Below the pieces are notes generated by a model. That model did not search any database, had not been told where the DNA came from, and saw only the letters and a list, made by a program, of their open reading frames with translations. Shown here piece by piece: positions 1 through 64,000 of a DNA stretch of 64,000 nt. The DNA comes from Tubiluchus corallicola (taxonomy: Eukaryota; Animalia; Priapulida). How positions within the stretch are numbered: position 1 is the stretch's first letter; each line of letters begins with the position of its first letter. The stretch covers positions 186,001 to 250,000 of the forward strand of contig JAQGDQ010000080.1 of the NCBI GenBank assembly GCA_030141605.1, in the 5' to 3' direction. Both the position numbers and the translations under genes were made by a program.

Positions 1-225
1 TGTATCCAAAAATTTTTATTTCGATCAGATAATTTCGTTATGCTCACTTTTTTATTTTTCTTAGTTCAAATTATGATCTGTGCATTTCTGCATCAACAGT
101 AACATTTAAGTTCAAGTTTTTGTTACTACCTTTTTGTGCACTGAAATTAAAAAGATTATAGATTAACAAATGCATGTGGTGTTGCACATTAGAATATTAA
201 TTATAATTTTTATTTGTTTGTGTAG

Positions 226-3200
226 TTGTTGTAGGCGCTAAAGTTGTTGCGTGCTCACAAATTGAAGATGTCATCGACTGTCTTATAACTGGCGCTACTG
301 TCCGGCACACAGGTAGCACCTTAATGAATGATTATTCAAGCCGGTCGCATTCAGTCTTTACAGTTACTGTTGGTAAGTTTTTTAAGTTCTGCAAGTTCGA
401 ATTACGGTTTTAAGGAATCTATATTCCATAAGTGCAATATTAGAAAAAGTTAGTGGCTGGCAAGGTTATTTTATGCAAACATGGTCATCCTCCCAAAAGA
501 TAATAACAAGCCACTTAGTATCCCTAGAACAGAACATCAGTATGAATCAATGTATGATAACTAATGAAATATTAATAATTTCTGTATGATAACCACCTGT
601 GAGTGGTAACTACGTAGGAAAATTCTTTAAGCACTTTTGTACACGCGTACAAAACTGGACACCTACTAGATAGATTTTTAACAAATGTTGTCAGAATTCA
701 CAATCACTGTTAAAAGGTAATTTTGGAAATAGCGTGTAACAGATATAACATTTGTAACAGTTTAACTAAAAGTAATCTATAAGTGCACTAACTAAACTGC
801 ATTTTGAAAGAAAAGTCATGCAAGATTCAAAGAAATGGTGATGATAAAGTAATTTTAATTCAAAAGGCATCTGCTGAAAGTGATTGTTGTGGTTAATTTT
901 TTATGTTTTTGACGATTATTATTTGGACAAATTAGGATAAAACAAAATTAAATTAAACATGTAAAACTCGAAATTGCAATATAGTTAAGTATGATAGTAT
1001 AAAGCTGTTACCATTTTCCCGACCTTGTGCGAATAATAGAAATTAAAGTAACAATTAAAGACACGTATGTTTTCAAATAACAATAAAAATTTTTCAAAGT
1101 TCCACCTTACTAGTGTATAAAATATAAATTTTGATTGCAGTCAGCAAAAACTTCATTATCATCAGGGTTATATCCTTCAAAAATTTTACTATCTATGATG
1201 CATTTATGGTTTATACATGCTCTCAGTTTGTAGAGGTCAGTGCATTTTGTTCCAACTGCTAAAGTTGTGCAACATAATTCCTTGCATACTGCAAAACACT
1301 TTTAAGACATTATCTCCATAACACTTTCACCCTATGCATCACAATAATTAGATTTTTTATTTCTGCATCTTGAACATAAATACTATTTACTACTGGTGGA
1401 GTCTCTTCCATTCACAGTTGTCAAAGGCGTTTCTGTGAATTCTTTTCTTATGCAGGATTGGACAGTGAGGGATTTTGGGGTTTCTTGGATTAACTTCTAT
1501 AACAAAATCTGTAATAGTGGCCCTGACCAGCTACAGGGTCTCAAATGCTGCTGCAATTGCAAAGATTCAATTTACAGATTCTACATTATAATTATCTTTT
1601 CTATCACAGCTACAAAATAATCTCTTACTTTTATTCTACAATTGCTGTACTATTCTACTTCAAGAAGTCGTCTTATATTATACTGAAAGTGGACAGACAA
1701 AAAACTGCACGAGAATGAGATTGAGTAATGTACAGGGTGTGCCAGAAGTCTGGAGTTATATTATTATTCTACGACATTCTACGAATATACAGAGCTTTTA
1801 GGAGCGTCAGAATTAGTGTCTAAATGCTTGAGTGATGATATTAGATTAACATAATTACCTATAGGACCATTTAGTGTTCATCCAAGCTTGGCACTAATGC
1901 ATATGCATGTGACACCTGTCTTTACCAATTTTTGCAGCAACAAGAATTAGAAATATTTTGTATAGCTTTCAAGTCATGAACAAAATAGCCAGAAAAATAT
2001 TAAAATTTCATTTATTTACAACATTGCAATGCTTTTTAGGAAATTTACCCTAAGCCGTGGTATCCAAAGCCTTGAATCATCTTGGCTGTTACCTGTTTAG
2101 ATTTGGAACCACCCGCAGTGGCCAAAATAGATGGCTGAAGGTTGATGATATACTAAATTTCCAACATAATGGTTAATTTTTTATATGATAGATAATCAGT
2201 AGATAATACTTTTTATGTTTATAAAGTACATTCTTAAAATATACCTTTTAAGTTTATTTTAATAATCTTTGTGTTCTTTAGTTTAATAAAGCTATCCTTA
2301 CTCACAAATTTTAGAGAATTTATTTCACTGCTTAACAGTGGCGTGCTAATTTGTGACAAAGAAAGCTGTTTTGCACATAGCAAATAATATAATAGATATT
2401 CAGATAAAAACAGATACTGCAGTGCTAGTTACTGTAAGTGGGATGAAAGTGTGATTTAAATTTTTGTGAATTGAGTTTCAAAGCTTTGTGTGAGATGTGA
2501 TATTTTTGCAATGCACAACTCCAAGTGAATTATGCTGGCTAAAGATTGAAATTTTTAGTTCATTTCACTGTAAGTAACATTGCCAAGTAATTTGCTGTTT
2601 TATTAGTAATATTACTGTCTGTATTGACAGCGTATACGAAAATCTAGACATCTGCCACACAAAGAATATTAGTATCTGCTGTTGTCACATTATTGGACTG
2701 GAGTCGCATTAGTAGCTTAAGTCATAGTGATAAGAAGCGACAAAAGTAGGTGGTAGTTTAATTAGCTAATCACTGACACTTTTGCTAACATATTTTATAA
2801 ATTGAACATCTACCAGTTAACAGAGCTGACATGCTACCGCAAAGAGCTAGAAGTAACTTTGTATACTAGTATAATTCATGCATGTGGCATTCTTCGGAAA
2901 AATCACAAATATTTCCAGCACACACTAATTTTATGGCTTAAAGTAATTGCTACATGGTTTTTTAGAAAAGTGCAATTTTTTTGCATTTGTCTAGCTATCT
3001 TCATATTATTAGAAGTAAGTTTTTACATGAAGTGCTGATGTAACAAACTGCGAGATTTTGTTTTTATGAATTCATTTTAATTTATCCAGAGCAAAAATGG
3101 TTGAAGTATCCAAACAACTTAACTGAATTAAAAGACAGTAAAGATCATCACAGTCACCTTTCAGGTAAAGTTGTGTGCACATTTGTGTGCACAGATTACT

Positions 3201-3413
3201 CAAATATACTTATTTCTGGTTTTTGCTTTTTTTGTAAATGAATTTGCCATTTCTTGTTTTTCTAAATGCTGATAAAGCTTTTTTAGAAATCAATTTAATT
3301 TAAATATAATTTTGTAGATGTGGTTCACCATTTAACATCAAAGTTTAATTTTGTGGATTTGGCGGGATCTGAGCGTGCTCACAGAACAGGAAATACGGGA
3401 GAGCGACTAGCAG
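226..3413 (+). CDS. KIF27: KIF27-like motor domain exons upstream of the giant intron (switch I and switch II)
   Basis: Exon 226-372: [48 protein letters not shown]. Exon 3090-3164: loop insert. Exon 3318-3413: [27 protein letters not shown], ending at a phase-1 GT donor at 3414. Confidence 0.92.
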
Positions 3414-6400
3414 GTATGAGGATTTTTATTAGCATTAATATTTGTGTTTGGTTAAATGCTGTTACTGCCCATTAATTTTTTTGGCAAGTTGAACTGGACA
3501 TCAGAGACAGTATGCTTGCTGTGCACCTAAGATTATTTTAGTGCATTTTTAAAAAGAACCTTTAGAAAATAGGACATAACATGAACTGATTTTAAAATCA
3601 AAGGTTAATTGTTATCTGTCATATAAGTTCAACAATGATTGTTTTAGTCCTTCATTTTTTTCATGTTTCTTGGCAAAGATTCTCAGTCTTGTAATATAAT
3701 CTGTGAGAACTTAACACTTGACATGGATGGCATTTGCAATATTCAACACATTTTTGTGATGACCTTGATAAAGTTTATTGATCATATGCTTAGCTTAAAG
3801 TTGCTTTGCTTAAATTAATGAAATTCATATTTAACATTGCTTTTCTTTTTAATTTAAAGAGTTGTTTCTTTACATAAACAAGTTAATAAGGTAAGCTAAG
3901 ATTGACTAACCTTGTTCAAAGATGTTTAAGTTCTGCTTAAGCCATGTACAACTTTTATTTGTCCATTTGTATATAGTGAGCTGAATATGCACCAGTCGAG
4001 AGTGTTTGACACCAACTGTTTGTATTTGTACCTGTACTAAATCTGATAAAGAAAGTTTATGACCTTTTCTGAGCTGCACACGCACAAATTCTTATCTGTC
4101 TGTATTGCAGTTTAAACAACTTCAAGATGCCATTGTTCTCGTAGGATAGATCTAGCACACTCAAATATTATACAGTTGTTATATAACTGTCAAAGTATGA
4201 AATACACAAAAACAGTACAAATGGTGAGATCAGAGTTATCTTGTGTTAGATTTTTGACTAGATTAAAATACGCTGGTGAATAACATGAAAGGCTTGTTCA
4301 CCATTATAGTTGTCAATATGTTACTGAAGTATCCAAAACATTTGCAATTTACGAGAAAATTATTATTTTCTAATTTAAATGAGACCAGGCACAAGAGATT
4401 TTGATTGTCATTTGCATAGATTAACTTTCAAGGGAGAGATCAATGAATTACGTTGAGAAACTGATATTGTATTAGGTAACAACATTCCTACTTATTTAAA
4501 AGCTCCAAGTTAGCAGGAATGAATATTCTTAGTAATTTAAGTAATTTGTGTTAGCTGCCTTAAAGACCCATGATCAGCTTGCATCATAACTCGGAAGAAC
4601 AATTATCATTAAGCTTATTCATAAAGTAATGTAACTCATTTCTACTGAGCTATAGTTTTTTAGCTGCATGAATAAAATTCAGTGACTTTGCCCTTTAGTA
4701 ATAGAATTTAATATACACACAGGAGTGTAACAGAATTGCACACAATGTGTTATTGAGCAATTACATTGAAATACGTTTAATTAAGTTAAATATAACTTAT
4801 CATAACATCAACTTTCTGTTAAAAAATGCATACTGTTAGCACACATATAAGTGGTACTTATAAATAATCTACTCAAATAACTCCACCCTAATTTTACACA
4901 AGCTTGGCAAATATACTTGGTGTTCCACAACATCATGCGATGTAGCAATAAAAAAAGGGTATGTTAGGTAGTTTATTGCATATATAATGTTATATAAGCA
5001 TCTTATAAAAAACAAAATGGTGCTATTGATATAGTGCATTTTAATATAAATTTCTCCTGTTTATTAAAACTACTAATGATCATTACAGACATTACAATTA
5101 AGTTTATGTAAAAGATTTATATAATTGCACAAAATGATGTGCACACTTACCAATTCATTAAAGATGCTAAAAATGAAGGAACTAAATTGTATTTTGTTTC
5201 TTATTACCTGAAATGGTTACTGGTATACAAGCGATGATGTATTTTTAAAATCTGAATAAAATTGAAAATATAATAACATTGCTTTTTCTTTTGCAAGGTA
5301 CCATGCTTACAGAAAAATTGTCATTGTATTTCAACAATTAGGCAACACACATGTACTTAACATATTTAATTAAACTTCGTTGTTCGACATGAAAGATTCA
5401 TTTGACAATAAATAAATTTCCTAGCAGGCATAATGATTATATTTTTCATGTACTAAAAATATCCATAATACATCACAGACTTGACAAGCTTGATCATTTC
5501 TTAATTTAAATCACAGATATTATACTAAAAAATTGTAACATAGATTTCGTTTTCTCGTATAAATAATATGTGCACTATAAACATTGCGCAAATTATCATT
5601 AAGAGTTCCTGTATTGATGCAAGGAAGACTAGAAAATATGATTGCATATTAAGCAGGGATTACGTCAATACAAACCTTGCTACAGATAAAAATGCAAATC
5701 CTAATATCCACTTTTTATCTAGCAGTAATTGTGGTGAAGAATTTGACTGGTCTAGTGATTTCTCACTTTTACTTGCTTCTTTCTTTCCATTAAACATACG
5801 GTTTTGTATTTCTAGCAATTTTAATCTCTTCTTTGTTTGCACTTCTTGCTGCGTGCAGCCAATCGTGTGTAATTTATCCTCAGGCCAAAATGGGGCTTGG
5901 TTGAACTCATCACAGTCCACTTTGTCATCACCTACATTATGAAGTAACTTGTTAACATAATGCTTCCATGCTTCCGGGAGTTTGATAATTGATTCTTTTG
6001 CTAATTGGATAGCTGAATTAATACTGTGCTGAGTGAGACTCAATGTTTTACATTAGTAGGCTTTGCATAAGTATTTGGATTGGAATGTATGTTGCTAGTT
6101 TATTGGGCTGTTAGTTTGCAGTTGAATGAAAAGGAATGGTCATAATACAGATAGTACCTGTGTCATATGATTTAACTGGGTATCTTGCGTAAAAAATTTA
6201 GTGGCTGGCAATGATCCATAAGAGATTTATTTCAGTGTTTCTAATAACAGAAAGTTTTTTCTAGTAAAGAATTTGTTTACAAAGTGTTGGAAATATAATA
6301 TAAATAAATACTTACCATTTGTATCAGCTTCCTGAAAAGCTTGTTGTAGAAGTTTAACCAACTTCTTGTCTAGATCATCTCGTACTTTACCTACGGCAGC

Positions 6401-9400
6401 CATCAACTCTGCTTCGTTTACCATGCCATCCTCATTTTCATCATAGGAGCTGTGAATTAGCAAGTCTGTCCTGTTGTTTAATCTTGCTGCTATCACATAG
6501 ATGTATTGTGGTGTTTGTGATTTTGAATGTTTGCAGTCAGACACAGCTTGCTGTCTGGTTGGCAATCCTGCATTAGTAAAGTTTACATGAATATATTGTT
6601 TTCAAAGCTTTTGTTTGTTTTTCATTGCTGTAAATAATTTGTCCAACATCATTTAAAGTCAGTTACAATCCAACACCTTTGGATTAGATTATTTTATCTG
6701 ACACATAAAAATTAAATCCTATGATTAAATTAAAAACTGGTTAGGTCGTTCGGATGACTTTTTTAAACTATTATTGTACTATTATTAGTCATAATTCCTC
6801 TAATTTATCACTTACCATGTTTTTTGTTCAGAGCTAGTTCAATGATGCTGTAAGGCTTTATATTATAGGATTTTAGTTCACACCCATCAGCTAGTTCTGT
6901 TTTCTTATAAGAAAGAACTTGTTGTCTGGGTGGGTATGACTGCTGGCGCCAAAGCTGTCGCTTTATATCATCTGCAGTGTCAGTCAGGGTTACAACTGCT
7001 GTTAGCAAGGTTCCTTCTGGTGTTTTTATGTGAATTTGCATTTTATCACCTGTAAAATTAATTCATGTTGAAAATCATTTAAATCATAAAAGGCGACAAA
7101 ATTAAATTCTTTTGTAACAGCACAAACTATCAATTAGGTATATGTGCAATACGGAATGTTAATATTTTGAAATAAATTATTGTTTACATCATTTTTAACA
7201 CTAATTAATTAATAAAATAATTATTTTAAATTGTTGGCACATGTCATACTTCCTACCTAGTCTAGATGAAAATTACAAAAGAAGAATGATCAACTTTCCT
7301 TGTGTGTTTCAAATTTGCAAATATTTATTCTCTGCTTTTGTGTTTGCGATTTCATTGTATTTTTTACGTGAAAATAGAAATTACTGCAAACTTAGAGCGA
7401 CTGATCATAAATTTATTGAAATTGATCATAATATTCCAGCAGATTTAAACAATTTTATGGTTATGTTCATGGAGCCAGTTTGGTATTTATGTGCGAAAGA
7501 AATTTTCCTGTTTAAAGTAACGTGAATTTAATTTTTTGGCGTAGTCAAGGTTTCATGCTAATAAGCGCATTACGTGTGCAAGACATCATATACATTGCTT
7601 TTTTAGTGCTTGTTGTACATAACAATATTTCTTTTGCTTATTGTTATCTTTTCAGTTACTTCAATAATTTAATTTTATATAGAAAGTAAAGTAATCAAAA
7701 AGTTTAATGATAAGTATGCATTAAAGAAGCTTGTTTAGAACTCTTACCTTGCACAACATGTTCTGTATATCCCCATCCACATGTAAGCACTTGAGGTATT
7801 AGAAAAAATAGAATCACTACACTTATAAACATGTTTTTCATATTTGTCATCCCAATATCAGCATTCACCATCATATCAATTGCAGTATTTCACGTATAGG
7901 TTTTTCAATCTTGGGAGGTCTTCGTCTGTCTGATGCAAAGTCAAACTCTATTATGGCATTATGGCATGGTGTCGCCATCCCTGCCTGATATTACTTTTTT
8001 AAGTTCCGTGATTCATGTCATGCATTCTAAGAATGTGGGTATGTCTCGCACAACTTGGCATAAACCAGTCATGCTAAAAACTCTGTCTTGTACGTAAGTT
8101 GTTTAGAAGCATAAAGTTAATTGACGATGGTTATAGGACTGACGGTTTTACACACAGTATCACTCTATATATAGAGTTAAAATTTGCGTGTGGAAGTGAT
8201 TCACTTCACTTCCCGTCAGTGAGATTACATTTGTCGGAAAAGCATTCAAGAGCGTACATGTTTAGTGGCTAAAAAGGGTAATGCCACAATACTGTGTGGG
8301 TGTAAATAGGAAACTGTCAAACTTTCAACAAAAATAAAAATTCCCATGGCCAGCTAGGCAAACAAACAAATGGAAAACAAACAAATAAATAAACGAGGAA
8401 ATTGCCATATTGTGCCTTTACATAAGAAAAACGATCAGAATTGCACCCACCATGAAATTTAGAGTATCATATTCTCAGTCTTTGTCCTTTTTTGATGGCC
8501 AGTTTTGAGTCAATTTTATTTTGACATGTTACTCTTAAGAGTAAATGTTTTCTAATGTTTCACTGTGTGTGGCACGTAAAAATAAAAAGCTGGGCCAATG
8601 AATTCTGAAAGATGACGTTGTTTCCTGGCTGTTTTTGGCAGAGATTGTTTTAGAAAATGTAATACGTGTGTTTGCTAGCTAATTTATATTCCTTGGAATA
8701 GCAATACACCAGAAATTAAACGAACATTTTGTTTGTGTGTTACTGGCTTTATATTAGGAACTAATAAAAATAGTCTGACTGTCAAGATTATAAGTAAAAT
8801 CATTTACCATTGATTTTTGTCCTTTTTTGTTTGTACATTTAGCATAATTTTTTACTACTCATTAAAATATATTGTGTCTCAAAAGTCACTATACACTTTG
8901 ATTTCTAATTTCGTTTTTGAACTGTCCTCCAATCTCAGCTATCTCTGACATGAATCAAAAATGGTCTTTCGTGATACTTTTTATTTTATTTTTTACTGGA
9001 ACCTCATTGCCATGGTAACAACAGTAACATGAGAAATAGGTGCAGAATCAGCAAGCTGCGAGGTTGTTCGATCACCAATTGAAGTTCAGAGGAAATTCAG
9101 TGCACTGATTAGACTATACTATTATCTCACGATTAGCAATGCAGTTTTTCAACAAAGTGCAGCCCTTCTTCATTACTAATGGTATGGGAGAGACCTTCCC
9201 AATGCAAGACGGTCCTTGCCACTGGATTGGTCTCTGAAGCTCTTGAAGTCCCTGAAGAAAGTAGCAAAAAATAGCAAAGCCTATTAGTGTAGTATTTCTT
9301 TTTAGCTTTTAGTACCCTACCCAGTCTCTCTGAAATTTGAAACTATGTTCAAAACTGTCTGACTAGATCTCATCAATGTTTGCTCTTTTTCTATGTTTGC

Positions 9401-12400
9401 TCTTTTCATAATGTATCACCATGAAAAAAACAGCTAAATTATAGAAACTTTCTTGGTGATAACTTTGTTTTATGCTAAACTAGCTCTTCAGAAGCAGATT
9501 ACAGAAGTGTCAGTGGTGCATCACGCTTATTTTAAATAAGTCCTTATCACAGTATCTGCTGTGTTTTTGTTTTTGTGGGTTTATGGGTTTATAGGTAGCC
9601 ACCTGTTGTTCATTAAAAGTGATGCACAAATTCCCCATTCACAAGTTTCTAAACAATTTTTTCTTCAATGACTTTGCTTTTCATACTTATTTAAATCATC
9701 CAAACTATGCACTTCCATAACGTCATAGTTATTTGTTAGCACAAATATGTTTCCATCGTTAACCCAAGCCTTTTGAACTAATGGCTTCTTTTGTTTTACT
9801 TTCTTCAATAATCTCTTTCTCCTGTGCGTGAGGTGACGTTTTATTTTGATGTTGGAATCGTTTGCTACACGTTTCCGAGCGTGATGCAATGCATTGCGAT
9901 CGGACAGGCAGCTAAAGCGAACTAATATTGCACGACGTCTGTTTCTGTGTCTGCTTCTGCTTCCTGTTCTTTTGGCATATTCAATACTGTCTTTGGTGAG
10001 ATTCACACCTAATTCTGCAGCTACTGAGATCACGCCTAATTCTGCTTCACCAAGTTTTTTCATTTCTTTGTTAGCACTAATATTCTTGAACATGGTAGTT
10101 GCAAACGGTTCAGTTATCCCTTCAATAACCAGATCGTAGCGAAATATATTCTGCTGTAGTTGGTCTACTTCCAACATTAGATTGTTTTTCTGTTTTTTTA
10201 GATCCTCTATCAGGATATGTAGATCATCTTTGAGGTCAGTGTACATTTGCTCTTGCTTGTTTCCCACACAGGCTACAGCATTTATAAAGCTGTTGTCCCA
10301 TTGATCATTTATTGCATGTTCTTTTAAACAAAACTGTACATCACCATGGAGGCCTGGTGGCAAACCCTTCATTATTCCTTCATCATCACCTCGATAGTGA
10401 TGAGATGTGGTACTGGATGCTTCCTGAACTGCTTTTGAGGTAGATTTTGTTGTTGTTGTAGAGGATGCACTACTTTTCTGTCTTGCTGGTTCTGTTCAGA
10501 AAATTAAAAAATTTAAAAACAAAAAGGTGGAAACATGAAATCTATTGTTTTGGACCATAAAAGAGAACATCTCATTTCAATATAATGTACTCTACTGTAT
10601 AATGAATAACATATAGCATATATTAATTTCGGTGGTATATATATATATAAGGTCTGGACCCACAGATTTGCCAATGGGGATTTATTTTTAAAATCGGTCC
10701 CACCGGGAGGAACGGGGGAGAGCGAAAAAACTCCAAAAATGGCCATTTTTTGCCAGTTTTTTGCAAAACTTATACCTCTTATTTCTAGAGAACAAGAATG
10801 TGCCAAGGGCGGTGCTGGTAATGGCTGAATAGCCCATTCAATGGTGGGTGTAATAGTCATATTTAGATTTCACAGGAGGGTCACCAATGCCCGCTACGGG
10901 CATTTTCCCGAACCTAACTCCCAATTTTTTCGAAATTTTGATCAAACGGCATGCGGAACAAACATTCTAGCGGCCCCTGATGGACCCTCGAATGGAGATA
11001 TATAGCTCCTTAGAAAGAGGAGGAACAGGGCTACACGATGGTGTGGGCTGTATTGTAGGATGTCTCCACCCTGAGGAGCTGTGACGATTGATTGGAGGTT
11101 CCATTTCGGGCAATTTTCGCTTGGAAAACTGCTGATTCAAAGCCACTGTTCTGACGTCATCTATTATACTCTGCCTATAAACTTATAACTTTAATTCAGT
11201 AAAAGCTGCTGCTGGCTTTGTGTTAGAAATGAGGACTAGGTAGGACGTTCATGTATTTTTGATTATAAGTGTATTTATATGCAAAATTGTTTACGGGGCT
11301 TTTGCTTGTTAATAATTAATTCTGTTGATGAAATTGGAAAACAATGCAAGTAGCATAAATGCAGGCTTTCAGAATAGTTAGGCTGTTGAGTGACTGGATG
11401 GGTGAACAGGTTTGATACTTGTTTTGGCAAGTATCACTGACCATAATGATTTAGTCTGTTTACGTCACACAGGGAGGTTGGTTTTACATTATACAATTCT
11501 GCATCTACCCATGGCTAATAGCTAAGATACCTTTGTCCAGTAGCTTAATTTAGCCTTGATAATGAGTCAGGTTTAGATATCGGCTATCCAGTTTGACTAG
11601 GCCCTGCATTTGAAAGCTGGGTTACAGCTTACAGTAAAATTTCCAGGTTTGATTTTTCAATTTCATACAGCTGAAATTACATTTTAATGTAGTTTTATTT
11701 ATAACATCATCAGTTTATCTCAGCTTGAAGTAACCACACAGACAAAGGTAAAGCAATATTAACTAGACTTTTATTTATGTTATGGAGATGGACCAGTCGG
11801 TTATTTATATACTGATTCTGACAATGAAATTCTTGTATTGTATTTTTCGCTTCATGAAGTGTTTACTTGTCAGTAAGAAACTTTCTTTGTTATAAGCAGA
11901 TGTTTACTTATGTAGTTTGCTTTTTTGCAACTGGAGTAGCATAGTGTCAATTTCATTTTACAAACCTCTGCATTTTGGGTTTTCCCTTAAAATTGCTTCT
12001 CGCATCTTCGGTTTCCAAAATATCGCCCAGTAGAATTCCTGGCAGCTTAAAGCACTATCTCCTATAGAACAAGATCAAAATTAATACATAGTTTTGCATA
12101 AAATTAATCTTGTCCTGTATCTGTTGTAAAAGTATGTAAAATTAGGAAAGTATTTCAGCTAGCACAGGGAGCAAGTGTAATCGGACACATGTTGGAGTCA
12201 TTGTCACAATATTAATCAGAAGAATTTTTGTAAGCTAGATCAAGAATGTCAAGGATAGATGAGATATAATAGATTGTAACAAATCAAAATAATTTGTGTT
12301 AAGCGATTGAATTAAGAAATAATTTGGCAATAAATACAGATATTTGTAGAACTCTTTTGATTTAATAATGTTAGAATTATACTAACGGTTATGGTCAGCA

Positions 12401-15400
12401 GTTGTGAAGGCTTTGTTTACATTTTTTCTAGTTTCTTCATCGGTTATTTCCAGTTTTTCTAGGATTTCACTGACGTGAACAATGCCATCACCATTCAGAT
12501 CATAGGAACTGAGCACAAGAAGGTCCTTCCTGTTATTAAACTGACGTAGTATTGCATTCATAAATTCCCATTTAGCTTCCGTTATTGTCAAATCTGGAAA
12601 AAGCATGTAAATCACTGCAATTACATTTTAATATAAGGAAATTAATTAAGGTTAAATGTGAAATTCACAGTAAAGTGAATTTTTCTATTAAACATAATCA
12701 TATAGGTTTAGATCACTATTGCACGCTGCCCATCAAGTGTCTGATCTAACAGGCACTTGACAGTAATGTCTAATGCAGTGAAAATTTTACAAAACACACC
12801 TTTTAGTTCAGGAGTCCACTTGATTTAATAATTTTTTAGGTCAAAATATTTGATATTGTTGTTGTTTTGCCACTAGTAAAATTGTGGTGCTGCCCAAAAA
12901 AAAACAAATGTAGCTTTTTCCTCAAAATCGGCCTTTATAGAGGATGAAGTACTAAGTTATTCGTGTATATCAAGTAATGTCAAACCTGATATTTCTACCA
13001 AATGATTTCATATTATTGAAATACACATATCAGGATTTTCTGCTTTGGCATTGATTGTAGTGATTGCCAAAAAGTGGTCATTTCTTCAAGGTTTAGAGAG
13101 CCAAGGAAATGGCTTTGTGCAATTAACATTCCTATATGAATAGGTCACTTTGTCTGTCAGTCACTGTAAAAGCAGTTTGGAAGGACAAATGTTGAGAAGT
13201 TTGTTGTACAAAGGCCTGAATGCAGTCGACGTCAAAGTACTCTAGAATTTCTAAATGAACTGCACAGTTATTATGTGATAAATTTTCATGAAATTGACTT
13301 GTAAGCCCAAGTGGGCTGGAAACAGCTTTAATAACATTTTACAGTATTAATTAACACATGAATTATTACATTGTTATTATCATATGTTTATGTCAATAAA
13401 GATATTCAATCAATCAATCAATCTAAGAAACTTTTTGTTTTTAAAGAAGAGTTGTTGGATTTCTGCTTGGGAAAATGAAAAAACATGCCACTTTCATTAT
13501 ATATTCAGATTTTTGCCTTTGCAGCTGACAACCTTTTAATGTAAAGAGATTAACGTTTAAGATGTTGATAAACCGCATTTATTTTTTTTATCAAAGTAAA
13601 GCTGATCATGAACTTAAAACTCATCAGGCATTGAGTATTTGTTCATTTTGTTTGTCATTGCACTCAACAATTACGTTGGATTTTTGGAGTTTCTCCTGAA
13701 TGAGCTCTTAAGATCATAATGATTTCAATATAATTCTGAATTGAACTTAAATGTTATGTTCATATTTTGTCTTTTTGATCATAACATTTTTTTACTGACT
13801 CTGGCTGTCCTTGTGTTTAAAGCAAGGACAAAAAACTCATAATATGCATTACAATAATTATAACATATGTCATCCTGTTTTTGTTGCATTACAACTACAT
13901 AGTAATTAATAAAACATTCTTACCTAAATTTAGTGGCCTAGTAGGCAAGCCAAAATCAGGCAAAATAACACTAGGCTTGCCGCCTGGACCAGGGGGACCT
14001 ATTATAGGAGGTAGTGGTCCTGGTACACTGGGAACAACACCCCATCCGCATCCCAGTACCTCGTGGCTTACCGAACTACACAGTAGTATTACCAAGCACG
14101 TTATTTTCATTGTGACGTATCATTAATCCAAATTACCCAACAGGAGAAAAATCCCATGTTGCCTGCAAGCGTTTACAGGATGCCTACTCGTTTCCTTTCA
14201 GCACTGCTTGTATCCTGGGCTCGTCACAGCTATGACAACTTGTAACATTAGACGTAGTTAGATGGGTAATTTTCTGCAGCAAGTGTTGAGACTTTCTGAG
14301 AAAATCCCGCCTTGCTACATTGGGTGCTATAATTAGTTAGCTTTACCATTTAGTTCATTAAGTGTAATTGTTAATGCAAATGAGAATGTGTAGATATTAC
14401 TGGCATTCGAGTGCTTTATATGATATAATATCTGATGATTTTGTATTTTAAATATAACCAGGTCTATGGGATTTTAGTCTGCAGCGCACTCTGTATGCGC
14501 CCTGCTAGGAACTTTTGTTTCTCATAGGAGGTCGCATCTATGATGCTTCACTAATAAAAGTTTGAAATTATTTAGGGTGGTGGTTTTTACAAGCAACTGT
14601 TGCCACTTCCCACGTTAACATGCAACTTTGTTTGAAGTTTTTATGAATGGCACAGCTATGATGCAAGCAACTGCAAATTAACGTTTGGAAGCTTTAGCTG
14701 CACATGGGTTACATCTTTAAGACTTCGCTAACTCTTGGCAGGGTTACAGTATTATGAATTTAGGCGTTTGGAAGTCTAGCTGTCAAATTTTTCAGGTTCA
14801 AGATTGTGGGCCAGGATTATGACTTTCTAGAAACTCTGTAGTTTGTACTTATTCTGTACTTATTGAATGTGATTTGTTTTTTAATTTGTAAGAAAGTTAA
14901 CTAGTCACGTTTGTTGCACGAGAAATTTAGACATTTTCTAGTGTTAGCCCATTTAATGGCAATTATGTTGAATTTTCTTCTTGCTTTCACTCGCGCACTT
15001 TATGTAAGCATTTCTATATTTAACCATTACATATAGTACAGTAGAATATTTGCTACGCTGAGGATATCACGTGACTCTTTTGCCACGAGTGACGCCAAAG
15101 TTTGACACTTGCCAAAAATTTTCGCGACTGCGTATTCTGCCCAGGTCGCAAATCATTCGTGAAAAGTTTTAAATAAGTTCGCGCGTTCTCGGCACTTTTT
15201 TGCCAGTTTTGAGCTTTTTTCTCGAGAGAATACCACACGAAATTCGACATGTTTGCGACATATTTGCAGCTGTTTGGGTGACTTCTACGATACTTATACG
15301 ACAAGCCGAATGTTGCACGACATTTGCCCGAGTACGTTACGATCGTTTCACGGCCATTTCACAGAATTTTGGCGAAAAGAAGTGCGAGACAACCGAGGTT

Positions 15401-18400
15401 GTCCAAAATGTTCAAAAATAGTCGCAAAGTGGTGGCAGCGTCTCAAAATGTTTTCCAAGATTTCCTGGAGTTCAGAAAACACACGACAGTTATTTATTTT
15501 TATTTTAATGCAAAAGCCAAGTCTCGCGGGAAGCTGAGCTTATTTTAATGTATGGGGAAAATTTAGAAAATTTCAGCATTAAAATTGTGATAAGCATCTC
15601 GTGTAATTAGTAAAATCAATTTAAAGTCGTGATTACTTTACTCTTGGGCGCGCTAATTTTAGCGAAAAATGACGTCATCCGGTTTCCGTGCAAAATAAAA
15701 TCTTATCCCGCCAAGTAGACTAAAGCTATGTAACCACTTTAAATTTGATCGTAATTGCTCGAATGGCTAATTTCTAGATAAACACAGTTAAACACAAAAT
15801 TAGAATAACGGAACTCCTAAGCAAACTGTAGAAATTGTGCAAGTACCTTGACACAGCTTGTCTTCACGGCATTCAGGCTGCCTAGCATACACCAACTTAT
15901 GTCGTTTCTTTTAAATATGCCGGCATCAACGTTCGTTTGGCAGGAGATAAGAAATGTATTAAAAGCTAATGGTAAATAGTTTTATGATTAGCCTGTACAA
16001 GCACTAAATGTGAATTTTTCACTACATACATAAATTAAGCAGTCTAGCAGTCTCAACGATCATTGTTTTTAAAGCGTTTACGTTCATTTATAAATGTCTG
16101 CACACAATCACATATTTTACATTTATTTACAAAACCTAAATTTTCGTCTCCATGAAGTAACAAACGTATGATATTCCTTTATGCCAAATTTCTGATGTCG
16201 TCACTATCTTATAAAGCATTAAGCTTAACATAATGTGGGCAATTGAGAACAAATGTTCATATGTACATGTATCAGGAGATGCACTCCATGTACAGAAGGG
16301 CGATACTAAAGAACCATCATTACTTTTTACAATTTTTAAATGATAGGTCATAATTTTTTGTCTAAATCCTGTGCGTATGCGCGTATGGTGAATTGAACTT
16401 GGCTGTTTGCTGTAAAAAATAGTTTGGATGTTTATTAAAATCTAAGTGCTTTTTAGTTCAAGTTTAAATATTGATAAAGATCTTATTTTTACGTTTAGTT
16501 ATGGGAAGTTTCATTATTTCACGGCTTCTTTGTACTTCGGACATTCTTTACTCCATGTCAAATGCTCACCTCAGCTGTTAATGCGCTGTTCAGTTTCGGA
16601 TTCACAGGGCTTTTGCGAACACTTCTCTTCAAACAGGACTTGATCGACGCCGCTTAGCTACACGAATGTATTTGTAACAGTTGTAAAGATAATAGGCCAC
16701 TCCACTCAAGCTAAGGATCGCTTAACTTTGGCAGTAAGCGCATACCTTGAGTTCATGACCATTCATTTATTTTTCCGGAATTCATATAGAAGCTTTATGC
16801 AGGTATGCACATGCATGTTTCATCATTTTGCACAGATTGGAAGGGAGGATTGGGAGGTTGGCACATTGTCATTGTCATTGCAAGATTTTACTATTTAGAA
16901 ATATAGGTAATAATAATAATAATATAATAATAATAATAATAACAATAACAATAATAGTAATTGTAATAGTAATAGTAATAGTAATAGTAATAGTAATAGT
17001 AATAGTAATAGTAATAGTAATAGTAATAGTAATAATATTTGAAACCACCAATTGAAAAAAACAAGTTCTATGGTATTTTATTTTGATCGTCACATAATAT
17101 GTATTAAAAGTCTGCTAGTTAAGCATCTTCTGGATTTAAATATTGATTTTACCCGACTCATAAGACATATTGCTATAGTTGTGATCGATTTTCAAATGAT
17201 TAGCCTGGAGGTGAATTAGCCCGCGAATCCTCGGGCTAATTACGTCTACTATGTAATGTAGGCCTAAAACGTTTTGAGAGTTAATACGTGGGCACATATG
17301 GTGGTGATCATATTTATCGTCAGTTAATTGTTACGTTCACGTCATACATAATTACGTATTGCTTTACCCTCAATCCGCCCCATACTTCAAACGCCCCAGG
17401 GAGAAATTATTTTGTAGCTGACACGCCAAAAAAGGTGATGCATGTATACAAGGGTTAACACATTTGGTTACAATGTAAACGGCAAAACTTTCAAATGTTA
17501 ACCATTCGCGACTATATCACTTATTAGAAGCATTTGCATGTGTAATAGTAAGTGTACTGTAATGAAAGTTACTAGCAATAAACCGTTTGTCTTAAGTTTC
17601 TGTCATTATAACTTCACCATAATTAGCATTCATTCAAAGGCTTTTGCTCTCTACACATTTCGATTGTACAGCAGATATAACAACATTTATTTTCAGTGAT
17701 TTGGTTTGTTTGTTTTTTATCAAATATTACACTTGACAAGATGTTCAAAGTTGCAGTTCATAAGTTCTTCATCAAATAGGGTTCCTTCTGGGCACTGTCT
17801 AAGGTAAAACTTTCCCCAGTTGCAATGGAGCCATCTTCTGCAATTTGTTGGATCTGGAAAATTGCCAAATGGTTCCGGACAGTAAAACTGTGCATCACCT
17901 TCATAAGGTCCTACAGGAACAGTTTGACCGACATTAGGTGGCTTTGATCCTACAAAGTAAAGGGTTGCTATTAGTTAATTATTTTGATGGAGCAAATTTT
18001 ATATTGTTTTGTCATCAGTAAGACAAAAATGTTTGCTCATGGTTTATAATTTTTGTATAGCCCTATGCAAAAATTGAAACAATTTTACAATTTGAATATA
18101 TTTGGGGTCTTTGAAGGTAAGCAGCTTTTGACTATACAGGCTTAAAGCCATAGGAGTTCCTTTGTGAAATGTTTAACGTACCTACAGACAATGTGCAAGT
18201 TACTTTTTCCCTGTCACTTCCAGGCCAGAATGGAGCGTTTCGGAATTCTTGACATGAAATCGCAAAGTCTCCTGAAATGATTACATATTTTTATTAGCAC
18301 GTATCCAGATAGGAACAATGAACTATTCCGTTTGTATCGAAGGGAAAGTTACTGATTAATATTCGAGTGCTGTCTTCACCGCATCATATACAAGTCCTGA

Positions 18401-19938
18401 TACCTTATGTATAAGTGCCGAAGAGCGATTATCTTAGGCACAAGGGGTGTATTTATTATTTCAAACCAGTTTTGCTCTGGTATTACTTTGGTATTACTGC
18501 TTACTGATTAAGACTCACCTATATCTGATATCTTGCGTATTACAGTGTGAAAACTCTTTAATAACATTAGTTTTCATTTGCTTTTTGTTTTAATTTGACT
18601 GATCTGCCGGTTATCTTACTTCACTTCCGTTCAAATTTGTTTTAACGCTTCATAGTTTTAACAATTTGAACAACTGAGTAGTTTTTGGCTTTATTTACGC
18701 AGAACGCATTCAAGCGTGGGTCAGGCCAAAAAGCACTACTTTTTTACATTTACCCTAAGTCTTACCATTTACGTCTGCATCGGTGAATGCTAAGATGGCC
18801 ATCTGTTTAAGGTAATCATCATAGACTATTTTGAGAGCATTCAGGATTTCCGTTAGATCTATTTTTCCATCTTGATTCTGGTCATAAGTGTTGAAGTTTA
18901 ATAAGCGCATCTGATCCCTGTGGCCAGTCGCTAACTTATAGAAGTAGAAATATCTGTCGTCAATGTTCTCCATTTCTTTACTTTGCAGTTGATCAGTTTC
19001 ATAAGCTGTAATAGACTTTTAATGAAAATAATGTTCATGTTATTTTTACAATCACGAAGCTAGCTATAAGCATGTACGTGTACTTTATGGCACAGCTAAG
19101 ATTATTATCAAGATGCTTCTGTCGCTGTAACATTCTTAATGTTATCGGCTCAATTTATGTGTAAAATCGAATAATAAAAATATTACATTGAATTGATGGC
19201 GTCTGGATAACTATTGTTATGCAATGTACGGTGATGTAAGAGATTTACTGAAAATTTGTGAAATTCCAAAAAACTTAAAATTACAAACAATTCAAGTTAA
19301 TTGAAAGAAACAATACTGACCCGGTCTTGAAGCTCCTGGTGCCGAAGACCATCCACATCCACAGCTAAGTTTTAATATTGTCTCGAATAAAATTACGCAC
19401 AAACTCACTTGTTTGTTCATTGTCAACTGTCGAAAGATAAAAAACACAAAGCCAGATGTATGCTAACACATTCACGTAGTTCACATTAGTCGTCAGTAAT
19501 GATGCTATAGCACTTCCCAATTCTCGATATTATAATAATTATATGAATGTGCTTTTGTTTAATTAAGCCAAGCTATGAGCATTTTTTGTAACAGTTTTTA
19601 ACATAACTCGTTCTGTACTTGCAAGTAAAATGTTGCAGATCTTTGTAGAACCTGTGTAGACTCGATCTGTGTAAAAGCTGTGAGTCTCGACGTCATATTC
19701 TTTGCTGCATTTATCCTTCACTGTCTAGGCGGCTTAACTTGAGGAGGTGTTTATCTTGTCAAATTTACTTTACGTCTTATGTTTAATTTACAGCGTGTAA
19801 AACGCATCTTCAACAAAGGCTTTTTCTTCCCTATTCAATAGACTATTTTTAGAGTCTTGGTTGAGTCAAACCAAGTCTGGTGAAATCAGGTTAGAGGATG
19901 ATTTTATAGAGGAGAGGAAAAGTGATTTGCAGTGTGAC

Positions 19939-19985
<47 letters not shown>

Positions 19986-22900
19986 TCACTTGTATATATA
20001 TTGCTCTTCTATATATATATATATATATATATATAGAAGAGCAAGGCTTCGTTCCACGTACTCATATTAATCGTTATCTGAGACAGGATCTGCTTCTTTT
20101 CACGATTAGTAATTAATAATTGATGAAAACTGCCAAACCTGCTAGAAATTTAGGCAACGAATTCTCTCTCTGTGTGTGCAACTTGCTGGCCGACTATCTT
20201 TTTATTTTACTTTATTAATATAGTGAAGAAGACGTTACTGCCTGTTTGCGGTCTTAGTTAAACTTTTAGCATATGCATGTCCCAGCCTCTACTGAGGGCC
20301 CTCTAGTATCTGTGGCTTTAGCCGTCTAGCATCTATAGTTTTACCGAGTTACAATTTACTGATTTTTTTTTGTGTTTCTGGAGCGTGATCCCATTTAAAA
20401 GAAGGTGAGAAAAAAGTTGGCGACATACTGACTCGCAAACTTACGAAGTTTCAAAATATTCGAGCGAATACAACAGCAATTGAATAACTTCAGTGTAAAT
20501 CGGCACGCATTGGGCGCTCATAATGGGATAGGTAGCCAAGCAGACTTACAGTGTGGTGAGCTGTAGGTTTCAGTTGATTCACTTGTGAACTAATCAATCA
20601 TAAATGTGCTAGTGTGTATAATTAACTCTTTTACTGTAATCTAATACGAAGCACTTTTCTTTACGCAATTCTTTTGATAGTAAATTTTCTAAAGATGTTA
20701 GTTGACAAATAATAATATTAAAAAAACAGAAAAGTGTGGGAACTTGGGACTAGGGAGTATTTTTCGCAAGTTTATAAATTTTCTAAATGCAAAAAAGACG
20801 CGTTAATGTTTGGTTTGAAGTTTCGGTTTGAAGGGACACTTGTATTATGTCGAACCGAGCACACAGTCACTGTTCATCTGTTTCAGTGTTTTCCCCCAGA
20901 TAAAAGTTTAATTAAGTGAATGGTAAGATTTACTACTAGTAATAAATTTTTGATTTTTATATAATCGTTCTAACCAAGTGTTTTGTTTTATTTTTGTCTT
21001 AAGTAAATACTGTCATTTATAGTGGTCTAGGCGGGTAAGTCAAATAGTGCATGACTATAAACATGTTACAGGCAAAGTATGAAACCGGGCATTCTATTGA
21101 ATACTTAGGCATTTTATGGAGTGCTTAACCAAATCAGGCAAAGCGTCTAAATAATTTCTTTTACACATTTTCCTAGGCTTTTCTACACTTTTCACATTAT
21201 ACATAATACAAGAGTTTGTTTAGGCACAGTGTGTAATTCTTTGATTTTGAATATACTTTCATTAGGTATTTCATGGAATACTGAATGAATTTTAGTTCAT
21301 GTACAAATAAAACAAATGGTCAATTGTTTTGATATAAGTTTTCTAAGCATAGCCAATTATATATTAGGGAATGTGTGAAATAAGTCTTCTTTCTATGTGC
21401 TTGGAAATTTGTATGGTGTAACGATCTGACGATTAGGGGGTAGGTTGTTTGATCGATGGTAGTCGCTGGATAACAAATGAACTGGCCTGTGCGAAAACTC
21501 TTAGAAGGACTTAGTAATAAAGCTGCAATAAGTGCTTCGTGTAACTATGTAACTAGTAAAATTACTTTAAAATCGCGATCATTTTGTGCTTGGATGCATT
21601 CTTGTTTCAATGACGTTATTCGTCTTGAAGAAAAGTTGCGCACTATCAATCTTCATCAAATGTATAATTAGTTTTTACAAAAAAATTAGATAGCTTAAGA
21701 TATTTTATAAAATGTCTAAATTACACATTGCCTATAACATATATACTGTTCACTTGATAGATTACATAGACGATCTACGCGAAAGATTACGTAGATGGTA
21801 ACAAATAACTTTGTCTAGCAAAATGTGATGTTTGTAATCTTATTATTAGAACATTCGAGGTACTGTAGAACCTCTTTTGGCCAGAATGTTGTGTTTAAAA
21901 ATTCTGAACAAGTAATCCCGAATGAACCTGAAAAAAGTAAAAAGACAAATTTAAGTAGTAACCGTAAATCCAAGCTTAAGCGGCGTTTATCAGACATCCG
22001 GAATGCGTTGCGCTATTGTGTATCCACTTGAGAATAAACAGCCTAACTGCAGAATAACGCAACAACGCAGGCCTGATCATTTAACCGGTGCATTGAAAAC
22101 AATATACAGTTGTTTTTATCTGTAACGTAATAATGCATACGCAGTAACGCGTAACGCATTCCGGATGTCTGGTAAATGACGCTTTAAGAAAAATTTACAC
22201 GTTTTTAATTCATTGCGGAAAGTTACTAGTAGCTAGTTGAAATTTATGGCTTTTATAATGGTTATCCGTGCATCTTGTTTGAACTTGAGTTTTATTAGAT
22301 TTTGAAAGCACTGTTTCAACAGCTTTACAAGTCTGCGAGAGTAGTATGCTACTAGTGATTTAATGCATAAGAACACTGCATTACATAACGAACAAAACAA
22401 TTTCATTTTTAATAGGCTTGGCATACATCATTGCAAATACTAATAAACAAAGATTATGGAATATGGATGGAATCGCGGATATGATTTATTTTTGTTCTCT
22501 AATATTTAAAGCAAAATATCTATCTTACCATTTGTGTCGACTTGTCGAAAGACTGAATAAGCAAGGCCTTCAATATTTGTATTTCCGTTTGTTTTTAAAG
22601 CTTCTCTAACTTCGTGAAAATGAATGCAATTGTCATTATCCGAGTCGAAGTACGAAAAGTCGAAATACGGCGAGATTAGAATCCCACGCAAAATTTCAAA
22701 AATTTCACAAGCTACAAGAGGTTTTATGTCATCTGACCATACCACGCTGTTAATGAATTCCCCACAGCTAATCCGTCCATCATCTATATTAAACAGATTG
22801 CCGAACAGTTAGTTATTGATTAAATTATAGCGAAGAATAACGTAACATGACTTTCTATGTTAGTACATATTCAATTATGTTTTTGTGATGACTGTACTTT

Positions 22901-25900
22901 TTTCCCTTCCTTTGCTTACCAGCTGCTGCTGCGTTTGTTTTTTTCATGATTTTCTCATTTCTTTCTCAGGCATTGTACGCTTTGTAGTACTTTTTTTATT
23001 ATATACGCTTTCATTTAGTTTTGTGTAGTCAGTTGTGTAGTTATACTTATGTAGCAGCATGAATAAACTGTAGAGATGATTTTCTAAAAGTTTTGTATAA
23101 CATGGATTACAGTAGTTATATAGCAGACAAGCAGACGAACTGGCATCTATGCTGACATGCAGCAATGCAGGCTGATAGATGACAGCATATCACCTGTGAG
23201 CAGTAAAAGTTAAGTCGGCTAGCAGAAATCTTACAAAACTAGTACTAGACGGCAGAAGCTTGCAACAACTGCACAAATAGCAACTCTCCCAAGTTTATAT
23301 GTTGTTAATTGTATTATTTAGATGTATACTGGAATTTTTAATGAAAGGTAAAGGTTCTGAGTAGGTGCAGTAATCTCTAAATATAAGGTTTTTTCGTCAG
23401 TCATATTTCTGCATGCCAGTTCAGATTGCACGTTCTGTGTACATAATTTAATTCGCTAGCTATTAATTTTTTACCCGTACTGTACATTCTACACCGAGTA
23501 TGGTTAAGACACTATTGTGTATACCAACTACTTGTCATGCAGAATCATGGTGGTGTTTCATAAAAATCAATTTGTTTCAAGATTTGTTCAAGCTTTACTA
23601 AAAAATTCACAGGGTCAATGTTTATTCTAATGTCATGCAAAATATGCCCTAATGGCCTATATGCAGTAGAACCAGCATGCAAATAATAAATTATGTTAAA
23701 CTTTTTATTTAATATGTAAAAATCTTATTTATTGAAAGTGCATAAAATTTTTACAACTGTTACATTTTTTTTAATTTACCAAATTATTTTGAAATGTTAC
23801 TCATAAATGTAGTCCCATTTAAGCCCGCAGTTTTACTCGGTAGGCCATGTAGTAAGAATATACAGTACTTCAATTTTCAGAGTAAAAGATAAGCCTTCCA
23901 AAGCGGCAAATACTCTCTATTAAAAAAATTGAAACAAATAATTATACTGACATATTTGCATCAGCGTGAGGAGTATGTCCTTGACGGAAGAATTATTGTT
24001 CTTTGATAACAATCGGTAAATATTAAGTAATTTACTTTCTGGTTGTACTAGCTTATGAGCACATCGGCTAATTAAAAATAACAAATGGATAGTTAGCAGT
24101 CAACTAAATTAAAATCTTCTGACAGTGTGAGAGCTAGATAGCTAGTCTCACGAGCTTATCTACTAACTGCTAGCTAAAAATCAAGTACATATAGCTAATT
24201 AACTAAAACTGTATACTCATATGAACTATTAGAGGGTTAATCCGTAGTTGGTTCTATAAATTTTGTTATTTATTATTACCATATTTAGACTTGACATTGG
24301 ATCGAAAATTGTATAATGTCCTGTTTGTTACAGGTCAAAATTTCCTTAATTGTTTAGTTTTTGTTACCGTCCGTGAAGATAGCCAATTTTTGTTGGAAAC
24401 AAGTTGGACAGTAAAATTTTGAATATCTTTACAATTTGCTTCTGTGATTACTTGAAAGTGATACACAAAAATAGTTTTAGAGCTGCACTAGTAGAGGCTA
24501 TTGCAAGTTAATTTAAACCCTCGTTGTAGTCATCATATTTCTGAAGTTTACATATCCATTGTTCTGTAAAATTTTTGATTTCTTCTAATTATTAGTAACT
24601 AAGTAACTACGAATTCTTCTAATTATTTACAGAAATTATAAGTTATCAACATGTTTCGAGGTGAGATTCATTGTTACAAGGTACAAGTAAAAATTTTAAA
24701 ATGTTGAGAAATACGCAGGGCATGCATACTTGCCTTCACGAACGTAACCCAACTCGTCGCTAGAACTTTGAACTGCTTAGTGCGTGGGTAGTGTAGTGCG
24801 CTTATTATACCTCGGGTGCCAGTACGACATCCATATACTTATTATGATTACTTGCAGAGAATAAATCTCTGGCATTTATTAGATACGCAATGTTGTGAAA
24901 TGGCAGTTACAAATTATGCAGTGATGTACATTTGTTCAACTTACCGTCAATGTCAGTATCTTGCCGTATGGCTACAGCCAGCGTCAAGTTTAAATGTAAA
25001 TTTAACACAGACTGCAGCTCATTGACGCTGATGAAACCATCACGCGGTGAAACGTCATATGTGCTAAACCGTAGCAACTCAGTTCTGTTGTTTTCCCTAT
25101 AAAAGTTGTATAATTCCGTGTAGTCAATATCTGGATTTGTGCTGGATGTCCGACGAATCCCAGGCGATATTGCACCTCCGCAAGCTTCTGCTCGTTTTTG
25201 AAAAAATATTATAGACAAAATAATAATTATTGTTAAGAATCTGTTTGTCGCGTTTGAAGAAGTTAATGAAAAAGCCATCTTTCAACTGTGTTGTGTGAAA
25301 CACTCTCGTAAATTACTTTACTTGAGCTTGACGTAGACCTTCCGTATATTTCCTCGTTAACTGGGCTGTTTACTTCCGTCTTTCCTAGCAATTCCAGTCA
25401 CTTTGGTGCAACTTTTAAAGGGAAGTATCATAATATTGACTTCCTTTCCATACTCAAACACGTGTTGTTGTGTTCACTTGCTGTTTTCGTATTGAGTCTG
25501 TTAGAGTAGTATATACGTACTTGGATATTCTTACGATTTTAGTGGTGACAGTAACTGTACAACCCGTGTATATGGGTTGAATATTCTGAGGTCCTGAATA
25601 TTGTGTCCGGAAAGCAAACTGTCTGTCAGTCCGATTTTGAAACTAGAATTAGCCAGTTGAGTGATAAACTTGAAGCTCTAGACAATAAAATGAGCTGCAG
25701 CTCAAAACCATTGTGGAGTGATATAGTATCGATGCCTAGAGCCGAGAATAGTGCCAAGCTGTCAACAGAATACAAGTCTGACGACAAAATGAAATTAACC
25801 AAAACCATCTATGATCCGTCTCGTACTGTAATAATCAGCAATGTAAACGATAAAGAAATTGTTAAATCAAACTTCTCCATCGAAAAACAATTATCCCACC

Positions 25901-28900
25901 ACTTCCCTCTAACGCAGTTTGACAACATCAGAAAGACAGCTAAAGGTATGATACAAGTGCAACTTAAGCACAAAGAAGAAGCAAAGTTAATGATAGATAC
26001 CTGGCTGCTTTCGTACCTGGGCACAGAGACTTCAGCTAGATGGCCTCTACAAAATACCATTGGCTTACTACGAGACTGCGACCTAAGCTTGACCGATGAT
26101 CAACTATTAGATGAGATTAGTAAACATTACTCTGACGTGAAAGTGGACAGGTTCAAGAAAAAAGATGGAACGGTGCTTACCCTAGCTAAAGTATATTTTA
26201 ATTCAGCTGATGATTTAGAAACTGCTATCTTTGATGGCATTCCCATTGGTAATATGTACTGTCAAGTCGAGAAGTTCATAGTCGCTAACAAACCAGTACA
26301 GTGCTTCAACTGCTACAAATATAACCATGTAGCAAAATGGTGCAAATCTAAAACTGTCTGTGGAAAATGTTCATCTAGTCATAAAACCAGCAATTGTAGC
26401 AATGAACGTGTAAAATATTCAAACTGTGGTGGCGCGCACGAGGCGTGGTACAGGGAGTGCTGGAAATATAAAGAAGCGTTATCCATGAGAGAGTCTAATA
26501 AAACTCCTTCTAGCAACATTCAGTAATATTCACAACGTGAACAGTTACGGAAACACTAATAACAATCCTACAAACAAAAACTTTTTTTCTTTCTATCACT
26601 CCAACGTACGAAGCCTCCTAGCGAACAACGAATCCTTTAAGTTGGACGAGTTGCAGTTAGTCGCTAACACCAACAATTATGATGTCATCGTTCTGACAGA
26701 AACATGGCTAGATCAATCCATAGCAAATGATGAAATTCGTCTTTCCGGTTTCCAAGATCCAGTCAGAAAAGATCGGGACAGAAATGGTGGTGGAGTAGCA
26801 TTTTATGCGGCCAATCACATACATTTTAAAACACGGACTGAGTTGTTACCACAGAATCTGTTTGAATTTATGTGGATAGAGATCAGTTTAAAGGATAATA
26901 CACTCTATATGTGCATTTGTTATAGGTCCCCATCCCAAGATGCAGCAGGTGAAGACCGATTTATTGCAGCACTAAATGAATATTACAATAACCTACTAAC
27001 CTCTCAACCTAAGCACCCCTATAGCATTGTATTTGTTGGCGACTTTAACGCCAAATGTAAAGCCTGGGACCAGGCAGAGCTAAACGAAGATCCAATGGGC
27101 CCTAAATTAAATAATTTTGTTGTACAAAATCAATTGTTCCAGTTAATTACTGAACCCACTCGAGTAACTAGTACGTCAAAGTCTGTACTGGATTTGATTA
27201 TCACACACTCACCTAGATTATTTACTAACTACAGTGTGTTTCCACAAATCTTTACATGCGATCATAACCCTATTTTTGGGAAAATTTGTGTCAAAATTTC
27301 AGTACGTCATGCTTTCAAAAGAAAGGTATATAATTATAATTTAGCAGATTGACCAGCATTAAATCAACAAATCTCTGCTGCAAATTGGGAGGCTGTGCTT
27401 TCAAATGAATCTGTTGATTGTTGTTTTTCTATTATTTGTTGACAATCTAGTGAAAATGATTGATTCTTGTGTGCCTAATCAAATTGTAACAATACGCCCA
27501 CGCGATAAGCCTTGGATGAATAGTCACGTTCGAAAGCTTAGAGTACAAAAAGAAAAGGCGCACAGAAATTATAAATTAAACAGGACGAACGCTTCGTGGC
27601 AGTCCTATACTACTATTAGAAATAAGTACAACAATGCTGTTAAAAAAGCCAAACGTGACTATTCAGACAAACTGAACGAGAAGCTATTGAATCCTGAAAC
27701 ATGCCCTAAAGTCTGGTGGGAAATTACTAAAAGTTTTTACAAAAATACGTGTGACTATTTTATTCCTCCCATTATAGATGAAGCTGGTGTTGTCACAAGT
27801 GATGCGATTTCCAAGTGCAATGCATTTAACAATTACTTTGCCCAGCAGTGCCGTTTGAACATTTCAAATGCTTCATTACCCAGATTCGTATCGAAGACTG
27901 ATACATATATGTCTCACATTACTGTACACGAAGATTTAGTGAAAACACTATTAAATAACGTCAGTATGAGCAAATCTGTAGGTCCTCAAATCTCATTTAA
28001 GTTTTTCGTTTGGTAAGAAACATTTTTCATTTGGTAAACCTCCAATGTCAGTGCATCATACGCGCATGAGAATCGGATTTTCTCAGCTAAACTATGACCT
28101 TTTCTCTAAAGGCTGTAAAGATAATAACGGTCATCCAATATTGCCGAATTGTAACTGTGGATATCGATTTGAGTCTGCTGAACACTTTTTGTTGCACTGC
28201 CCATTGCATCAACTAGCTAGGGTAGTTATGTTTGATAAATTAAATGCAATACTTCTGCCCGAAAGCCTTAATATAGCTGCCTTAGGAAATAATGATCTGT
28301 TGAAGTTGTTATTATTCGGAAAAGACGAATTTAACTATGTTACTAACTGAAAAATATTCCAATGTATACATGACTTTATATTACGTACTAAACGCTTCCA
28401 GTAGTTTCTATCTGATATAAAATGCATAATTCTTAAATAATCGTACATTAATATTTACTAACCGTCATTTTCTACTACTGTCTAATGTATCACTGTAGTA
28501 AAACTTTAGTATACTAAAGTATACTAAAAACTAAGTATAGTCTATTCTTACTGTAAATGTTCTTGTAAATAGTGTATAAAGTCTGTTGTGGTGAGGATCC
28601 TAAATCATGTTGTACAAACTGTCTGATCCAGTCCTAAATAAATTATGTTTAAACTAACCCGTGTGCAATCGAAGAAAAATTCGTAGACGCTGGACGTATT
28701 GACACGACAATTTTCATGTTTCGCTTTAATCAGTTTGTAATTTAATTTATTACTGAAACATATAAAGAAGAGATTTTAATTCATTTCGAAATATGTAACT
28801 CATGATTGTGGAATCACAGCATGCAACACTGTCAACACACACGTCCATACTTCTACGAGAATGGTTTTGTCGATCGAAATCCATACGTTTTTGCGTTTCG

Positions 28901-31900
28901 GCCCAGATTTAAAATTATGTTGCCAAACTAAATTTTGCCAATAGTCAAGGCTAAAACCTGAAGGTTGTATTTGGCCTTAGGTAGTTTAGTTATGTATCAT
29001 TGACAGGGCCAGCTCTAGCACTAGGTAAACTAGGCAGTCGCCGAGAGTACCAATTTCCGGAAGCAATTCTTTAGTTTTTAAGTGTAGCATTAAGTACTGT
29101 AGCAACGTGGTGTATGTGTAATTCCGTACGTGCTCAACACTAATAAAGTGAAATGAACAAGTTGCGTTATTTTCCTGTTAAATGTATAATTCATCGATGC
29201 CGGCAAGTGTCTTCCCGCAGCACTGGTTTCCTAAGATTACCCTATTTCACGCAGACATTACTGACGCGTTACCTGATTTGAATCATCTTGTTTGCTGGCT
29301 TGCTAGCTGTTTGTTTTTGTTTGTTTGATGAGAGATTACGTCACCAAGTGATAGTGCTTGTCTGCTTGCTTGCTTTACACTCAGTGTTGGATTTTCACGA
29401 CTTGGTGAATTTTTAAGTAGGCTGCACTATTTGTATTCCTATGGGAAAGCATTAATAATTTGTCTAAGTAAACGATGATAGTAGCAAACAGAGACCACAA
29501 TTCCCAAATTACTCAATACATTGTCTCGACTTGCGGTTGAAAAGAACGTTCCTCTGTTTATCATCATCATCAGCATCATTTGATAGCTTGATGAACAAGA
29601 ACAACAATTATAGTATGTATCTACAAAGATTGATCGAGTGGACCATGTCTGAGTCCCCTAGTCTAGACTGAGAGGGGCCTTTTTTCTGATATTAAACAAT
29701 AAGTCATCTAAGATATGTTTAAATTTCTAAATAATTTGCTTATAAAATATCATGTTGCTACAGTTTAATGACGTTGGCCTTTTGATTGTTTCACCTAGCT
29801 AGTGTGCTAATGTTATTTTCTATTACATTTTCTATTTCTATATAATGAATTTAGCTTAACAAAACTTGGTGCTCTGACCTGTCATTTAATTAACTAGCTT
29901 TTGTAGAAGAGTCCTTCAGCCCACTTTTAGGATATTCTTTTCGGTTTCACTCTTTGAAAGGTTGAAATTTATAATGGTGAATAAACAGACTAATGTGCAT
30001 TTTTGGTGAGAAATATTTATTATTTTACTACAGACTTGTATTTTACATGTATATCATGTTACATTTTTTGTTAAATGGTCAAGCCAAGAGGTATGTTAAT
30101 TAAGCTTGAAAAGAACATGGTTGTTTCATAGTGATTTAGTATTTTTGACGTTCTAATTTCAGAGTCCATTCACATTAACACTGGTTTGTTAGCTCTTGGC
30201 AATGTGATAAGTGCTTTGGTGGACACTCGCAAGAAGAGCAGTCATATTCCGTACAGAGATTCAAAACTGACACGAATATTGAAAGTATGTCATACACACA
30301 AGGAAATAAAATAAAATAAATAAATAAAAAAAGTTTTATAGAGACTTTGTCGATTATAGAGACACATTTCCGCCATTTGTCAGAATAAGCAAAAAACAGG
30401 GGCTGTATAAATAGTAGCAGTTCAGAATATTTTTAAAAAAAGTGAAATAATTGAAATACTTCTGTTACTTTGATTATTGTTATAACAAATTTACTTTATT
30501 AAGCAACACTAGAAAGATGCAATGAATTTCAATAAATCTGAATGAAAATTATGAAAAATCTGTTCCATGTGACTAAAATCGATCTGCTTTTAGGATTCGT
30601 TGGGTGGGAAAGCTAAGACGATCATGATTTGTTGTGTGAGCCCATCTGCAGCTGATTTTGATGAAAGCCTCAATGTTCTTAAATATGCACAAAGGGTAAG
30701 TTGTGTAGCACCAGCAAATCACTGTTGTACTGGGTAAATATAGGGCATAGGCAGATTCTAAAGTTGGGGGAACAAGCACGTAAAAAAGGTGCCGTGACAC
30801 ATACCAGACAGTTTTTAGCACAATGTTTATACATTTTAATCCATCAAACATGCTGCTAATCGTACATTTAAAGGACTCAGTACACATATGCTTGGGACAT
30901 AGCCACTCGATTCATTAGCCATAATGGCAAACATTTTCTAGTTACATGCAAATGGCAATTGTCTTTGAAAGCAAACATCTAACAACTTCTATAATGTGCA
31001 ATGTCAATAAATAATTTTTGCTCAAAAAATATATGTTGCAGTGATTATGTTTGAGGGACATAAATAGCAGAATGATCCTTCTATGCCTCAACAGGCAGTA
31101 TCAGCATGTGAAAAGACTATATCATAATAATTAGATTTGAAGTAATGATCCTTAGCTCAATCAGTTAATCTTGAAAAATCAGGTACGTAAATAGATGCTC
31201 GTATCAAAAACACAAGAAGCGGGTTGATCAAAGAGAGTAACGACTCTCTTAAAAAATGCGATTAAAAAAAATAAAAAAAGATTGGACTTTTATCGCACCA
31301 ATGAACTAAAGAGTAAAAAAATTGTCGAAAAGATGCCAATTTTGAAAAATATGCTCGGAGGAGCAGTTTCTCCCCTTGCTCCCCTATTAGTTATGCTTTT
31401 GGGCAAATGAAAAATGTTGATAAGTAGAAGAAGTAATTACCTACAATCTCTTTTTTAAAAAGTTTGTTGTGTTTTCACAAGTAAACAACTTACAGCATTG
31501 ATTTTATCATCTTATTATCTATAAAAAAATTTAAGTACTAGTAGCATTATGTTACTGTAAACATTAAAGTATTTTTAACAATTAGCCTGATAAAATCACT
31601 GTAATTTTATAATTACTAGTAATCTTAATATTTTCATTATGGGTCTATTTGCTAAAATTATGATTATAACTTAAAAGGCACGCAAGATAAAGAATAAGCC
31701 AGTAATCAATGAAGCTGTGCATGCTGTACAAATGGAAGAATTGAAGAATGAAGTTAATGCTTTAAGACACCAATTATTACACAGTTATGCAGAGACTGCT
31801 AGTTCTGGGGTTTCATTCCAGCTTACGACAAGTGGTTTGATTCTTCAGCAAAAAATTATGCAGTAAGTAACAGAATCGTTCAAGAGTTTGATTTTACAAA

Positions 31901-34900
31901 GAGCAGTTTTTCTCACTTTGATGAAACAATTTTGTAATGATAAAAGATTGTTTGTGTTAATGTCACTGTTAAATTTTTTTCCATTTGCTAGGTAAAAACT
32001 GTCATAAAAATAAAAATCTGCTTTTATTTGTTCTAAAAAAAAATCATTCTAAAATTTATTAATTCTGCAGTTATATGGTATTATAATGTACAAATTGTAC
32101 ATATATCTTGCAAAAGTATGGGCGTTGTTCAGTTTTGTGTCACGCATAATTTTTTATAATATTTAATTGCTAAATAATATTTTCAAAAAAACGTCATCTC
32201 TGTAATTAAAGATAAGTACCTTTGTTAATTTGTTAGTTTATTCCAGGCTGGAGAATCAGTGCATGAATTACAAAAACTGCATGAATTCTGCATTGGAGAT
32301 TTTTGAAAAAATACAGCATGTGTCGTTTCCTAATGAGCAGACTAAGACTCAAATAAATAATTGGTTGTATCACACCAAACAGGTATTTTACAATGATTAA
32401 CATTTAACCTGGCTTTCATTTTCCAAATCTGCTTGCTAAATACAAGAGCTTTACAGCGTAAGCAGTTTTAAAACTAAATGTTTTGTCCGTTCACATTATA
32501 AAAATTTTCTGCAAGAGCTTGCATATGTGTAATTAATGTAAGCTAAAATACTGTATTGAATTACTTTTTACAGCAATTTTATGGAATGGAGCTGTACTGA
32601 GTGTTAAGGTTTTGATACACCAAAGCATCCAGGGTCTGGTATCCGCATCCAGCATCTGGAAGCGAGAAAGAACGTGTATATAGTCAGTGAATGACAAAAT
32701 CAAAGACTTTGGCAACGGACACTGGAAGCCAGATGTTGAAAGCTTTTTCTACTTTTTGAGCATTTAGCATCCAGCATCTATTCAATAACTAAGCCAATGA
32801 TAACTGGGCTTGGAAATTTATGAGAGAAAAAAACGAAAGCATTTCAGAAATAAATTTAATATCATCCATTGTTTTTCCACGAAGAAAGTAAAAATTAGAT
32901 ACCAGATGCTTTTGTGTTAACTTAGTATCATGCGAATGCTAGATACTTGATGCTGGAACCCAGAAGCTAGACACACTGGATGCTTTGGTGTATCATAGGC
33001 TTAAAGTTGGTTTGGGTTGACATCTGAAATACTTGCCATCATTGAGGAAGCCTGAAAAAACAGATAGTACATCTGATAGCTAAAATCGTTATTACATTTA
33101 TGTGATTTTCATAAACTTTTATAAATAGTTATAGTTAGTTTTTTTTATAAATTATTGAATTTGCTTATCATTGTTATTATGAAATACTGAACTACTCGTG
33201 TTTGTTTGTAATTGCAACACTTAAAGCTTGTGCTTGAATTACAACTGGTTGATGCTTATTATTTAAGAAGCAAAAAGTCTATTACTTGAGTTCTAGTTCA
33301 TGTTCAAGTATTAATGTAAGTTCTTTGTGGGTGTAAATACTAAAGTTGACCACTAGTCAATGCTCACTCACTAAAAATAAAATCTTTTTTAACTACGACT
33401 TTGTGAGAATTAATTATTAGGTAAATTTTACCAGCTGTATTAATAAAATCATGAGTGTAAATTTATTTGTGCAGTGGATGGTAATTTATTAGTTTTTTCT
33501 TTTGTTTTTTTGGGTGATTGGGTTTGTGACTTCAAGAGGACTGCTGAAACAGGAGGTCATGGTGATATACAACCTAGCTTTTGTGAGCACACACAAATGA
33601 CAAAACAGAAAAATAACGATAAACTTATTGAAGAAGAGATTTCGAAAGTTGCAAAGCTGCGCTTACGTCTAACAGACCTGGTGAGTAAAATCTGCATGTT
33701 GCTGTTCTTCCAGTTTTGTTGTGTTCGTAATATATGTCAACTTATGGTAAAACATTGTTTGTTGAAGAAAATACGTATTACACTCTTAATGAGCACCAGT
33801 TATTGAATTGTGAGTTGTACTAATTATATTCAATTGACGTGGCAGTGTTGCATTTAAATCTTTTTCAGGAGAAAGAAAATCTGCACCTGAAGAGTGAACT
33901 AAACTGTGCAAAACCACAAAAAGAATTTAGTGGGGATATGTTGCTAATGCAAGGTATCCAGTGTCGACATATGCACTCCCATTTGCAGCTATTTCTGCAG
34001 GTATTGGTATTGTACAGATTTTGAAATTTTACACGTCCGTGCATTATATAGTAACTCAATTAGTAACTTATTTTGGATGAGCTTATATATAATTAATATT
34101 CAGCTTTTTAAACTGTGTTAGGACTGTTATATTCTTTCCAGCATTAGAAAAATCTTAGTATGTTTAATTTTTGCTCATTTGTTTTTACAGAAAATTGATG
34201 ATTTTATTGGTCATACAGATTGTTTGCAAACTTCAAAACCATTACTCAAAAGTACCGGAAGTATAAAGGTTTGTTAAGGAAACCGCTAATTATTAAGAAG
34301 ACTATTAATGTTTATAAATTTTAAATGAATTGTCAAGTAGAAATCTGTTTTCAACATTCCCTAGTTGTAGGTTACATTTTGTCACTTTTCCCAGAATAAA
34401 TTATTATTTTTTAATTTTTAACAAAATGGAATATTTTTTCCTCAAATTAAGATTCTTAATTGTTTTTTTTTAATTTCTTTAATGTCATGTAGCCTTAACA
34501 TCAGAAATGTGTAGCTTTTAGTCTTTAACTTTTTGAGTGTAACACTTATTTTAATAATAGTCAGCACATTTTTATTGTAATTACAAATTTTCACTTTTGT
34601 TTATAGATTCAAAAACTAGATGTAACTAGTAGAGATACCACTCTGTGCCTTAGAAGACAGTCTATTAGAGACATTTTGTCAGTGTTTCGAAATTGTAGTC
34701 AAATGCAGATCTCTCTACAGGAAGATTCGGATGATATCATAACTAACTGCAGTATAAGCTGTGCAGATGGTTTTAAAACAGATACAAGTAGCATAGCTTC
34801 TGAAGAAAGCTGTAAATTAAAGCAGTGAGTATTTCTGGAGGACGAACAATAACGAAACTAGTAAAGGCAGTAACATATTAACGTATCACTAGTAGTGATA

Positions 34901-37601
34901 TTTGTTTATGATATGGTGCAAAATGTTCATTGATTTTTGTCATTGATGAATTGTGTGTCTGACTTTATCCAATCACTTTCTATTTCACATTTGTTTAAGA
35001 AGACTGATAGCTGATCATATTAGCGATAACTTTTCTGTCTTTTAATATTATTTTTTATTTAAGTGACATTGAATGTTTATTACATGTGTCTGACATCTTT
35101 TAGCTTCTGTATCCAAGGCCTAAAACAATATACCACAGACAACACTCACACACGCTGTAAAATTCTAAATGTCTTCTAACAAAAATAATTTCATAATTCT
35201 ATAATGCCATCGTAATAAGGTAATCACTTTTTATTTTTTTTCAACTTTTTTGTTGCTATGCAGCCCAAACGACACCTGACTACACCATACTATTTCATGT
35301 GTTTCTGTGCTTTTAGTAAACACACAGTTTTTATTTTATAGGTCATTATCATCAACACGAACATTGGAAAACCCACTTATACTAAAAAAAAGTGAAAGTG
35401 AAAAAAGTGATATTTCTTTATTTGAAAAAATGCCATTTGGAATTGAAAACCGTTTGAATGAGTCTGTGATGAATATGCAGATAGCACAGCAGAAATTACG
35501 AGATTTCGATGTCAACATCAGGTGAAAACCCGTACTCTCTCTATAGATAGATGACTTAGTTTTAAATGTTTGTACTTCAGAACAGTCTTAGGTATAAAAA
35601 GGGTATTGTTGCTAAGTTAGAAATAGATTTGCATACTGAATCAGACAATAAGTGATTTCTCTTTCTGATAAGTGTGCTGTATTTCCATTTAGGCTTTTCA
35701 GGATCTTTAATATTCTTTTATACATGCTTCAGCCTCAAAGAGAATTTAATGTCTGAGCTTGTCAAGCGAACAAAAGATGCTGAAGCTGTCAGCCAACAAT
35801 ACCAAGAAACACTGGCTGGTTTGGAAACTGTAAGTGTGAGCTCTAACTAAGATGTTTAATTTCAAAATATCCCAGTGTGAGTGCTCGCAGAGTACTGCAT
35901 TTATGTCTCAGTGTTAACGTAATTTTCAACTGCTATTTGACCTTTACATTAATGCATTGCATTATTAAAAAGGCAAAAATTTTGGTTGCATTTCGCTTCT
36001 GATTCTTACTATCTTAAACAGAATGAAAAGAAAAGAAAACCTGTGCACCTTTTCATAGTCTTGTAGTGGATTTTTAAATCACTAGTATTTTAGATTAGAT
36101 GCATGATATCTTTAAAGAAGATGTGATCCTACTTCCACTTTTGAATCCATATCTTAAACAGTATTTATCTGGCACGGAAATACTTTTTATTACTTTTCAT
36201 CAAATAATATATTTCATATTATGCATTGTTTAGGAATTGAAGAAAATAAAGGCAGATTTGGTCATGGCAAAGAAAGGCTTGAGTGCAACAGAGCTGAAGG
36301 GTACTAGGTGCACTGAAGAAAAAGAACTACATCACAGGTTCCAGTTGAATGAATTACTTTGTCGTTTAACGTATACACTTATTTACTGAGTCTCATTAAA
36401 AACAATTCTGATTTTCTGTTCTGAACTGGAAGCTCTAAGTGTTGTTTTAAAAAAGTTTTATGCTTTTGATTTTTTAACAGCTAGCACAAATGAGTATTCA
36501 CATCCTGTAAGAATAATGATGTAGATGTACACTGCATGGATTTATAATAATATTCTAACTGGTTTCCATTTGCCTTGTACATTTCACAAATGAGTACAAA
36601 TGTGAATTTTTTTACAAATGTACAAATGAGTACAATTTTTTAATTGTGTTTTTTTGTAATGTGCTGTATTGAACGCTGATTGCTTGAAATAAATAGCATA
36701 AATAAAATAACAGGTAAATTAAACATTTTGCATTCTATTTTTATAGAGAATTGCAGCAAGATATGAAAACAGTACAGCATAGGATTTCGTCACTGAAGAG
36801 GCAAAGCATGGAAGCTGAAAAGCTTTACTGTCTTGCACATACAAATGCACGAACTAAGTATATTTAGTTTGACATTATGTTTGTTGTTGTCTATAAAACA
36901 TTAGTGACCTTTGGGTGAACTGAGGGCATAATCAAAATGAGTTTGATCATAACACAGAATTTACCATTATATTTTGCACTTCCAGCATATATGTATAAAT
37001 ATTGTCATATTTTCTTTTGAGCTTTTGCAGGTTCTTTCGTGTATTTTTAACAAACATACTATTATACTTTATCACCATTTCAGGGTAGAGAAGTTGGAAG
37101 CTGAATTGTCTGTTTTACATGAGAAACGAACTGAGTTACAAACAAAACTGTATATACTGACCAAAAATCGACATGAACTAGAGGTAAGAAAGTGGTTTAG
37201 ATTCTGCAAATGTTTGTTTGTTTTATTAGGAGGACAAGATAAAGGTGCTAGTCTTCTTATCTCTTGTGTGTTACCTATGCTAAAAATAATTTGTTTTTTC
37301 TAATAGTGGTTGAATATTACTGTTCAGACTGTAAACTAGATTTATAAAAAGGACATTTCAGTTTAATCATAAACCATTCTGAACTGAAATTTCTGTGGTA
37401 AAGTTTGGAATGACATTGATTTTTTTGTAAACTAAAATGTTTCTACAATATGAAAACTAAAATTTTTTAGCTGCACCATCAGTTCCTATCACGAAGGTTA
37501 ACATTTAATTTGAATTTAACTCACTCTGAAATTTTGAATAGTTTATAGAATAATAAAAGAGTATTATTATTATCATTATGATTATGATGATGATGATGAT
37601 T

Positions 37602-37636
<35 letters not shown>

Positions 37637-40600
37637 TATTATTATTATTATTTTATTTTGCATTGCAACTGATACAGCCATAGGCAATATTATTATAATT
37701 CAATAGGCATGTAATTTTTACAGTATAAATGTCATAGGAATGAATACTTTACGAACTATCTAATTTATTCCAGATAGCAATTGATGGTGTAATTAAAAAA
37801 ATTAGATTTTGTATTGTAAAAAAATTTTAGTTTACAAAGAAAACTTAATGCAATTTAAGCTTCATTACAGAAATTTCAGTTATTAAGCGAAAATGTTCTG
37901 TTTTATATAAATCTTATTTAGACTGTATTCTGTTTACAGTGTTAAAAATCTTATGTATTATTAGGCCCAGTTACATGAAGAAAGGGAGAAAATGAACATG
38001 AAGCTGAAACAAGAACTTAAGAGTAATGTACCTAGTGTTCGACGTTCAGAACCATGTTACAACAGGTGTGTTACTTATGTAACGTTTTTTTAAATCAAAT
38101 AGGACATGTATCTGACAGGTGTTTAAAAATACTTCCTTTAGTGTATTTGCATGAAAAACATTGTCTGTACTTGCCAAAAATGCTATATTAAATGCATGAT
38201 TGTAAAATTTATTTTTTATTTGCATTCAGAACTTTTCAACGTTTTTAGATACAGTGCAAAAACAGTTTTAATAGAAGAAGGGCACATAATACAAAGACTG
38301 TAAACTTAATTAAAGATGGAAAATCTACGTACAAAGGCTGGAAATTTAATTAAAGATTGAAAATCTACGTACAAAGGCAGGAAACTTAATTAAAGATGGA
38401 AAATCTACCTAACATTTAGTTTGCAAAAATAACTTTCTAACATGTGTAAACCTGAGCGAGTGAAACGTCATGTGAGATGTCTATCAACTTTGCATTCATG
38501 GTTCCAGTTTTCTGGTAAATTTATGGATAAGCTAAATAAAACATAATAATTTGACTTTTATGTTTTATGTATTGTTTTACTAGACAAACTGAAAGTGAAA
38601 CTCTGGAATTCCAGAAAAAGTGGATCGAAAGTGAATTAGAAAGAGTTTTAAATGAACGAAAACAAATGTATCAGTTACAGAAGGTATACACGGTTGCTTT
38701 TCGAAACCATTAAATAATTATAAAAAGTAAGAGGTTCAAACTTTCAATTGTCAGAATTACCAAATATCAGATGTAATAGTTCACAATATCTTGAACAGCT
38801 TATGCAACTAAATGTTTAGTTGCATTAACAGCTGTACGTTGCATAAAACATATTACATGCAATGCAGTTACATTGATGTGACTCTTAATTGCCAATGTAT
38901 TTATCTAGATTATCATTTGAGACATGTTTTTCTGTTGATTGTTGGAAGTTAACTTATTGTTTAATAATAATCTGCTTAAAACTAAGATTTACAAAATGGT
39001 TTTTTAATGATTTTTTAGTCTTGTAAAATTTTAACATGCTGTTTTGGAAGAGGGCTATGAATGCAAATGCATCATAAGTTTTTTATGTATGCTGTATTGA
39101 ACAAAATTTACAGGAATGATGATGTAATTTTGCAGAACCTACTGAATAGAGAAGAGATGATTTCAAAGAAGGAGGCTTTACTCAAAGAGAAGGAAGATTT
39201 GGAGATGAAGAAGCTAAGAAGCAGTCAGAAGATGAGTGCGGTACAGTTGTTATTATTGTTTTACACCTTCATGATTTTGATAATGTGTGTAGAATAAAAA
39301 TACAACTAGCAATATCCCACAGAAACATTTTTCTTGAAGTCTTTCTCACAACTGTGAAAAGTCTCCCACTCTAATAGGACATACCGTATAGTTTTGCTGA
39401 ACAATAGTCAGTAATGCATAATATTCTCCTACATTTAGACAAACTTGCATCAGTCATAAAATAAAATACAAAACAACTTAATTACTATTATATAATTTTT
39501 TCTGTGAACCTGGCACTAACTAAACTTGGTCAAATCCATAATTTACAGTTTTTGGGTTATATGCACTGTCTTGTTATCAAGCTGCAAAATAATGTAGCTA
39601 TCATACAGCTTTTAGTAGGACAAATTAGCATAACATCCAGCTTGACATTAGATGTCATGCTAATAGATGATTAGCAGTGAAAAACAAAAGTTCTCTTATA
39701 GTATTTTGTTATGCAGATTATTATAGGTGTCTTGTATACACAGAAAAAAATGGAGCCTACTATAACAATAGGCCAGATCCTGCATCCTTAATTTCTCAAT
39801 TGAAAAGCAAAATTGCGTAGTTCTGTTTCCGTGTAAGGGTGATCAGATCTTTTTTGATAAACCTTTTACACTTGTAGACTTCTAACACTTTCCTTCTCAT
39901 TTTAGTAGTGTCCTATGTTTCTGAAAGCTATTTTCCAGAATTTTAGGTGTATCCCAAACTGGAGCTCTTAACGAAGTACACCACGATTATAACACTCTGG
40001 AAAGATCAAGTGTTTAGATGATACGTACTATGCTAGTCAATACATTAATTCGTAAAATTAATACTTTTAACATAAATCCATAGAAGGAAAAGCCGAAATG
40101 CCAGTGTTTGGCTAAAATAACAAACGCTTCTGTCCACACAAGCAGAAATATTTTTCTGCTTTCTTTACTGTTTTTTTGGTGAAATTCATTTCTTTATTGT
40201 GAAATTTTGTCAAAAGACTGGTGCACTTTAACCTGCTTTTATAAACATTGATAATGATATTTTTAGGAACTAGTCACTATCTCTGAAAGTCTTGATGATG
40301 TTAAAACCAGACTATCATTGGGAAAGCGAAAACTGTATAATCGCAAAGAAAGAGATAAGGCAAAGATAGCCGAAGACATCAAAAATCTTCAAAAAGAAAA
40401 GGATGAACTTTATGACAAGAAGATCGAGTTAGAAGAGCAACTTAACAGAGGCAGTGTACTGACAGCTCTTGAAGAAAGATGGTAAAAGAAGCACGTTTAA
40501 GAATAATTAGTACCGATTAGATAAAAATGTTAAATTGTAAGCAACCATAAATTTTTTTTTAATATATTTCACTTTTTGCAGCTGAAAAAATGTTTTGTTT

Positions 40601-43600
40601 AAGTTCTGCTATTTTGCCAGAGAGCTGTTTTTATATCCCTCTGCATTTTTAGCTTCCAAGAAGTGGCAAAGTGCATGATTTATATTTTTGTGTTATGTGG
40701 AAAGATAATAAAAGAAGGGCACCAGTGTACATGGTTCTAGAGCATTTTTGATGGATGACTGTGTGCTTTATAAATTGTGCAGGTAACTTAAACTATCATG
40801 CTGATGATGATGATTTATTTTTTAGTGAACAATACATTGCTTCTCATCACTCAAGTTATGTCTCATTATGGTACAATTTTTCTGTTAAATACAAAAAAAA
40901 ACAAATCTTACAAAAGTACACAGTTATCAAATGGTCAGTAGCAATAGCCAATATTAACTGAGAGGTATTCTATGCCACACGTTTTAAGCATAAATAGGCA
41001 TATTTTATTTTTTTAAGGCTGTTAGAACTTGAAGAAGCAGTTGCAGCAGTTGATGTAGCTATTGATTTCAAAACTAAACGTGTTCATCTGGAAGAGCTGA
41101 ATCTCAGGAAGTCTCAAGTTTTAAAACAGGTAGGATTGGCTAAATTAGCTAATGAATTACATTTTTTTATATCTCTGCAATTACAGTTTTTAAAATATTG
41201 CTGACTTTCTATATATTGATTACTTTTATGATAAAAAATGAATTAAACCTTTGGAGTTTGCATATTTATATTTATAGATGCACATGTTACATATATTCAT
41301 AGATATTTTTCTTTGCTTCTAGAATCAGAATAGCTTTGTGAACAGACTTCATGATTTGGATGTTAATGACCTAACTCGATTGCTTGAATGCTACTTTGAA
41401 AAGGTTGTGACGTTGCGAGAGGCAATGCAACAAAAGCAGTTAGAAATTATGCAAGTTAATGTATGCAGACCTACTGAAAATTTATTTTATTTTTATTGAT
41501 TTTATTGACACCCATATATAACATTTACATTTAAAATAACAAAAATATAGAAACAGTATGTGATAAATAACTAATGATACATATAATGGCTGATATTAAT
41601 TTTTATTCTTTTAAATCATTCACAAGTATGTTGCTTCACTATAATTGTTTTACTTATTTTATTTAAAACAGCACTGAAGGCAAAATATGATTGGGTGCCA
41701 AAATGTAGTTTAGACATTGCTGATAACCATATCATATTTAAAAACTGAGTAAAAGCTTTGTACAAGCAAAAGTAAATTGTAGAAATTTTAGCATGACGTC
41801 ACCGATCTCTGGCGCACTGAACAATACACGCGCATATGCAGTAAAACACAAGTGAAATGCTACTGTATCAGAATGTTTTGCAAATTACACCAGACTAAAC
41901 ATTACAGACGGCTAAAAATAATTTTTGAATATATCAAGTAAGGAGGCAATCAGTTTACTTATGATTATCATCTATAAACTATATGAGATCATCCACAGTC
42001 TAGGCTGTACGAACAGTAGGTGTGCCAAGTACTTCCATGAATCCAGTCATGCAGCTAGCTTTAACTTTCTGCTTCTCATGAACAGTAATGCTATTACGGC
42101 AGTTTACTGCAGCCTGGCAGAACAATAATTACGGTAATACATATAACCTTTCTAGCTAAATTTCATGAAAACCATGTTTTAGTGTTTTGTAGTAAGGCAT
42201 TCCAATCCTCTTCGATTGCAGATAGGATAGAACATCCTTTCCTTATGCCTGAAATAAAACCGGTTGGGAAGCAACATGCAGAATAAAGATGCCCGACTGC
42301 ACAAAAATTTACCACAGTCAAATTTTTGAGTATAACAATATTTTTGACATAAAGCTTAACTTTAAATCTTTCTTCTCTCAGTGGGTCCTCATTTACTCAT
42401 TTTACAAAAATGCTAGGTTTTTAAGTGTCTAAAAAGGAGCGCTTTTTAATGTGCTGTATGAAAGGCCCTTCTACTTAATTTTGAGTTTTCTTTTCCTTCT
42501 GAACCATTACACGTCTGTTCAGGCTTAAGTCTTCGCCAGTAAAGTTCAATTGGTAATACCTACCAAGCTGCTTTGCTGTCGAGTTTTTTCTCGTTGATCA
42601 GGCAACCATGCCTAGGAATTCACTGTTCTTTTGCAATTTTGTCTGTTAGAAAATGTAAAAATGACTTTTCTTTGTCAGAAGCATTGTTGGAACAGCACGT
42701 CGGACACAAGGCAGCCTGACAGCGAGACATTTAATATGCAGAAATAATTAGAAAACAAAAAATCAACCACAATAAAGCAGTAGCATGTGACACAAGTGAT
42801 GTCACGCTAAAAATTTTGCATGCTGTACCTCATTACTAAGATTTTCAACTATCCCATATGGTATATTGAAGTGGTTGTGGACAAAGCTATGATTTAAGCA
42901 TAACATTAAAAATGCCTTCAAAATATCAGCATTTGCCTCATTGTAATTTTTCAGTTTACAGTTTAAATTAGTGAATGTTGCTTTATTAAATACTTCTATT
43001 AGATTGAAGTTGGAGAGAAGCAAAAAAGAATTAGTGAACTGGAATTCTCTCTAAGCCGTAGTGCAGCAGAACTTGATAGAAAAGTTACACAAATTCAAGC
43101 TGATTACGAGATGAACACTAATGGTCTTCTTCATTATGTCCACAAATTGGAGAGTGAAAAAGCTCTTGCTGAGCAAAGGTATTGATTAAAAAAGAATTTT
43201 TTATATGATGCTCCATTTTTTTATGTATTAGCAGTTTTGGTGAAAGAGCATTATATAAAAATAAGACGCTTTCTTTGCTTTGTGATTTTAACAGATGTTA
43301 TTTTTGTAGAATAGAAGAACTAGAGTCAAAGCTACATAACTCTGAATCGATGCGTTGGAGACACAAAAAGCAAGGAAAAGAGCATTTTAGGGAAGTTAAT
43401 GATCTGACACCTATAGGTGAGCACTTCAGGCCATACAAAAAAACTGTGCTATATATCTGCACTCATTTTAACATCAGGTTTGTCATTACAATGTCTTTAC
43501 TTGACTCAAATTCAGTGTAAATCAGCCTTGTAAATCCAGCTGTTCAAAACACGGTGGAATTGCGGCTGCCAAAAAGAATTGCCAATATATTGCCAATACA

Positions 43601-45420
43601 ATGACCTTTTAACATAAAAACAATGATTTATTAGTGATTTTAAGAATTGCAAGCAAACATGTCAATCTACTGATTAGCATAAACAGACTTTAAAGAAACA
43701 TTAAGTTTTTTTACATGTCAATTATGTGTGTTTGTAATGTATCCATGTAGTACTACAACCTGCCATCTGCGTCTCAGTTGATAAACTCACTGACTGGTTA
43801 ATAAAGTGATCTCATATTGGTTGATGACGCAACATGGATTGCTGTTCACGCTCAGTAAAGGTGTTAAACTGCTATGTTGTAGAAACATTCAAAATTAGTA
43901 CATTTGATTTTTAACAAAGTCAACTTTATCAGAATAATGCAGGTTTATATCTGGCAGGAGATATGTCTTTCAGACATCACTTTCTAACGATGATTAACTA
44001 CAAAAGTTGTTGGGAATCACATTCCATCCCCGATTAAATCAATTTTGCGAGGATATGATTGGTTTTGATATATTTTATTCCATTAGCAAGCCCAAATTAG
44101 TGTGCTATTCATATGGTATTAAAGTTATTAATCATGTATTTTGTTTCTAGGTGAAATTGAAAATACTGGCATACTGGTAACAGCCAGTTTGCCATTGAAA
44201 GGAAAATGGGACGAATTATCCTTGAAACAATATTCACAGTCCATTGATCACATTCACTGTACAAACATAAGTGAATTTGATCCTGTAATTGATAGTGAGG
44301 ACAAATCAGATAAGTGGGCACCCATTGAAATGTCATCTCGCCCATGCACAGAGACTTCATTTTCGGAAGCTTCATCGTCCAGCAGAAAGCACCGTGTTCA
44401 AGAAAAAGTAAGACAAGAAAGTAAACTGCAACCTGCATCTGTCGCAGATGATGTGCCAAAAGAACCAGATATGTTGGAACAGCCATCTCCTTTAATGTCT
44501 CTTTTAGAAAAAGGTGATTTCTTAAATAATGTTAATGGTACATAAAAGTCATTTAGTTTTTCGATACATTTGTTGGTATGCTTGTTTTTATTGGCTCACA
44601 CGCTTTTCTCTTTCTTTAAATGATTTGTAATTTATTGTAATTTTTTGTTATTTCTTGTCAGGAAGTACAGTTAGCAAAGTGGAGACTTCACCTAAATGCT
44701 CAACTCCTGTCAAACTGCCACGAAAGCAGCTGAGACAGTTATCAAAAGAGGAACTAGACATGAGGCAATCCAAATGGAGTGATAGGTCCATCGTAAGAGG
44801 TGAATTATTTACCATATTTCTAAGTCTGAATAAAGCATTTATGAGTGCAAAATTTTTTGATACTTGAATGGTATAATGGCCTTGTGCCTGTTCTTCATCT
44901 TTCAAAGTAGAAAGTTTTGCATAACATAGTTTTGCTACTTATGCCAAATACTACTTTAATATTGGTACTATGTTATTTTAACAAAAATGCTTTTAAATCC
45001 ATTTTGCAGGTACTTTCTAGATAGATCATTGTTATTTTAAAAACCTGTACTATTAATGTTTTTCTGAGTGTGTTTACATCGAATTTATGAATTATTGTTT
45101 TCATAGTCATTATCACCATTATTATATAATTTGGTTAAAGCAAAGCCATCTTTTTTGAGGAACTTATACAACTTTGTAGAATTCAATTTTGTACAATTTC
45201 AAAAATTAAATCTTACAGTGCAGTACAGTTAAATAAATTCTGTGTTTTCGCTTCCAAATTTATTTTGGGAAAGCAAGTGCATAACTGTTTTATATAATGC
45301 ATTTTAACGGCCAGGGCAATGAAGCTAACGAGTTTTGGATTCTAAATTTAATCATTTAATTATAGCTGTGTTGTAATTTGCTTTTCAGATTCAATTGAGG
45401 TATGTAAGGAAAATACCTAA
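226..45420 (+). CDS. KIF27: Kinesin-4 family protein KIF27/KIF7 (Costal2-like), multi-exon, 5' part outside window
   Basis: Hand-spliced GT-AG exons in one frame: 226-372, 3090-3164, 3318-3413, 30163-30284, 30594-30695, 31678-31862, 32247-32382, ~33537-33680, 33869-34000, 34191-34268, 34607-34824, 35342-35521, 35733-35829, 36234-36337, 36747-36857, 37084-37183, 37965-38065, 38584-38683, 39136-39240, 40267-40481, 41018-41129, 41323-41460, 43003-43178, 43310-43416, 44151-44537, 44662-44799, 45389-45420 (TAA). Motor motifs: [12 protein letters not shown] (switch I), FVDLAGSER (switch II), [19 protein letters not shown]. Stalk: [31 protein letters not shown]. The tail [14 protein letters not shown]...DSIEV resembles the KIF27 C-terminus as I recall it. 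Confidence 0.9.
5660..7874 (-). CDS. Nested gene A: signal peptide-CGW + ubiquitin-like domain + EF-hand pair + putative GPI-anchor signal
   Basis: Exons (minus): 7874 (or 7841)-7748 [31 protein letters not shown]; 7049-6816 Ubl; 6567-6316 [24 protein letters not shown]...AFQEADTN; 5931-5660 [17 protein letters not shown]...[28 protein letters not shown]-stop. All introns are phase 1 GT-AG and the frame stays open. Confidence 0.85.
6816..7049 (-). CDS. Ubiquitin-like domain exon of gene A
   Basis: [71 protein letters not shown] aligns by eye without gaps to ubiquitin (MQIFVKT...IPPDQQRL...[22 protein letters not shown]). There is no C-terminal diglycine. The exon is symmetric phase 1-1. Confidence 0.88.
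9665..10491 (-). CDS. Intact LINE ORF1p-like exon (coiled coil + RRM + CTD) with Ser/Thr-rich leader; probable terminal exon of gene B
   Basis: A long pyrimidine tract and AG (10493-10492) open a frame reading [20 protein letters not shown]...MKGLPPG.... It continues [23 protein letters not shown]...RRRAILVRF...[13 protein letters not shown]...[10 protein letters not shown]...VHSLDDLNK, the pattern of L1-type/CR1-L2 ORF1 proteins (Transposase_22/FP25K-like). I see no ORF2 downstream. Confidence 0.75.
10640..11150. mobile_element. Probable non-autonomous transposon fragment
   Basis: Abrupt GC-richer block after a (TA)n run inside an AT-rich intron, with no credible protein. Termini not resolved. 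Confidence 0.3.
11958..14110 (-). CDS. Nested gene B: signal peptide-CGW + Pro/Gly-rich segment + EF-hand pair (may extend to 9665 by splicing)
   Basis: Exons: 14110-13924 [44 protein letters not shown]...; 12593-12387 [24 protein letters not shown]...AFTTADHN; 12061-11958 [34 protein letters not shown]-stop. An alternative phase-1 donor (AGAG|GTTTGT) lies after 11966. Confidence 0.85.
13290..13423 (+). mobile_element. Probable 3' end of a non-LTR retrotransposon
   Basis: Small hairpin (AGCCCAAGTGGGCT), then AATAAA and a (TCAA)n tail, the usual layout of LINE 3' ends. Confidence 0.35.
15050..15760. mobile_element. CpG-rich repeat-like block, probably non-autonomous transposon
   Basis: Higher GC and CpG content with recurrent CGCGA/TCGCA motifs. 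The four overlapping short ORFs have no recognisable protein. Confidence 0.3.
16905..17037. repeat. (TAA)n/(TAATAG)n microsatellite
   Basis: Directly visible tandem array. Confidence 0.95.
17720..17949 (-). CDS. Chitin-binding peritrophin-A domain exon of gene C (absent from ORF track)
   Basis: Six cysteines with ChtBD2 spacing and the hallmark motifs [15 protein letters not shown] and CxxxxxxxC. Confidence 0.88.
17720..19420 (-). CDS. Nested gene C: signal peptide-CGW + EF-hand pair + chitin-binding type-2 (peritrophin-A/CBM14) domain
   Basis: Exons: 19420-19321 [33 protein letters not shown]; 19005-18766 ...[20 protein letters not shown]...AFTDADVN; 18271-18182 [30 protein letters not shown]; 17949-17720 [76 protein letters not shown]-stop. 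All introns are phase 1. Confidence 0.88.
19941..20044. repeat. (TA)n microsatellites including a perfect 44-bp palindrome
   Basis: (TA)n run from ~19941. 20001-20044, TTGCTCTTCT(AT)12AGAAGAGCAA, is self-complementary. Confidence 0.9.
21815..25278 (-). CDS. Nested gene D: signal peptide-CGG + four EF-hands (duplicated pair)
   Basis: Exons: 25278-24945 MAFSLT...[22 protein letters not shown]...[25 protein letters not shown]...DTDID; 22783-22529 [17 protein letters not shown]...C...[13 protein letters not shown]...VDTN; 21927-21815 [26 protein letters not shown]...FC-stop. The joins rebuild 12-residue EF loops [12 protein letters not shown] and [12 protein letters not shown]. Confidence 0.85.
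21979..22183. mobile_element. MITE with ~45-bp TIRs and TTA target-site duplication (PIF/Harbinger-like)
   Basis: TTA|AGCGGCGTTTATCAGACATCCGGAATGCGTTGCGC ... GCGTAACGCATTCCGGATGTCTGGTAAATGACGCT|TTA. Confidence 0.85.
25603..26526 (+). CDS. LINE ORF1 (gag-like, CCHC zinc knuckles)
   Basis: [28 protein letters not shown] and a degenerate third knuckle ([15 protein letters not shown]). The annotated start is GTG, so it is probably truncated. Confidence 0.8.
   Translation: MSGKQTVCQSDFETRISQLSDKLEALDNKMSCSSKPLWSDIVSMPRAENSAKLSTEYKSDDKMKLTKTIYDPSRTVIISNVNDKEIVKSNFSIEKQLSHHFPLTQFDNIRKTAKGMIQVQLKHKEEAKLMIDTWLLSYLGTETSARWPLQNTIGLLRDCDLSLTDDQLLDEISKHYSDVKVDRFKKKDGTVLTLAKVYFNSADDLETAIFDGIPIGNMYCQVEKFIVANKPVQCFNCYKYNHVAKWCKSKTVCGKCSSSHKTSNCSNERVKYSNCGGAHEAWYRECWKYKEALSMRESNKTPSSNIQ
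26537..28384 (+). pseudogene. Disrupted LINE ORF2 (APE endonuclease + linker + C-terminal CCHC-like region; RT missing)
   Basis: Endonuclease motifs [35 protein letters not shown] and CDH. There is an in-frame TGA at 27350-27352 and a frameshift near 27405-27430. RDKPW is followed by KSVGP, which is joined near 27986 directly to the C-terminal region [12 protein letters not shown]...[17 protein letters not shown]. Confidence 0.85.
30163..45420 (+). CDS. KIF27: KIF27-like C-terminal motor, coiled-coil stalk and tail exons
   Basis: [41 protein letters not shown] / [34 protein letters not shown] / [11 protein letters not shown], then coiled-coil exons and a final exon [10 protein letters not shown]-stop. 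Confidence 0.9.
32607..33001. mobile_element. MITE with ~26-bp TIRs in TTAA/TWA context
   Basis: TTAAGGTTTTGATACACCAAAGCATCCAG ... CTGGATGCTTTGGTGTATCATAGGCTTAA, with internal GCATCCAG/CTGGATGC-type repeats. Confidence 0.8.
37321..37925. repeat. Foldback: ~160-bp imperfect inverted arms around an (ATG)n/(CAT)n palindromic microsatellite
   Basis: The reverse complement of 37321-37490 (GATAGGAACTGATGGTGCAGCTAAAAAATT...TTTTAGTTTACAAA...CAGAAATTTCAGTT) matches 37773-37925 (GATAGCAATTGATGGTGTAATTAAAAAAATT...TTTTAGTTTACAAA...CAGAAATTTCAGTT). Confidence 0.8.
38291..38410. repeat. 40-bp minisatellite x3
   Basis: ACAAAGGCTGGAAAyTTAATTAAAGATkGAAAATCTACGT-like unit repeated three times. Confidence 0.9.
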
Positions 45421-47883
45421 AAAACTCTGCATACAAAGAATTTTTCTCACAGTCATTGGACACTGGACAGCACCTACAGAAGTGACTTCTTTTACATGCC
45501 AGTGATAAGACTTACCTCATTAATAGTTTGGCCCTTGAACCAAAGCATAAGATCTAGGTCAATGCGTAAATTTGTGAATGGCAACAAGACTATTATCAAG
45601 ATGCCTAAAAATCAAGGTCAGACTAAAAACTGTTGGGTAAACTAGTCTTTATAGACATAGCACTTGTCTGAATACTGCATCATTCAGTATTTTCATTCGC
45701 TGTGACGTCTTTTTACATGGTAAACCTAATTACTCATTAAAGAAAACCAGGATAATTTTTCATATACTACCCCATTTTGAAGTACTGTAAAAAGTAGGCA
45801 TTTTAACACCTAAAATATTAATACCAAAGTGTTTCTGATAAATAAATAATAGGTTAAAAACTTAATTAATGGCTGACGATCCCTACTAGTGATGACATCA
45901 CAATGAACATAATTTTCAACAGCAAAAATTTTCTACGAGCGTGTTGCACATGTTTGTCAAAGCAAAAATTGAAGTACAGTGCTACTGCAAGATATTCAGT
46001 ATGTTGTACTAAAACTAGGCAAGTTTTAAGATAAAAATTTGAATTTCAAATTTACTGAACTGAGAGGTAAAACACCTGTTTTTGTATAATGGATTTCCGA
46101 GATCCAGGTGCTAGTGCCCATTTAAGTAGCAAATAGCGACATGCAAACATCAAACACTGCCTGTGCGAATGCGAAATTTATATTTCTGTGGTAATTATAT
46201 TTCTTTCACGTACGTTATTTTTGAAAAAAATTGTACGTTGCCTTTTAATATTTTATAGAATAGATTGTTTTGAGCTGTAAGTTAAGATTGGTTCCGTTTT
46301 TCCTTTAAAGTGACAAGCAGCTTAATATAATTACACTTTGACTTGTTGAATGTTGCAGTTACATGTAGTAACAACCGTACCAAAGTCATACACTTAAGCG
46401 AGTTTTTCCTTTTTCACTTGATGAAGGCAATATCCACTAATTGGTTGTTGCTTGTTTGCTGCAACCTTGGATATAATTGGTTGTTGTTGATTTCCTGTGA
46501 CATTGGACATCATTTGAGCAGCACTTACCTATTTACAGGTATTTAGGTATTTATTGATTTGTAATGACCCTATTTATGCCTGTAGGCAGCATGTTTCTAA
46601 GTGGTTAAATTATTTCAAGAAGATTTTTTTTTCGTCATGATTAAGTACAATTTAACTTTCCATCTTCTATTCTGCTAACAGGAATTTGCTTATAAAGCTG
46701 TTGTAATTAATTTTGAGTTTCTTTGCGATGTTATAACAAATATTCACAGAATGCAAATGAAATACAGTCAACAAACGTAAACTAATAGGTGATTCAGCAT
46801 CTAGACGTAATTCATTCCCATCTGTAAAGGCTGGAGTCATTGCTACACATTTTTCAATCATGGGTAATAACTTTACATAGCCGTGTATTATCGCTTTTTC
46901 AAAATCAGTACCGCTCTTGTTAATGTAATTTGGAAAACTTGAATATGTTCTATAAATGTAGCACATTTCAGCATGTTGTTGTTCTATGATCAGTTATTAT
47001 TTGTGTCATTTCATTGTTGTACCAAACCCTTATTTCATTTCAGTTACAGAAGTGTCTTATGTAACATGACTGTAGAAAGATGTGCCGAACTTTAAAATGG
47101 TTTATATCAGGTATTGAAAGTGCATTACATTATGTTTTGTGCCAAAGTTATTTTGTCATTTTGTTTTGTTAATACTCATTATTCTATAACAATTGTAAAA
47201 TGGTTTTTTTGTGTTTTTGTGTAGTTTAGTTTGTGTTGGGTGAATATTAATTTTTATTGAAATACAATAAATAATATAGAGAGCTATTGTTTGATTTATT
47301 GTAGTAATATGTATTGTTGCATTTTTTGCAATGTGTGTAAAATGCATAATGTCATTTGAGCTTACAGATTATTTGCAGTGGCTTTGAATAAAATCAGCTT
47401 TTTTAAATTTTGCCATTTCATTATGATTTTTTGTTTATGATTAATGTACAGTTTATTTGTCTCTAAGTATTGCTTATTGTAAAGAAGTATTTAATTAACC
47501 TTGTTTAGTTTTCTTACACACCCAAATGTTATACCTAAAGTATCGTAATGTTATACAAAAATGAAAATAAGCCAGGTTCAACTTTGTTCTAGAACCAAAG
47601 TTTAAAATGTTGAACATTTGGTGTTTTTTACTTCTGGCATATCAGTGCTTTTTACTAAGTACATGTATCAAACATAACTTGGTAACGAAAACCCAAAATC
47701 ATTTCTCACTACCTAATTAATTATTGGAATTTTGGTTATTATTGATCACTAATCCACTGCTAGAGGCATACATAATCAACACGTTTATTTTTGCAGTTCA
47801 GCACTGGGACAATCTAGCGGGAGGGTGGGTCTACTGTGCATAGATGGTTGTGAAAGGATGCTCGAACCTACCTTTTTATCATG

Positions 47884-48092
47884 GAGTGTTACAACTGATA
47901 ATGTAATAAAAGCCTGAGATTGTAATAACAAAAAATTAGTGCTCAATGTAATAACAATCATTGGATAATATAATAAATCAACATACAATGTAATAAAATT
48001 AACCGATAATATAATAAAAAACTTAACCCATAATGTAAGACCCAAAAAAATGCATAATGTAACAACCCGAAGTTTAATGCATATTGTAACAC
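47884..48092. mobile_element. MITE-like element with internal TAATGTAATAA repeats
   Basis: Short inverted ends GTGTTACAA ... TTGTAACAC enclose about eight degenerate (T)AATGTAATAA units. Confidence 0.5.
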
Positions 48093-48094
48093 CA

Positions 48095-48725
48095 TGTGAC
48101 GGCGTAATGGGGTCGGTTCTTTGGGTGAGGAAGTACCCAAGACCAGACTACTAGCCGAGTGTGATAAGGGCTTATAGCTACGGAGTGCTCTCACGGTGTT
48201 ACTCCTTTAGTCATCAGGCAATTCCTTACGTCTTCATACATAAATAGCAAAAGAGTCAAGCTTAGGTTTAACGATGTATTTTGACATGACAATTTTAAAA
48301 TACTAAGCTAGGTTGTAATACAATGCAAACACGTAAAATGTACATAACGTATAGCTACCTCATTAATATTAGTGCTCTAGCTAAATATTCATACCGTGGC
48401 GCCAACGTAATGGGGGAAATAATGTACAGACGTCCGGTTAGTCGGCGTGTTTCTCAACAAGTCGTTCACCACAAAGAACAAGAAAGGAGTTCCTGACGAC
48501 TGGTATCTGTCGCTCACCACCAGCGTACTTCCACAATTGGTTCAGGAATTCCAAATATCACTAATGACTGACTCGTATGAGAATCCTCTCAAGCAACGAC
48601 TCTAATAACTCGGAGGCCGACTTCCACCACTACGATTGTCTCACCAGGTGTGGTTATCTACCAGTCCATCAAATATGACCACTAATCACCATCTCATAGC
48701 GAGTGTACCACGTTCCTCCATAACA
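48095..48725. mobile_element. Possible solo LTR
   Basis: GC-richer non-coding block bounded by TGTGA...TAACA. No convincing TSD. Confidence 0.25.
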
Positions 48726-49379
48726 ATTACACTGCAACTAGTTTTTGCACCTAGTGCTCTATTCATTAGTGTAATGCGGGAAGGATGAAGGTTCAAAGCA
48801 TCAAACTGCTGATAATCGTTCTACGTTTATCTGGGCTAATTAAAAGGTGAAAACATTTCTACCACCGTTGGTATTTCCACACAGGTAACCTCGAGCAGAA
48901 AATAGGTCAGCGTCAAGCACTATGTGCTTCATAGAATGGGCGATTACCACTGTAGAGGGGGGGGAGCTATAACAAACTAAATACCTGTTACTCAAACGAG
49001 CTGTAAACAGTAAGGTTGCTAATATGAGGTAGTTACGAGCAATAACAGTAATAACAATAGTGGTGCAAGGGCAAATATAGCTCAAACTAATGCTGGTATT
49101 GGAGAGAGGCATCACAGAACACACAACAGCAACGCATAATGTAATAACTAGAAGAATCAATGTTACTCGGCACAATTTTCTTATATATAGTAAAGCAATT
49201 TTTATTTGTTGGAATATGAATGTGGTGCTCATCATTAAGCCAGGGTTTCGTGGCCAAACGCTTCTGCGGCTACCGAAATTTCTGTAAATCTAATAATTGT
49301 CAAATTGTCAATAATTGTCTCAAATCATTCGGCCTCAAAATACTTCATTTAACGAAATCATATGGGTAATTTTCCCACC

Positions 49380-49675
49380 TGCTGTTGTTATAAATGTTAT
49401 TGTTGTTGTCAGCACAGTCGTTGCCATCACCGTCGTTGTCATTGTTGTTATCATAATCTTTGCCATTGTCGTCACCAAACTCGTTGTTGTTATTGTTGTC
49501 GTTGCTATTGATGTCATTGTCATTGTTGTTATCACTCTTTTTAATGTTGTCCTTGTCGTTGTTGCTTTCATGTTGTTACTGTAGTCTTTGCTGTTGCTGT
49601 TATCATTATTGTCATGTTCGTTATTGTTGTCATTATCATCGTCCTTGTAATCGGTATTGTTATTGTTGTTGATGT
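49380..49675. repeat. Degenerate (GTT/GTC/ATT)n low-complexity tract
   Basis: Directly visible. A complementary (ACA/ACG/TCA)n tract lies at ~50650-50762. Confidence 0.9.
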
Positions 49676-51267
49676 CAATTTTTAACTTTGAAATCTCTCA
49701 TAACCTGTAGAATATAATTATACATTTTAATGTCAATGTAATGATTTAAATAACAATAAATTGTAATGATCTTTAAAACTTTTTACATCATTAATGTTTG
49801 ATTGTCAAGAAAATTGCATGCTAGAAGACTAAAAACTCGTGCAACCTCATACTGCACAGTTCGTGTTGCAAATTTGGCACTTTTACAAAATTTCTCGCTT
49901 ATAGTGTTTTTAAGTAATCTTAACAAATTTTATAACATTGTACATATTAACGAAACAAGAATTAGTCTTTTACAAAAGCATCTTAGACCTACGCAAAACA
50001 GAAGGGCTTTCTTGGCTACATTAAAAATCCCATTAAAGGTCGTACTTCAGCATAAATTTGCCCTGAAAGTTCGATTATCTGTAGTCAAATCAAATTAGTT
50101 TTTACCGCCTTGCATACGCCCCGTCTCTTACCAGCATGCTGCTTCACTGATGATGTTAATTATATATACCATTTTATTGATCATAAATGTCATAATTTAT
50201 ACAATTCTTGTTCAATATTTTACTTGGGAGGCAATCTATGAAGAGTGAGCTAAATATCAGTCGGCACATATGGCATTTTATGTAGAGTCGATGTGGAACA
50301 CTCACTTATGCCTTATGAGGACACAATACATTACATGTATTAATAATTGAAACTACATATTTGCAGGTGCACATTGTAACACATGTTTTATAAGTATTGT
50401 AACTTGCTTCCTGCAATTTAATGTTATTTTCGTGTTTTGCTGATGATGTATATGAGAACTGTGATTGCTGTTTTAATAATGTGTGATTGCATGTAAATCG
50501 GAGTTGAATATTCTCCGCGTCTTTACTGAACTAATAAAGCTGACGTATCTTGGAAATATGCTTCTTAATGTGACAATGCGATAATTTTATCTGGTCCTAC
50601 AAAGTTACAAAAAACAAATAAACTCATTAGTAGGTGCAGTAAATATTTCTAACAATAGTAAAAATAACGGCAACGATAACAGCAACAGTCACTGTGACGA
50701 TGATGACAACAACAACAACATCATCATCATCATCATTATCAACAACAACAACAATAACAATACCTATATTAGCTAGAGACAGATTTTTGAAATCTAGTTT
50801 AAAGTTCTGCATGAGCTAGCTTGCAAATTTGCACCGCTTTAATTGAAACTGTTATACCTATTTAAATTGTGGGCAGTGATTTGTCAACCATTGGTGAACC
50901 GAGCAGCAGGAAGAGAGATGTTAAATGTCAGAGATAGTAAAGAACAACATTGGCACATGATTAGGTCAAGTAGTGTATCCTATCGTATTTTTTCTGCGAG
51001 GAATCGCCGGGAATTTACTGCTATATTGGTGGCTAAATCCCAAAATTTATAGTAAACTAGAAGCGGACAAATATGTGGTAAATATAGTTAATGAACGGAA
51101 GCTTTAGCAACAGCTGGTTTGATGAGACGTGAAATAGATCGACAACCAAAACGTGTTAGGTACACAGCATTTTGTGTCCAAAATTTAACCTTAATTAAAA
51201 TAAGGTAAATTTTAAAATAATTGCTAATGCCCCGCGCAAGGATCAAGTAACTCAATATTATTATCTA

Positions 51268-52420
51268 TTAGATATTTATAAATTAGAAGAATATGAACTA
51301 GAACTAACAAAGTTTATCCATAAATATAACTGTAATACTCTTCCTCCATTATTTAATGATTATTACAGAACGCTTTGTAATGTACACTCATACAGCACTA
51401 GAACTGCCGTATCGAGTCTTCTTTTTTTACCTCCTTTATTGGTATCGGGTTATTATTTTCTACTCGCCATTAATTAAGTTTTTAATCTGTTATTTAATTA
51501 TCAAAATCGCTTTTGCAGTATTAATTGTGTTAAAATGTATACTTTTATCGGATTTGAAAATGGGGTAGAATATGAAAAATTATCCTGTCTTCCTTTAAGA
51601 AAACTGTCATATAAATCATTTAAGAAGCTGTGCAATATTTTGACTTGTGCGATATGGTGGCGCTGTGCTAACTGTGACGCTTGCTGACTGTCTTTTAAAT
51701 TTTATGTTTTTGTGTGCTTAGACACAAGTTAATTCTTTAGTTGCTACCCAAAAAGTGCTCATGATAAGAACTATGAAGAGACGCGGAATTGGTTTGATGT
51801 ATTCTGTACAAATACATTGCATTACATACACATACACACATATTGCACATACATTAGGTCTCATCTGAGGCTCATTTAGAATTATGTGTTTGGCACTCAT
51901 CGATCTCAAATGAATTGACCAATGAAATAGAACATGTTCAAATAGAAGTTTGCAAAATTATTTTAGGCCCTCAGTATACCAGCTACGATGACGCACGGAA
52001 GCCTCTAAATTTGAAAGACGTACTGACCTTGTTTTAAAGTTTGCACTCAGAACGAAAAATTCAGAAAGACACTGTCATTCACCAGTTCGTTCAAAAACAT
52101 TGCTTAAAAATACACGTAAAACATATCGTAAGTTTTATTCACCTTTAGCCTATATGAAAAGGCTTTTAAATGGTAGTAATATGATCTTGGCGAATAGGTA
52201 GATTCTCTTAGTTTTTTATTTGATTTTTTAATTATGGTTGCGTCTGTTATTAGGTATTTTTTTACCTGTAGGTTGTATTAGTATTGTTGTTTGTATATCT
52301 TTTTTTATCATTCTATTGTTTACAGCTAATGTCTTTTAATTGTCATTTTACTGTAAAGGCAATCTTTTTCAGTTTTTTAACTGCAATTTTTGTATGAAAA
52401 TAAACCTGTTATCTATCTAA
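51268..52420 (+). mobile_element. Degenerate 3' fragment of an L2/Crack-type LINE
   Basis: Frame from 51268 reads LDIYKLE...ELTKFIHKYNCNTLPPLFNDYYRTLCNVHSYSTRTA..LFLP, typical of L2/Crack ORF2 C-termini. A T-rich tract ending AATAAACCTGTTATCTATCT lies at ~52400. Confidence 0.55.
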
Positions 52421-52554
52421 GAAACAATATAAAAAGCCTTTGATTGTTACCTATAGAGTAACAACATACTGGTAATATCGATTTTAGTAATATTGATTTT
52501 GATAATAAAGACTCCTTTAAAACCCCGATTGTTTATTTCCTTGATTTTTGTTTG

Positions 52555-52810
52555 TGTATTTGTCTGTCTGTGTGTGTCTGTCTGTGTGTGTGTGTGTGTG
52601 CGTGTGCGTGCGTGTGTGCGTGTGTGTCAGGCAGCTGTTAAGCTGGCTTTATTTACCTATTTATTCACTTACATATATTTACTGTTTCATTTAGTTGGTC
52701 ACCCATGCATTAATTTGTTTTGTTCGTTCGTGAGTCTGTTTGTTTATTCGTTCGATTATTCATTCATTTATTCGTTCGTTCGCTCGTTCATTCATTCATT
52801 CATTCATTTT
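52555..52810. repeat. (TG)n/(CGTG)n and (TTCA/TTCG)n microsatellites
   Basis: Directly visible. Confidence 0.9.
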
Positions 52811-53296
52811 AGCTTTTCATTGCTTGTTTTTTTCTCTACGTCGTGCTCAGCTAATTTGTACAAAAGTTTGTCATGTTGTGTTAAGTCCTAAATGTGCCAT
52901 TATCAACATTTATTTAAAACTGGTAACAGTTGTAAAATTTACTGCCTAAGTGCAAATGATAAGTAAAGCATATTGAAAACATTGCCAGTGCAAGGAGAAA
53001 AACGTATTTTTCTATTTCGTTAGGTTTATTGCATGAAAACGTGTGAGTTGCCATATATACCCTTGATCTTGGTTCAAATTAGAACTTTCAAGAGTTATAT
53101 TAGTTACTACTGAATGATCAGATCATTTTAGTTTACTGAGAGCAAAGGTCATCCAACCTGGATTTAACATAATCTTAATTCATGATCGCTCTTGTTGACG
53201 TTGCTGACTTGCACATCTCTAGATTTCATTTGTATTGTTCCTGTATTAAATCTACTTTAGGAAAAGGTTCATTCCTATAACACTTCTGTTTTTAAA

Positions 53297-56200
53297 ATGA
53301 GTTTTATTCCTACCGCTTGCATATTACTAATTTCGCTGAGTGTTGTATTAGGCAGTGGCCACTATGGCTCGCCTGTAAATCAATATGTGTGTAGCCATTA
53401 CGCTTACTACACCAGAATTTTACTGCCCACAAAGTACCTAGAGGATGAATTTGAGAAAAGAGATTGTGATTTTGATCTAACTGGAGTCTGGTACAATCAG
53501 CATGGATCAGAGCTAATCCTGTGCCACTCCGCGGATGGTAGACTTGAGGGTGAATTTCGTACGAGAGTTGAAACATCTGATGGATCAGCAGGTGAGAAAC
53601 TTTGGAACAGCGTATGTTTTCACTTCTGTTTCATTTTTTCTAAGATTTCTAACGCGTCATAAAAACGTGATTTAATTTTAACGTTCATAAAGCACAACGT
53701 TAACTGATGTGTTTTCATCGAGAACGAAAACTACACACAGGTGGTATAAGACAGGTCACTAACATCTCATAACATTTTAGCTCTCAGTATTTGAATAACG
53801 TAATTTTAAGTCCCAAGTAAGCCATCTATTATTTAAGGCAATCGCTATTAAGTCCTATATAAACGGTGCGATTTTTGCATACATCTGAGTCAGACGCATA
53901 TGTCCAAAACTCTCCGTAAGCTATTCTTGATTTTACGATTCATTTTATGTTAGTCAGAAGCACAGGACGTAAGCACAATTACGTTAGAAATTGGAAGTAC
54001 ATTAAAATTCCAGAAGATCATAAGTTCTGGCACTTTTATGTGCAGTTAGCCGTCGAGTGGAAAACACATTTTATTGCATTGTCCCTTTTATAATGATATT
54101 CGTACTTTGTTATTCCTGTACCTAGCCTCAATTAATTTAATCAGCTCAATGATAATGATTAATTAGGTATTTGCCTAAAGGAATATGTAAAGTCAACTAA
54201 TCTTGGAGAGAAGAAATTTTTTAAACTAATGTAATAATTTGTTTTATTGTTTGTTTAAAAACTGTTTTAATTGATAAATAAATGCTTGTTTAAATGAGCT
54301 TTAATGTGTCTCATTGCCCTGTTGATAGACTGGCTTTTATTTTACGACACAATGTGTACTTTTAGGTGTTTCAAACTGTTGTAAAATGATCGATGCCATT
54401 ATAAGATTCTAACCATACTATGTTTTCAAATTTCTTGTGACCACGTAAGCAGAAAGCGAGAACCAGACAAATCAGGTCGGTGGGGTTAGATCAGTTGCTC
54501 ACGATGTGCTGCATTTCGAAGAAAGAAAAGAATAATGTTAACAGTACTGAATGGATTAAACAGTATCGGACTTTGGATTTTACTTAATTAATTGTTGAAG
54601 TTTTGTATTTTTATAAATCATTCAATAGGATTGGAAAGCAAACATCGTCTTGATTTAGATCCTCATGCAAATCGTGATTTAAATTAACGATTGCTTTTTT
54701 AGAATCCTGTTTTTAACGATGCGAACAATCATTTGGGTGATGCTATCTACAAGCAGAAAAATGATTATTCAGAAGTTCGTGAGTTCTATTTTGTTAAAGG
54801 ACATATGTTGATTTGCCAAGACAGTTTTATTTTTTGATTTCTTACATAATTTAAAGTTTCACTGTACTAGTAACATTACTTTGCTAATCTATCTGCAAAA
54901 ATGTAACACATCGCAAAAAGATGTATGTTTCTATCTGAAGTATAGGCTTACTAGATCAGACGGAGAATAAGCAAAACAGATCTAAATTTGACACAATAAT
55001 AGCGGGAAAAATGTGAGAAGAAATAAAAAAATCCGTTTTATTATTTCCTTCATAAAACAAAAATTCAATTTTTTTGTTTTTTAATAACGAGGTTTTTCAA
55101 CCTTATCATTCAAATCAAGATAGGGCAACCTCATCTGATGCGGTTAAAGATAAACGTTCTGCACCGGAAATTCATTTCCTCTTAGGTGTACAAGAAAATA
55201 CATCATGACAATTTTCTTTTTACAAAAACGCACCATGTAAGCACACTTTTAGTTGTGCTTAATTGCACAAAATTTCTCCGTAAAGGCTTATGTATATACA
55301 CGGTGCGTTATAGAAGATGCGCGTCCAAGATGTATGAGTTTTCCCACATTATAATAAGATAAACTTGGTATTCTCAGTTCCCAATTCTTGCTAGTCTTTT
55401 AATTGATAATCGGATTCTTATTATCTTTATTTTGTTCTCTTACAATGTTGCTATCCGATGTTGCCATAGATCTAAGTTTATTGTAGCTCTGCCCACTGTT
55501 TCTTACGATATGCGTAGTACCTTTGCAGATAGGCTGGCAAATTAGTATTACTAGCGTAGAATGTTTTAAATCTACAATCAAAATCAAAACTGTGTTAGCA
55601 AAGCTAACTATTCTATTATAAAATAGTAATCAATTTCTTTCACCATTTCATGAATATTCATTTTTCTGATTGTAAATTGGCATATCCCATTTGGAAAGTG
55701 GCATCAATAAAGACCTTCGTTAATTTCAATCGCGATTTAAATGACAGCTTTAAATCAAAATGGTGTTTATTTCCTAATCCTATTGTATGATTTGTAAAAA
55801 CAACGAAACTTCAACAATTAATAAGCTATAATCTTGCAAACCGATAGTGTTTAGTCAAAGTCGCTATTGCCCATTTGCTTTGCCGCAAGTCCACAGGGGA
55901 TGCCGATCTTTTAACAATGTTCTTTTCGTTCTTCGAAGTGAACACGTGACCTATCTCACCTATCTGATTGGCAGGATTCTTGTGTCCTGCTTCCGATGTC
56001 GAAAGAAATTAGAGCATGCGTCTTATATATGAGCCTAGCGCATGAGTCACAGAATCGAAAGAGGCATATACAGTTTACACGGTTCAATTTTTACTCATGC
56101 GACCAAATCGCATCGTGTAAATAGCATTCAAGATGGACTCCCATTGGGGTATTTTATTTAAGTTTCTAGGCTCCATAATTGCCCTCTCATTTGAGTAATT

Positions 56201-57988
56201 TATTCAAGTTTCTAGGCTCCATAGTTACCTTCTCATTTGAGGAATTTATTCAAGTTCGTAGGCGCTACAGTTGCTGTTAAATTATTCGTACCGAAGAAAA
56301 GTAGGGTTTCCTTATTTGCCGCAAGTGCCCTCTCGTTTGAGGAATGTATTCAAGTTTGAAGACGCTATAATTCTAAACTCATTACTGAGTGTAATAGCCT
56401 GATTCCTATAATTCTGGGATGTGAACCATGGGCATTACTCCCATCTAACAGAAAGTGACACTCACTCTTGTCATTTAGTGGTTTACTTTCAATGCTTTGT
56501 GTGATTTATTAAGCTACTAGTAACAATAATAGCTTGTTATTTAAACTTGTTTTAGGCGATAGCGCTGCAAAAGTCATCGGATTCACAGGAGAGCGAAAAT
56601 GCTGGGACACAAATGCATTAGCGTCGAGTAGATTCAGCACCCAAACCTACATTCCCAGTAACGGCAGTCCATTGGGATTCACTGTCTCTTGGAACAGAGG
56701 AAAATCTGTTACGAGCTGGACTGGACATTATCGCGTACGCATACTGTAGTCCAGCCTTGTTTTTTGTTTAAACATATTTATTTTACAACCTTTAGACAAA
56801 AAGTCCATGCGGGGTTGTATTGTTTTTACAATGTTGCCTTGTTTTTACAATGAACAATGTCACAAAAGTGAGACGTTGCTTGGAATTCATATTTGTTAAT
56901 GCAGAACTGATCATTAATAAGTACTGCTGAACTGTTAGTTAAAAGTTGACAACGTCCAACTTATAAGTTGGTGATTATATATTAATGCTGATTAATGACA
57001 ATGTTTCTAAAATCATTAGGTTAAAGTATCAATTTATAATTAAGCTTTTAGCTTGGTAACTGATGGAAATATTGACTACCTCAAGTAACGCGAGAGCTCT
57101 CAAAATAAACGAGGGACGCGCAACTAGTTGACCAAAATCTCTACACAATTGGTAATTAATTAGCACGCACTATAGGTTTATAATTTGAAATATCACTCGC
57201 GCAATTTTGTTATAAATTAAACAATTGCACTGTGTATAGAGTTAACATTAAAAATTATTCTTAATAGCAATTATTGTAAATTGGCTTTTAGGTGAAAAAA
57301 CTAGCTTGTGACAACAGAACTGAAAATGAGTGCAGGCAAGAAAGAACAGCATCTCTGCATTTGCACTGGGTACTGACAAGCCAGGCAGATGAATACAGTC
57401 AACAGTGGCATTTAACCAGGTACATCCCAGTCATACAAGAACAAGCTAAAGAATGTTATTATAATTATGATAAAATATATCATAATGGCGTAAAGTAACT
57501 ATTTTGAAGTAAACTATGTTTCTTACTATACCGGAACACCACTGACTGGTTTCAGCTCTTTCTATTTTAAGTTCTGTTACTCTGTCTTCTTTCTTTGCCT
57601 TATTCAGTGGATTTTTTCATACACGAAAACTGTCCATAGCAATACCTAGCTTTTCTGCAATGCAAGGGGAAAAAGCTCAGCACTGAAAACAAAGTAGTCA
57701 GGCAGAAAGGTCACTAGATAACCGTGTTCACCATCTGAAATGGTGAAGATTTTTTCTCTTTGTTACTTTCTCAATCATGAAGCTGCCTAAAGCTGTTCAA
57801 TATTGTTTTTTCACAAATAGATCACATTTGATAATCAAAGCGTTACTTAACCACTATTTGCTTTTTATTACAGAACTGGACACGATAATTTCCACAGGCC
57901 CCAAAGGAACTCACAGCCATTGAAAGCAATGTGCTTAGATCATCCAAGAGCAACAGCCTGCAGCAAGCACGAGGAAGATCATTTTTAA
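53297..57988 (+). CDS. Secreted avidin/streptavidin-family protein, 4 exons
   Basis: Exons: 53297-53591 (signal peptide; DLTGVWYNQHGSEL...GRLEGEFRTRVE); 56556-56734 (GSPLGFTVSWNRGKSVTSWTGHY); 57292-57419 (LHLHWVLTS...QWHLT); 57874-57988 (TGHDNFHR...stop). These match streptavidin ITGTWYNQLGS / LGWTVAW / SATTWSGQY / TQWLLTS / WKSTLVGHDTF. Confidence 0.9.
56158..56370. repeat. ~49-bp degenerate tandem repeat in avidin intron 1
   Basis: The unit CAAGTTTCTAGGCTCCATArTT...CTCATTTGAGkAATTTATT recurs 3-4 times. Confidence 0.7.
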
Positions 57989-58399
57989 TTTTTTTGAAAT
58001 GAAACGTTAATGCTAACTTTAATTAACAGCCTGCAGTTTAATATAATTTACGTAAACGAACACATGATAAGTGACATTGCTTCATATATACATACATATA
58101 TATATATATGAGGCAATGTGAGTTTTACGAATATAGCAGAAGCATAAATCACACTTTGCTTATATATTTGGCCTTGTACGTCTATGCCGTACGTTACGCC
58201 CATTAATGTAAAACCTGCTAAGCATCATTGTTTCAAATAAATTAGCACTTATAACTCGAATGTGATTATTTTGTGCTAATTCGATACATGTTTAGTGTAT
58301 TTGCTCGGGTCTTCACTTATTCGGTTATTCATAGATTTACTCTGTCAGTCACACTTTTTCCAACTTTTCAACTTCAAATGAGCTGAAATAACCTTAAAA

Positions 58400-58870
58400 G
58401 TATTTACCCAACTGAGTTAAGATTTTATGTTGTAATTAGACACCTACTACTGGTTCAACACAAAAAATTGTCACAATTGAATAATTGGTTAATTAATTAG
58501 ACCCCTTTAAGTTATTAATTTCAAATTGATCCAATTCCAAAAATATTTTACCAAACCGAGTTGAAATGTGCTGTGATGATTAGCTAGGATGTCCCTGGTT
58601 CAAAAAAGGCGCAATTCGTTAGTTAGTTAATTAATTAAAGCTGTTTAATCATTTAATTCTATTTTGATTTATATTGCATGTTCACACGATTTAATCGAGC
58701 AGAAATTTGAGAGAGTGATTAGACAGGATGTCCATTGTTCAAGGCAAAAAATTCGTGACAGTTCGTTACTTAATTAATTAGTTAAACAAAATGGCCTTGG
58801 TTCAAAAGAAAAAAGGCAATTCGTTAATCAGTTAGTTAATTAGACTGTTTAATTGATTAATTGTAAATTA
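58400..58870. repeat. Degenerate tandem repeat (~130-150-bp units)
   Basis: Recurrent GATTAG..AGGATGTCC..GGTTCAA..AAAA..CAATTCGTTA..TAATTAATTA segments. Confidence 0.55.
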
Positions 58871-59820
58871 AGTTGACTTGAAATTTGATTGGCTAAATGA
58901 AGAGCAAAAGAGAGAAACCACATCTCAAGTCTTTAACTCCCTTTCAGCAATCCAAATAATCACTGCTGCACTACTTACCCATCAAGCTTTTATCACTAAA
59001 TTGCTACTCACAATATTAATACTGTGCAGTGTTTTATCGGCGTAGGGCTTTTTATTAAAATGGTCGATAAAATGAATTGGAAATTTAATCTTTTTACGTG
59101 TAAATTTGAAATTGTAATTTAGTTAGGAATTTATGATGAACAGATAAATAGAATAAAAGAACTGAACAGCTGGACTTTTCGACCAAAATAAGATAGCATC
59201 CTGTGAGAAAAAATAGTCAGTCTTATAACCAAGCGTCATCTAAGAATAAAACAGTCAGTCTTATAACCCTTCTGATTTTTCATTTAAGGGCAAAGGCATA
59301 GGAGGAATTTACCTGTTAAGTAGACGAACACGTTCGTGGAAATTACTTTTCAGGCCAATCAATGAAACTTACGCTTCTATAAGACGTTACAATGCCAAGT
59401 AGCACACACATGAACTTCTAATTCAGCAATTAGTACGTAGTTAATCAGTTTCTTCAAAATATAGGTGCTGCTGTTAATACCCAATGTAGTAAATTAGTTT
59501 CAGGACATGATATGTTTTCTGTCCTGGCACATTTCCATCAGTAGAGAAAACGTACTAAAGCAAACAAGTGGGTGTGTGGCAAATGATAGCAAGCCTTTTA
59601 TAAGTCTCATTTTCAACCCTTCCTTAAGTTCCTTTTGCCTGCAGTTAAAATACAAAATTAAGTGACTATGAACTTTAAGCAAATTTGTGGTGATGAATAA
59701 AAGCGATGTGAGTATGGTTAACTCCATTAAAATGTTGAAAGCTAAACAATTAACAGTTCTGAAAAGTTACGAAACACAGTTAAAAGTAAAACTGTTCTAA
59801 GTTCTAGAAGTTTAACAGGT

Positions 59821-59847
59821 GCACACACACACACACACACGCACGCA

Positions 59848-59935
<88 letters not shown>
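59821..59935. repeat. (CA)n/(CGCA)n microsatellite
   Basis: Directly visible. Confidence 0.95.
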
Positions 59936-59943
<8 letters not shown>

Positions 59944-60049
59944 AGGTATCGCACACTACGTGCTATTAAGTATTAAGTAAATTCAGCGCCCCTACCTTGG
60001 TGGCCGCAGTCTCAACAAGGTTTATATTGACTCGTAATGAGTATCTGAT

Positions 60050-60406
60050 AAACACAGGTTATCCTACACAGAGAAATATTGAAATTGTATAATAATGAAT
60101 TCGTATTATATAAAGAACTGACGTTCCCATAACCTATACAATATTGACACAGGTTGTTCTACAAAGAGAAAGATTGAAATTGCACAATATTGAATTCGTA
60201 TTATATAAAGAAATGAAGTTGCCTTAGTCTACACAATATTGTCACGCCATATCAACAGACACAAGGCCAGTGTCAGTTTCAAGACATGATAAATGAAAAC
60301 ACGTATTATACGAAGAAATGAAGTTGCCTTAGTCTACACAATATTGTCACGCCATATCAACGGACACAAGGCCTGTGTCAGTTTCAAGACATGATAAATG
60401 AAAACG
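60050..60406. repeat. Compound ~95-105-bp tandem duplication
   Basis: ACACAGGTT..CTACA.AGAGAAA.ATTGAAATTG...GAATTCGTATTATATAAAGAA occurs twice. AAGAAATGAAGTTGCCTTAGTCTACACAATATTGTCACGCCATATCAAC...GATAAATGAAAAC then also occurs twice. Confidence 0.85.
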
Positions 60407-61136
60407 TTCACTTTCAAACATTCTTCAAAGCTAAATAAGCTAATATATTGATCAGGCATTGCTAGCATGTCGAACTGTGCACGGTTGATGGTATTAAAAT
60501 TTTGAGAAAAATTTTATTTGAGACTGCAAAGTAGGCCTAAATATGAAACTGAATTTATCAACGCCCATTCACTCCTTAATGGCTGAAGTCGCTGATGTCA
60601 GATGGCTTAATTTGCCAAAATCTTAACTGATACTTACATAGTGTGGCCATTTAATAGAATTAATGTTAACCTAAAGATTTAGTTTTTTTGTGCCTTTCAA
60701 AAAAAAAGAAAATCATTCTTTGTCGATCTTTCGATATACAGAACCGATTATAGAACATTCATTGATGAGTAAGTAAGCGTTTTGTGTTAGAATCAGTTTC
60801 TCAAGCCTTAATGCATCATGTGTGTTTTCAATAACAAAGCGAAGTAAGTTTAAATCATTTTCCACAAAAGGTTTATTTTGTGTGAGATAGATGTTATTAC
60901 TGTAAACTCACAGTGTTAATATAGATACGTACAAATTCTATAAAATATCAATAATGACATTTTGGGAAGAATGATGAATTTTTGAAATATTGTACAGTGT
61001 ACACACACAATGAGTAAACCAGCTAACTGGCAACTTAAATAATACTTAATCATTTCAGTTTTCCAAAATTATTTGAAATTGCGATTTCTTGAATTTTTGA
61101 CAATCCGAAAGATCCGACATCTATTTTTTATAATTA

Positions 61137-62768
61137 CTATGCTTCAGTTTCCGTCATAGTTACTGTATCGTGCCTTGTAGCACCGGTAAATGTTCTTGGA
61201 AACATAGGAGTAACTTTCTGAACTCGTTTTGGACAAATAATCTGCAAATAGGACTCCCGAAATCGATTGTTTGTGGCTCCATAAAGGATAAAATTGATTC
61301 CGCTACTGGTAAAGTGTGCAACTTCTATTGATATGGCGTGCCAAATTTTTGGCGCTCGATCATAGATATCAAAAACGACAGTAAATGCGTAAGAACCCCA
61401 ACAAACAAAGAATACGATGAAAATGAGAAAGAGCGTCCTTGCTAAACGGATTTCTTCTCGCTGAGCTTTTGCACTAGCTACAAGTTCCTTTTTACCTGAT
61501 TGCAGATTTTCCAATAATTGCCTTTTCTTCGCTCTCACATATCTGAAACCATGATAATTCATTTCTTAACAACATGCGGTTAGACTTCTATAATAAAAGT
61601 ATTAGTTCCTAGAAAGCCATTCAGCGGCGCGTACTAGGTCTCTTGTTGTAATAAAACAGCTAATAGTGGTGTTAAAAATTCCACAAATGTAACATTTGAT
61701 GTAAGCAGCTAATGTAAGCCGCTCATTAACGAATCACATCGATACTCTTCTGGATGGTGTTATTGTTCTTATTATTGTTTATGGAGATGACCTAAGGCTC
61801 CGTGAATTCTCATGGATTGTCAGGAGACTTCAAACGAATATACTAGAACGAATTCCGCATCGAATGACGGAGTCGACTTCTCGATCCGCATTTTGAATTC
61901 AAGATTTCATGAATTCTTTATAGGTCTTATAGGAATATACTAGAACGAATTCCGCATCGACGGAGTCAAATTTTCGATTCGCCATCTTTAAGTAAAGGTG
62001 TCCAAAAAGATTATTTGCAAAAAAAGTTTAAGGTACCGTCAATTTCCAAAGGATCATCATAAAATTGTTATACAAATATACTAGCGCAAATTCCACTTCG
62101 ATTGGCAGAGCTTGTTTTTGAACTGCCATCTTGAATTATTGATAGTAGCAATAACATCATATTCCAAATAGTTTATAAACCATTTTCGAGAAAAAGTCTA
62201 AGGCTCCACCAATTCGCAACTGATTGTCATAAAGCTGTACAGTGTACAGGAGTATATTGTAGCGAATTCTGCATCGACTGACAGAGTGGGATTTTCGATT
62301 TGCCGCTAGAATTCAAGATGGCGGCATTGACGTCATTTCTAACCGATGACTTTCAGTTCAGCGAATCACTCGATCAATAACAGTTCGAGTTCAACTTGTT
62401 TGTCAGGATTAAGATTTAATTCTGCTATTTAACACCAGAGAGTTTCATATCGCGTTAGCGCTGGGATACCGTATATTATGTTCTAACAGTGGCAAAATAC
62501 TTACAGGAAGATGTTGAGGTAACAGAAGAAGACAACTGCAGCAGGTATAAATACTGATGTTACAGCGAAGAAAACTGTGTAGGAATACGTGTGTAGTCTA
62601 TCGTACAGGCAAATCATAGCTTTTTCATCGTAGCCGTTACCACCCCATCCAAACATGGTAGGCATATCAATAAGGATACTGGCTACCCAGATAGCGATGC
62701 ACAGAACAGTTACGCTCCTCCAGGTAAAAATGTACATGTAGATATGGTGTTTGCAAAGTGCTACATAC
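61137..62768 (-). CDS. Rhodopsin-class GPCR, melatonin-receptor/Moody/Tre1-like, last two exons (TM3 end to C-terminus); 5' exons not found in window
   Basis: Exon 62768-62505: (R)YVALCKHHIYMYIFT...IW...DMPTMFGWGGNGYDEKAMICLYDR...YTVFF...IPAAVVFFCYLNIF. Exon 61542-61137: YVR...EIRLARTLFLIFIVFFVCWGSY...NFILYGATNNRFRESY...stop. The phase-2 join is in frame. Confidence 0.85.
61830..62330. repeat. Degenerate tandem repeat in GPCR intron
   Basis: About four copies of ATATACTAG..CGAATTCCGCATCGA..CGGAGTC...TTCGAT.CGCCAT.TTGAATT. Confidence 0.7.
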
Positions 62769-64000
62769 CTGAACAAGATAAGGGAAATGTACCAAATTTA
62801 AAAATTTGAGAACATATAAAAGTGATTTTGCATATATAATCAAGACACTTGATATGTAAACTGAAGTACGGAATTAAGAATTTCCTCATGTAGCGCAAGA
62901 ACAATTATTTTTGCAGTTTTGACCACAGTTCGGCACACTTCAAGACGAGACACTTAACGGGCAGAGTATGCATGATGCATCCTTTTTCAGAACATGATGC
63001 ATCCCCGTAAAATCAGAATGACGAAAGAAAGCGCTCTGAGCAAAAAGTGTAAATCCAAACAGTCGTAAACCATTTGACGTGACTTCTCTCGGTTATTTAG
63101 CTCGCTGAAACGCTTATCCCTGATAACTGTTTTGTTTGGTTCCAGTATCATATTTTGAAGTAGAATAGACTCATAATGCTTATTTAATCTTTCATGTGTC
63201 CGTAGATTATGTTATAAAATGTTATAGTTATTTGCTGCCTTGCCAAAGTTTATATATGCTTTCCAATAATAAAAGTCAGTATAATGCGAGTGTGTTGATT
63301 AAGGTGTGGATGTCCTGAAAATATACTCTCAAGAAAATAAACATTGCGTCGATAGAAGCTACTGCTGTAATTACAAAGAATTTAGTGGCGAGATAATATA
63401 CGAATGAGTTTAAGGTACAGTACTAGTTACAGGGTGTATGGCAGAATCAAAGTCACGATGGCCGCGGTGTGTTTGCTGGATTCCGGATTGCAATGAGCCG
63501 AAGTGTCTAAAAACATTTAGAAGGCTTGTAAACTTATAAAATTATTTTATAAATATGAAAATCAATGTTATGATACTTTAAGGAAATATTAGGAAACGTT
63601 AATGTTTTTGTGAGCCTTGCTTATGTTTGCAAATCATGTTTTTGTGTTACGTAAACAAAGCAATATTAACTATTGAACATAAAATGGATAAAATGGAGAC
63701 ATGTAAATTTGATCGCTAAAGATGTATTTTATGGACTATGCTCGGTATTTCTGTTTCCATTTAAGGGCTAATCATGTGGATTTTCCACAGTTATGTGGAG
63801 CCATTTCAGCGTTTATAAGGGTACTGTAGCTTTTTTAGCGGCTTCTTACATTTTTCTGCCCTGTTTGCTTAAAATCAGAACCACACTTTCCTAATAATAA
63901 GGTCTAGTTTTTTTAAATACAAATCCTATTTTTGTTAATTCAGCTACCAAGGATGTTATTATGGTGAGTGATGCAAGTTATTCAGATGATTCACTCAGGT

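Follow-up and report, generated by a model that had tools for sequence, protein, structure and literature searches.

Organization of the gene cluster

The window analyzed is a DNA stretch of 64,000 nt, in which four open, stop-terminated minus-strand frames, designated genes A, B, C and D, were modelled (Table 1). The models of A, B and C comprise four exons each (286, 438 and 219 aa, respectively), and that of D comprises three (233 aa). All of the 11 introns of these genes have GT–AG borders and are of phase 1. The host gene encodes a kinesin, which we take, from motif likeness, to be of the KIF27/KIF7-type kinesin-4 kind, and an earlier kinesin exon at 207–410 matches Pfam Kinesin (5e-11). 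The motor-domain text runs unbroken across the 26,749-nt intron, the splice being predicted from DNA alone. Since the kinesin exons stop at 3413 and restart at 30163 in phase 1, genes A–D all lie within one intron, which also contains a LINE; the sequence-only reading had claimed just such an antisense nest of four genes. A neighbouring GPCR gene has its best match in Priapulus caudatus (XP_014681093.1, 74% over 89 aa; 2 matches among 16 candidates), and from this one gene the host is taken to be probably a priapulid.

Table 1. Features of the kinesin intron and of the four nested genes (positions in the window)
Feature	Position	Strand	Basis
Host kinesin exon, DLAGSE motif, 5' of cluster	3318..3413	+	KIF27/KIF7-type kinesin-4 label (presumed)
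Phase-1 kinesin intron, 26,749 nt	3414..30162	+	GT at 3414, AG at 30162
Next kinesin exon, approximate end	30163..30284	+	motor-domain continuation
A exon 4: EF2 remainder, W..C tail, hydrophobic GPI-like C-terminus	5660..5931	-	gene model
A exon 3: N-terminal helix, EF1, first third of EF2 loop	6316..6567	-	gene model, domain matches
A exon 2: symmetric phase 1-1, one ubiquitin-like domain	6816..7049	-	Pfam ubiquitin 8.6e-11
A exon 1: signal peptide (predicted), Cys-Gly-Trp-Gly mature start	7748..7850	-	gene model, P0030
B exon 4 (predicted): Ser/Thr-rich linker, coiled coil, LINE-ORF1p/FP-like region	9665..10491	-	ORF and weak profile match
B exon 3: EF2 remainder and tail	11966..12061	-	gene model
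B exon 2: EF1, EF2 start	12387..12593	-	gene model, domain matches
B exon 1: signal peptide (predicted), Cys-Gly-Trp-Gly, Pro/Gly-rich segment	13924..14110	-	covered by 235-nt X2 contig
C exon 4: linker, six-Cys CBM14 chitin-binding domain	17720..17949	-	CBM_14 match
C exon 3: EF2 remainder, W..C tail	18182..18271	-	gene model, P0020
C exon 2: EF1, EF2 start	18766..19005	-	gene model, P0020
C exon 1: signal peptide (predicted), Cys-Gly-Trp-Ser mature start	19321..19420	-	gene model, P0020
D exon 3: second EF2 remainder, tail, C-terminal Cys	21815..21927	-	gene model
D exon 2: first-core tail fused to second-core EF1	22529..22783	-	gene model, domain matches
D exon 1: signal peptide (predicted), Cys-Gly start, first EF1, EF2 start	24945..25278	-	gene model

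Two Logan proteins of a close relative, P0030 and P0020 (on 1,690- and 1,814-nt contigs, respectively), are identical to the A model at 246 of 284 positions and to the C model at 189 of 215. Both are colinear with the models across all six junctions, P0020 being two residues shorter at the first junction of C and P0030 having an extra tail Cys. The predicted splicing is therefore confirmed at the protein level for A and C, whereas the junctions of B and D were unseen. The start codon of A may lie at 7868–7871, as in P0030. Chance ORF fragments were rejected as an explanation because spliced relatives exist, and pseudogenes because the frames are open and the orthologs conserved. Run X2 is small, is presumed to consist of RNA and diverges from the window by about 8–10%. 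One of its contigs joins 19321 to 19005, i.e., it skips exactly intron 1 of C; its short side has 21 letters, below the bridging rule of 31. The lack of X2 coverage over A, over D and over the core exons of B is no sign of silence.

The shared EF-hand core

In all four genes, a hydrophobic N-terminus with small residues at -3/-1 is followed by Cys-Gly; these predicted signal peptides were called by a hydropathy rule of the analysis, not by SignalP. Each of the five cores, two of which belong to D, has a Cys at position 10 of the EF2 loop and an intron in codon 4 of that loop, as the sequence-only reading had it, together with the expected W..C tail; the Cys-to-Cys distance is 19 residues in four cores and 24 in B. 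Nine EF loops are of twelve residues and one is of 13, and all ten have ligands at positions 1, 3 and 5 and a closing Glu, with calcium binding predicted. EF-hand_1 scores above the cut-off for both P0020 and P0030. The motif NNRxxLLxxSxYD, proposed as common to the four genes, is present in A, B and the first core of D, is loose in C, and is missing from the second core of D.

The tree places the five EF-hand-pair cores together in a single supported group (96/89), which upholds the view that the four genes are paralogs of one family; the secreted-type N-termini claimed for them are supported as well. Each core was also retrieved by a profile built without its own gene, at 71 bits for A, 61 for B, 77 for C and 41–43 for D; the margin of D is small, as the best background scores, obtained from about 1,600 domain matches in 148 generic EF-hand proteins, are 33–41 bits. 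Across the window, the core profile found only the nine known core exons (33–86 bits), the next score being 6.4. Paralog cores at 22–38% identity are, judging from their sequences, old duplications, while the orthologs are 87–88% identical, and the description of the family as rapidly diversifying was not sustained. A and C each agree with their ortholog in all of the first 12 mature residues (24/24), whereas 12 of 44 signal-peptide positions differ. The mature chains of A, C and D contain 5, 9 and 7 Cys residues, respectively, and these odd numbers predict an unpaired N-terminal Cys in all three; the argument is one of counting and not of structure, because the long form of B has an even number (6) and P0030 carries its additional tail Cys.

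The structural model of P0020 shows a helix and an EF-hand pair at residues about 60–135 (pLDDT 75–93 per block), with paired helix-loop-helix units and a short beta bridge, and its structure matches are EF-hand pairs (Z up to 7.7); the CBM14 part of the model is unfolded. A profile of the five EF1 exons gave 4,145 matches at E up to 0.001 against 1.84 billion representatives. Among the best 150 of these (59 bits or more), P0020 and P0030 are the two family members and the rest are generic multi-EF proteins; no relatives beyond the close relative occur among these 150, and weaker ones would be hidden among the 4,145. A word-index search with the P0020 core yielded, out of 13 candidates, only P0020 itself, and a metagenome scan with P0020 confirmed none of 102 pattern matches. 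No description of the family was found by title or abstract start in the literature searched, and supplements to priapulid or shell proteomes could list members.

Modules appended to the core

Phase 1 in every intron, which had been put forward as a precondition for exon shuffling, holds for 11 of 11, at a lower weight: the 11 amount to about five independent positions, because five represent one inherited EF2-loop intron and three follow the signal exon. Phase-1 introns after the signal exon are common in secreted animal proteins. The inherited EF2-loop intron is not a module boundary. Shuffling itself is borne out for the ubiquitin-like exon of A and the CBM14 exon of C.

The ubiquitin-like module claimed for A is confirmed by its Pfam match to the beta-grasp profile of ubiquitin (41.9 bits; cut-off, 25.4). 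Residues 3–74 of the exon match ubiquitin 1–72 ungapped, with about one third identical. The exon has no di-Gly (it ends in NKKHG), and L8, I44 and V70 of the ubiquitin patch are replaced by P, S and A; the domain is therefore predicted to be neither cleaved nor conjugated. In P0030, 67 of 77 residues of this exon and 54 of 61 of the tail are identical, and hydrophobic windows at residues 270–280 of 286, seen in P0030 as well, make a GPI anchor on A a prediction from its hydrophobic C-terminal end; GPI-anchored proteins combine such an end with small omega residues and a spacer. The ubiquitin-like exon fits the domain almost to the codon, as confirmed in the spliced relative P0030, and it is unusual for a protein with a predicted surface anchor to carry a ubiquitin fold. 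The chitin-binding domain claimed for C was likewise found: CBM_14 scores 50.7 bits against a cut-off of 22.1 (2e-13), covers profile positions 1–53 of 53 with six Cys, and is identical in P0020 at 48 of 55 residues.

Gene D does contain the second EF pair ascribed to it, but not as a clean shuffled exon. Its middle exon merges two cores that are only 24% identical and are not sisters in the tree, which fits the fusion of two old paralogs; a recent internal repeat was rejected on the same grounds. The first EF1 of D has the 13-residue loop, with Pro. No RNA or protein support was found for its two junctions, D being outside the coverage of X2.

The fourth exon of B is a prediction, because the junction between exons 3 and 4 was unseen and exon 3, if unspliced, meets a stop two codons on (11958–11960), giving a 165-aa protein; none of the three B junctions was seen in RNA or protein, X2 lacking the B core exons. 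The exon 4 frame matches Baculo_FP_2nd at 18 bits (cut-off, 24), has Atlas look-alikes at 0.91–0.92 and has no Pfam match to Transposase_22. Its motif likeness to ORF1p, and the link between FP and ORF1p, are presumed here; no paper on an FP25K–ORF1 link was found in the literature searched. According to the accessible part of PMC4120745, type II LINE ORF1p carries, in order, a coiled coil, a single RRM and a CTD. A one-sequence model of the exon shows a long helix and then a helix/three-strand/helix end, with a middle of pLDDT under 50; a fold search with this model returned coiled-coil matches only, none at E under 0.001, and in sequence searches none of 463 candidates reached an E of 0.001 or lower, with nothing useful among solved sequences. 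Compared with the X2 contig, the exon has 18 synonymous and 15 other changes (33 of the 36 letter differences were used, and a 9-nt in-frame insertion was excluded), i.e., a dN/dS of about 0.2, and is thus under purifying selection.

It is quite possible, at chances a little short of even, that B is the short 165-aa protein and that the ORF1-like frame is part of a separate gene or of a mobile element present in few copies, or else serves only as a minor, alternative last exon. Besides the early read-through stop, the exon-3 donor is weak (GTTTGT), three A(A/T)TAAA words (common in DNA of 33% GC) follow within 270 nt past exon 3, and the interval from exon 3 to exon 4 contains three other ATG-plus-donor candidates. 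The depth of the X1 contig on the ORF1-like part (28.5 versus 6.5–13.6 for seven other listed X1 pieces) suggests a second copy, and an active element lineage would also be expected to show purifying selection. On the other hand, the reading frame of exon 4 opens 4 nt before a strong acceptor and keeps the phase of exon 3, and no APE/RT motifs of ORF2, which follows ORF1 in an autonomous element, occur in the three frames of 7900–9660, the 1.7 kb downstream. The X2 depths on exon 1 (46.5) and exon 4 (50.2) are alike, which is a weak argument for the long form, and last exons derived from ORF1p have precedents in the available text of PMC12129022.

Proposed role and comparison with known systems

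We give about even chances to the reading that the four old paralogs share a predicted secreted EF-hand pair that is stiffened by calcium and acts as an adaptor in the surface coat or chitin cuticle. Once the signal is cleaved off, each chain would begin with Cys-Gly. The millimolar calcium of the body fluid and secretory pathway would keep both EF loops filled at all times, so the core would be a rigid binding module and not a switch, with the EF2-loop Cys and the tail Cys forming one disulfide. The add-ons would set the address of each protein: C would bind chitin, A would sit on the outer cell membrane through a GPI-type anchor and show a non-conjugating ubiquitin fold, D would present two cores, and B would carry an arm rich in Pro and perhaps, for oligomerisation, a coiled coil derived from ORF1p. 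A spare N-terminal Cys may accept a lipid or serve to link chains together or to the matrix. The family probably grew by tandem duplication within the intron, followed by module gain via phase-1 introns, D probably arising from fusion of two neighbours. According to the accessible part of PMC13425148, domain shuffling has repeatedly brought EF-hand and chitin-binding domains into the extracellular matrices of invertebrates. As the chitin-binding module occurs in one of the four genes, the case for A, B and D in the cuticle is made by their resemblance to the rest of the family.

The same CBM14 domain also suits barrier or recognition molecules secreted into the gut or coelom, with C binding gut-lining or microbial chitin, A exposed on cells and the EF core providing calcium-dependent binding. 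CBM14 domains are also used in the lining of the gut and in immunity, and old, divergent paralogs with swapped modules, as found here, are typical of invertebrate recognition families. However, the orthologs are well conserved in every module, with no hypervariable part, and the Pfam matches include no lectin, Ig or antimicrobial domain, so that we consider this explanation unlikely. Calcium-dependent cargo adaptors or chaperones of the secretory pathway, like MCFD2 or CREC proteins, would account for the signal peptide and EF pair, which is the layout of MCFD2 (3lcp_D; Z 6.4, among many tied rows), but all four chains lack a KDEL/HDEL retention signal (they end in ITFC, KCNI, KQSH and FVLT), and the chitin-binding domain and GPI-like tail point outside the cell; such a role is decidedly improbable.

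The biomineralisation toolkit favoured by the sequence-only reading, in which acidic EF-hand proteins would nucleate mineral on a chitin scaffold, agrees with the acidity of C (pI 4.7) and D (pI 4.5), and the accessible part of PMC13425148 treats EF-hand and chitin-binding domains as standard in shell matrices. Long acidic tracts are absent, however, and the host is probably a priapulid. Living priapulids have, to our knowledge, no mineral skeleton and a chitinous, unmineralised cuticle. With a priapulid as the probable host, mineral nucleation is very improbable, and a role in the chitin cuticle or surface coat is more likely. A bolder reading, which we regard as quite unlikely, is that a priapulid secreted EF-hand family drew two intracellular modules, a ubiquitin fold and the ORF1p region of a LINE, into the secretory pathway through exon capture at phase-1 introns and that its members bear a Hedgehog-style lipid on the N-terminal Cys-Gly, yielding an extracellular ORF1p fusion and a new class of Hedgehog-acyltransferase substrates.

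As an outgroup, priapulids are of key value for the study of moulting animals, and hardly any catalogue of their cuticle proteins exists. The cluster illustrates in a small space how exons are shuffled onto a single scaffold, and nested antisense genes with short exons of this kind slip past ORF-based annotation.

Among known systems, the small secreted two-EF-hand proteins of invertebrate matrices (e.g., pearl oyster EFCBP), as far as their available description goes and compared unaligned, are alike in having a signal peptide and an EF-hand pair and in their predicted extracellular location. Two mollusc EF-hand clusters, of 133 and 145 aa, scored 0.86 in Atlas, which is no more than a lead. 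Genes A–D, whose host is shell-less, are distinguished by their Cys-Gly start, their loop-10/tail Cys pair and their appended modules. The EC domain of SPARC/BM-40 resembles A–D in having a helix and a disulfide-stapled EF-hand pair outside the cell (both the disulfide and the location being predictions for A–D), and the EF1 of SPARC, like the first EF1 of D, is a 13-residue loop with Pro. The P0020 model aligns with 1sra at Z 5.7 (92 aligned, rmsd 3.9, 13% identity), the longest alignment among the 50 listed rows but ranked 41–42, with Z within the background for common folds. In SPARC, the Cys sits before the loop and a follistatin-like (Kazal) domain precedes the EC domain, whereas A–D have no such domain and carry the Cys at loop position 10; membership was rejected, as the four gene models show no follistatin Pfam match, room or Cys pattern. 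CREC proteins have six or seven EF-hands, mostly with an ER-retention end, and CREC membership was rejected on the two to four EF loops and the chain ends of A–D.

Gene C resembles CBM14/peritrophin-A proteins in its six-Cys domain and differs in having a single CBM14 behind an EF-hand pair, a pairing not met in the sequence and literature searches run. Cyst nematodes have secreted ubiquitin-extension proteins. A is like these and ubiquitin in its 72-residue ungapped match behind a signal peptide, but its ubiquitin-like domain precedes an EF pair and GPI-like tail. Hedgehog-acyltransferase substrates expose a free N-terminal Cys after signal cleavage and are N-palmitoylated; compared with the assay peptide CGPGR in the accessible part of PMC9513256, the predicted starts of A–D (CGWG, CGWS, CGGA) differ in sequence and lack its basic residues.

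For B, the nearest counterparts are Lyosin, NUP42-L1 and USP4-L1, described in the available text of PMC12129022 as host genes with an ORF1p-like exon under purifying selection; Lyosin combines ORF1p with EF-hand motifs, and the other two use an ORF1p-like last exon. The words "secreted", "signal peptide" and "invertebrate" do not occur in the main text of that paper in the form available. These proteins are, in that source, vertebrate and intracellular, whereas the predicted B places the ORF1p-like region behind a signal peptide; if the B junction is real, ORF1p domestication would extend from intracellular vertebrate proteins to a secreted invertebrate protein.

Gene structures in the kinesin intron

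Both strands were read, and the models built from the window place the four predicted secreted EF-hand genes, first D, then C, B and A, on the minus strand, with open ATG-to-stop frames of 233, 219, 438 and 286 aa, respectively. All 11 introns are GT–AG and phase 1, and range from 232 to 2,161 nt. On the plus strand, one kinesin exon ends at 3413 and the next begins at 30163; because the motor-domain text runs on unbroken across this gap, the cluster lies within a single 26,749-nt kinesin intron. The Pfam label of the host gene is 'Kinesin' only, and we presume from motif likeness that it is KIF27/KIF7. The proposal of the sequence-only reading, four minus-strand genes nested in one kinesin intron with phase-1 introns throughout, is thus borne out by the four open frames and 11/11 introns, and the cluster is real as gene structures and domain identities.

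When 1.84 billion representatives were scanned with a profile built on the five EF1 exons, the best 150 listed included two full-length single-stretch matches from a close relative: the Logan proteins P0020 (on a 1,814-nt contig) and P0030 (on a 1,690-nt contig). The alignments of C with P0020 (189/215 residues identical) and of A with P0030 (246/284) are unbroken, and together they cross all six junctions of C and A. Since gene A extends over 2.2 kb in the window, longer than the contig of P0030, the simplest reading of the latter is a spliced transcript from the close relative; P0020 is likely one as well, this being less forced than for P0030. One contig of X2, a run guessed to be RNA and about 8–10% different, omits exactly intron 1 of C, with a short side of 21 letters, under the bridging rule; X2 contigs also fall within exon 1 and within exon 4 of B. 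No junction of B (0/3) or D (0/2) was found in the relative's proteins or the run contigs.

The common EF-hand core and its added modules

The five cores (EF1 plus EF2, two of them in D) share 22–38% identity pairwise. Leave-one-gene-out profiles scored the omitted cores of A, B, C and D at 71, 61, 77 and 41–43 bits, the best generic EF-hand scores with the same profiles being 33, 41, 38 and 35 bits. In a tree of seven family rows and 30 of the top-scoring generic EF pairs, with outgroups that include no known secreted invertebrate EF-hand family, one branch sets the family rows apart from all others (support 96/89; 98% of bootstrap trees), and the branches are long. The scores and the branch uphold the suggestion of one paralog family; judged from sequence, the tree shows kinship among A–D, not the identity of their nearest relatives. 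The second core of D clusters with C (87/89), apart from the first core of D.

Calcium ligands are kept in 10/10 EF loops. Every EF2 loop has, as had been pointed out, a Cys at position 10 and the shared phase-1 intron, which splits codon 4; the calmodulin genes of vertebrates are presumably split there by a phase-1 intron too. A second Cys lies 19 residues past the loop Cys (24 in B). The structure model of P0020 contains a confident helix and EF pair. In structural comparison it matches ordinary EF-hand pairs (Z up to 7.7), all within the background range, including the SPARC EC domain (Z 5.7 over 92 residues).

Exon 2 of A is a symmetric phase 1-1 exon holding one ubiquitin-like domain, which aligns ungapped with ubiquitin over 72 residues but is devoid of the di-Gly end and the L8/I44/V70 patch. 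The hydrophobic C-terminus of A, retained in P0030, resembles a GPI signal and may act as one. A complete CBM14 domain makes up the end of C. The ubiquitin-like and chitin-binding modules claimed for A and C were thus found, and their exons are good cases of exon capture. The second EF pair claimed for D is also present in the model, but probably not as a shuffled module: the middle exon merges the end of the first core with the beginning of the second, an arrangement better explained by fusion of two neighbours than by shuffling.

In all four genes, a hydrophobic leader with small −3/−1 residues precedes Cys-Gly. Over the first 12 residues of the mature chain, the orthologs of A and of C do not differ (24/24 identical), compared with 87–88% overall. 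If the loop and tail Cys bond and CBM14 takes its six, the first Cys of C is unpaired; Cys counts are odd in A and D also, and even in long B. As a lead only, a free N-terminal Cys might link chain to chain or be acylated, as described for Hedgehog in the available text of PMC9513256 and PMC8693861, although the residues after Cys-Gly in A–D are unlike those of the Hedgehog peptide.

Gene B, the ORF1-like exon and other features

Exon 4 of B is predicted to comprise a Ser/Thr linker, a long helix and a helix/three-strand/helix end, and by its motifs it may be akin to type II ORF1p. Its Baculo_FP_2nd match is below threshold, Atlas look-alikes (0.91–0.92) come from arthropods and molluscs, and fold searches with its model returned coiled-coil matches only, none with E under 0.001. 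Type II ORF1p consists of a coiled coil, RRM and CTD (PMC4120745, in part). Relative to X2, 33 differences are listed, of which 18 are synonymous where 9.1 would be expected; a count of 18 is attained in 0.0006 of 5,000 shuffles. The dN/dS is about 0.20, and no stop codons were found in exon 4.

The predicted long form of B, with exon 3 spliced to exon 4, is somewhat favoured: the exon 4 frame opens 4 nt ahead of a strong in-phase acceptor, and ORF2 is absent downstream. Against it, unspliced exon 3 reads into a stop after two codons, and the depth in run X1 is 28.5 on the ORF1-like part, where the remaining pieces listed have 6.5–13.6, a hint that a second copy of that part exists. A 39-codon frame downstream of exon 4 ends in Cys and has no Pfam match.

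The X1 depth of 28.5 is that of one contig, which covers positions 9769–10401 of exon 4 with zero differences, at about twice the depth of the next highest listed piece; the second genomic copy of this stretch, if present, is possibly identical.

Features in and around the cluster (window coordinates)
Feature	Position	Strand	Remarks
Candidate further or original last exon of B	9131-9251	-	good acceptor, phase-1 frame
Predicted ORF1-like exon 4 of B	9665-10491	-	
High-copy repeat	10600-11300		B intron 3
High-copy repeat	15550-15900		between B and C
High-copy repeat	21250-21700		just downstream of D
Inverted repeat, MITE-like	21978-22184		51 nt, 82%; D intron 2
LINE	25555-28350	+	same kinesin intron, just upstream of D
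Avidin-family gene	53297-56750	+	Avidin 3.2e-07, signal-like start
Rhodopsin-class GPCR with introns	61140-62800	-	right end of window

The LINE has a 323-codon ORF1 with Cys/His knuckles and an APE frame (Exo_endo_phos_2, 7.4e-15), then broken frames, and its RT region looks truncated. Summed X1 depth on the three high-copy repeats reaches about 10,000; no terminal inverted repeat was found in that of B intron 3. The avidin gene has at least two coding exons, the second near 56513–56746. The GPCR, which we assume resembles invertebrate melatonin-receptor-like GPCRs, has Priapulus caudatus XP_014681093.1 as its closest named protein (68–73% per exon); one exon as query gave two proteins among 16 candidates, the better of them from P. 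caudatus at 74%. On this one gene, the window probably comes from a priapulid, though not from that P. caudatus assembly.

Possible function and comparison with known systems

The steps past gene structure and domain identity are what we infer. Most likely, though with only about an even chance, the core would be a binding module of the cuticle or surface coat, always loaded with calcium and closed by a disulfide, which the add-ons would address within that layer. Recognition in the gut or in immunity is an unlikely alternative role, and that of a lumenal cargo adaptor is less probable still. Biomineralisation seems very improbable; the cuticle that living priapulids shed is chitinous and is not known to be mineralised. 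Priapulids are grouped among moulting animals (PMC6170570, in part), and the available text of PMC8588615 mentions their chitin layers and lorica and is silent on mineral.

No relatives past the close relative were found among the best 150 profile matches listed or by word-index, B exon 4 and metagenome searches, all of which are weak for distant kin, and no description of the family was found in the titles and abstract starts of the papers listed. Every single module in A–D is already known, and invertebrate matrices are known to contain secreted EF-hand proteins that diversified through domain shuffling (PMC13425148). The combination seems not to have been described, most notably a protein with a ubiquitin fold that is predicted to sit at the surface, and the possible secreted ORF1p fusion. 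Precedents for ORF1p-derived exons, all of them vertebrate (PMC12129022), are NUP42-L1, USP4-L1 and Lyosin, the last of which joins such an exon to EF-hand motifs.

Follow-up and report, generated by a model that had tools for sequence, protein, structure and literature searches.

A predicted secreted EF-hand protein of Tubiluchus corallicola with a ubiquitin-fold domain that lacks the conjugation residues

Ubiquitin domains are almost always cytosolic or nuclear, as the preliminary description of the locus studied here stated, and this is a fair generalization, although ubiquitins with signal peptides are known in cyst nematodes and in Bacteroides. The nematode examples are the secreted ubiquitin extension proteins Hs-UBI1 and GrUBCEP12, as presented in PMC5632807 and PMC5705921, whereas BfUbb of Bacteroides fragilis is portrayed in the latter source as a stand-alone antibacterial toxin, 84% similar to human ubiquitin. 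In the account given in PMC5487736, the Toxoplasma apicoplast protein PUBL requires its diglycine and functions in plastid import. PMC1796856 describes transcobalamin C-terminal (SLBB) beta-grasp domains as ligand-binding modules of secreted or surface proteins, including those of animals. Extracellular EF-hand and chitin-binding modules are reported for lophotrochozoan shell matrix proteins in PMC13425148, a paper whose main text contains no occurrence of the word "ubiquitin". The combination of signal peptide, ubiquitin fold and EF-hand was not found in the literature searched.

The gene described here shares with Hs-UBI1 and GrUBCEP12, so far as these sources describe them, an animal origin and a signal sequence (predicted here) followed by a ubiquitin domain; however, those proteins pair a ubiquitin that can be processed with a short C-terminal peptide, while here there is no diglycine and 173 residues follow the domain. 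The likeness to BfUbb lies in the signal peptide (again a prediction in our case), the ubiquitin fold and the missing terminal glycine, and BfUbb is described as acting outside the producing cell, but it is a bacterial, stand-alone toxin. With PUBL, as characterized in its source, it has in common a ubiquitin-derived domain passing through the secretory pathway (as predicted here), but PUBL needs its diglycine. The SLBB domains, in the account cited, likewise exemplify a beta-grasp used as an extracellular module, yet they form a separate beta-grasp superfamily that is not ubiquitin-derived. The shell matrix proteins, compared by the module content reported for them, have extracellular EF-hand and CBM_14 modules in common with one paralog of the gene (paralog C, see below).

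The window analysed here is the whole stretch of 64,000 nt. Within it, four minus-strand exons (7874-7748, 7049-6816, 6567-6316 and 5931-5660) separated by GT-AG introns, all in phase 1, join into a frame of 294 aa over a genomic span of 2,215 nt. The coding part of exon 1 (7748..7874) encodes a predicted signal peptide (residues 1-31, 7874-7782) followed by the predicted mature start Cys32-Gly-Trp-Gly, and ends in a phase-1 donor. Exon 2 (6816..7049) encodes the whole ubiquitin-like domain, is in phase 1 at either end and has splice sites that are both near consensus (acceptor TTTTACAG, donor GTAAGT); its 234 nt are a multiple of 3, so the reading frame survives its skipping, as had been proposed. 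Exon 3 (6316..6567, phase 1-1) comprises EF-hand 1 (loop at 6442-6407), the start of the EF-hand 2 loop and a pattern-based N-glycosylation sequon at Asn152. Exon 4 (5660..5931) encodes the end of EF-hand 2 with Cys211 and Cys230, a basic helix with a KR site, a polar linker and, by sequence pattern, a candidate GPI site at Asn268 (5743-5741) and a hydrophobic tail (Trp279-Thr294, 5710-5663) ahead of the stop codon. A TATA-like element (8167..8173) and an AATAAA (5060..5065), both on the minus strand and recognized by pattern only, are a possible promoter and poly(A) signal. The rebuilt model has the same boundaries as the preliminary description (phase 1-1 exon 6816-7049, junctions 7748 and 6567) and recovers its order of signal-peptide (predicted), ubiquitin-like and EF-hand exons.

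A single 26.7-kb intron of a plus-strand kinesin gene (3414..30162), across which the motor-domain motifs resume in register, contains on its opposite strand a tandem array of four secreted-type EF-hand paralogs, to which the gene belongs. It alone of the four has the ubiquitin exon. The other three, all on the minus strand and each with a predicted signal, are: (i) paralog B (11960..14110, 165 aa), with signal, Cys-Gly-Trp-Gly and a Pro-rich stretch in its first exon, then an EF exon and a tail; (ii) paralog C (17720..19420, 219 aa), with signal, EF exon, tail and a chitin-binding CBM_14 exon (E-value of 2e-13; joint 19005-19321), identical to the protein P0151 at 189 of 215 residues; and (iii) paralog D (21815..25278, 233 aa), with signal and EF-hand in one exon, a second EF exon and a tail. 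The hydrophobic tail is missing in B, C and D. All ten introns of the four genes are in phase 1. An avidin gene is also present within the window. As a chance control, open phase-1/phase-1 cassettes of 200-400 nt were counted on the two strands of the window; there were 10, each of them in or overlapping exons of the EF-hand genes or an avidin gene.

A homolog of 290 aa, P0001, aligns to the 294-aa protein without gaps through all three exon junctions, with 68/78 identical residues in the ubiquitin exon, 70/84 in the EF exon and 80/88 in the last exon (83–91% per exon). It was the only match both to the EF exon (among 38 candidates) and to the ubiquitin exon (among 168). An exhaustive search with P0001 gave 3,922 matches, swamped by ubiquitin repeats, and among the best 150 of these 3,922 the EF motif occurred only in P0001 itself. 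An EF-exon profile matched 5 of 6,969 candidates (proteins of at least 147 aa), namely P0001, P0151, two long multi-EF proteins and one calmodulin-like protein. In the ESM Atlas search every score was under 0.8. One metagenome locus, from 83 stretches, was rejected as a relative, its match being 30 residues long amid bacterial-looking ORFs. The longest P0001 contig (Logan) is 1,690 nt, which is below the genomic span. Because P0001 runs through all three junctions, exon 2 is, as read from this one protein from one contig, included in the relative's intronless copy. This copy is most likely an mRNA; a retrocopy would give an identical picture. The source collection was assumed to consist of Logan Prodigal calls; Prodigal does not splice. 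Logan's own proteins were called with Prodigal, as stated in PMC12424806. In run X1, unspliced contigs with 0–1 differences cover parts of the gene, and these may come from the source sample and not be independent; run X2 (presumed RNA) gave no contig on the gene at 85% or 80% likeness, which is evidence neither for inclusion nor for skipping of exon 2.

Exon 2 encodes a real, whole ubiquitin-fold domain without the conjugation residues. It matches the Pfam family of ubiquitin and type II ubiquitin-like domains (PF00240) with 41.8 bits (cut-off 25.4, E-value of 9.4e-11) and aligns over residues 1-76 of the ubiquitin unit with 28/76 identities. A structure model built on an input alignment of ubiquitin repeats reached a pLDDT of 92.1, shows the full beta-grasp fold with a TM-score of about 0.95 to ubiquitin and has ubiquitins as its best PDB matches; the single-sequence fold of P0001 had a pLDDT of 42.9. 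Hydrophobic character is kept at the core residues. In agreement with the preliminary description, which had claimed a full ubiquitin fold without diglycine, the domain ends in H-G as opposed to the G-G of ubiquitin, and positions 72-76 read N, K, K, H, G in both the gene and P0001. L8, I44, H68 and V70 are replaced by P, S, E and A(T), so that the Ile44 patch is gone; K48 and K63 are T48 and P63, both lysines being absent in gene and P0001, and R42, R72, R74 and G75 are missing from both alike. The features of a conjugatable ubiquitin-type modifier (Gly-Gly, Arg72/Arg74, the Leu8/Ile44/His68/Val70 patch, K48/K63) were thus not found in exon 2, which differs from ubiquitin and type II ubiquitin-like domains also in its place behind a predicted signal peptide.

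It is likely that a normally intracellular fold was recruited here to serve as an extracellular binding module, because the tagging residues are gone and the domain is preceded by a predicted secretion signal and followed by a predicted calcium-binding EF-hand pair. With moderate confidence, the four-exon gene is taken to encode a predicted secreted, presumably GPI-anchored protein in which the ubiquitin fold is a plain binding module, not a tag, placed before the EF-hand pair. We infer a surface or matrix calcium-binding protein with a repurposed ubiquitin module. The signal would be cleaved, very probably after Thr31, and the tail would then be replaced, probably at Asn268, by GPI. Both EF loops would be constantly loaded with calcium outside the cell, a Cys211-Cys230 disulfide would brace the EF-hand pair, and the ubiquitin domain, at the membrane-distal tip, would bind a partner that belongs to the cell coat or the matrix, a role analogous to that of the chitin-binding exon of paralog C as a binding module.

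The signal peptide of exon 1 is strongly predicted by pattern. There are five in-frame ATGs (7874, then 7871, 7850, 7841 and 7832), the 11-residue hydropathy peak is 3.37, and Lys precedes the hydrophobic stretch and an acidic residue follows it. Hand analysis of the family (four paralogs and two homologs) showed in 6/6 sequences that the N-terminus is hydrophobic and that small residues occupy -3/-1 before a conserved Cys-Gly; P0001 has Ala-Leu-Ala ahead of the Cys. Of the two EF loops, each 12 residues long, one begins at residue 163 and the other, interrupted by intron 3, at residue 202; in the gene and P0001 both carry D/N/D at positions 1, 3 and 5 and E at 12 (EF-hand_1 on P0001: 32.8 bits, cut-off 25.4). 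The GPI anchor is a plausible prediction: N-x-S at 268-270 is found in gene and P0001, and the tail consists of a polar linker and a 16-residue hydrophobic end, whose best 11-residue hydropathy is 2.13, with no 19-residue window above 1.5 and one internal Arg. This weak hydrophobicity with an Arg inside, together with the lack of such a tail in any of the three paralogs and the KR at 239-240, identical in P0001, speaks for a soluble or matrix-bound secreted protein that retains the ubiquitin domain, either with a tail that is not a GPI signal or with an ectodomain cut at the KR site after the EF pair. This is the strongest competitor, though unlikely, as linker, small residues, spacer and hydrophobic end follow the usual GPI order and are kept in gene and P0001, and the KR site is without the upstream Arg that a furin site has.

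Judged from the conservative changes in P0001, exon 2 looks to be under constraint. The 10 changes between the two ubiquitin exons have a mean BLOSUM score of 1.4 (neutral point mutation gives -0.28); in a neutral simulation, based on this one sequence pair and a simple mutation model, a stop codon arose in 1,862/4,000 runs and the observed score was reached in 4 of 2,138 stop-free runs. Applied to the EF exon (122/1,690 runs) and to the last exon (288/2,213 runs), this test gave no significant result. The conservative nature of these changes, the presence of the exon in the sole homolog found and the near-consensus splice sites on either side make it quite improbable that exon 2 is a tolerated passenger or minor cassette and that the main product skips it, even though skipping preserves the frame and restores the layout of paralogs B and C, which that product would resemble. 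Slightly less probable still is a released ubiquitin mimic acting, like BfUbb or the nematode ubiquitins, on microbes or another organism's cells: the ubiquitins known to have signal peptides act as toxins or effectors, BfUbb, as described in PMC5705921, likewise lacks the terminal glycine, and a chitin-binding domain occurs in one of the nearby paralogs and an avidin gene in the window, but a 28/76 match with the recognised surfaces gone would make a poor mimic, and no obvious cleavage site would free the domain. The least probable reading, an uncleaved N-terminus and a cytosolic protein like ordinary ubiquitin-domain proteins, draws on the start ambiguity left by the five ATGs, against which stand the family-wide -3/-1 pattern with its flanking Lys and acid, the conserved cysteine pair and N-glycosylation sequons, and the extracellular chitin-binding domain behind a similar N-terminus in paralog C.

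As three adjoining paralogs are without the ubiquitin exon, exon 2 fits a late gain by one tandem paralog. In this respect the exon shuffling proposed earlier is partly supported, but the term may be too narrow, since the gene may equally well have captured a ubiquitin coding exon. One tandem paralog would have acquired a ubiquitin-derived exon within its phase-1 first intron, most simply a ubiquitin coding exon along with the acceptor belonging to it; the ubiquitin surfaces would later have drifted, with the core retained. The argument for capture is one of coinciding boundaries: the equivalent of ubiquitin Met1 lies at 7041, 8 nt past the acceptor, and the donor falls within the codon aligned to Gly76, GTAAGT being a consensus donor anyway. 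More tentatively, a captured whole ubiquitin exon, with its own upstream acceptor and the Gly76 codon as new donor, may possibly have become a recognition domain displayed outside the cell on a GPI anchor and linked to the calcium-binding pair, by which ubiquitin would join the set of phase-1 exons from which extracellular proteins are assembled.

The reach of the finding is limited to one gene and one close homolog so far, with a function that we infer. If true, it would represent a clean, datable transfer of a core intracellular fold into the animal extracellular proteome through the gain of one exon, for which the sister genes next door, without the ubiquitin exon, are natural controls, and it would allow a direct test of what the ubiquitin fold binds once it is free of the conjugation machinery.

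The Ubl-EF gene is read from the minus strand in four exons, namely exon 1 (signal region, 7874-7748), exon 2 (ubiquitin exon, 7049-6816), exon 3 (EF exon, 6567-6316) and the last exon (5931-5660), which join into a 294-aa frame over a start-to-stop genomic span of 2,215 nt. Its introns (698, 248 and 384 nt) have GT-AG junctions and are each in phase 1, which confirmed the preliminary description of a phase 1-1 ubiquitin exon between the signal-peptide and EF exons. As a control for chance, open phase-1/phase-1 cassettes of 200-400 nt were sought on both strands of the window, and all 10 lay in or overlapped exons of the EF-hand family or of a secreted avidin-family gene (53261-53659, plus strand; Pfam Avidin, E 3.2e-07).

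Four paralogs lie in tandem on the minus strand, with Ubl-EF as the last, and all of them are located within a single 26.7-kb intron (3414-30162) of a kinesin gene on the plus strand, presumably KIF7/KIF27, in which the motor motifs continue in register past the intron. All introns of the four EF-hand genes (10/10) are in phase 1. Paralog B (11960-14110) carries a proline-rich stretch, with a Pro/Gly-rich mature N-terminus (13924-14110), paralog C (17720-19420) a chitin-binding CBM_14 exon (E 2e-13) joined to the EF-hand pair, paralog D (21815-25278) a second EF exon, and Ubl-EF the ubiquitin exon and a tail. A joint in X2, a sequencing run taken as RNA by guess, matches exactly the first intron predicted for paralog C (19005-19321) and supports the modelling. 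P0151, a spliced homolog of paralog C (189/215 residues identical), together with this joint backs the union of the EF-hand pair and the CBM_14 exon. Another X2 contig, which differs at 20 of 234 nt, covers paralog B (13933-14166). The kinesin intron also holds a broken non-LTR retroelement (25555-28347, plus strand; endonuclease domain, E 7.4e-15) and an ORF1-like frame (9668-10495, minus strand), while high-copy repeats lie at ~10600-11300 and ~15560-15900 and two exons of a rhodopsin-family 7TM receptor at 61140-62797 (minus strand). The DNA is AT-rich (GC ~0.3-0.38), and the avidin, receptor and retroelement sequences are those of an animal.

The EF exon and the ubiquitin exon, used as separate queries, led to a single protein each (1/38 and 1/168 candidates, respectively), in both cases P0001, a 290-aa homolog without internal gaps relative to the 294-aa model and spanning all three junctions. 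P0001 was most likely read from mRNA of a related population or species, since its source, a single Logan contig of 1,690 nt, is shorter than the genomic span and Prodigal calls genes without splicing; a retrocopy is a possible alternative. The Logan paper names Prodigal as its gene caller (PMC12424806). A TATA-like element at 8173 and an AATAAA at 5065 (minus strand, both sequence patterns) would yield an mRNA of ~1.75 kb, near the length of this contig. The gene is likely expressed with its ubiquitin exon; no X2 contig fell on it. Identity to P0001 is 22/29 in the signal region, 68/78 in the ubiquitin exon, 70/84 in the EF exon and 80/88 in the last exon. The ubiquitin exon differs from P0001 by ten changes, which are more conservative than expected from neutral point mutation (4/2,138 stop-free runs), while neither the EF exon (122/1,690) nor the last exon (288/2,213) reached significance in this test; for this one sequence pair and simple mutation model, constraint on the ubiquitin exon is suggested.

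Exon 2 matches Pfam ubiquitin above the family cut-off (E 9.4e-11), aligns with ubiquitin without gaps, and gave the only match to a fetched ubiquitin unit in the window (7041-6814, residues 1-76). Its model, built from an alignment with 15 rows of ubiquitin repeats or homologous sequences, reached a pLDDT of 92.1 and TM-scores of 0.88-0.96 against ubiquitin structures; because such an alignment biases the model towards ubiquitin, the predicted fold confirms compatibility only. The domain shares 28/76 residues with ubiquitin and retains its hydrophobic core positions, but the Leu8-Ile44-His68-Val70 patch is replaced by P, S, E and A, Arg42, Arg72, Arg74 and Gly75 are absent, and only K6 and K27 are left of the seven lysines. 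P0001 agrees in all these losses, and the ubiquitin fold without diglycine proposed earlier is borne out. Ubiquitin relies on such residues for activation, cutting by deubiquitinases and reading by the usual binding domains, none of which is open to this domain. It is neither a conjugatable ubiquitin nor a nematode-type extension protein, but a ubiquitin-like domain of the integral kind whose surfaces are new. Two additional cysteines, Cys99 at the surface of the ubiquitin fold and Cys132 (exons 7049-6816 and 6567-6316, minus strand), are retained in P0001 and might form a disulfide tying the domain.

Since the ubiquitin exon occurs in Ubl-EF alone and the other paralogs each carry other additions, its gain in one copy would, from the layouts of the four genes, be the simplest account. 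The last repeats of polyubiquitin genes end with an extra residue, and the acceptor of their 5' intron lies close to the ATG. From the start of the exon to the Met1-equivalent codon there are 8 nt, and the end of the exon falls within the Gly76-equivalent codon, with Lys-stop next in the intron. These boundaries, together with the intron often present in the 5' untranslated region of polyubiquitin genes (PMC3680475), would make capture of a ubiquitin coding exon a plausible route; shuffling from another gene is a plausible alternative.

At the N-terminus a Lys is accompanied by a hydrophobic core that peaks at 3.37, and Val-Leu-Thr precedes Cys32 (Ala-Leu-Ala in P0001); in the four paralogs and both homologs the conserved Cys-Gly is preceded by small residues at -3 and -1. 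A family cysteine in the second EF loop is followed by another 19 or 24 residues on, a pair that occurs twice in paralog D and suggests a disulfide. From this pattern, the cysteine pair and the chitin-binding domain of paralog C, entry into the secretory pathway appears likely. The mature chains of all four paralogs would begin with Cys-Gly (7781, 14050, 19357 and 25182, minus strand). Hedgehog has the same start and is palmitoylated there; by analogy, lipidation of the family cysteine may be put forward as an idea. A linker, small residues, a spacer and a hydrophobic end follow each other in a GPI signal; in the Ubl-EF C-terminus, a polar linker is joined by Asn268-x-Ser270, a spacer and a stretch of 16 residues that are mostly hydrophobic. 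These features are retained in P0001 and missing from the paralogs, but the hydropathy is only moderate and the stretch includes one Arg. A GTGAG donor-like site (5767, minus strand) lies in exon 4 shortly ahead of this candidate signal. Splicing there could produce an isoform without the tail; in P0001 the site is read through.

We lean towards a GPI-anchored surface protein, in which a calcium-loaded EF pair would form the stalk and the ubiquitin fold a tip binding a coat or matrix partner. A soluble or shed form, sharing the secretory features and dispensing with the anchor, is a lesser possibility; taken jointly, these two readings make an extracellular ubiquitin domain probable. That the exon is a passenger or is skipped seems improbable beside its presence in P0001 and its conservative changes, a ubiquitin-mimic effector, given the lost patch, still more so, and a cytosolic protein, given the N-terminus, the least probable. 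We infer that the domain functions as an integral ubiquitin-like interaction module, within a family of secreted EF-hand proteins of modular build.

Known signal-peptide ubiquitins include Hs-UBI1 and GrUBCEP12 of cyst nematodes (PMC5632807), BfUbb, which like the Ubl-EF domain lacks the terminal glycine (PMC5705921), and apicoplast PUBL, which requires its diglycine (PMC5487736). Animal transcobalamins have secreted beta-grasp domains of another superfamily (PMC1796856), and the shell proteomes of lophotrochozoans repeatedly contain EF-hand and chitin-binding domains (PMC13425148). No secreted protein with ubiquitin-like and EF-hand domains appeared in titles and abstract starts of the openly readable literature, where supplementary annotation tables could hide one. 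Among the best 150 of 3,922 matches to P0001, a hydrophobic N-terminus was present in 6 of the 149 that were not P0001 itself. One of these six, P0149 (1,367 aa, from another source), has a signal-like N-terminus and eight ubiquitin-like stretches without RGG; it may be a second case, with secreted ubiquitin-like repeats, and hints at extracellular ubiquitin-like domains elsewhere.

Follow-up and report, generated by a model that had tools for sequence, protein, structure and literature searches.

A window of 64,000 nucleotides (the whole stretch of DNA analyzed here) carries on its minus strand an intact orphan LINE ORF1p, with good signs of being the predicted last exon of gene B, a modeled EF-hand gene; the observations of an earlier sequence-only reading are partly confirmed, and the fusion that it proposed is partly supported. 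Judging from its predicted structure, the frame at 9665-10491 is a type II LINE ORF1p, comprising a coiled coil and an RRM as well as a C-terminal domain (CTD). Based on gene models and splice signals, the chances that this frame is an alternative last exon of gene B seem to us evenly balanced. We consider it rather less likely, though conceivable, that the complete ORF1p serves outside the cell as the part by which a secreted calcium-binding matrix protein trimerizes and binds polyanions, within a gene family that has taken up intracellular folds as phase-1 exons more than once.

Identity and fold of the ORF1p frame

The window is A+T-rich (about 29-38% G+C), with spliceosomal introns; together with its kinesin-like, avidin-family, and GPCR genes and a chitin-binding domain, this suggests an invertebrate animal. 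The ORF1p-like frame is open from stop to stop over 9665-10495 (276 codons). Counted from the AG at 10491, it comprises 274 codons plus a junction codon and ends with a stop at 9667-9665, in agreement with the sequence-only reading, which had described it as unbroken for about 275 codons. When the frame alone was scanned against Pfam, the sole match was PF25298 (E=0.0035, below the cut-off). The frame itself did not match Transposase_22 (PF02994), which was found in one of 42 scanned relatives, also below the cut-off, and a single-sequence PDB search gave nothing below E=0.06. A phmmer search yielded 191 proteins at E<=0.001 and none at 1e-10, the nearest relatives among the matches listed being about 30% identical at best. 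For the alignment, 116 of the 150 matches listed (191 in total) were combined with the query, those left out being mainly short ones, and the resulting profile of 117 sequences matched human L1 ORF1p (PDB 2yko) with E=4.2e-11.

In the AlphaFold2 model of the frame (mean pLDDT 82.4), a disordered head is followed by a long helix, an RRM, and a CTD. The N-terminal tail (residues 1-33, 10391-10489), modeled with low confidence, is basic and Ser/Thr-rich. The helix (residues 48-118, 10136-10348), where pLDDT is mostly above 85 from residue 71, shows a heptad pattern and is predicted to form a coiled coil, which directly precedes the RRM. The single RRM (residues 119-222, 9824-10135), recognized by profile, model, and Foldseek, carries 21 Lys/Arg versus 11 Asp/Glu and is followed by the CTD (residues 223-274, 9668-9823), where the PF25298 hit represents a weak match to baculovirus FP domain 2. 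All 10 Foldseek matches against the PDB with E<=0.001 were L1 ORF1p, at 10-13% identity, so that the profile and the structure both led to L1 ORF1p, as the sequence-only reading had anticipated. Considering these profile and fold results, the missing PF02994 match is a sensitivity limit. The presence of all three domains argues for the frame being a last exon of gene B.

The term 'L1-type' used in the sequence-only reading holds for the fold but not for the clade, as type II ORF1 is found in L1, CR1, L2, and R1 elements according to the available part of PMC4120745. Assignment to the L1 clade was rejected, since the fold is shared among these clades and no reverse transcriptase (RT) remains. 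In the profile alignment, a Glu and an Arg of the frame appear to match human E169 and R202, a pair described in the accessible part of PMC3141268, and the net charge of the core is +13 versus a median of +10 in the relatives.

The look-alikes of the ORF1p part in the Atlas scored 0.91-0.92 and belonged to unnamed or partly FP-domain clusters, and the top matches in a viral-model search were mostly baculovirus FP25K, with E down to 1e-6. No contig encoding a close ORF1p relative was found in a viral contig scan, and metagenome contig scans with the frame itself and with the relative P0074 found no locus; none of the collections covered yielded a close relative. A word-based protein search with the ORF1p frame was blank at 151-483 aa, a range including the 438-aa fusion model. 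This blank is uninformative because the EF-hand exon of gene B likewise found no database relative at 120-2000 aa, the source species being seemingly absent from the database. Among 164 relatives of the ORF1p frame, none carried an EF-hand loop motif, and three had a mildly hydrophobic start, none convincing as a fusion.

Gene B, its paralogues, and the candidate splice

Four related genes, D, C, B, and A, lie in tandem on the minus strand at 5660-25278 and were modeled by hand. In all four, the start is a signal-peptide-like hydrophobic stretch, behind which comes a Cys-Gly(-Trp-Gly) motif. A profile of five EF-hand exons matched solved EF-hand proteins with E down to 6.6e-11; the paralogue exons match Pfam EF-hand families, and gene B has two loop motifs. 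For the EF-hand exon of gene D, the Atlas score was just 0.82, a weak lead. While gene D as modeled consists of a signal-like start and EF-hand exons, gene C (17720-19420) continues from its EF-hand exons to a CBM14 chitin-binding last exon (E=2e-13); its product is a candidate matrix protein. Gene A (5660-7850) comprises a signal-peptide-like exon, a ubiquitin-like exon, EF-hand exons, and a last exon with a hydrophobic tail. The ubiquitin-like exon (6816-7049, phase 1-1, Pfam ubiquitin E=8.6e-11) is apparently, from its sequence, a second intracellular fold shuffled into the EF-hand family. Besides the candidate ORF1p intron, all 10 modeled introns of the cluster are phase 1, which, together with the swapped CBM14 and ubiquitin-like modules, argues for the fusion; the four-gene cluster offers a compact example in which phase-1 exon shuffling could be put to the test.

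Exon 1 of gene B was modeled at 13924-14110, with a signal-peptide-like start (best 11-residue hydropathy 2.48), a Cys-Gly-Trp-Gly motif, a Pro-rich stretch, and a phase-1 donor; the product is likely secreted, based on this start. Exon 2 (12387-12593, phase 1-1) encodes the first EF-hand loop and the start of the second, and its EF-hand_7 match (E=0.095) is weak alone. Exon 3 runs from 12061 to a candidate phase-1 donor after 11966, with the GT at 11965-11964. The donor was indeed found where the sequence-only reading had placed it, and about where gene C splices to its chitin-binding exon: exon 3 up to the donor measures 96 nt in gene B and 90 nt in gene C, and the two donors are two codons apart. 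The same reading erred in locating it just after a conserved Cys. The Cys column is common to genes A, C, and D, whereas gene B has an Arg there and its own Cys five residues later.

If exon 3 is read through, it stops after two more codons (11958-11965), giving a short form of 165 aa. The short form could end at two AATAAA hexamers that begin at 11775 and 11699 (11694-11775), 180 and 260 nt past this stop, although they are weak signals at a background of 1.6 AATAAA per kb. This stop with its own AATAAA signals argues against the fusion, and so does the distance of 675 nt from the ORF1p stop to the first AATAAA behind it (8990), which lies beyond another candidate exon at 9251.

Joining the donor after 11966 to the acceptor at 10491, both phase 1, gives a predicted stop-free protein of 438 aa, so the in-frame join that had been proposed holds at the sequence level; the ORF1-derived frame exceeds 200 aa and has a canonical splice site in frame with the host gene. 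To score the signals, splice matrices were built from 29 donors and 29 acceptors of our own modeled junctions (19 in a kinesin gene, 10 in the EF-hand cluster), with two kinesin acceptors and one kinesin donor left out (one for an out-of-frame junction). This kinesin-like gene (30163-44537, plus strand) has multiple exons and a long coiled-coil tail, and one junction of its model, near 31862-33537, is out of frame. Its donor at 34269 reads GTTTGT, as had been noted, and lies within a modeled 16-exon, 760-codon stop-free chain. Elsewhere on the plus strand, an avidin-family gene (53261-53662 and following exons) has a hydrophobic start and a Pfam match at E=3e-7, and exons of a rhodopsin-family GPCR were found at 61137-62797 on the minus strand.

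The gene B donor scored 7.5 bits, above 16 of 29 donors in a leave-one-out comparison; when the kinesin GTTTGT site is excluded, it scored 6.8 bits (15 of 28). At 10491, the acceptor reached 7.1 bits, above 14 of the 29 training acceptors; it is phase 1, as had been claimed, but of median strength rather than strong. It ranks third of 258 AG sites in 11940-7860, and among the 12 best acceptors there it is the only one that opens the whole ORF1p frame in phase 1. An upstream AG at 11174 scores 10.2 bits, but its phase-1 frame closes after two codons. Of about 128,000 strand positions, 107 are as good as this donor and 183 as good as this acceptor. We estimate at about 1% the probability that ten phase-1 positions near the donor of gene C would include one of this quality, and at about 6% the probability that the 40 codons without Met at the head of the frame would include an acceptor of this quality. 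Both figures are guides only, because the two sites were selected after the fact. This selection weighs against the fusion, as does the training of the matrix on our own 29 modeled junctions. With these reservations, a donor and an acceptor of median strength, in frame and in phase 1, argue for the fusion.

The donor of gene B could also be real and serve another exon. Specifically, it could join 9251 or the phase-1 exons of gene A, which would leave the ORF1p frame as intronic debris; we regard this as very improbable. The phase-1 acceptor at 9251 opens a 38-codon frame (9133-9251, minus strand), a possible alternative last exon of gene B, and scores 7.9 bits, slightly above the acceptor at 10491. 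The join from 11966 is in frame, giving a 202-aa form, and AATAAA hexamers at 8990 and 8985 lie behind this exon. However, such a splice would bypass an equally strong acceptor closer by, a read-through scan gave no Pfam match for the 38-codon frame, and the openness of the 274-codon frame would be left unexplained.

The head of the ORF1p frame also bears on the proposed junction with gene B. The frame opens 4 nt ahead of the acceptor at 10491, and its first 40 codons lack Met, the first being residue 41; since the start Met is missing at the head, translation would have to begin in an upstream exon or at Met41. A conserved core motif lies at residue 112 counted from the acceptor, versus a median of 105 in the relatives, and at 72 counted from Met41, 19 of the 95 relatives being that short. 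From its sequence, the whole ORF1p seems to be present except the start Met. This late Met and the position of the core motif relative to the acceptor argue for the fusion. Ser and Thr account for 46% of the first 35 residues from the acceptor. Among 95 relatives that start with Met, the median is 20%, the highest value is 43%, and 10 reach at least 30%. The sequence-only reading had called this stretch a mucin-like Ser/Thr linker. It is Ser/Thr-rich, but a linker derived from the host was rejected, since the relatives likewise begin with basic, Ser/Thr-rich tails and the distance to the core motif is normal. Based on this comparison, the head is probably ORF1p's own N-terminal tail. The N-terminus of human ORF1p is disordered and positively charged, according to the available part of PMC5940361.

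At 10704, 10776, and 11633, the 1474-nt candidate intron (10492-11965, minus strand) has weaker phase-1 donors preceded by an ATG; these three could supply a separate first exon and thereby argue against the fusion. The frame might then belong to a separate domesticated, L1TD1-like ORF1p gene encoding an intracellular RNA binder, with its own first exon inside 10492-11957, either short or non-coding with a start at Met41. We judge this to be improbable. In its favor, the frame is open, divergent, and well-folded, an RNA-binding fold suits the cell interior, and the known co-opted ORF1ps have intracellular hosts in the accessible parts of PMC4161310 and PMC12129022. The three donors, however, score 6.0-6.4 bits, below the 7.5 bits of gene B; two of them lie in or beside a G+C-rich hairpin block that seems to resemble an unrelated repeat; and the gene B donor, two codons from that of gene C, would be left unexplained. 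The G+C-richer block itself (about 10700-11100, 46-48%) includes a hairpin at 10725-10762 beside a TA run and may be a small non-autonomous repeat.

Missing ORF2, divergence, and constraint

As the sequence-only reading had stated, there is no ORF2 behind the ORF1p frame. When 7900-9664 and 10492-11957 were read in all three frames of this strand, with stops as X, Pfam gave no endonuclease or RT match, and tblastn with LINE ORF2 pieces from the same window gave no match in 5000-14200. Gene A starts 1.8 kb past the ORF1p stop, and Rfam showed no match in 7900-14500. A further LINE copy lies on the plus strand at 25555-28350, in head-to-head orientation to gene D and about 280 nt away from where that gene starts. 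Its ORF1, of 323 codons, is open and has Cys/His knuckle-like motifs; an endonuclease frame and the end of ORF2 are also present. A kinship between the ORF1p frame and the ORF1 of this LINE was rejected, as the two are unrelated (probability 2.5%).

The ORF1p frame could be an ordinary transposon remnant, either a young ORF1 copy whose ORF2 was deleted or a copy of a non-autonomous ORF1-only element resembling HAL1 of mammals, with chance splice signals and with gene B ending at 11958, which we consider unlikely though in need of careful weighing. The LINE at 25555-28350 is broken, with an endonuclease match and no RT match, and nevertheless two of its frames remain open, over 323 and 287 codons. 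Open transposon frames therefore prove little alone here, a point that favors a remnant and argues against the fusion. Furthermore, ORF1-only elements exist (PMC5753468, in its available part), gene B is supplied with a stop and AATAAA signals of its own, and an A-rich patch was seen by eye about 75-100 nt past the ORF1p stop. On the other hand, a remnant does not readily account for 40 Met-free codons heading the frame that resemble an ORF1p tail. The longest word shared by the flanks was 12 nt, equaled or exceeded in 49 of 200 controls, so that no target-site duplication was found beyond chance, although old duplications would be erased; a 10-nt match at 10931 and 9663 was rejected as such a duplication, being at chance level. 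No second copy of the frame was found within the 64-kb window, a very small sample. Finally, 16 of 43 conserved columns are lost, which is unexpected for a recently active copy.

The frame thus keeps 27 of 43 family-conserved columns versus a median of 35, 7 of 116 relatives being as low, and its score against the family profile is 142 bits, where the median is 191 and 6 of 116 relatives score as low. In simulations of 600 runs each, a neutral frame of the same length survived 5% divergence in 0.8% of the runs with indels and in 22% without. A divergent yet open, well-folded frame is consistent with an old copy that was maintained, though with a change in the constraint on it, and this state, along with the apparent Glu and Arg counterparts of E169 and R202, argues for the fusion. 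However, the terminal branch of the frame is unremarkable, 28 of 116 relatives being as long or longer, which together with the neutral survival of 22% argues against it. Considering this branch and the identity of about 30% to the nearest relatives among the matches listed, the divergence may also fit a young copy of an unsampled active subfamily.

Composition does not tell host from transposon frames in the window: GC3 and CpG were 0.34 and 0.58 in the ORF1p frame, 0.33 and 0.41 in the kinesin, and 0.35-0.42 and 0.66-0.75 in the LINE frames. No sign of secretory adaptation was seen in the ORF1p frame, as its three N-glycosylation sequons are not in excess (at least three occur in 14 of 116 relatives). 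This, and two furin-type sites that would cut the basic domain of the 438-aa form, argue against the fusion.

Should the ORF1p frame be the last exon of gene B, its history would have begun with the insertion, in sense behind gene B, of a LINE carrying a type II ORF1; the remainder of the element would have been lost, leaving ORF1. An acceptor at the ORF1 start would then have been captured by the exon-3 donor of gene B, replacing the initiator Met. The signal peptide would export the fusion protein, the coiled coil might trimerize and thereby present three EF-hand pairs, and the basic RRM-CTD surface could tether the trimer to a polyanion, for example nucleic acid outside the cell or an acidic glycan. 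Trimer formation is suggested by analogy with L1 ORF1p, where it is driven by the conserved coiled coil (PMC5940361, available part). The paralogues suggest a design in which a secreted calcium-binding unit would be combined with an anchoring last exon, the anchors being a chitin-binding domain in gene C, a hydrophobic tail in gene A, and a basic trimer in gene B.

Comparison with known ORF1p-derived proteins

Compared with the type II ORF1p of LINEs (Transposase_22, PDB 2yko), the frame shows the same order of coiled coil, single RRM, and CTD and likewise has a basic core. In contrast, it lacks an ORF2 and a start Met at its head, has lost several conserved residues, and is 10-13% identical to human L1 ORF1p. 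Baculovirus FP25K (few polyhedra) proteins provided the top viral matches of the ORF1p model but are viral and 13-16% identical. FP25K and ORF1p are of common ancestry; our literature search found no paper on this relationship. HAL1 half-L1 elements resemble the frame in having ORF1 without ORF2 but are multicopy mobile elements, described in mammals (PMC5753468, in the part available). L1TD1 likewise keeps ORF1p domains without ORF2, reached via splice acceptors, whereas it consists nearly entirely of two ORF1p copies, has no host-domain fusion, and is eutherian only, as described in the accessible part of PMC4161310.

L1TD1 is a less close precedent than the vertebrate ORF1p fusion exons of PMC12129022, which come nearest and lower the novelty. 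In its available part, this source describes four vertebrate genes in which the first or the last coding exon derives from ORF1p, giving the fusion isoforms Lyosin (L1 ORF1p-MYL4), NUP42-L1, USP4-L1, and L1-RFX5; its screening tables could hold more. As in these, the exon proposed here is ORF1p-derived, exceeds 200 codons, and would be spliced to a host gene at one end of its coding exons, here as the last. NUP42-L1 and USP4-L1 carry ORF1p as the last exon, as proposed for gene B, and NUP42-L1 keeps the CTD; that such last-exon fusions exist in mammals argues for a fusion here as well. Lyosin joins ORF1p to an EF-hand domain, as the gene B model would, but with ORF1p in front, without the CTD, and in the cytoplasm, whereas the gene B model has a complete ORF1p at the end. 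The vertebrate fusions are L1-derived and backed by annotation and partly by RNA and dN/dS, whereas that of gene B is predicted from sequence. The host also differs, gene B being a likely invertebrate gene with a signal-peptide-like start, while the hosts in PMC12129022 are vertebrate, and the words 'invertebrate', 'secreted', 'signal peptide', and 'extracellular' are absent from its main text. In a literature search with most subscription journals outside its scope, we found neither an invertebrate or secreted ORF1p fusion nor a secreted, shuffled family combining EF-hand and chitin-binding domains.

Co-opted LINE ORF1ps are rare, comprising L1TD1 and the four vertebrate fusion isoforms, none of which is described as secreted in the available parts of PMC4161310 and PMC12129022. 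If the proposed fusion is true, ORF1p co-option is not peculiar to vertebrate L1, and an RNA-packaging fold is reusable outside the cell as a trimer scaffold or a polyanion binder. Taken together, the kind of event is already known from ORF1p exon capture in vertebrates, while its secreted invertebrate form would be new.
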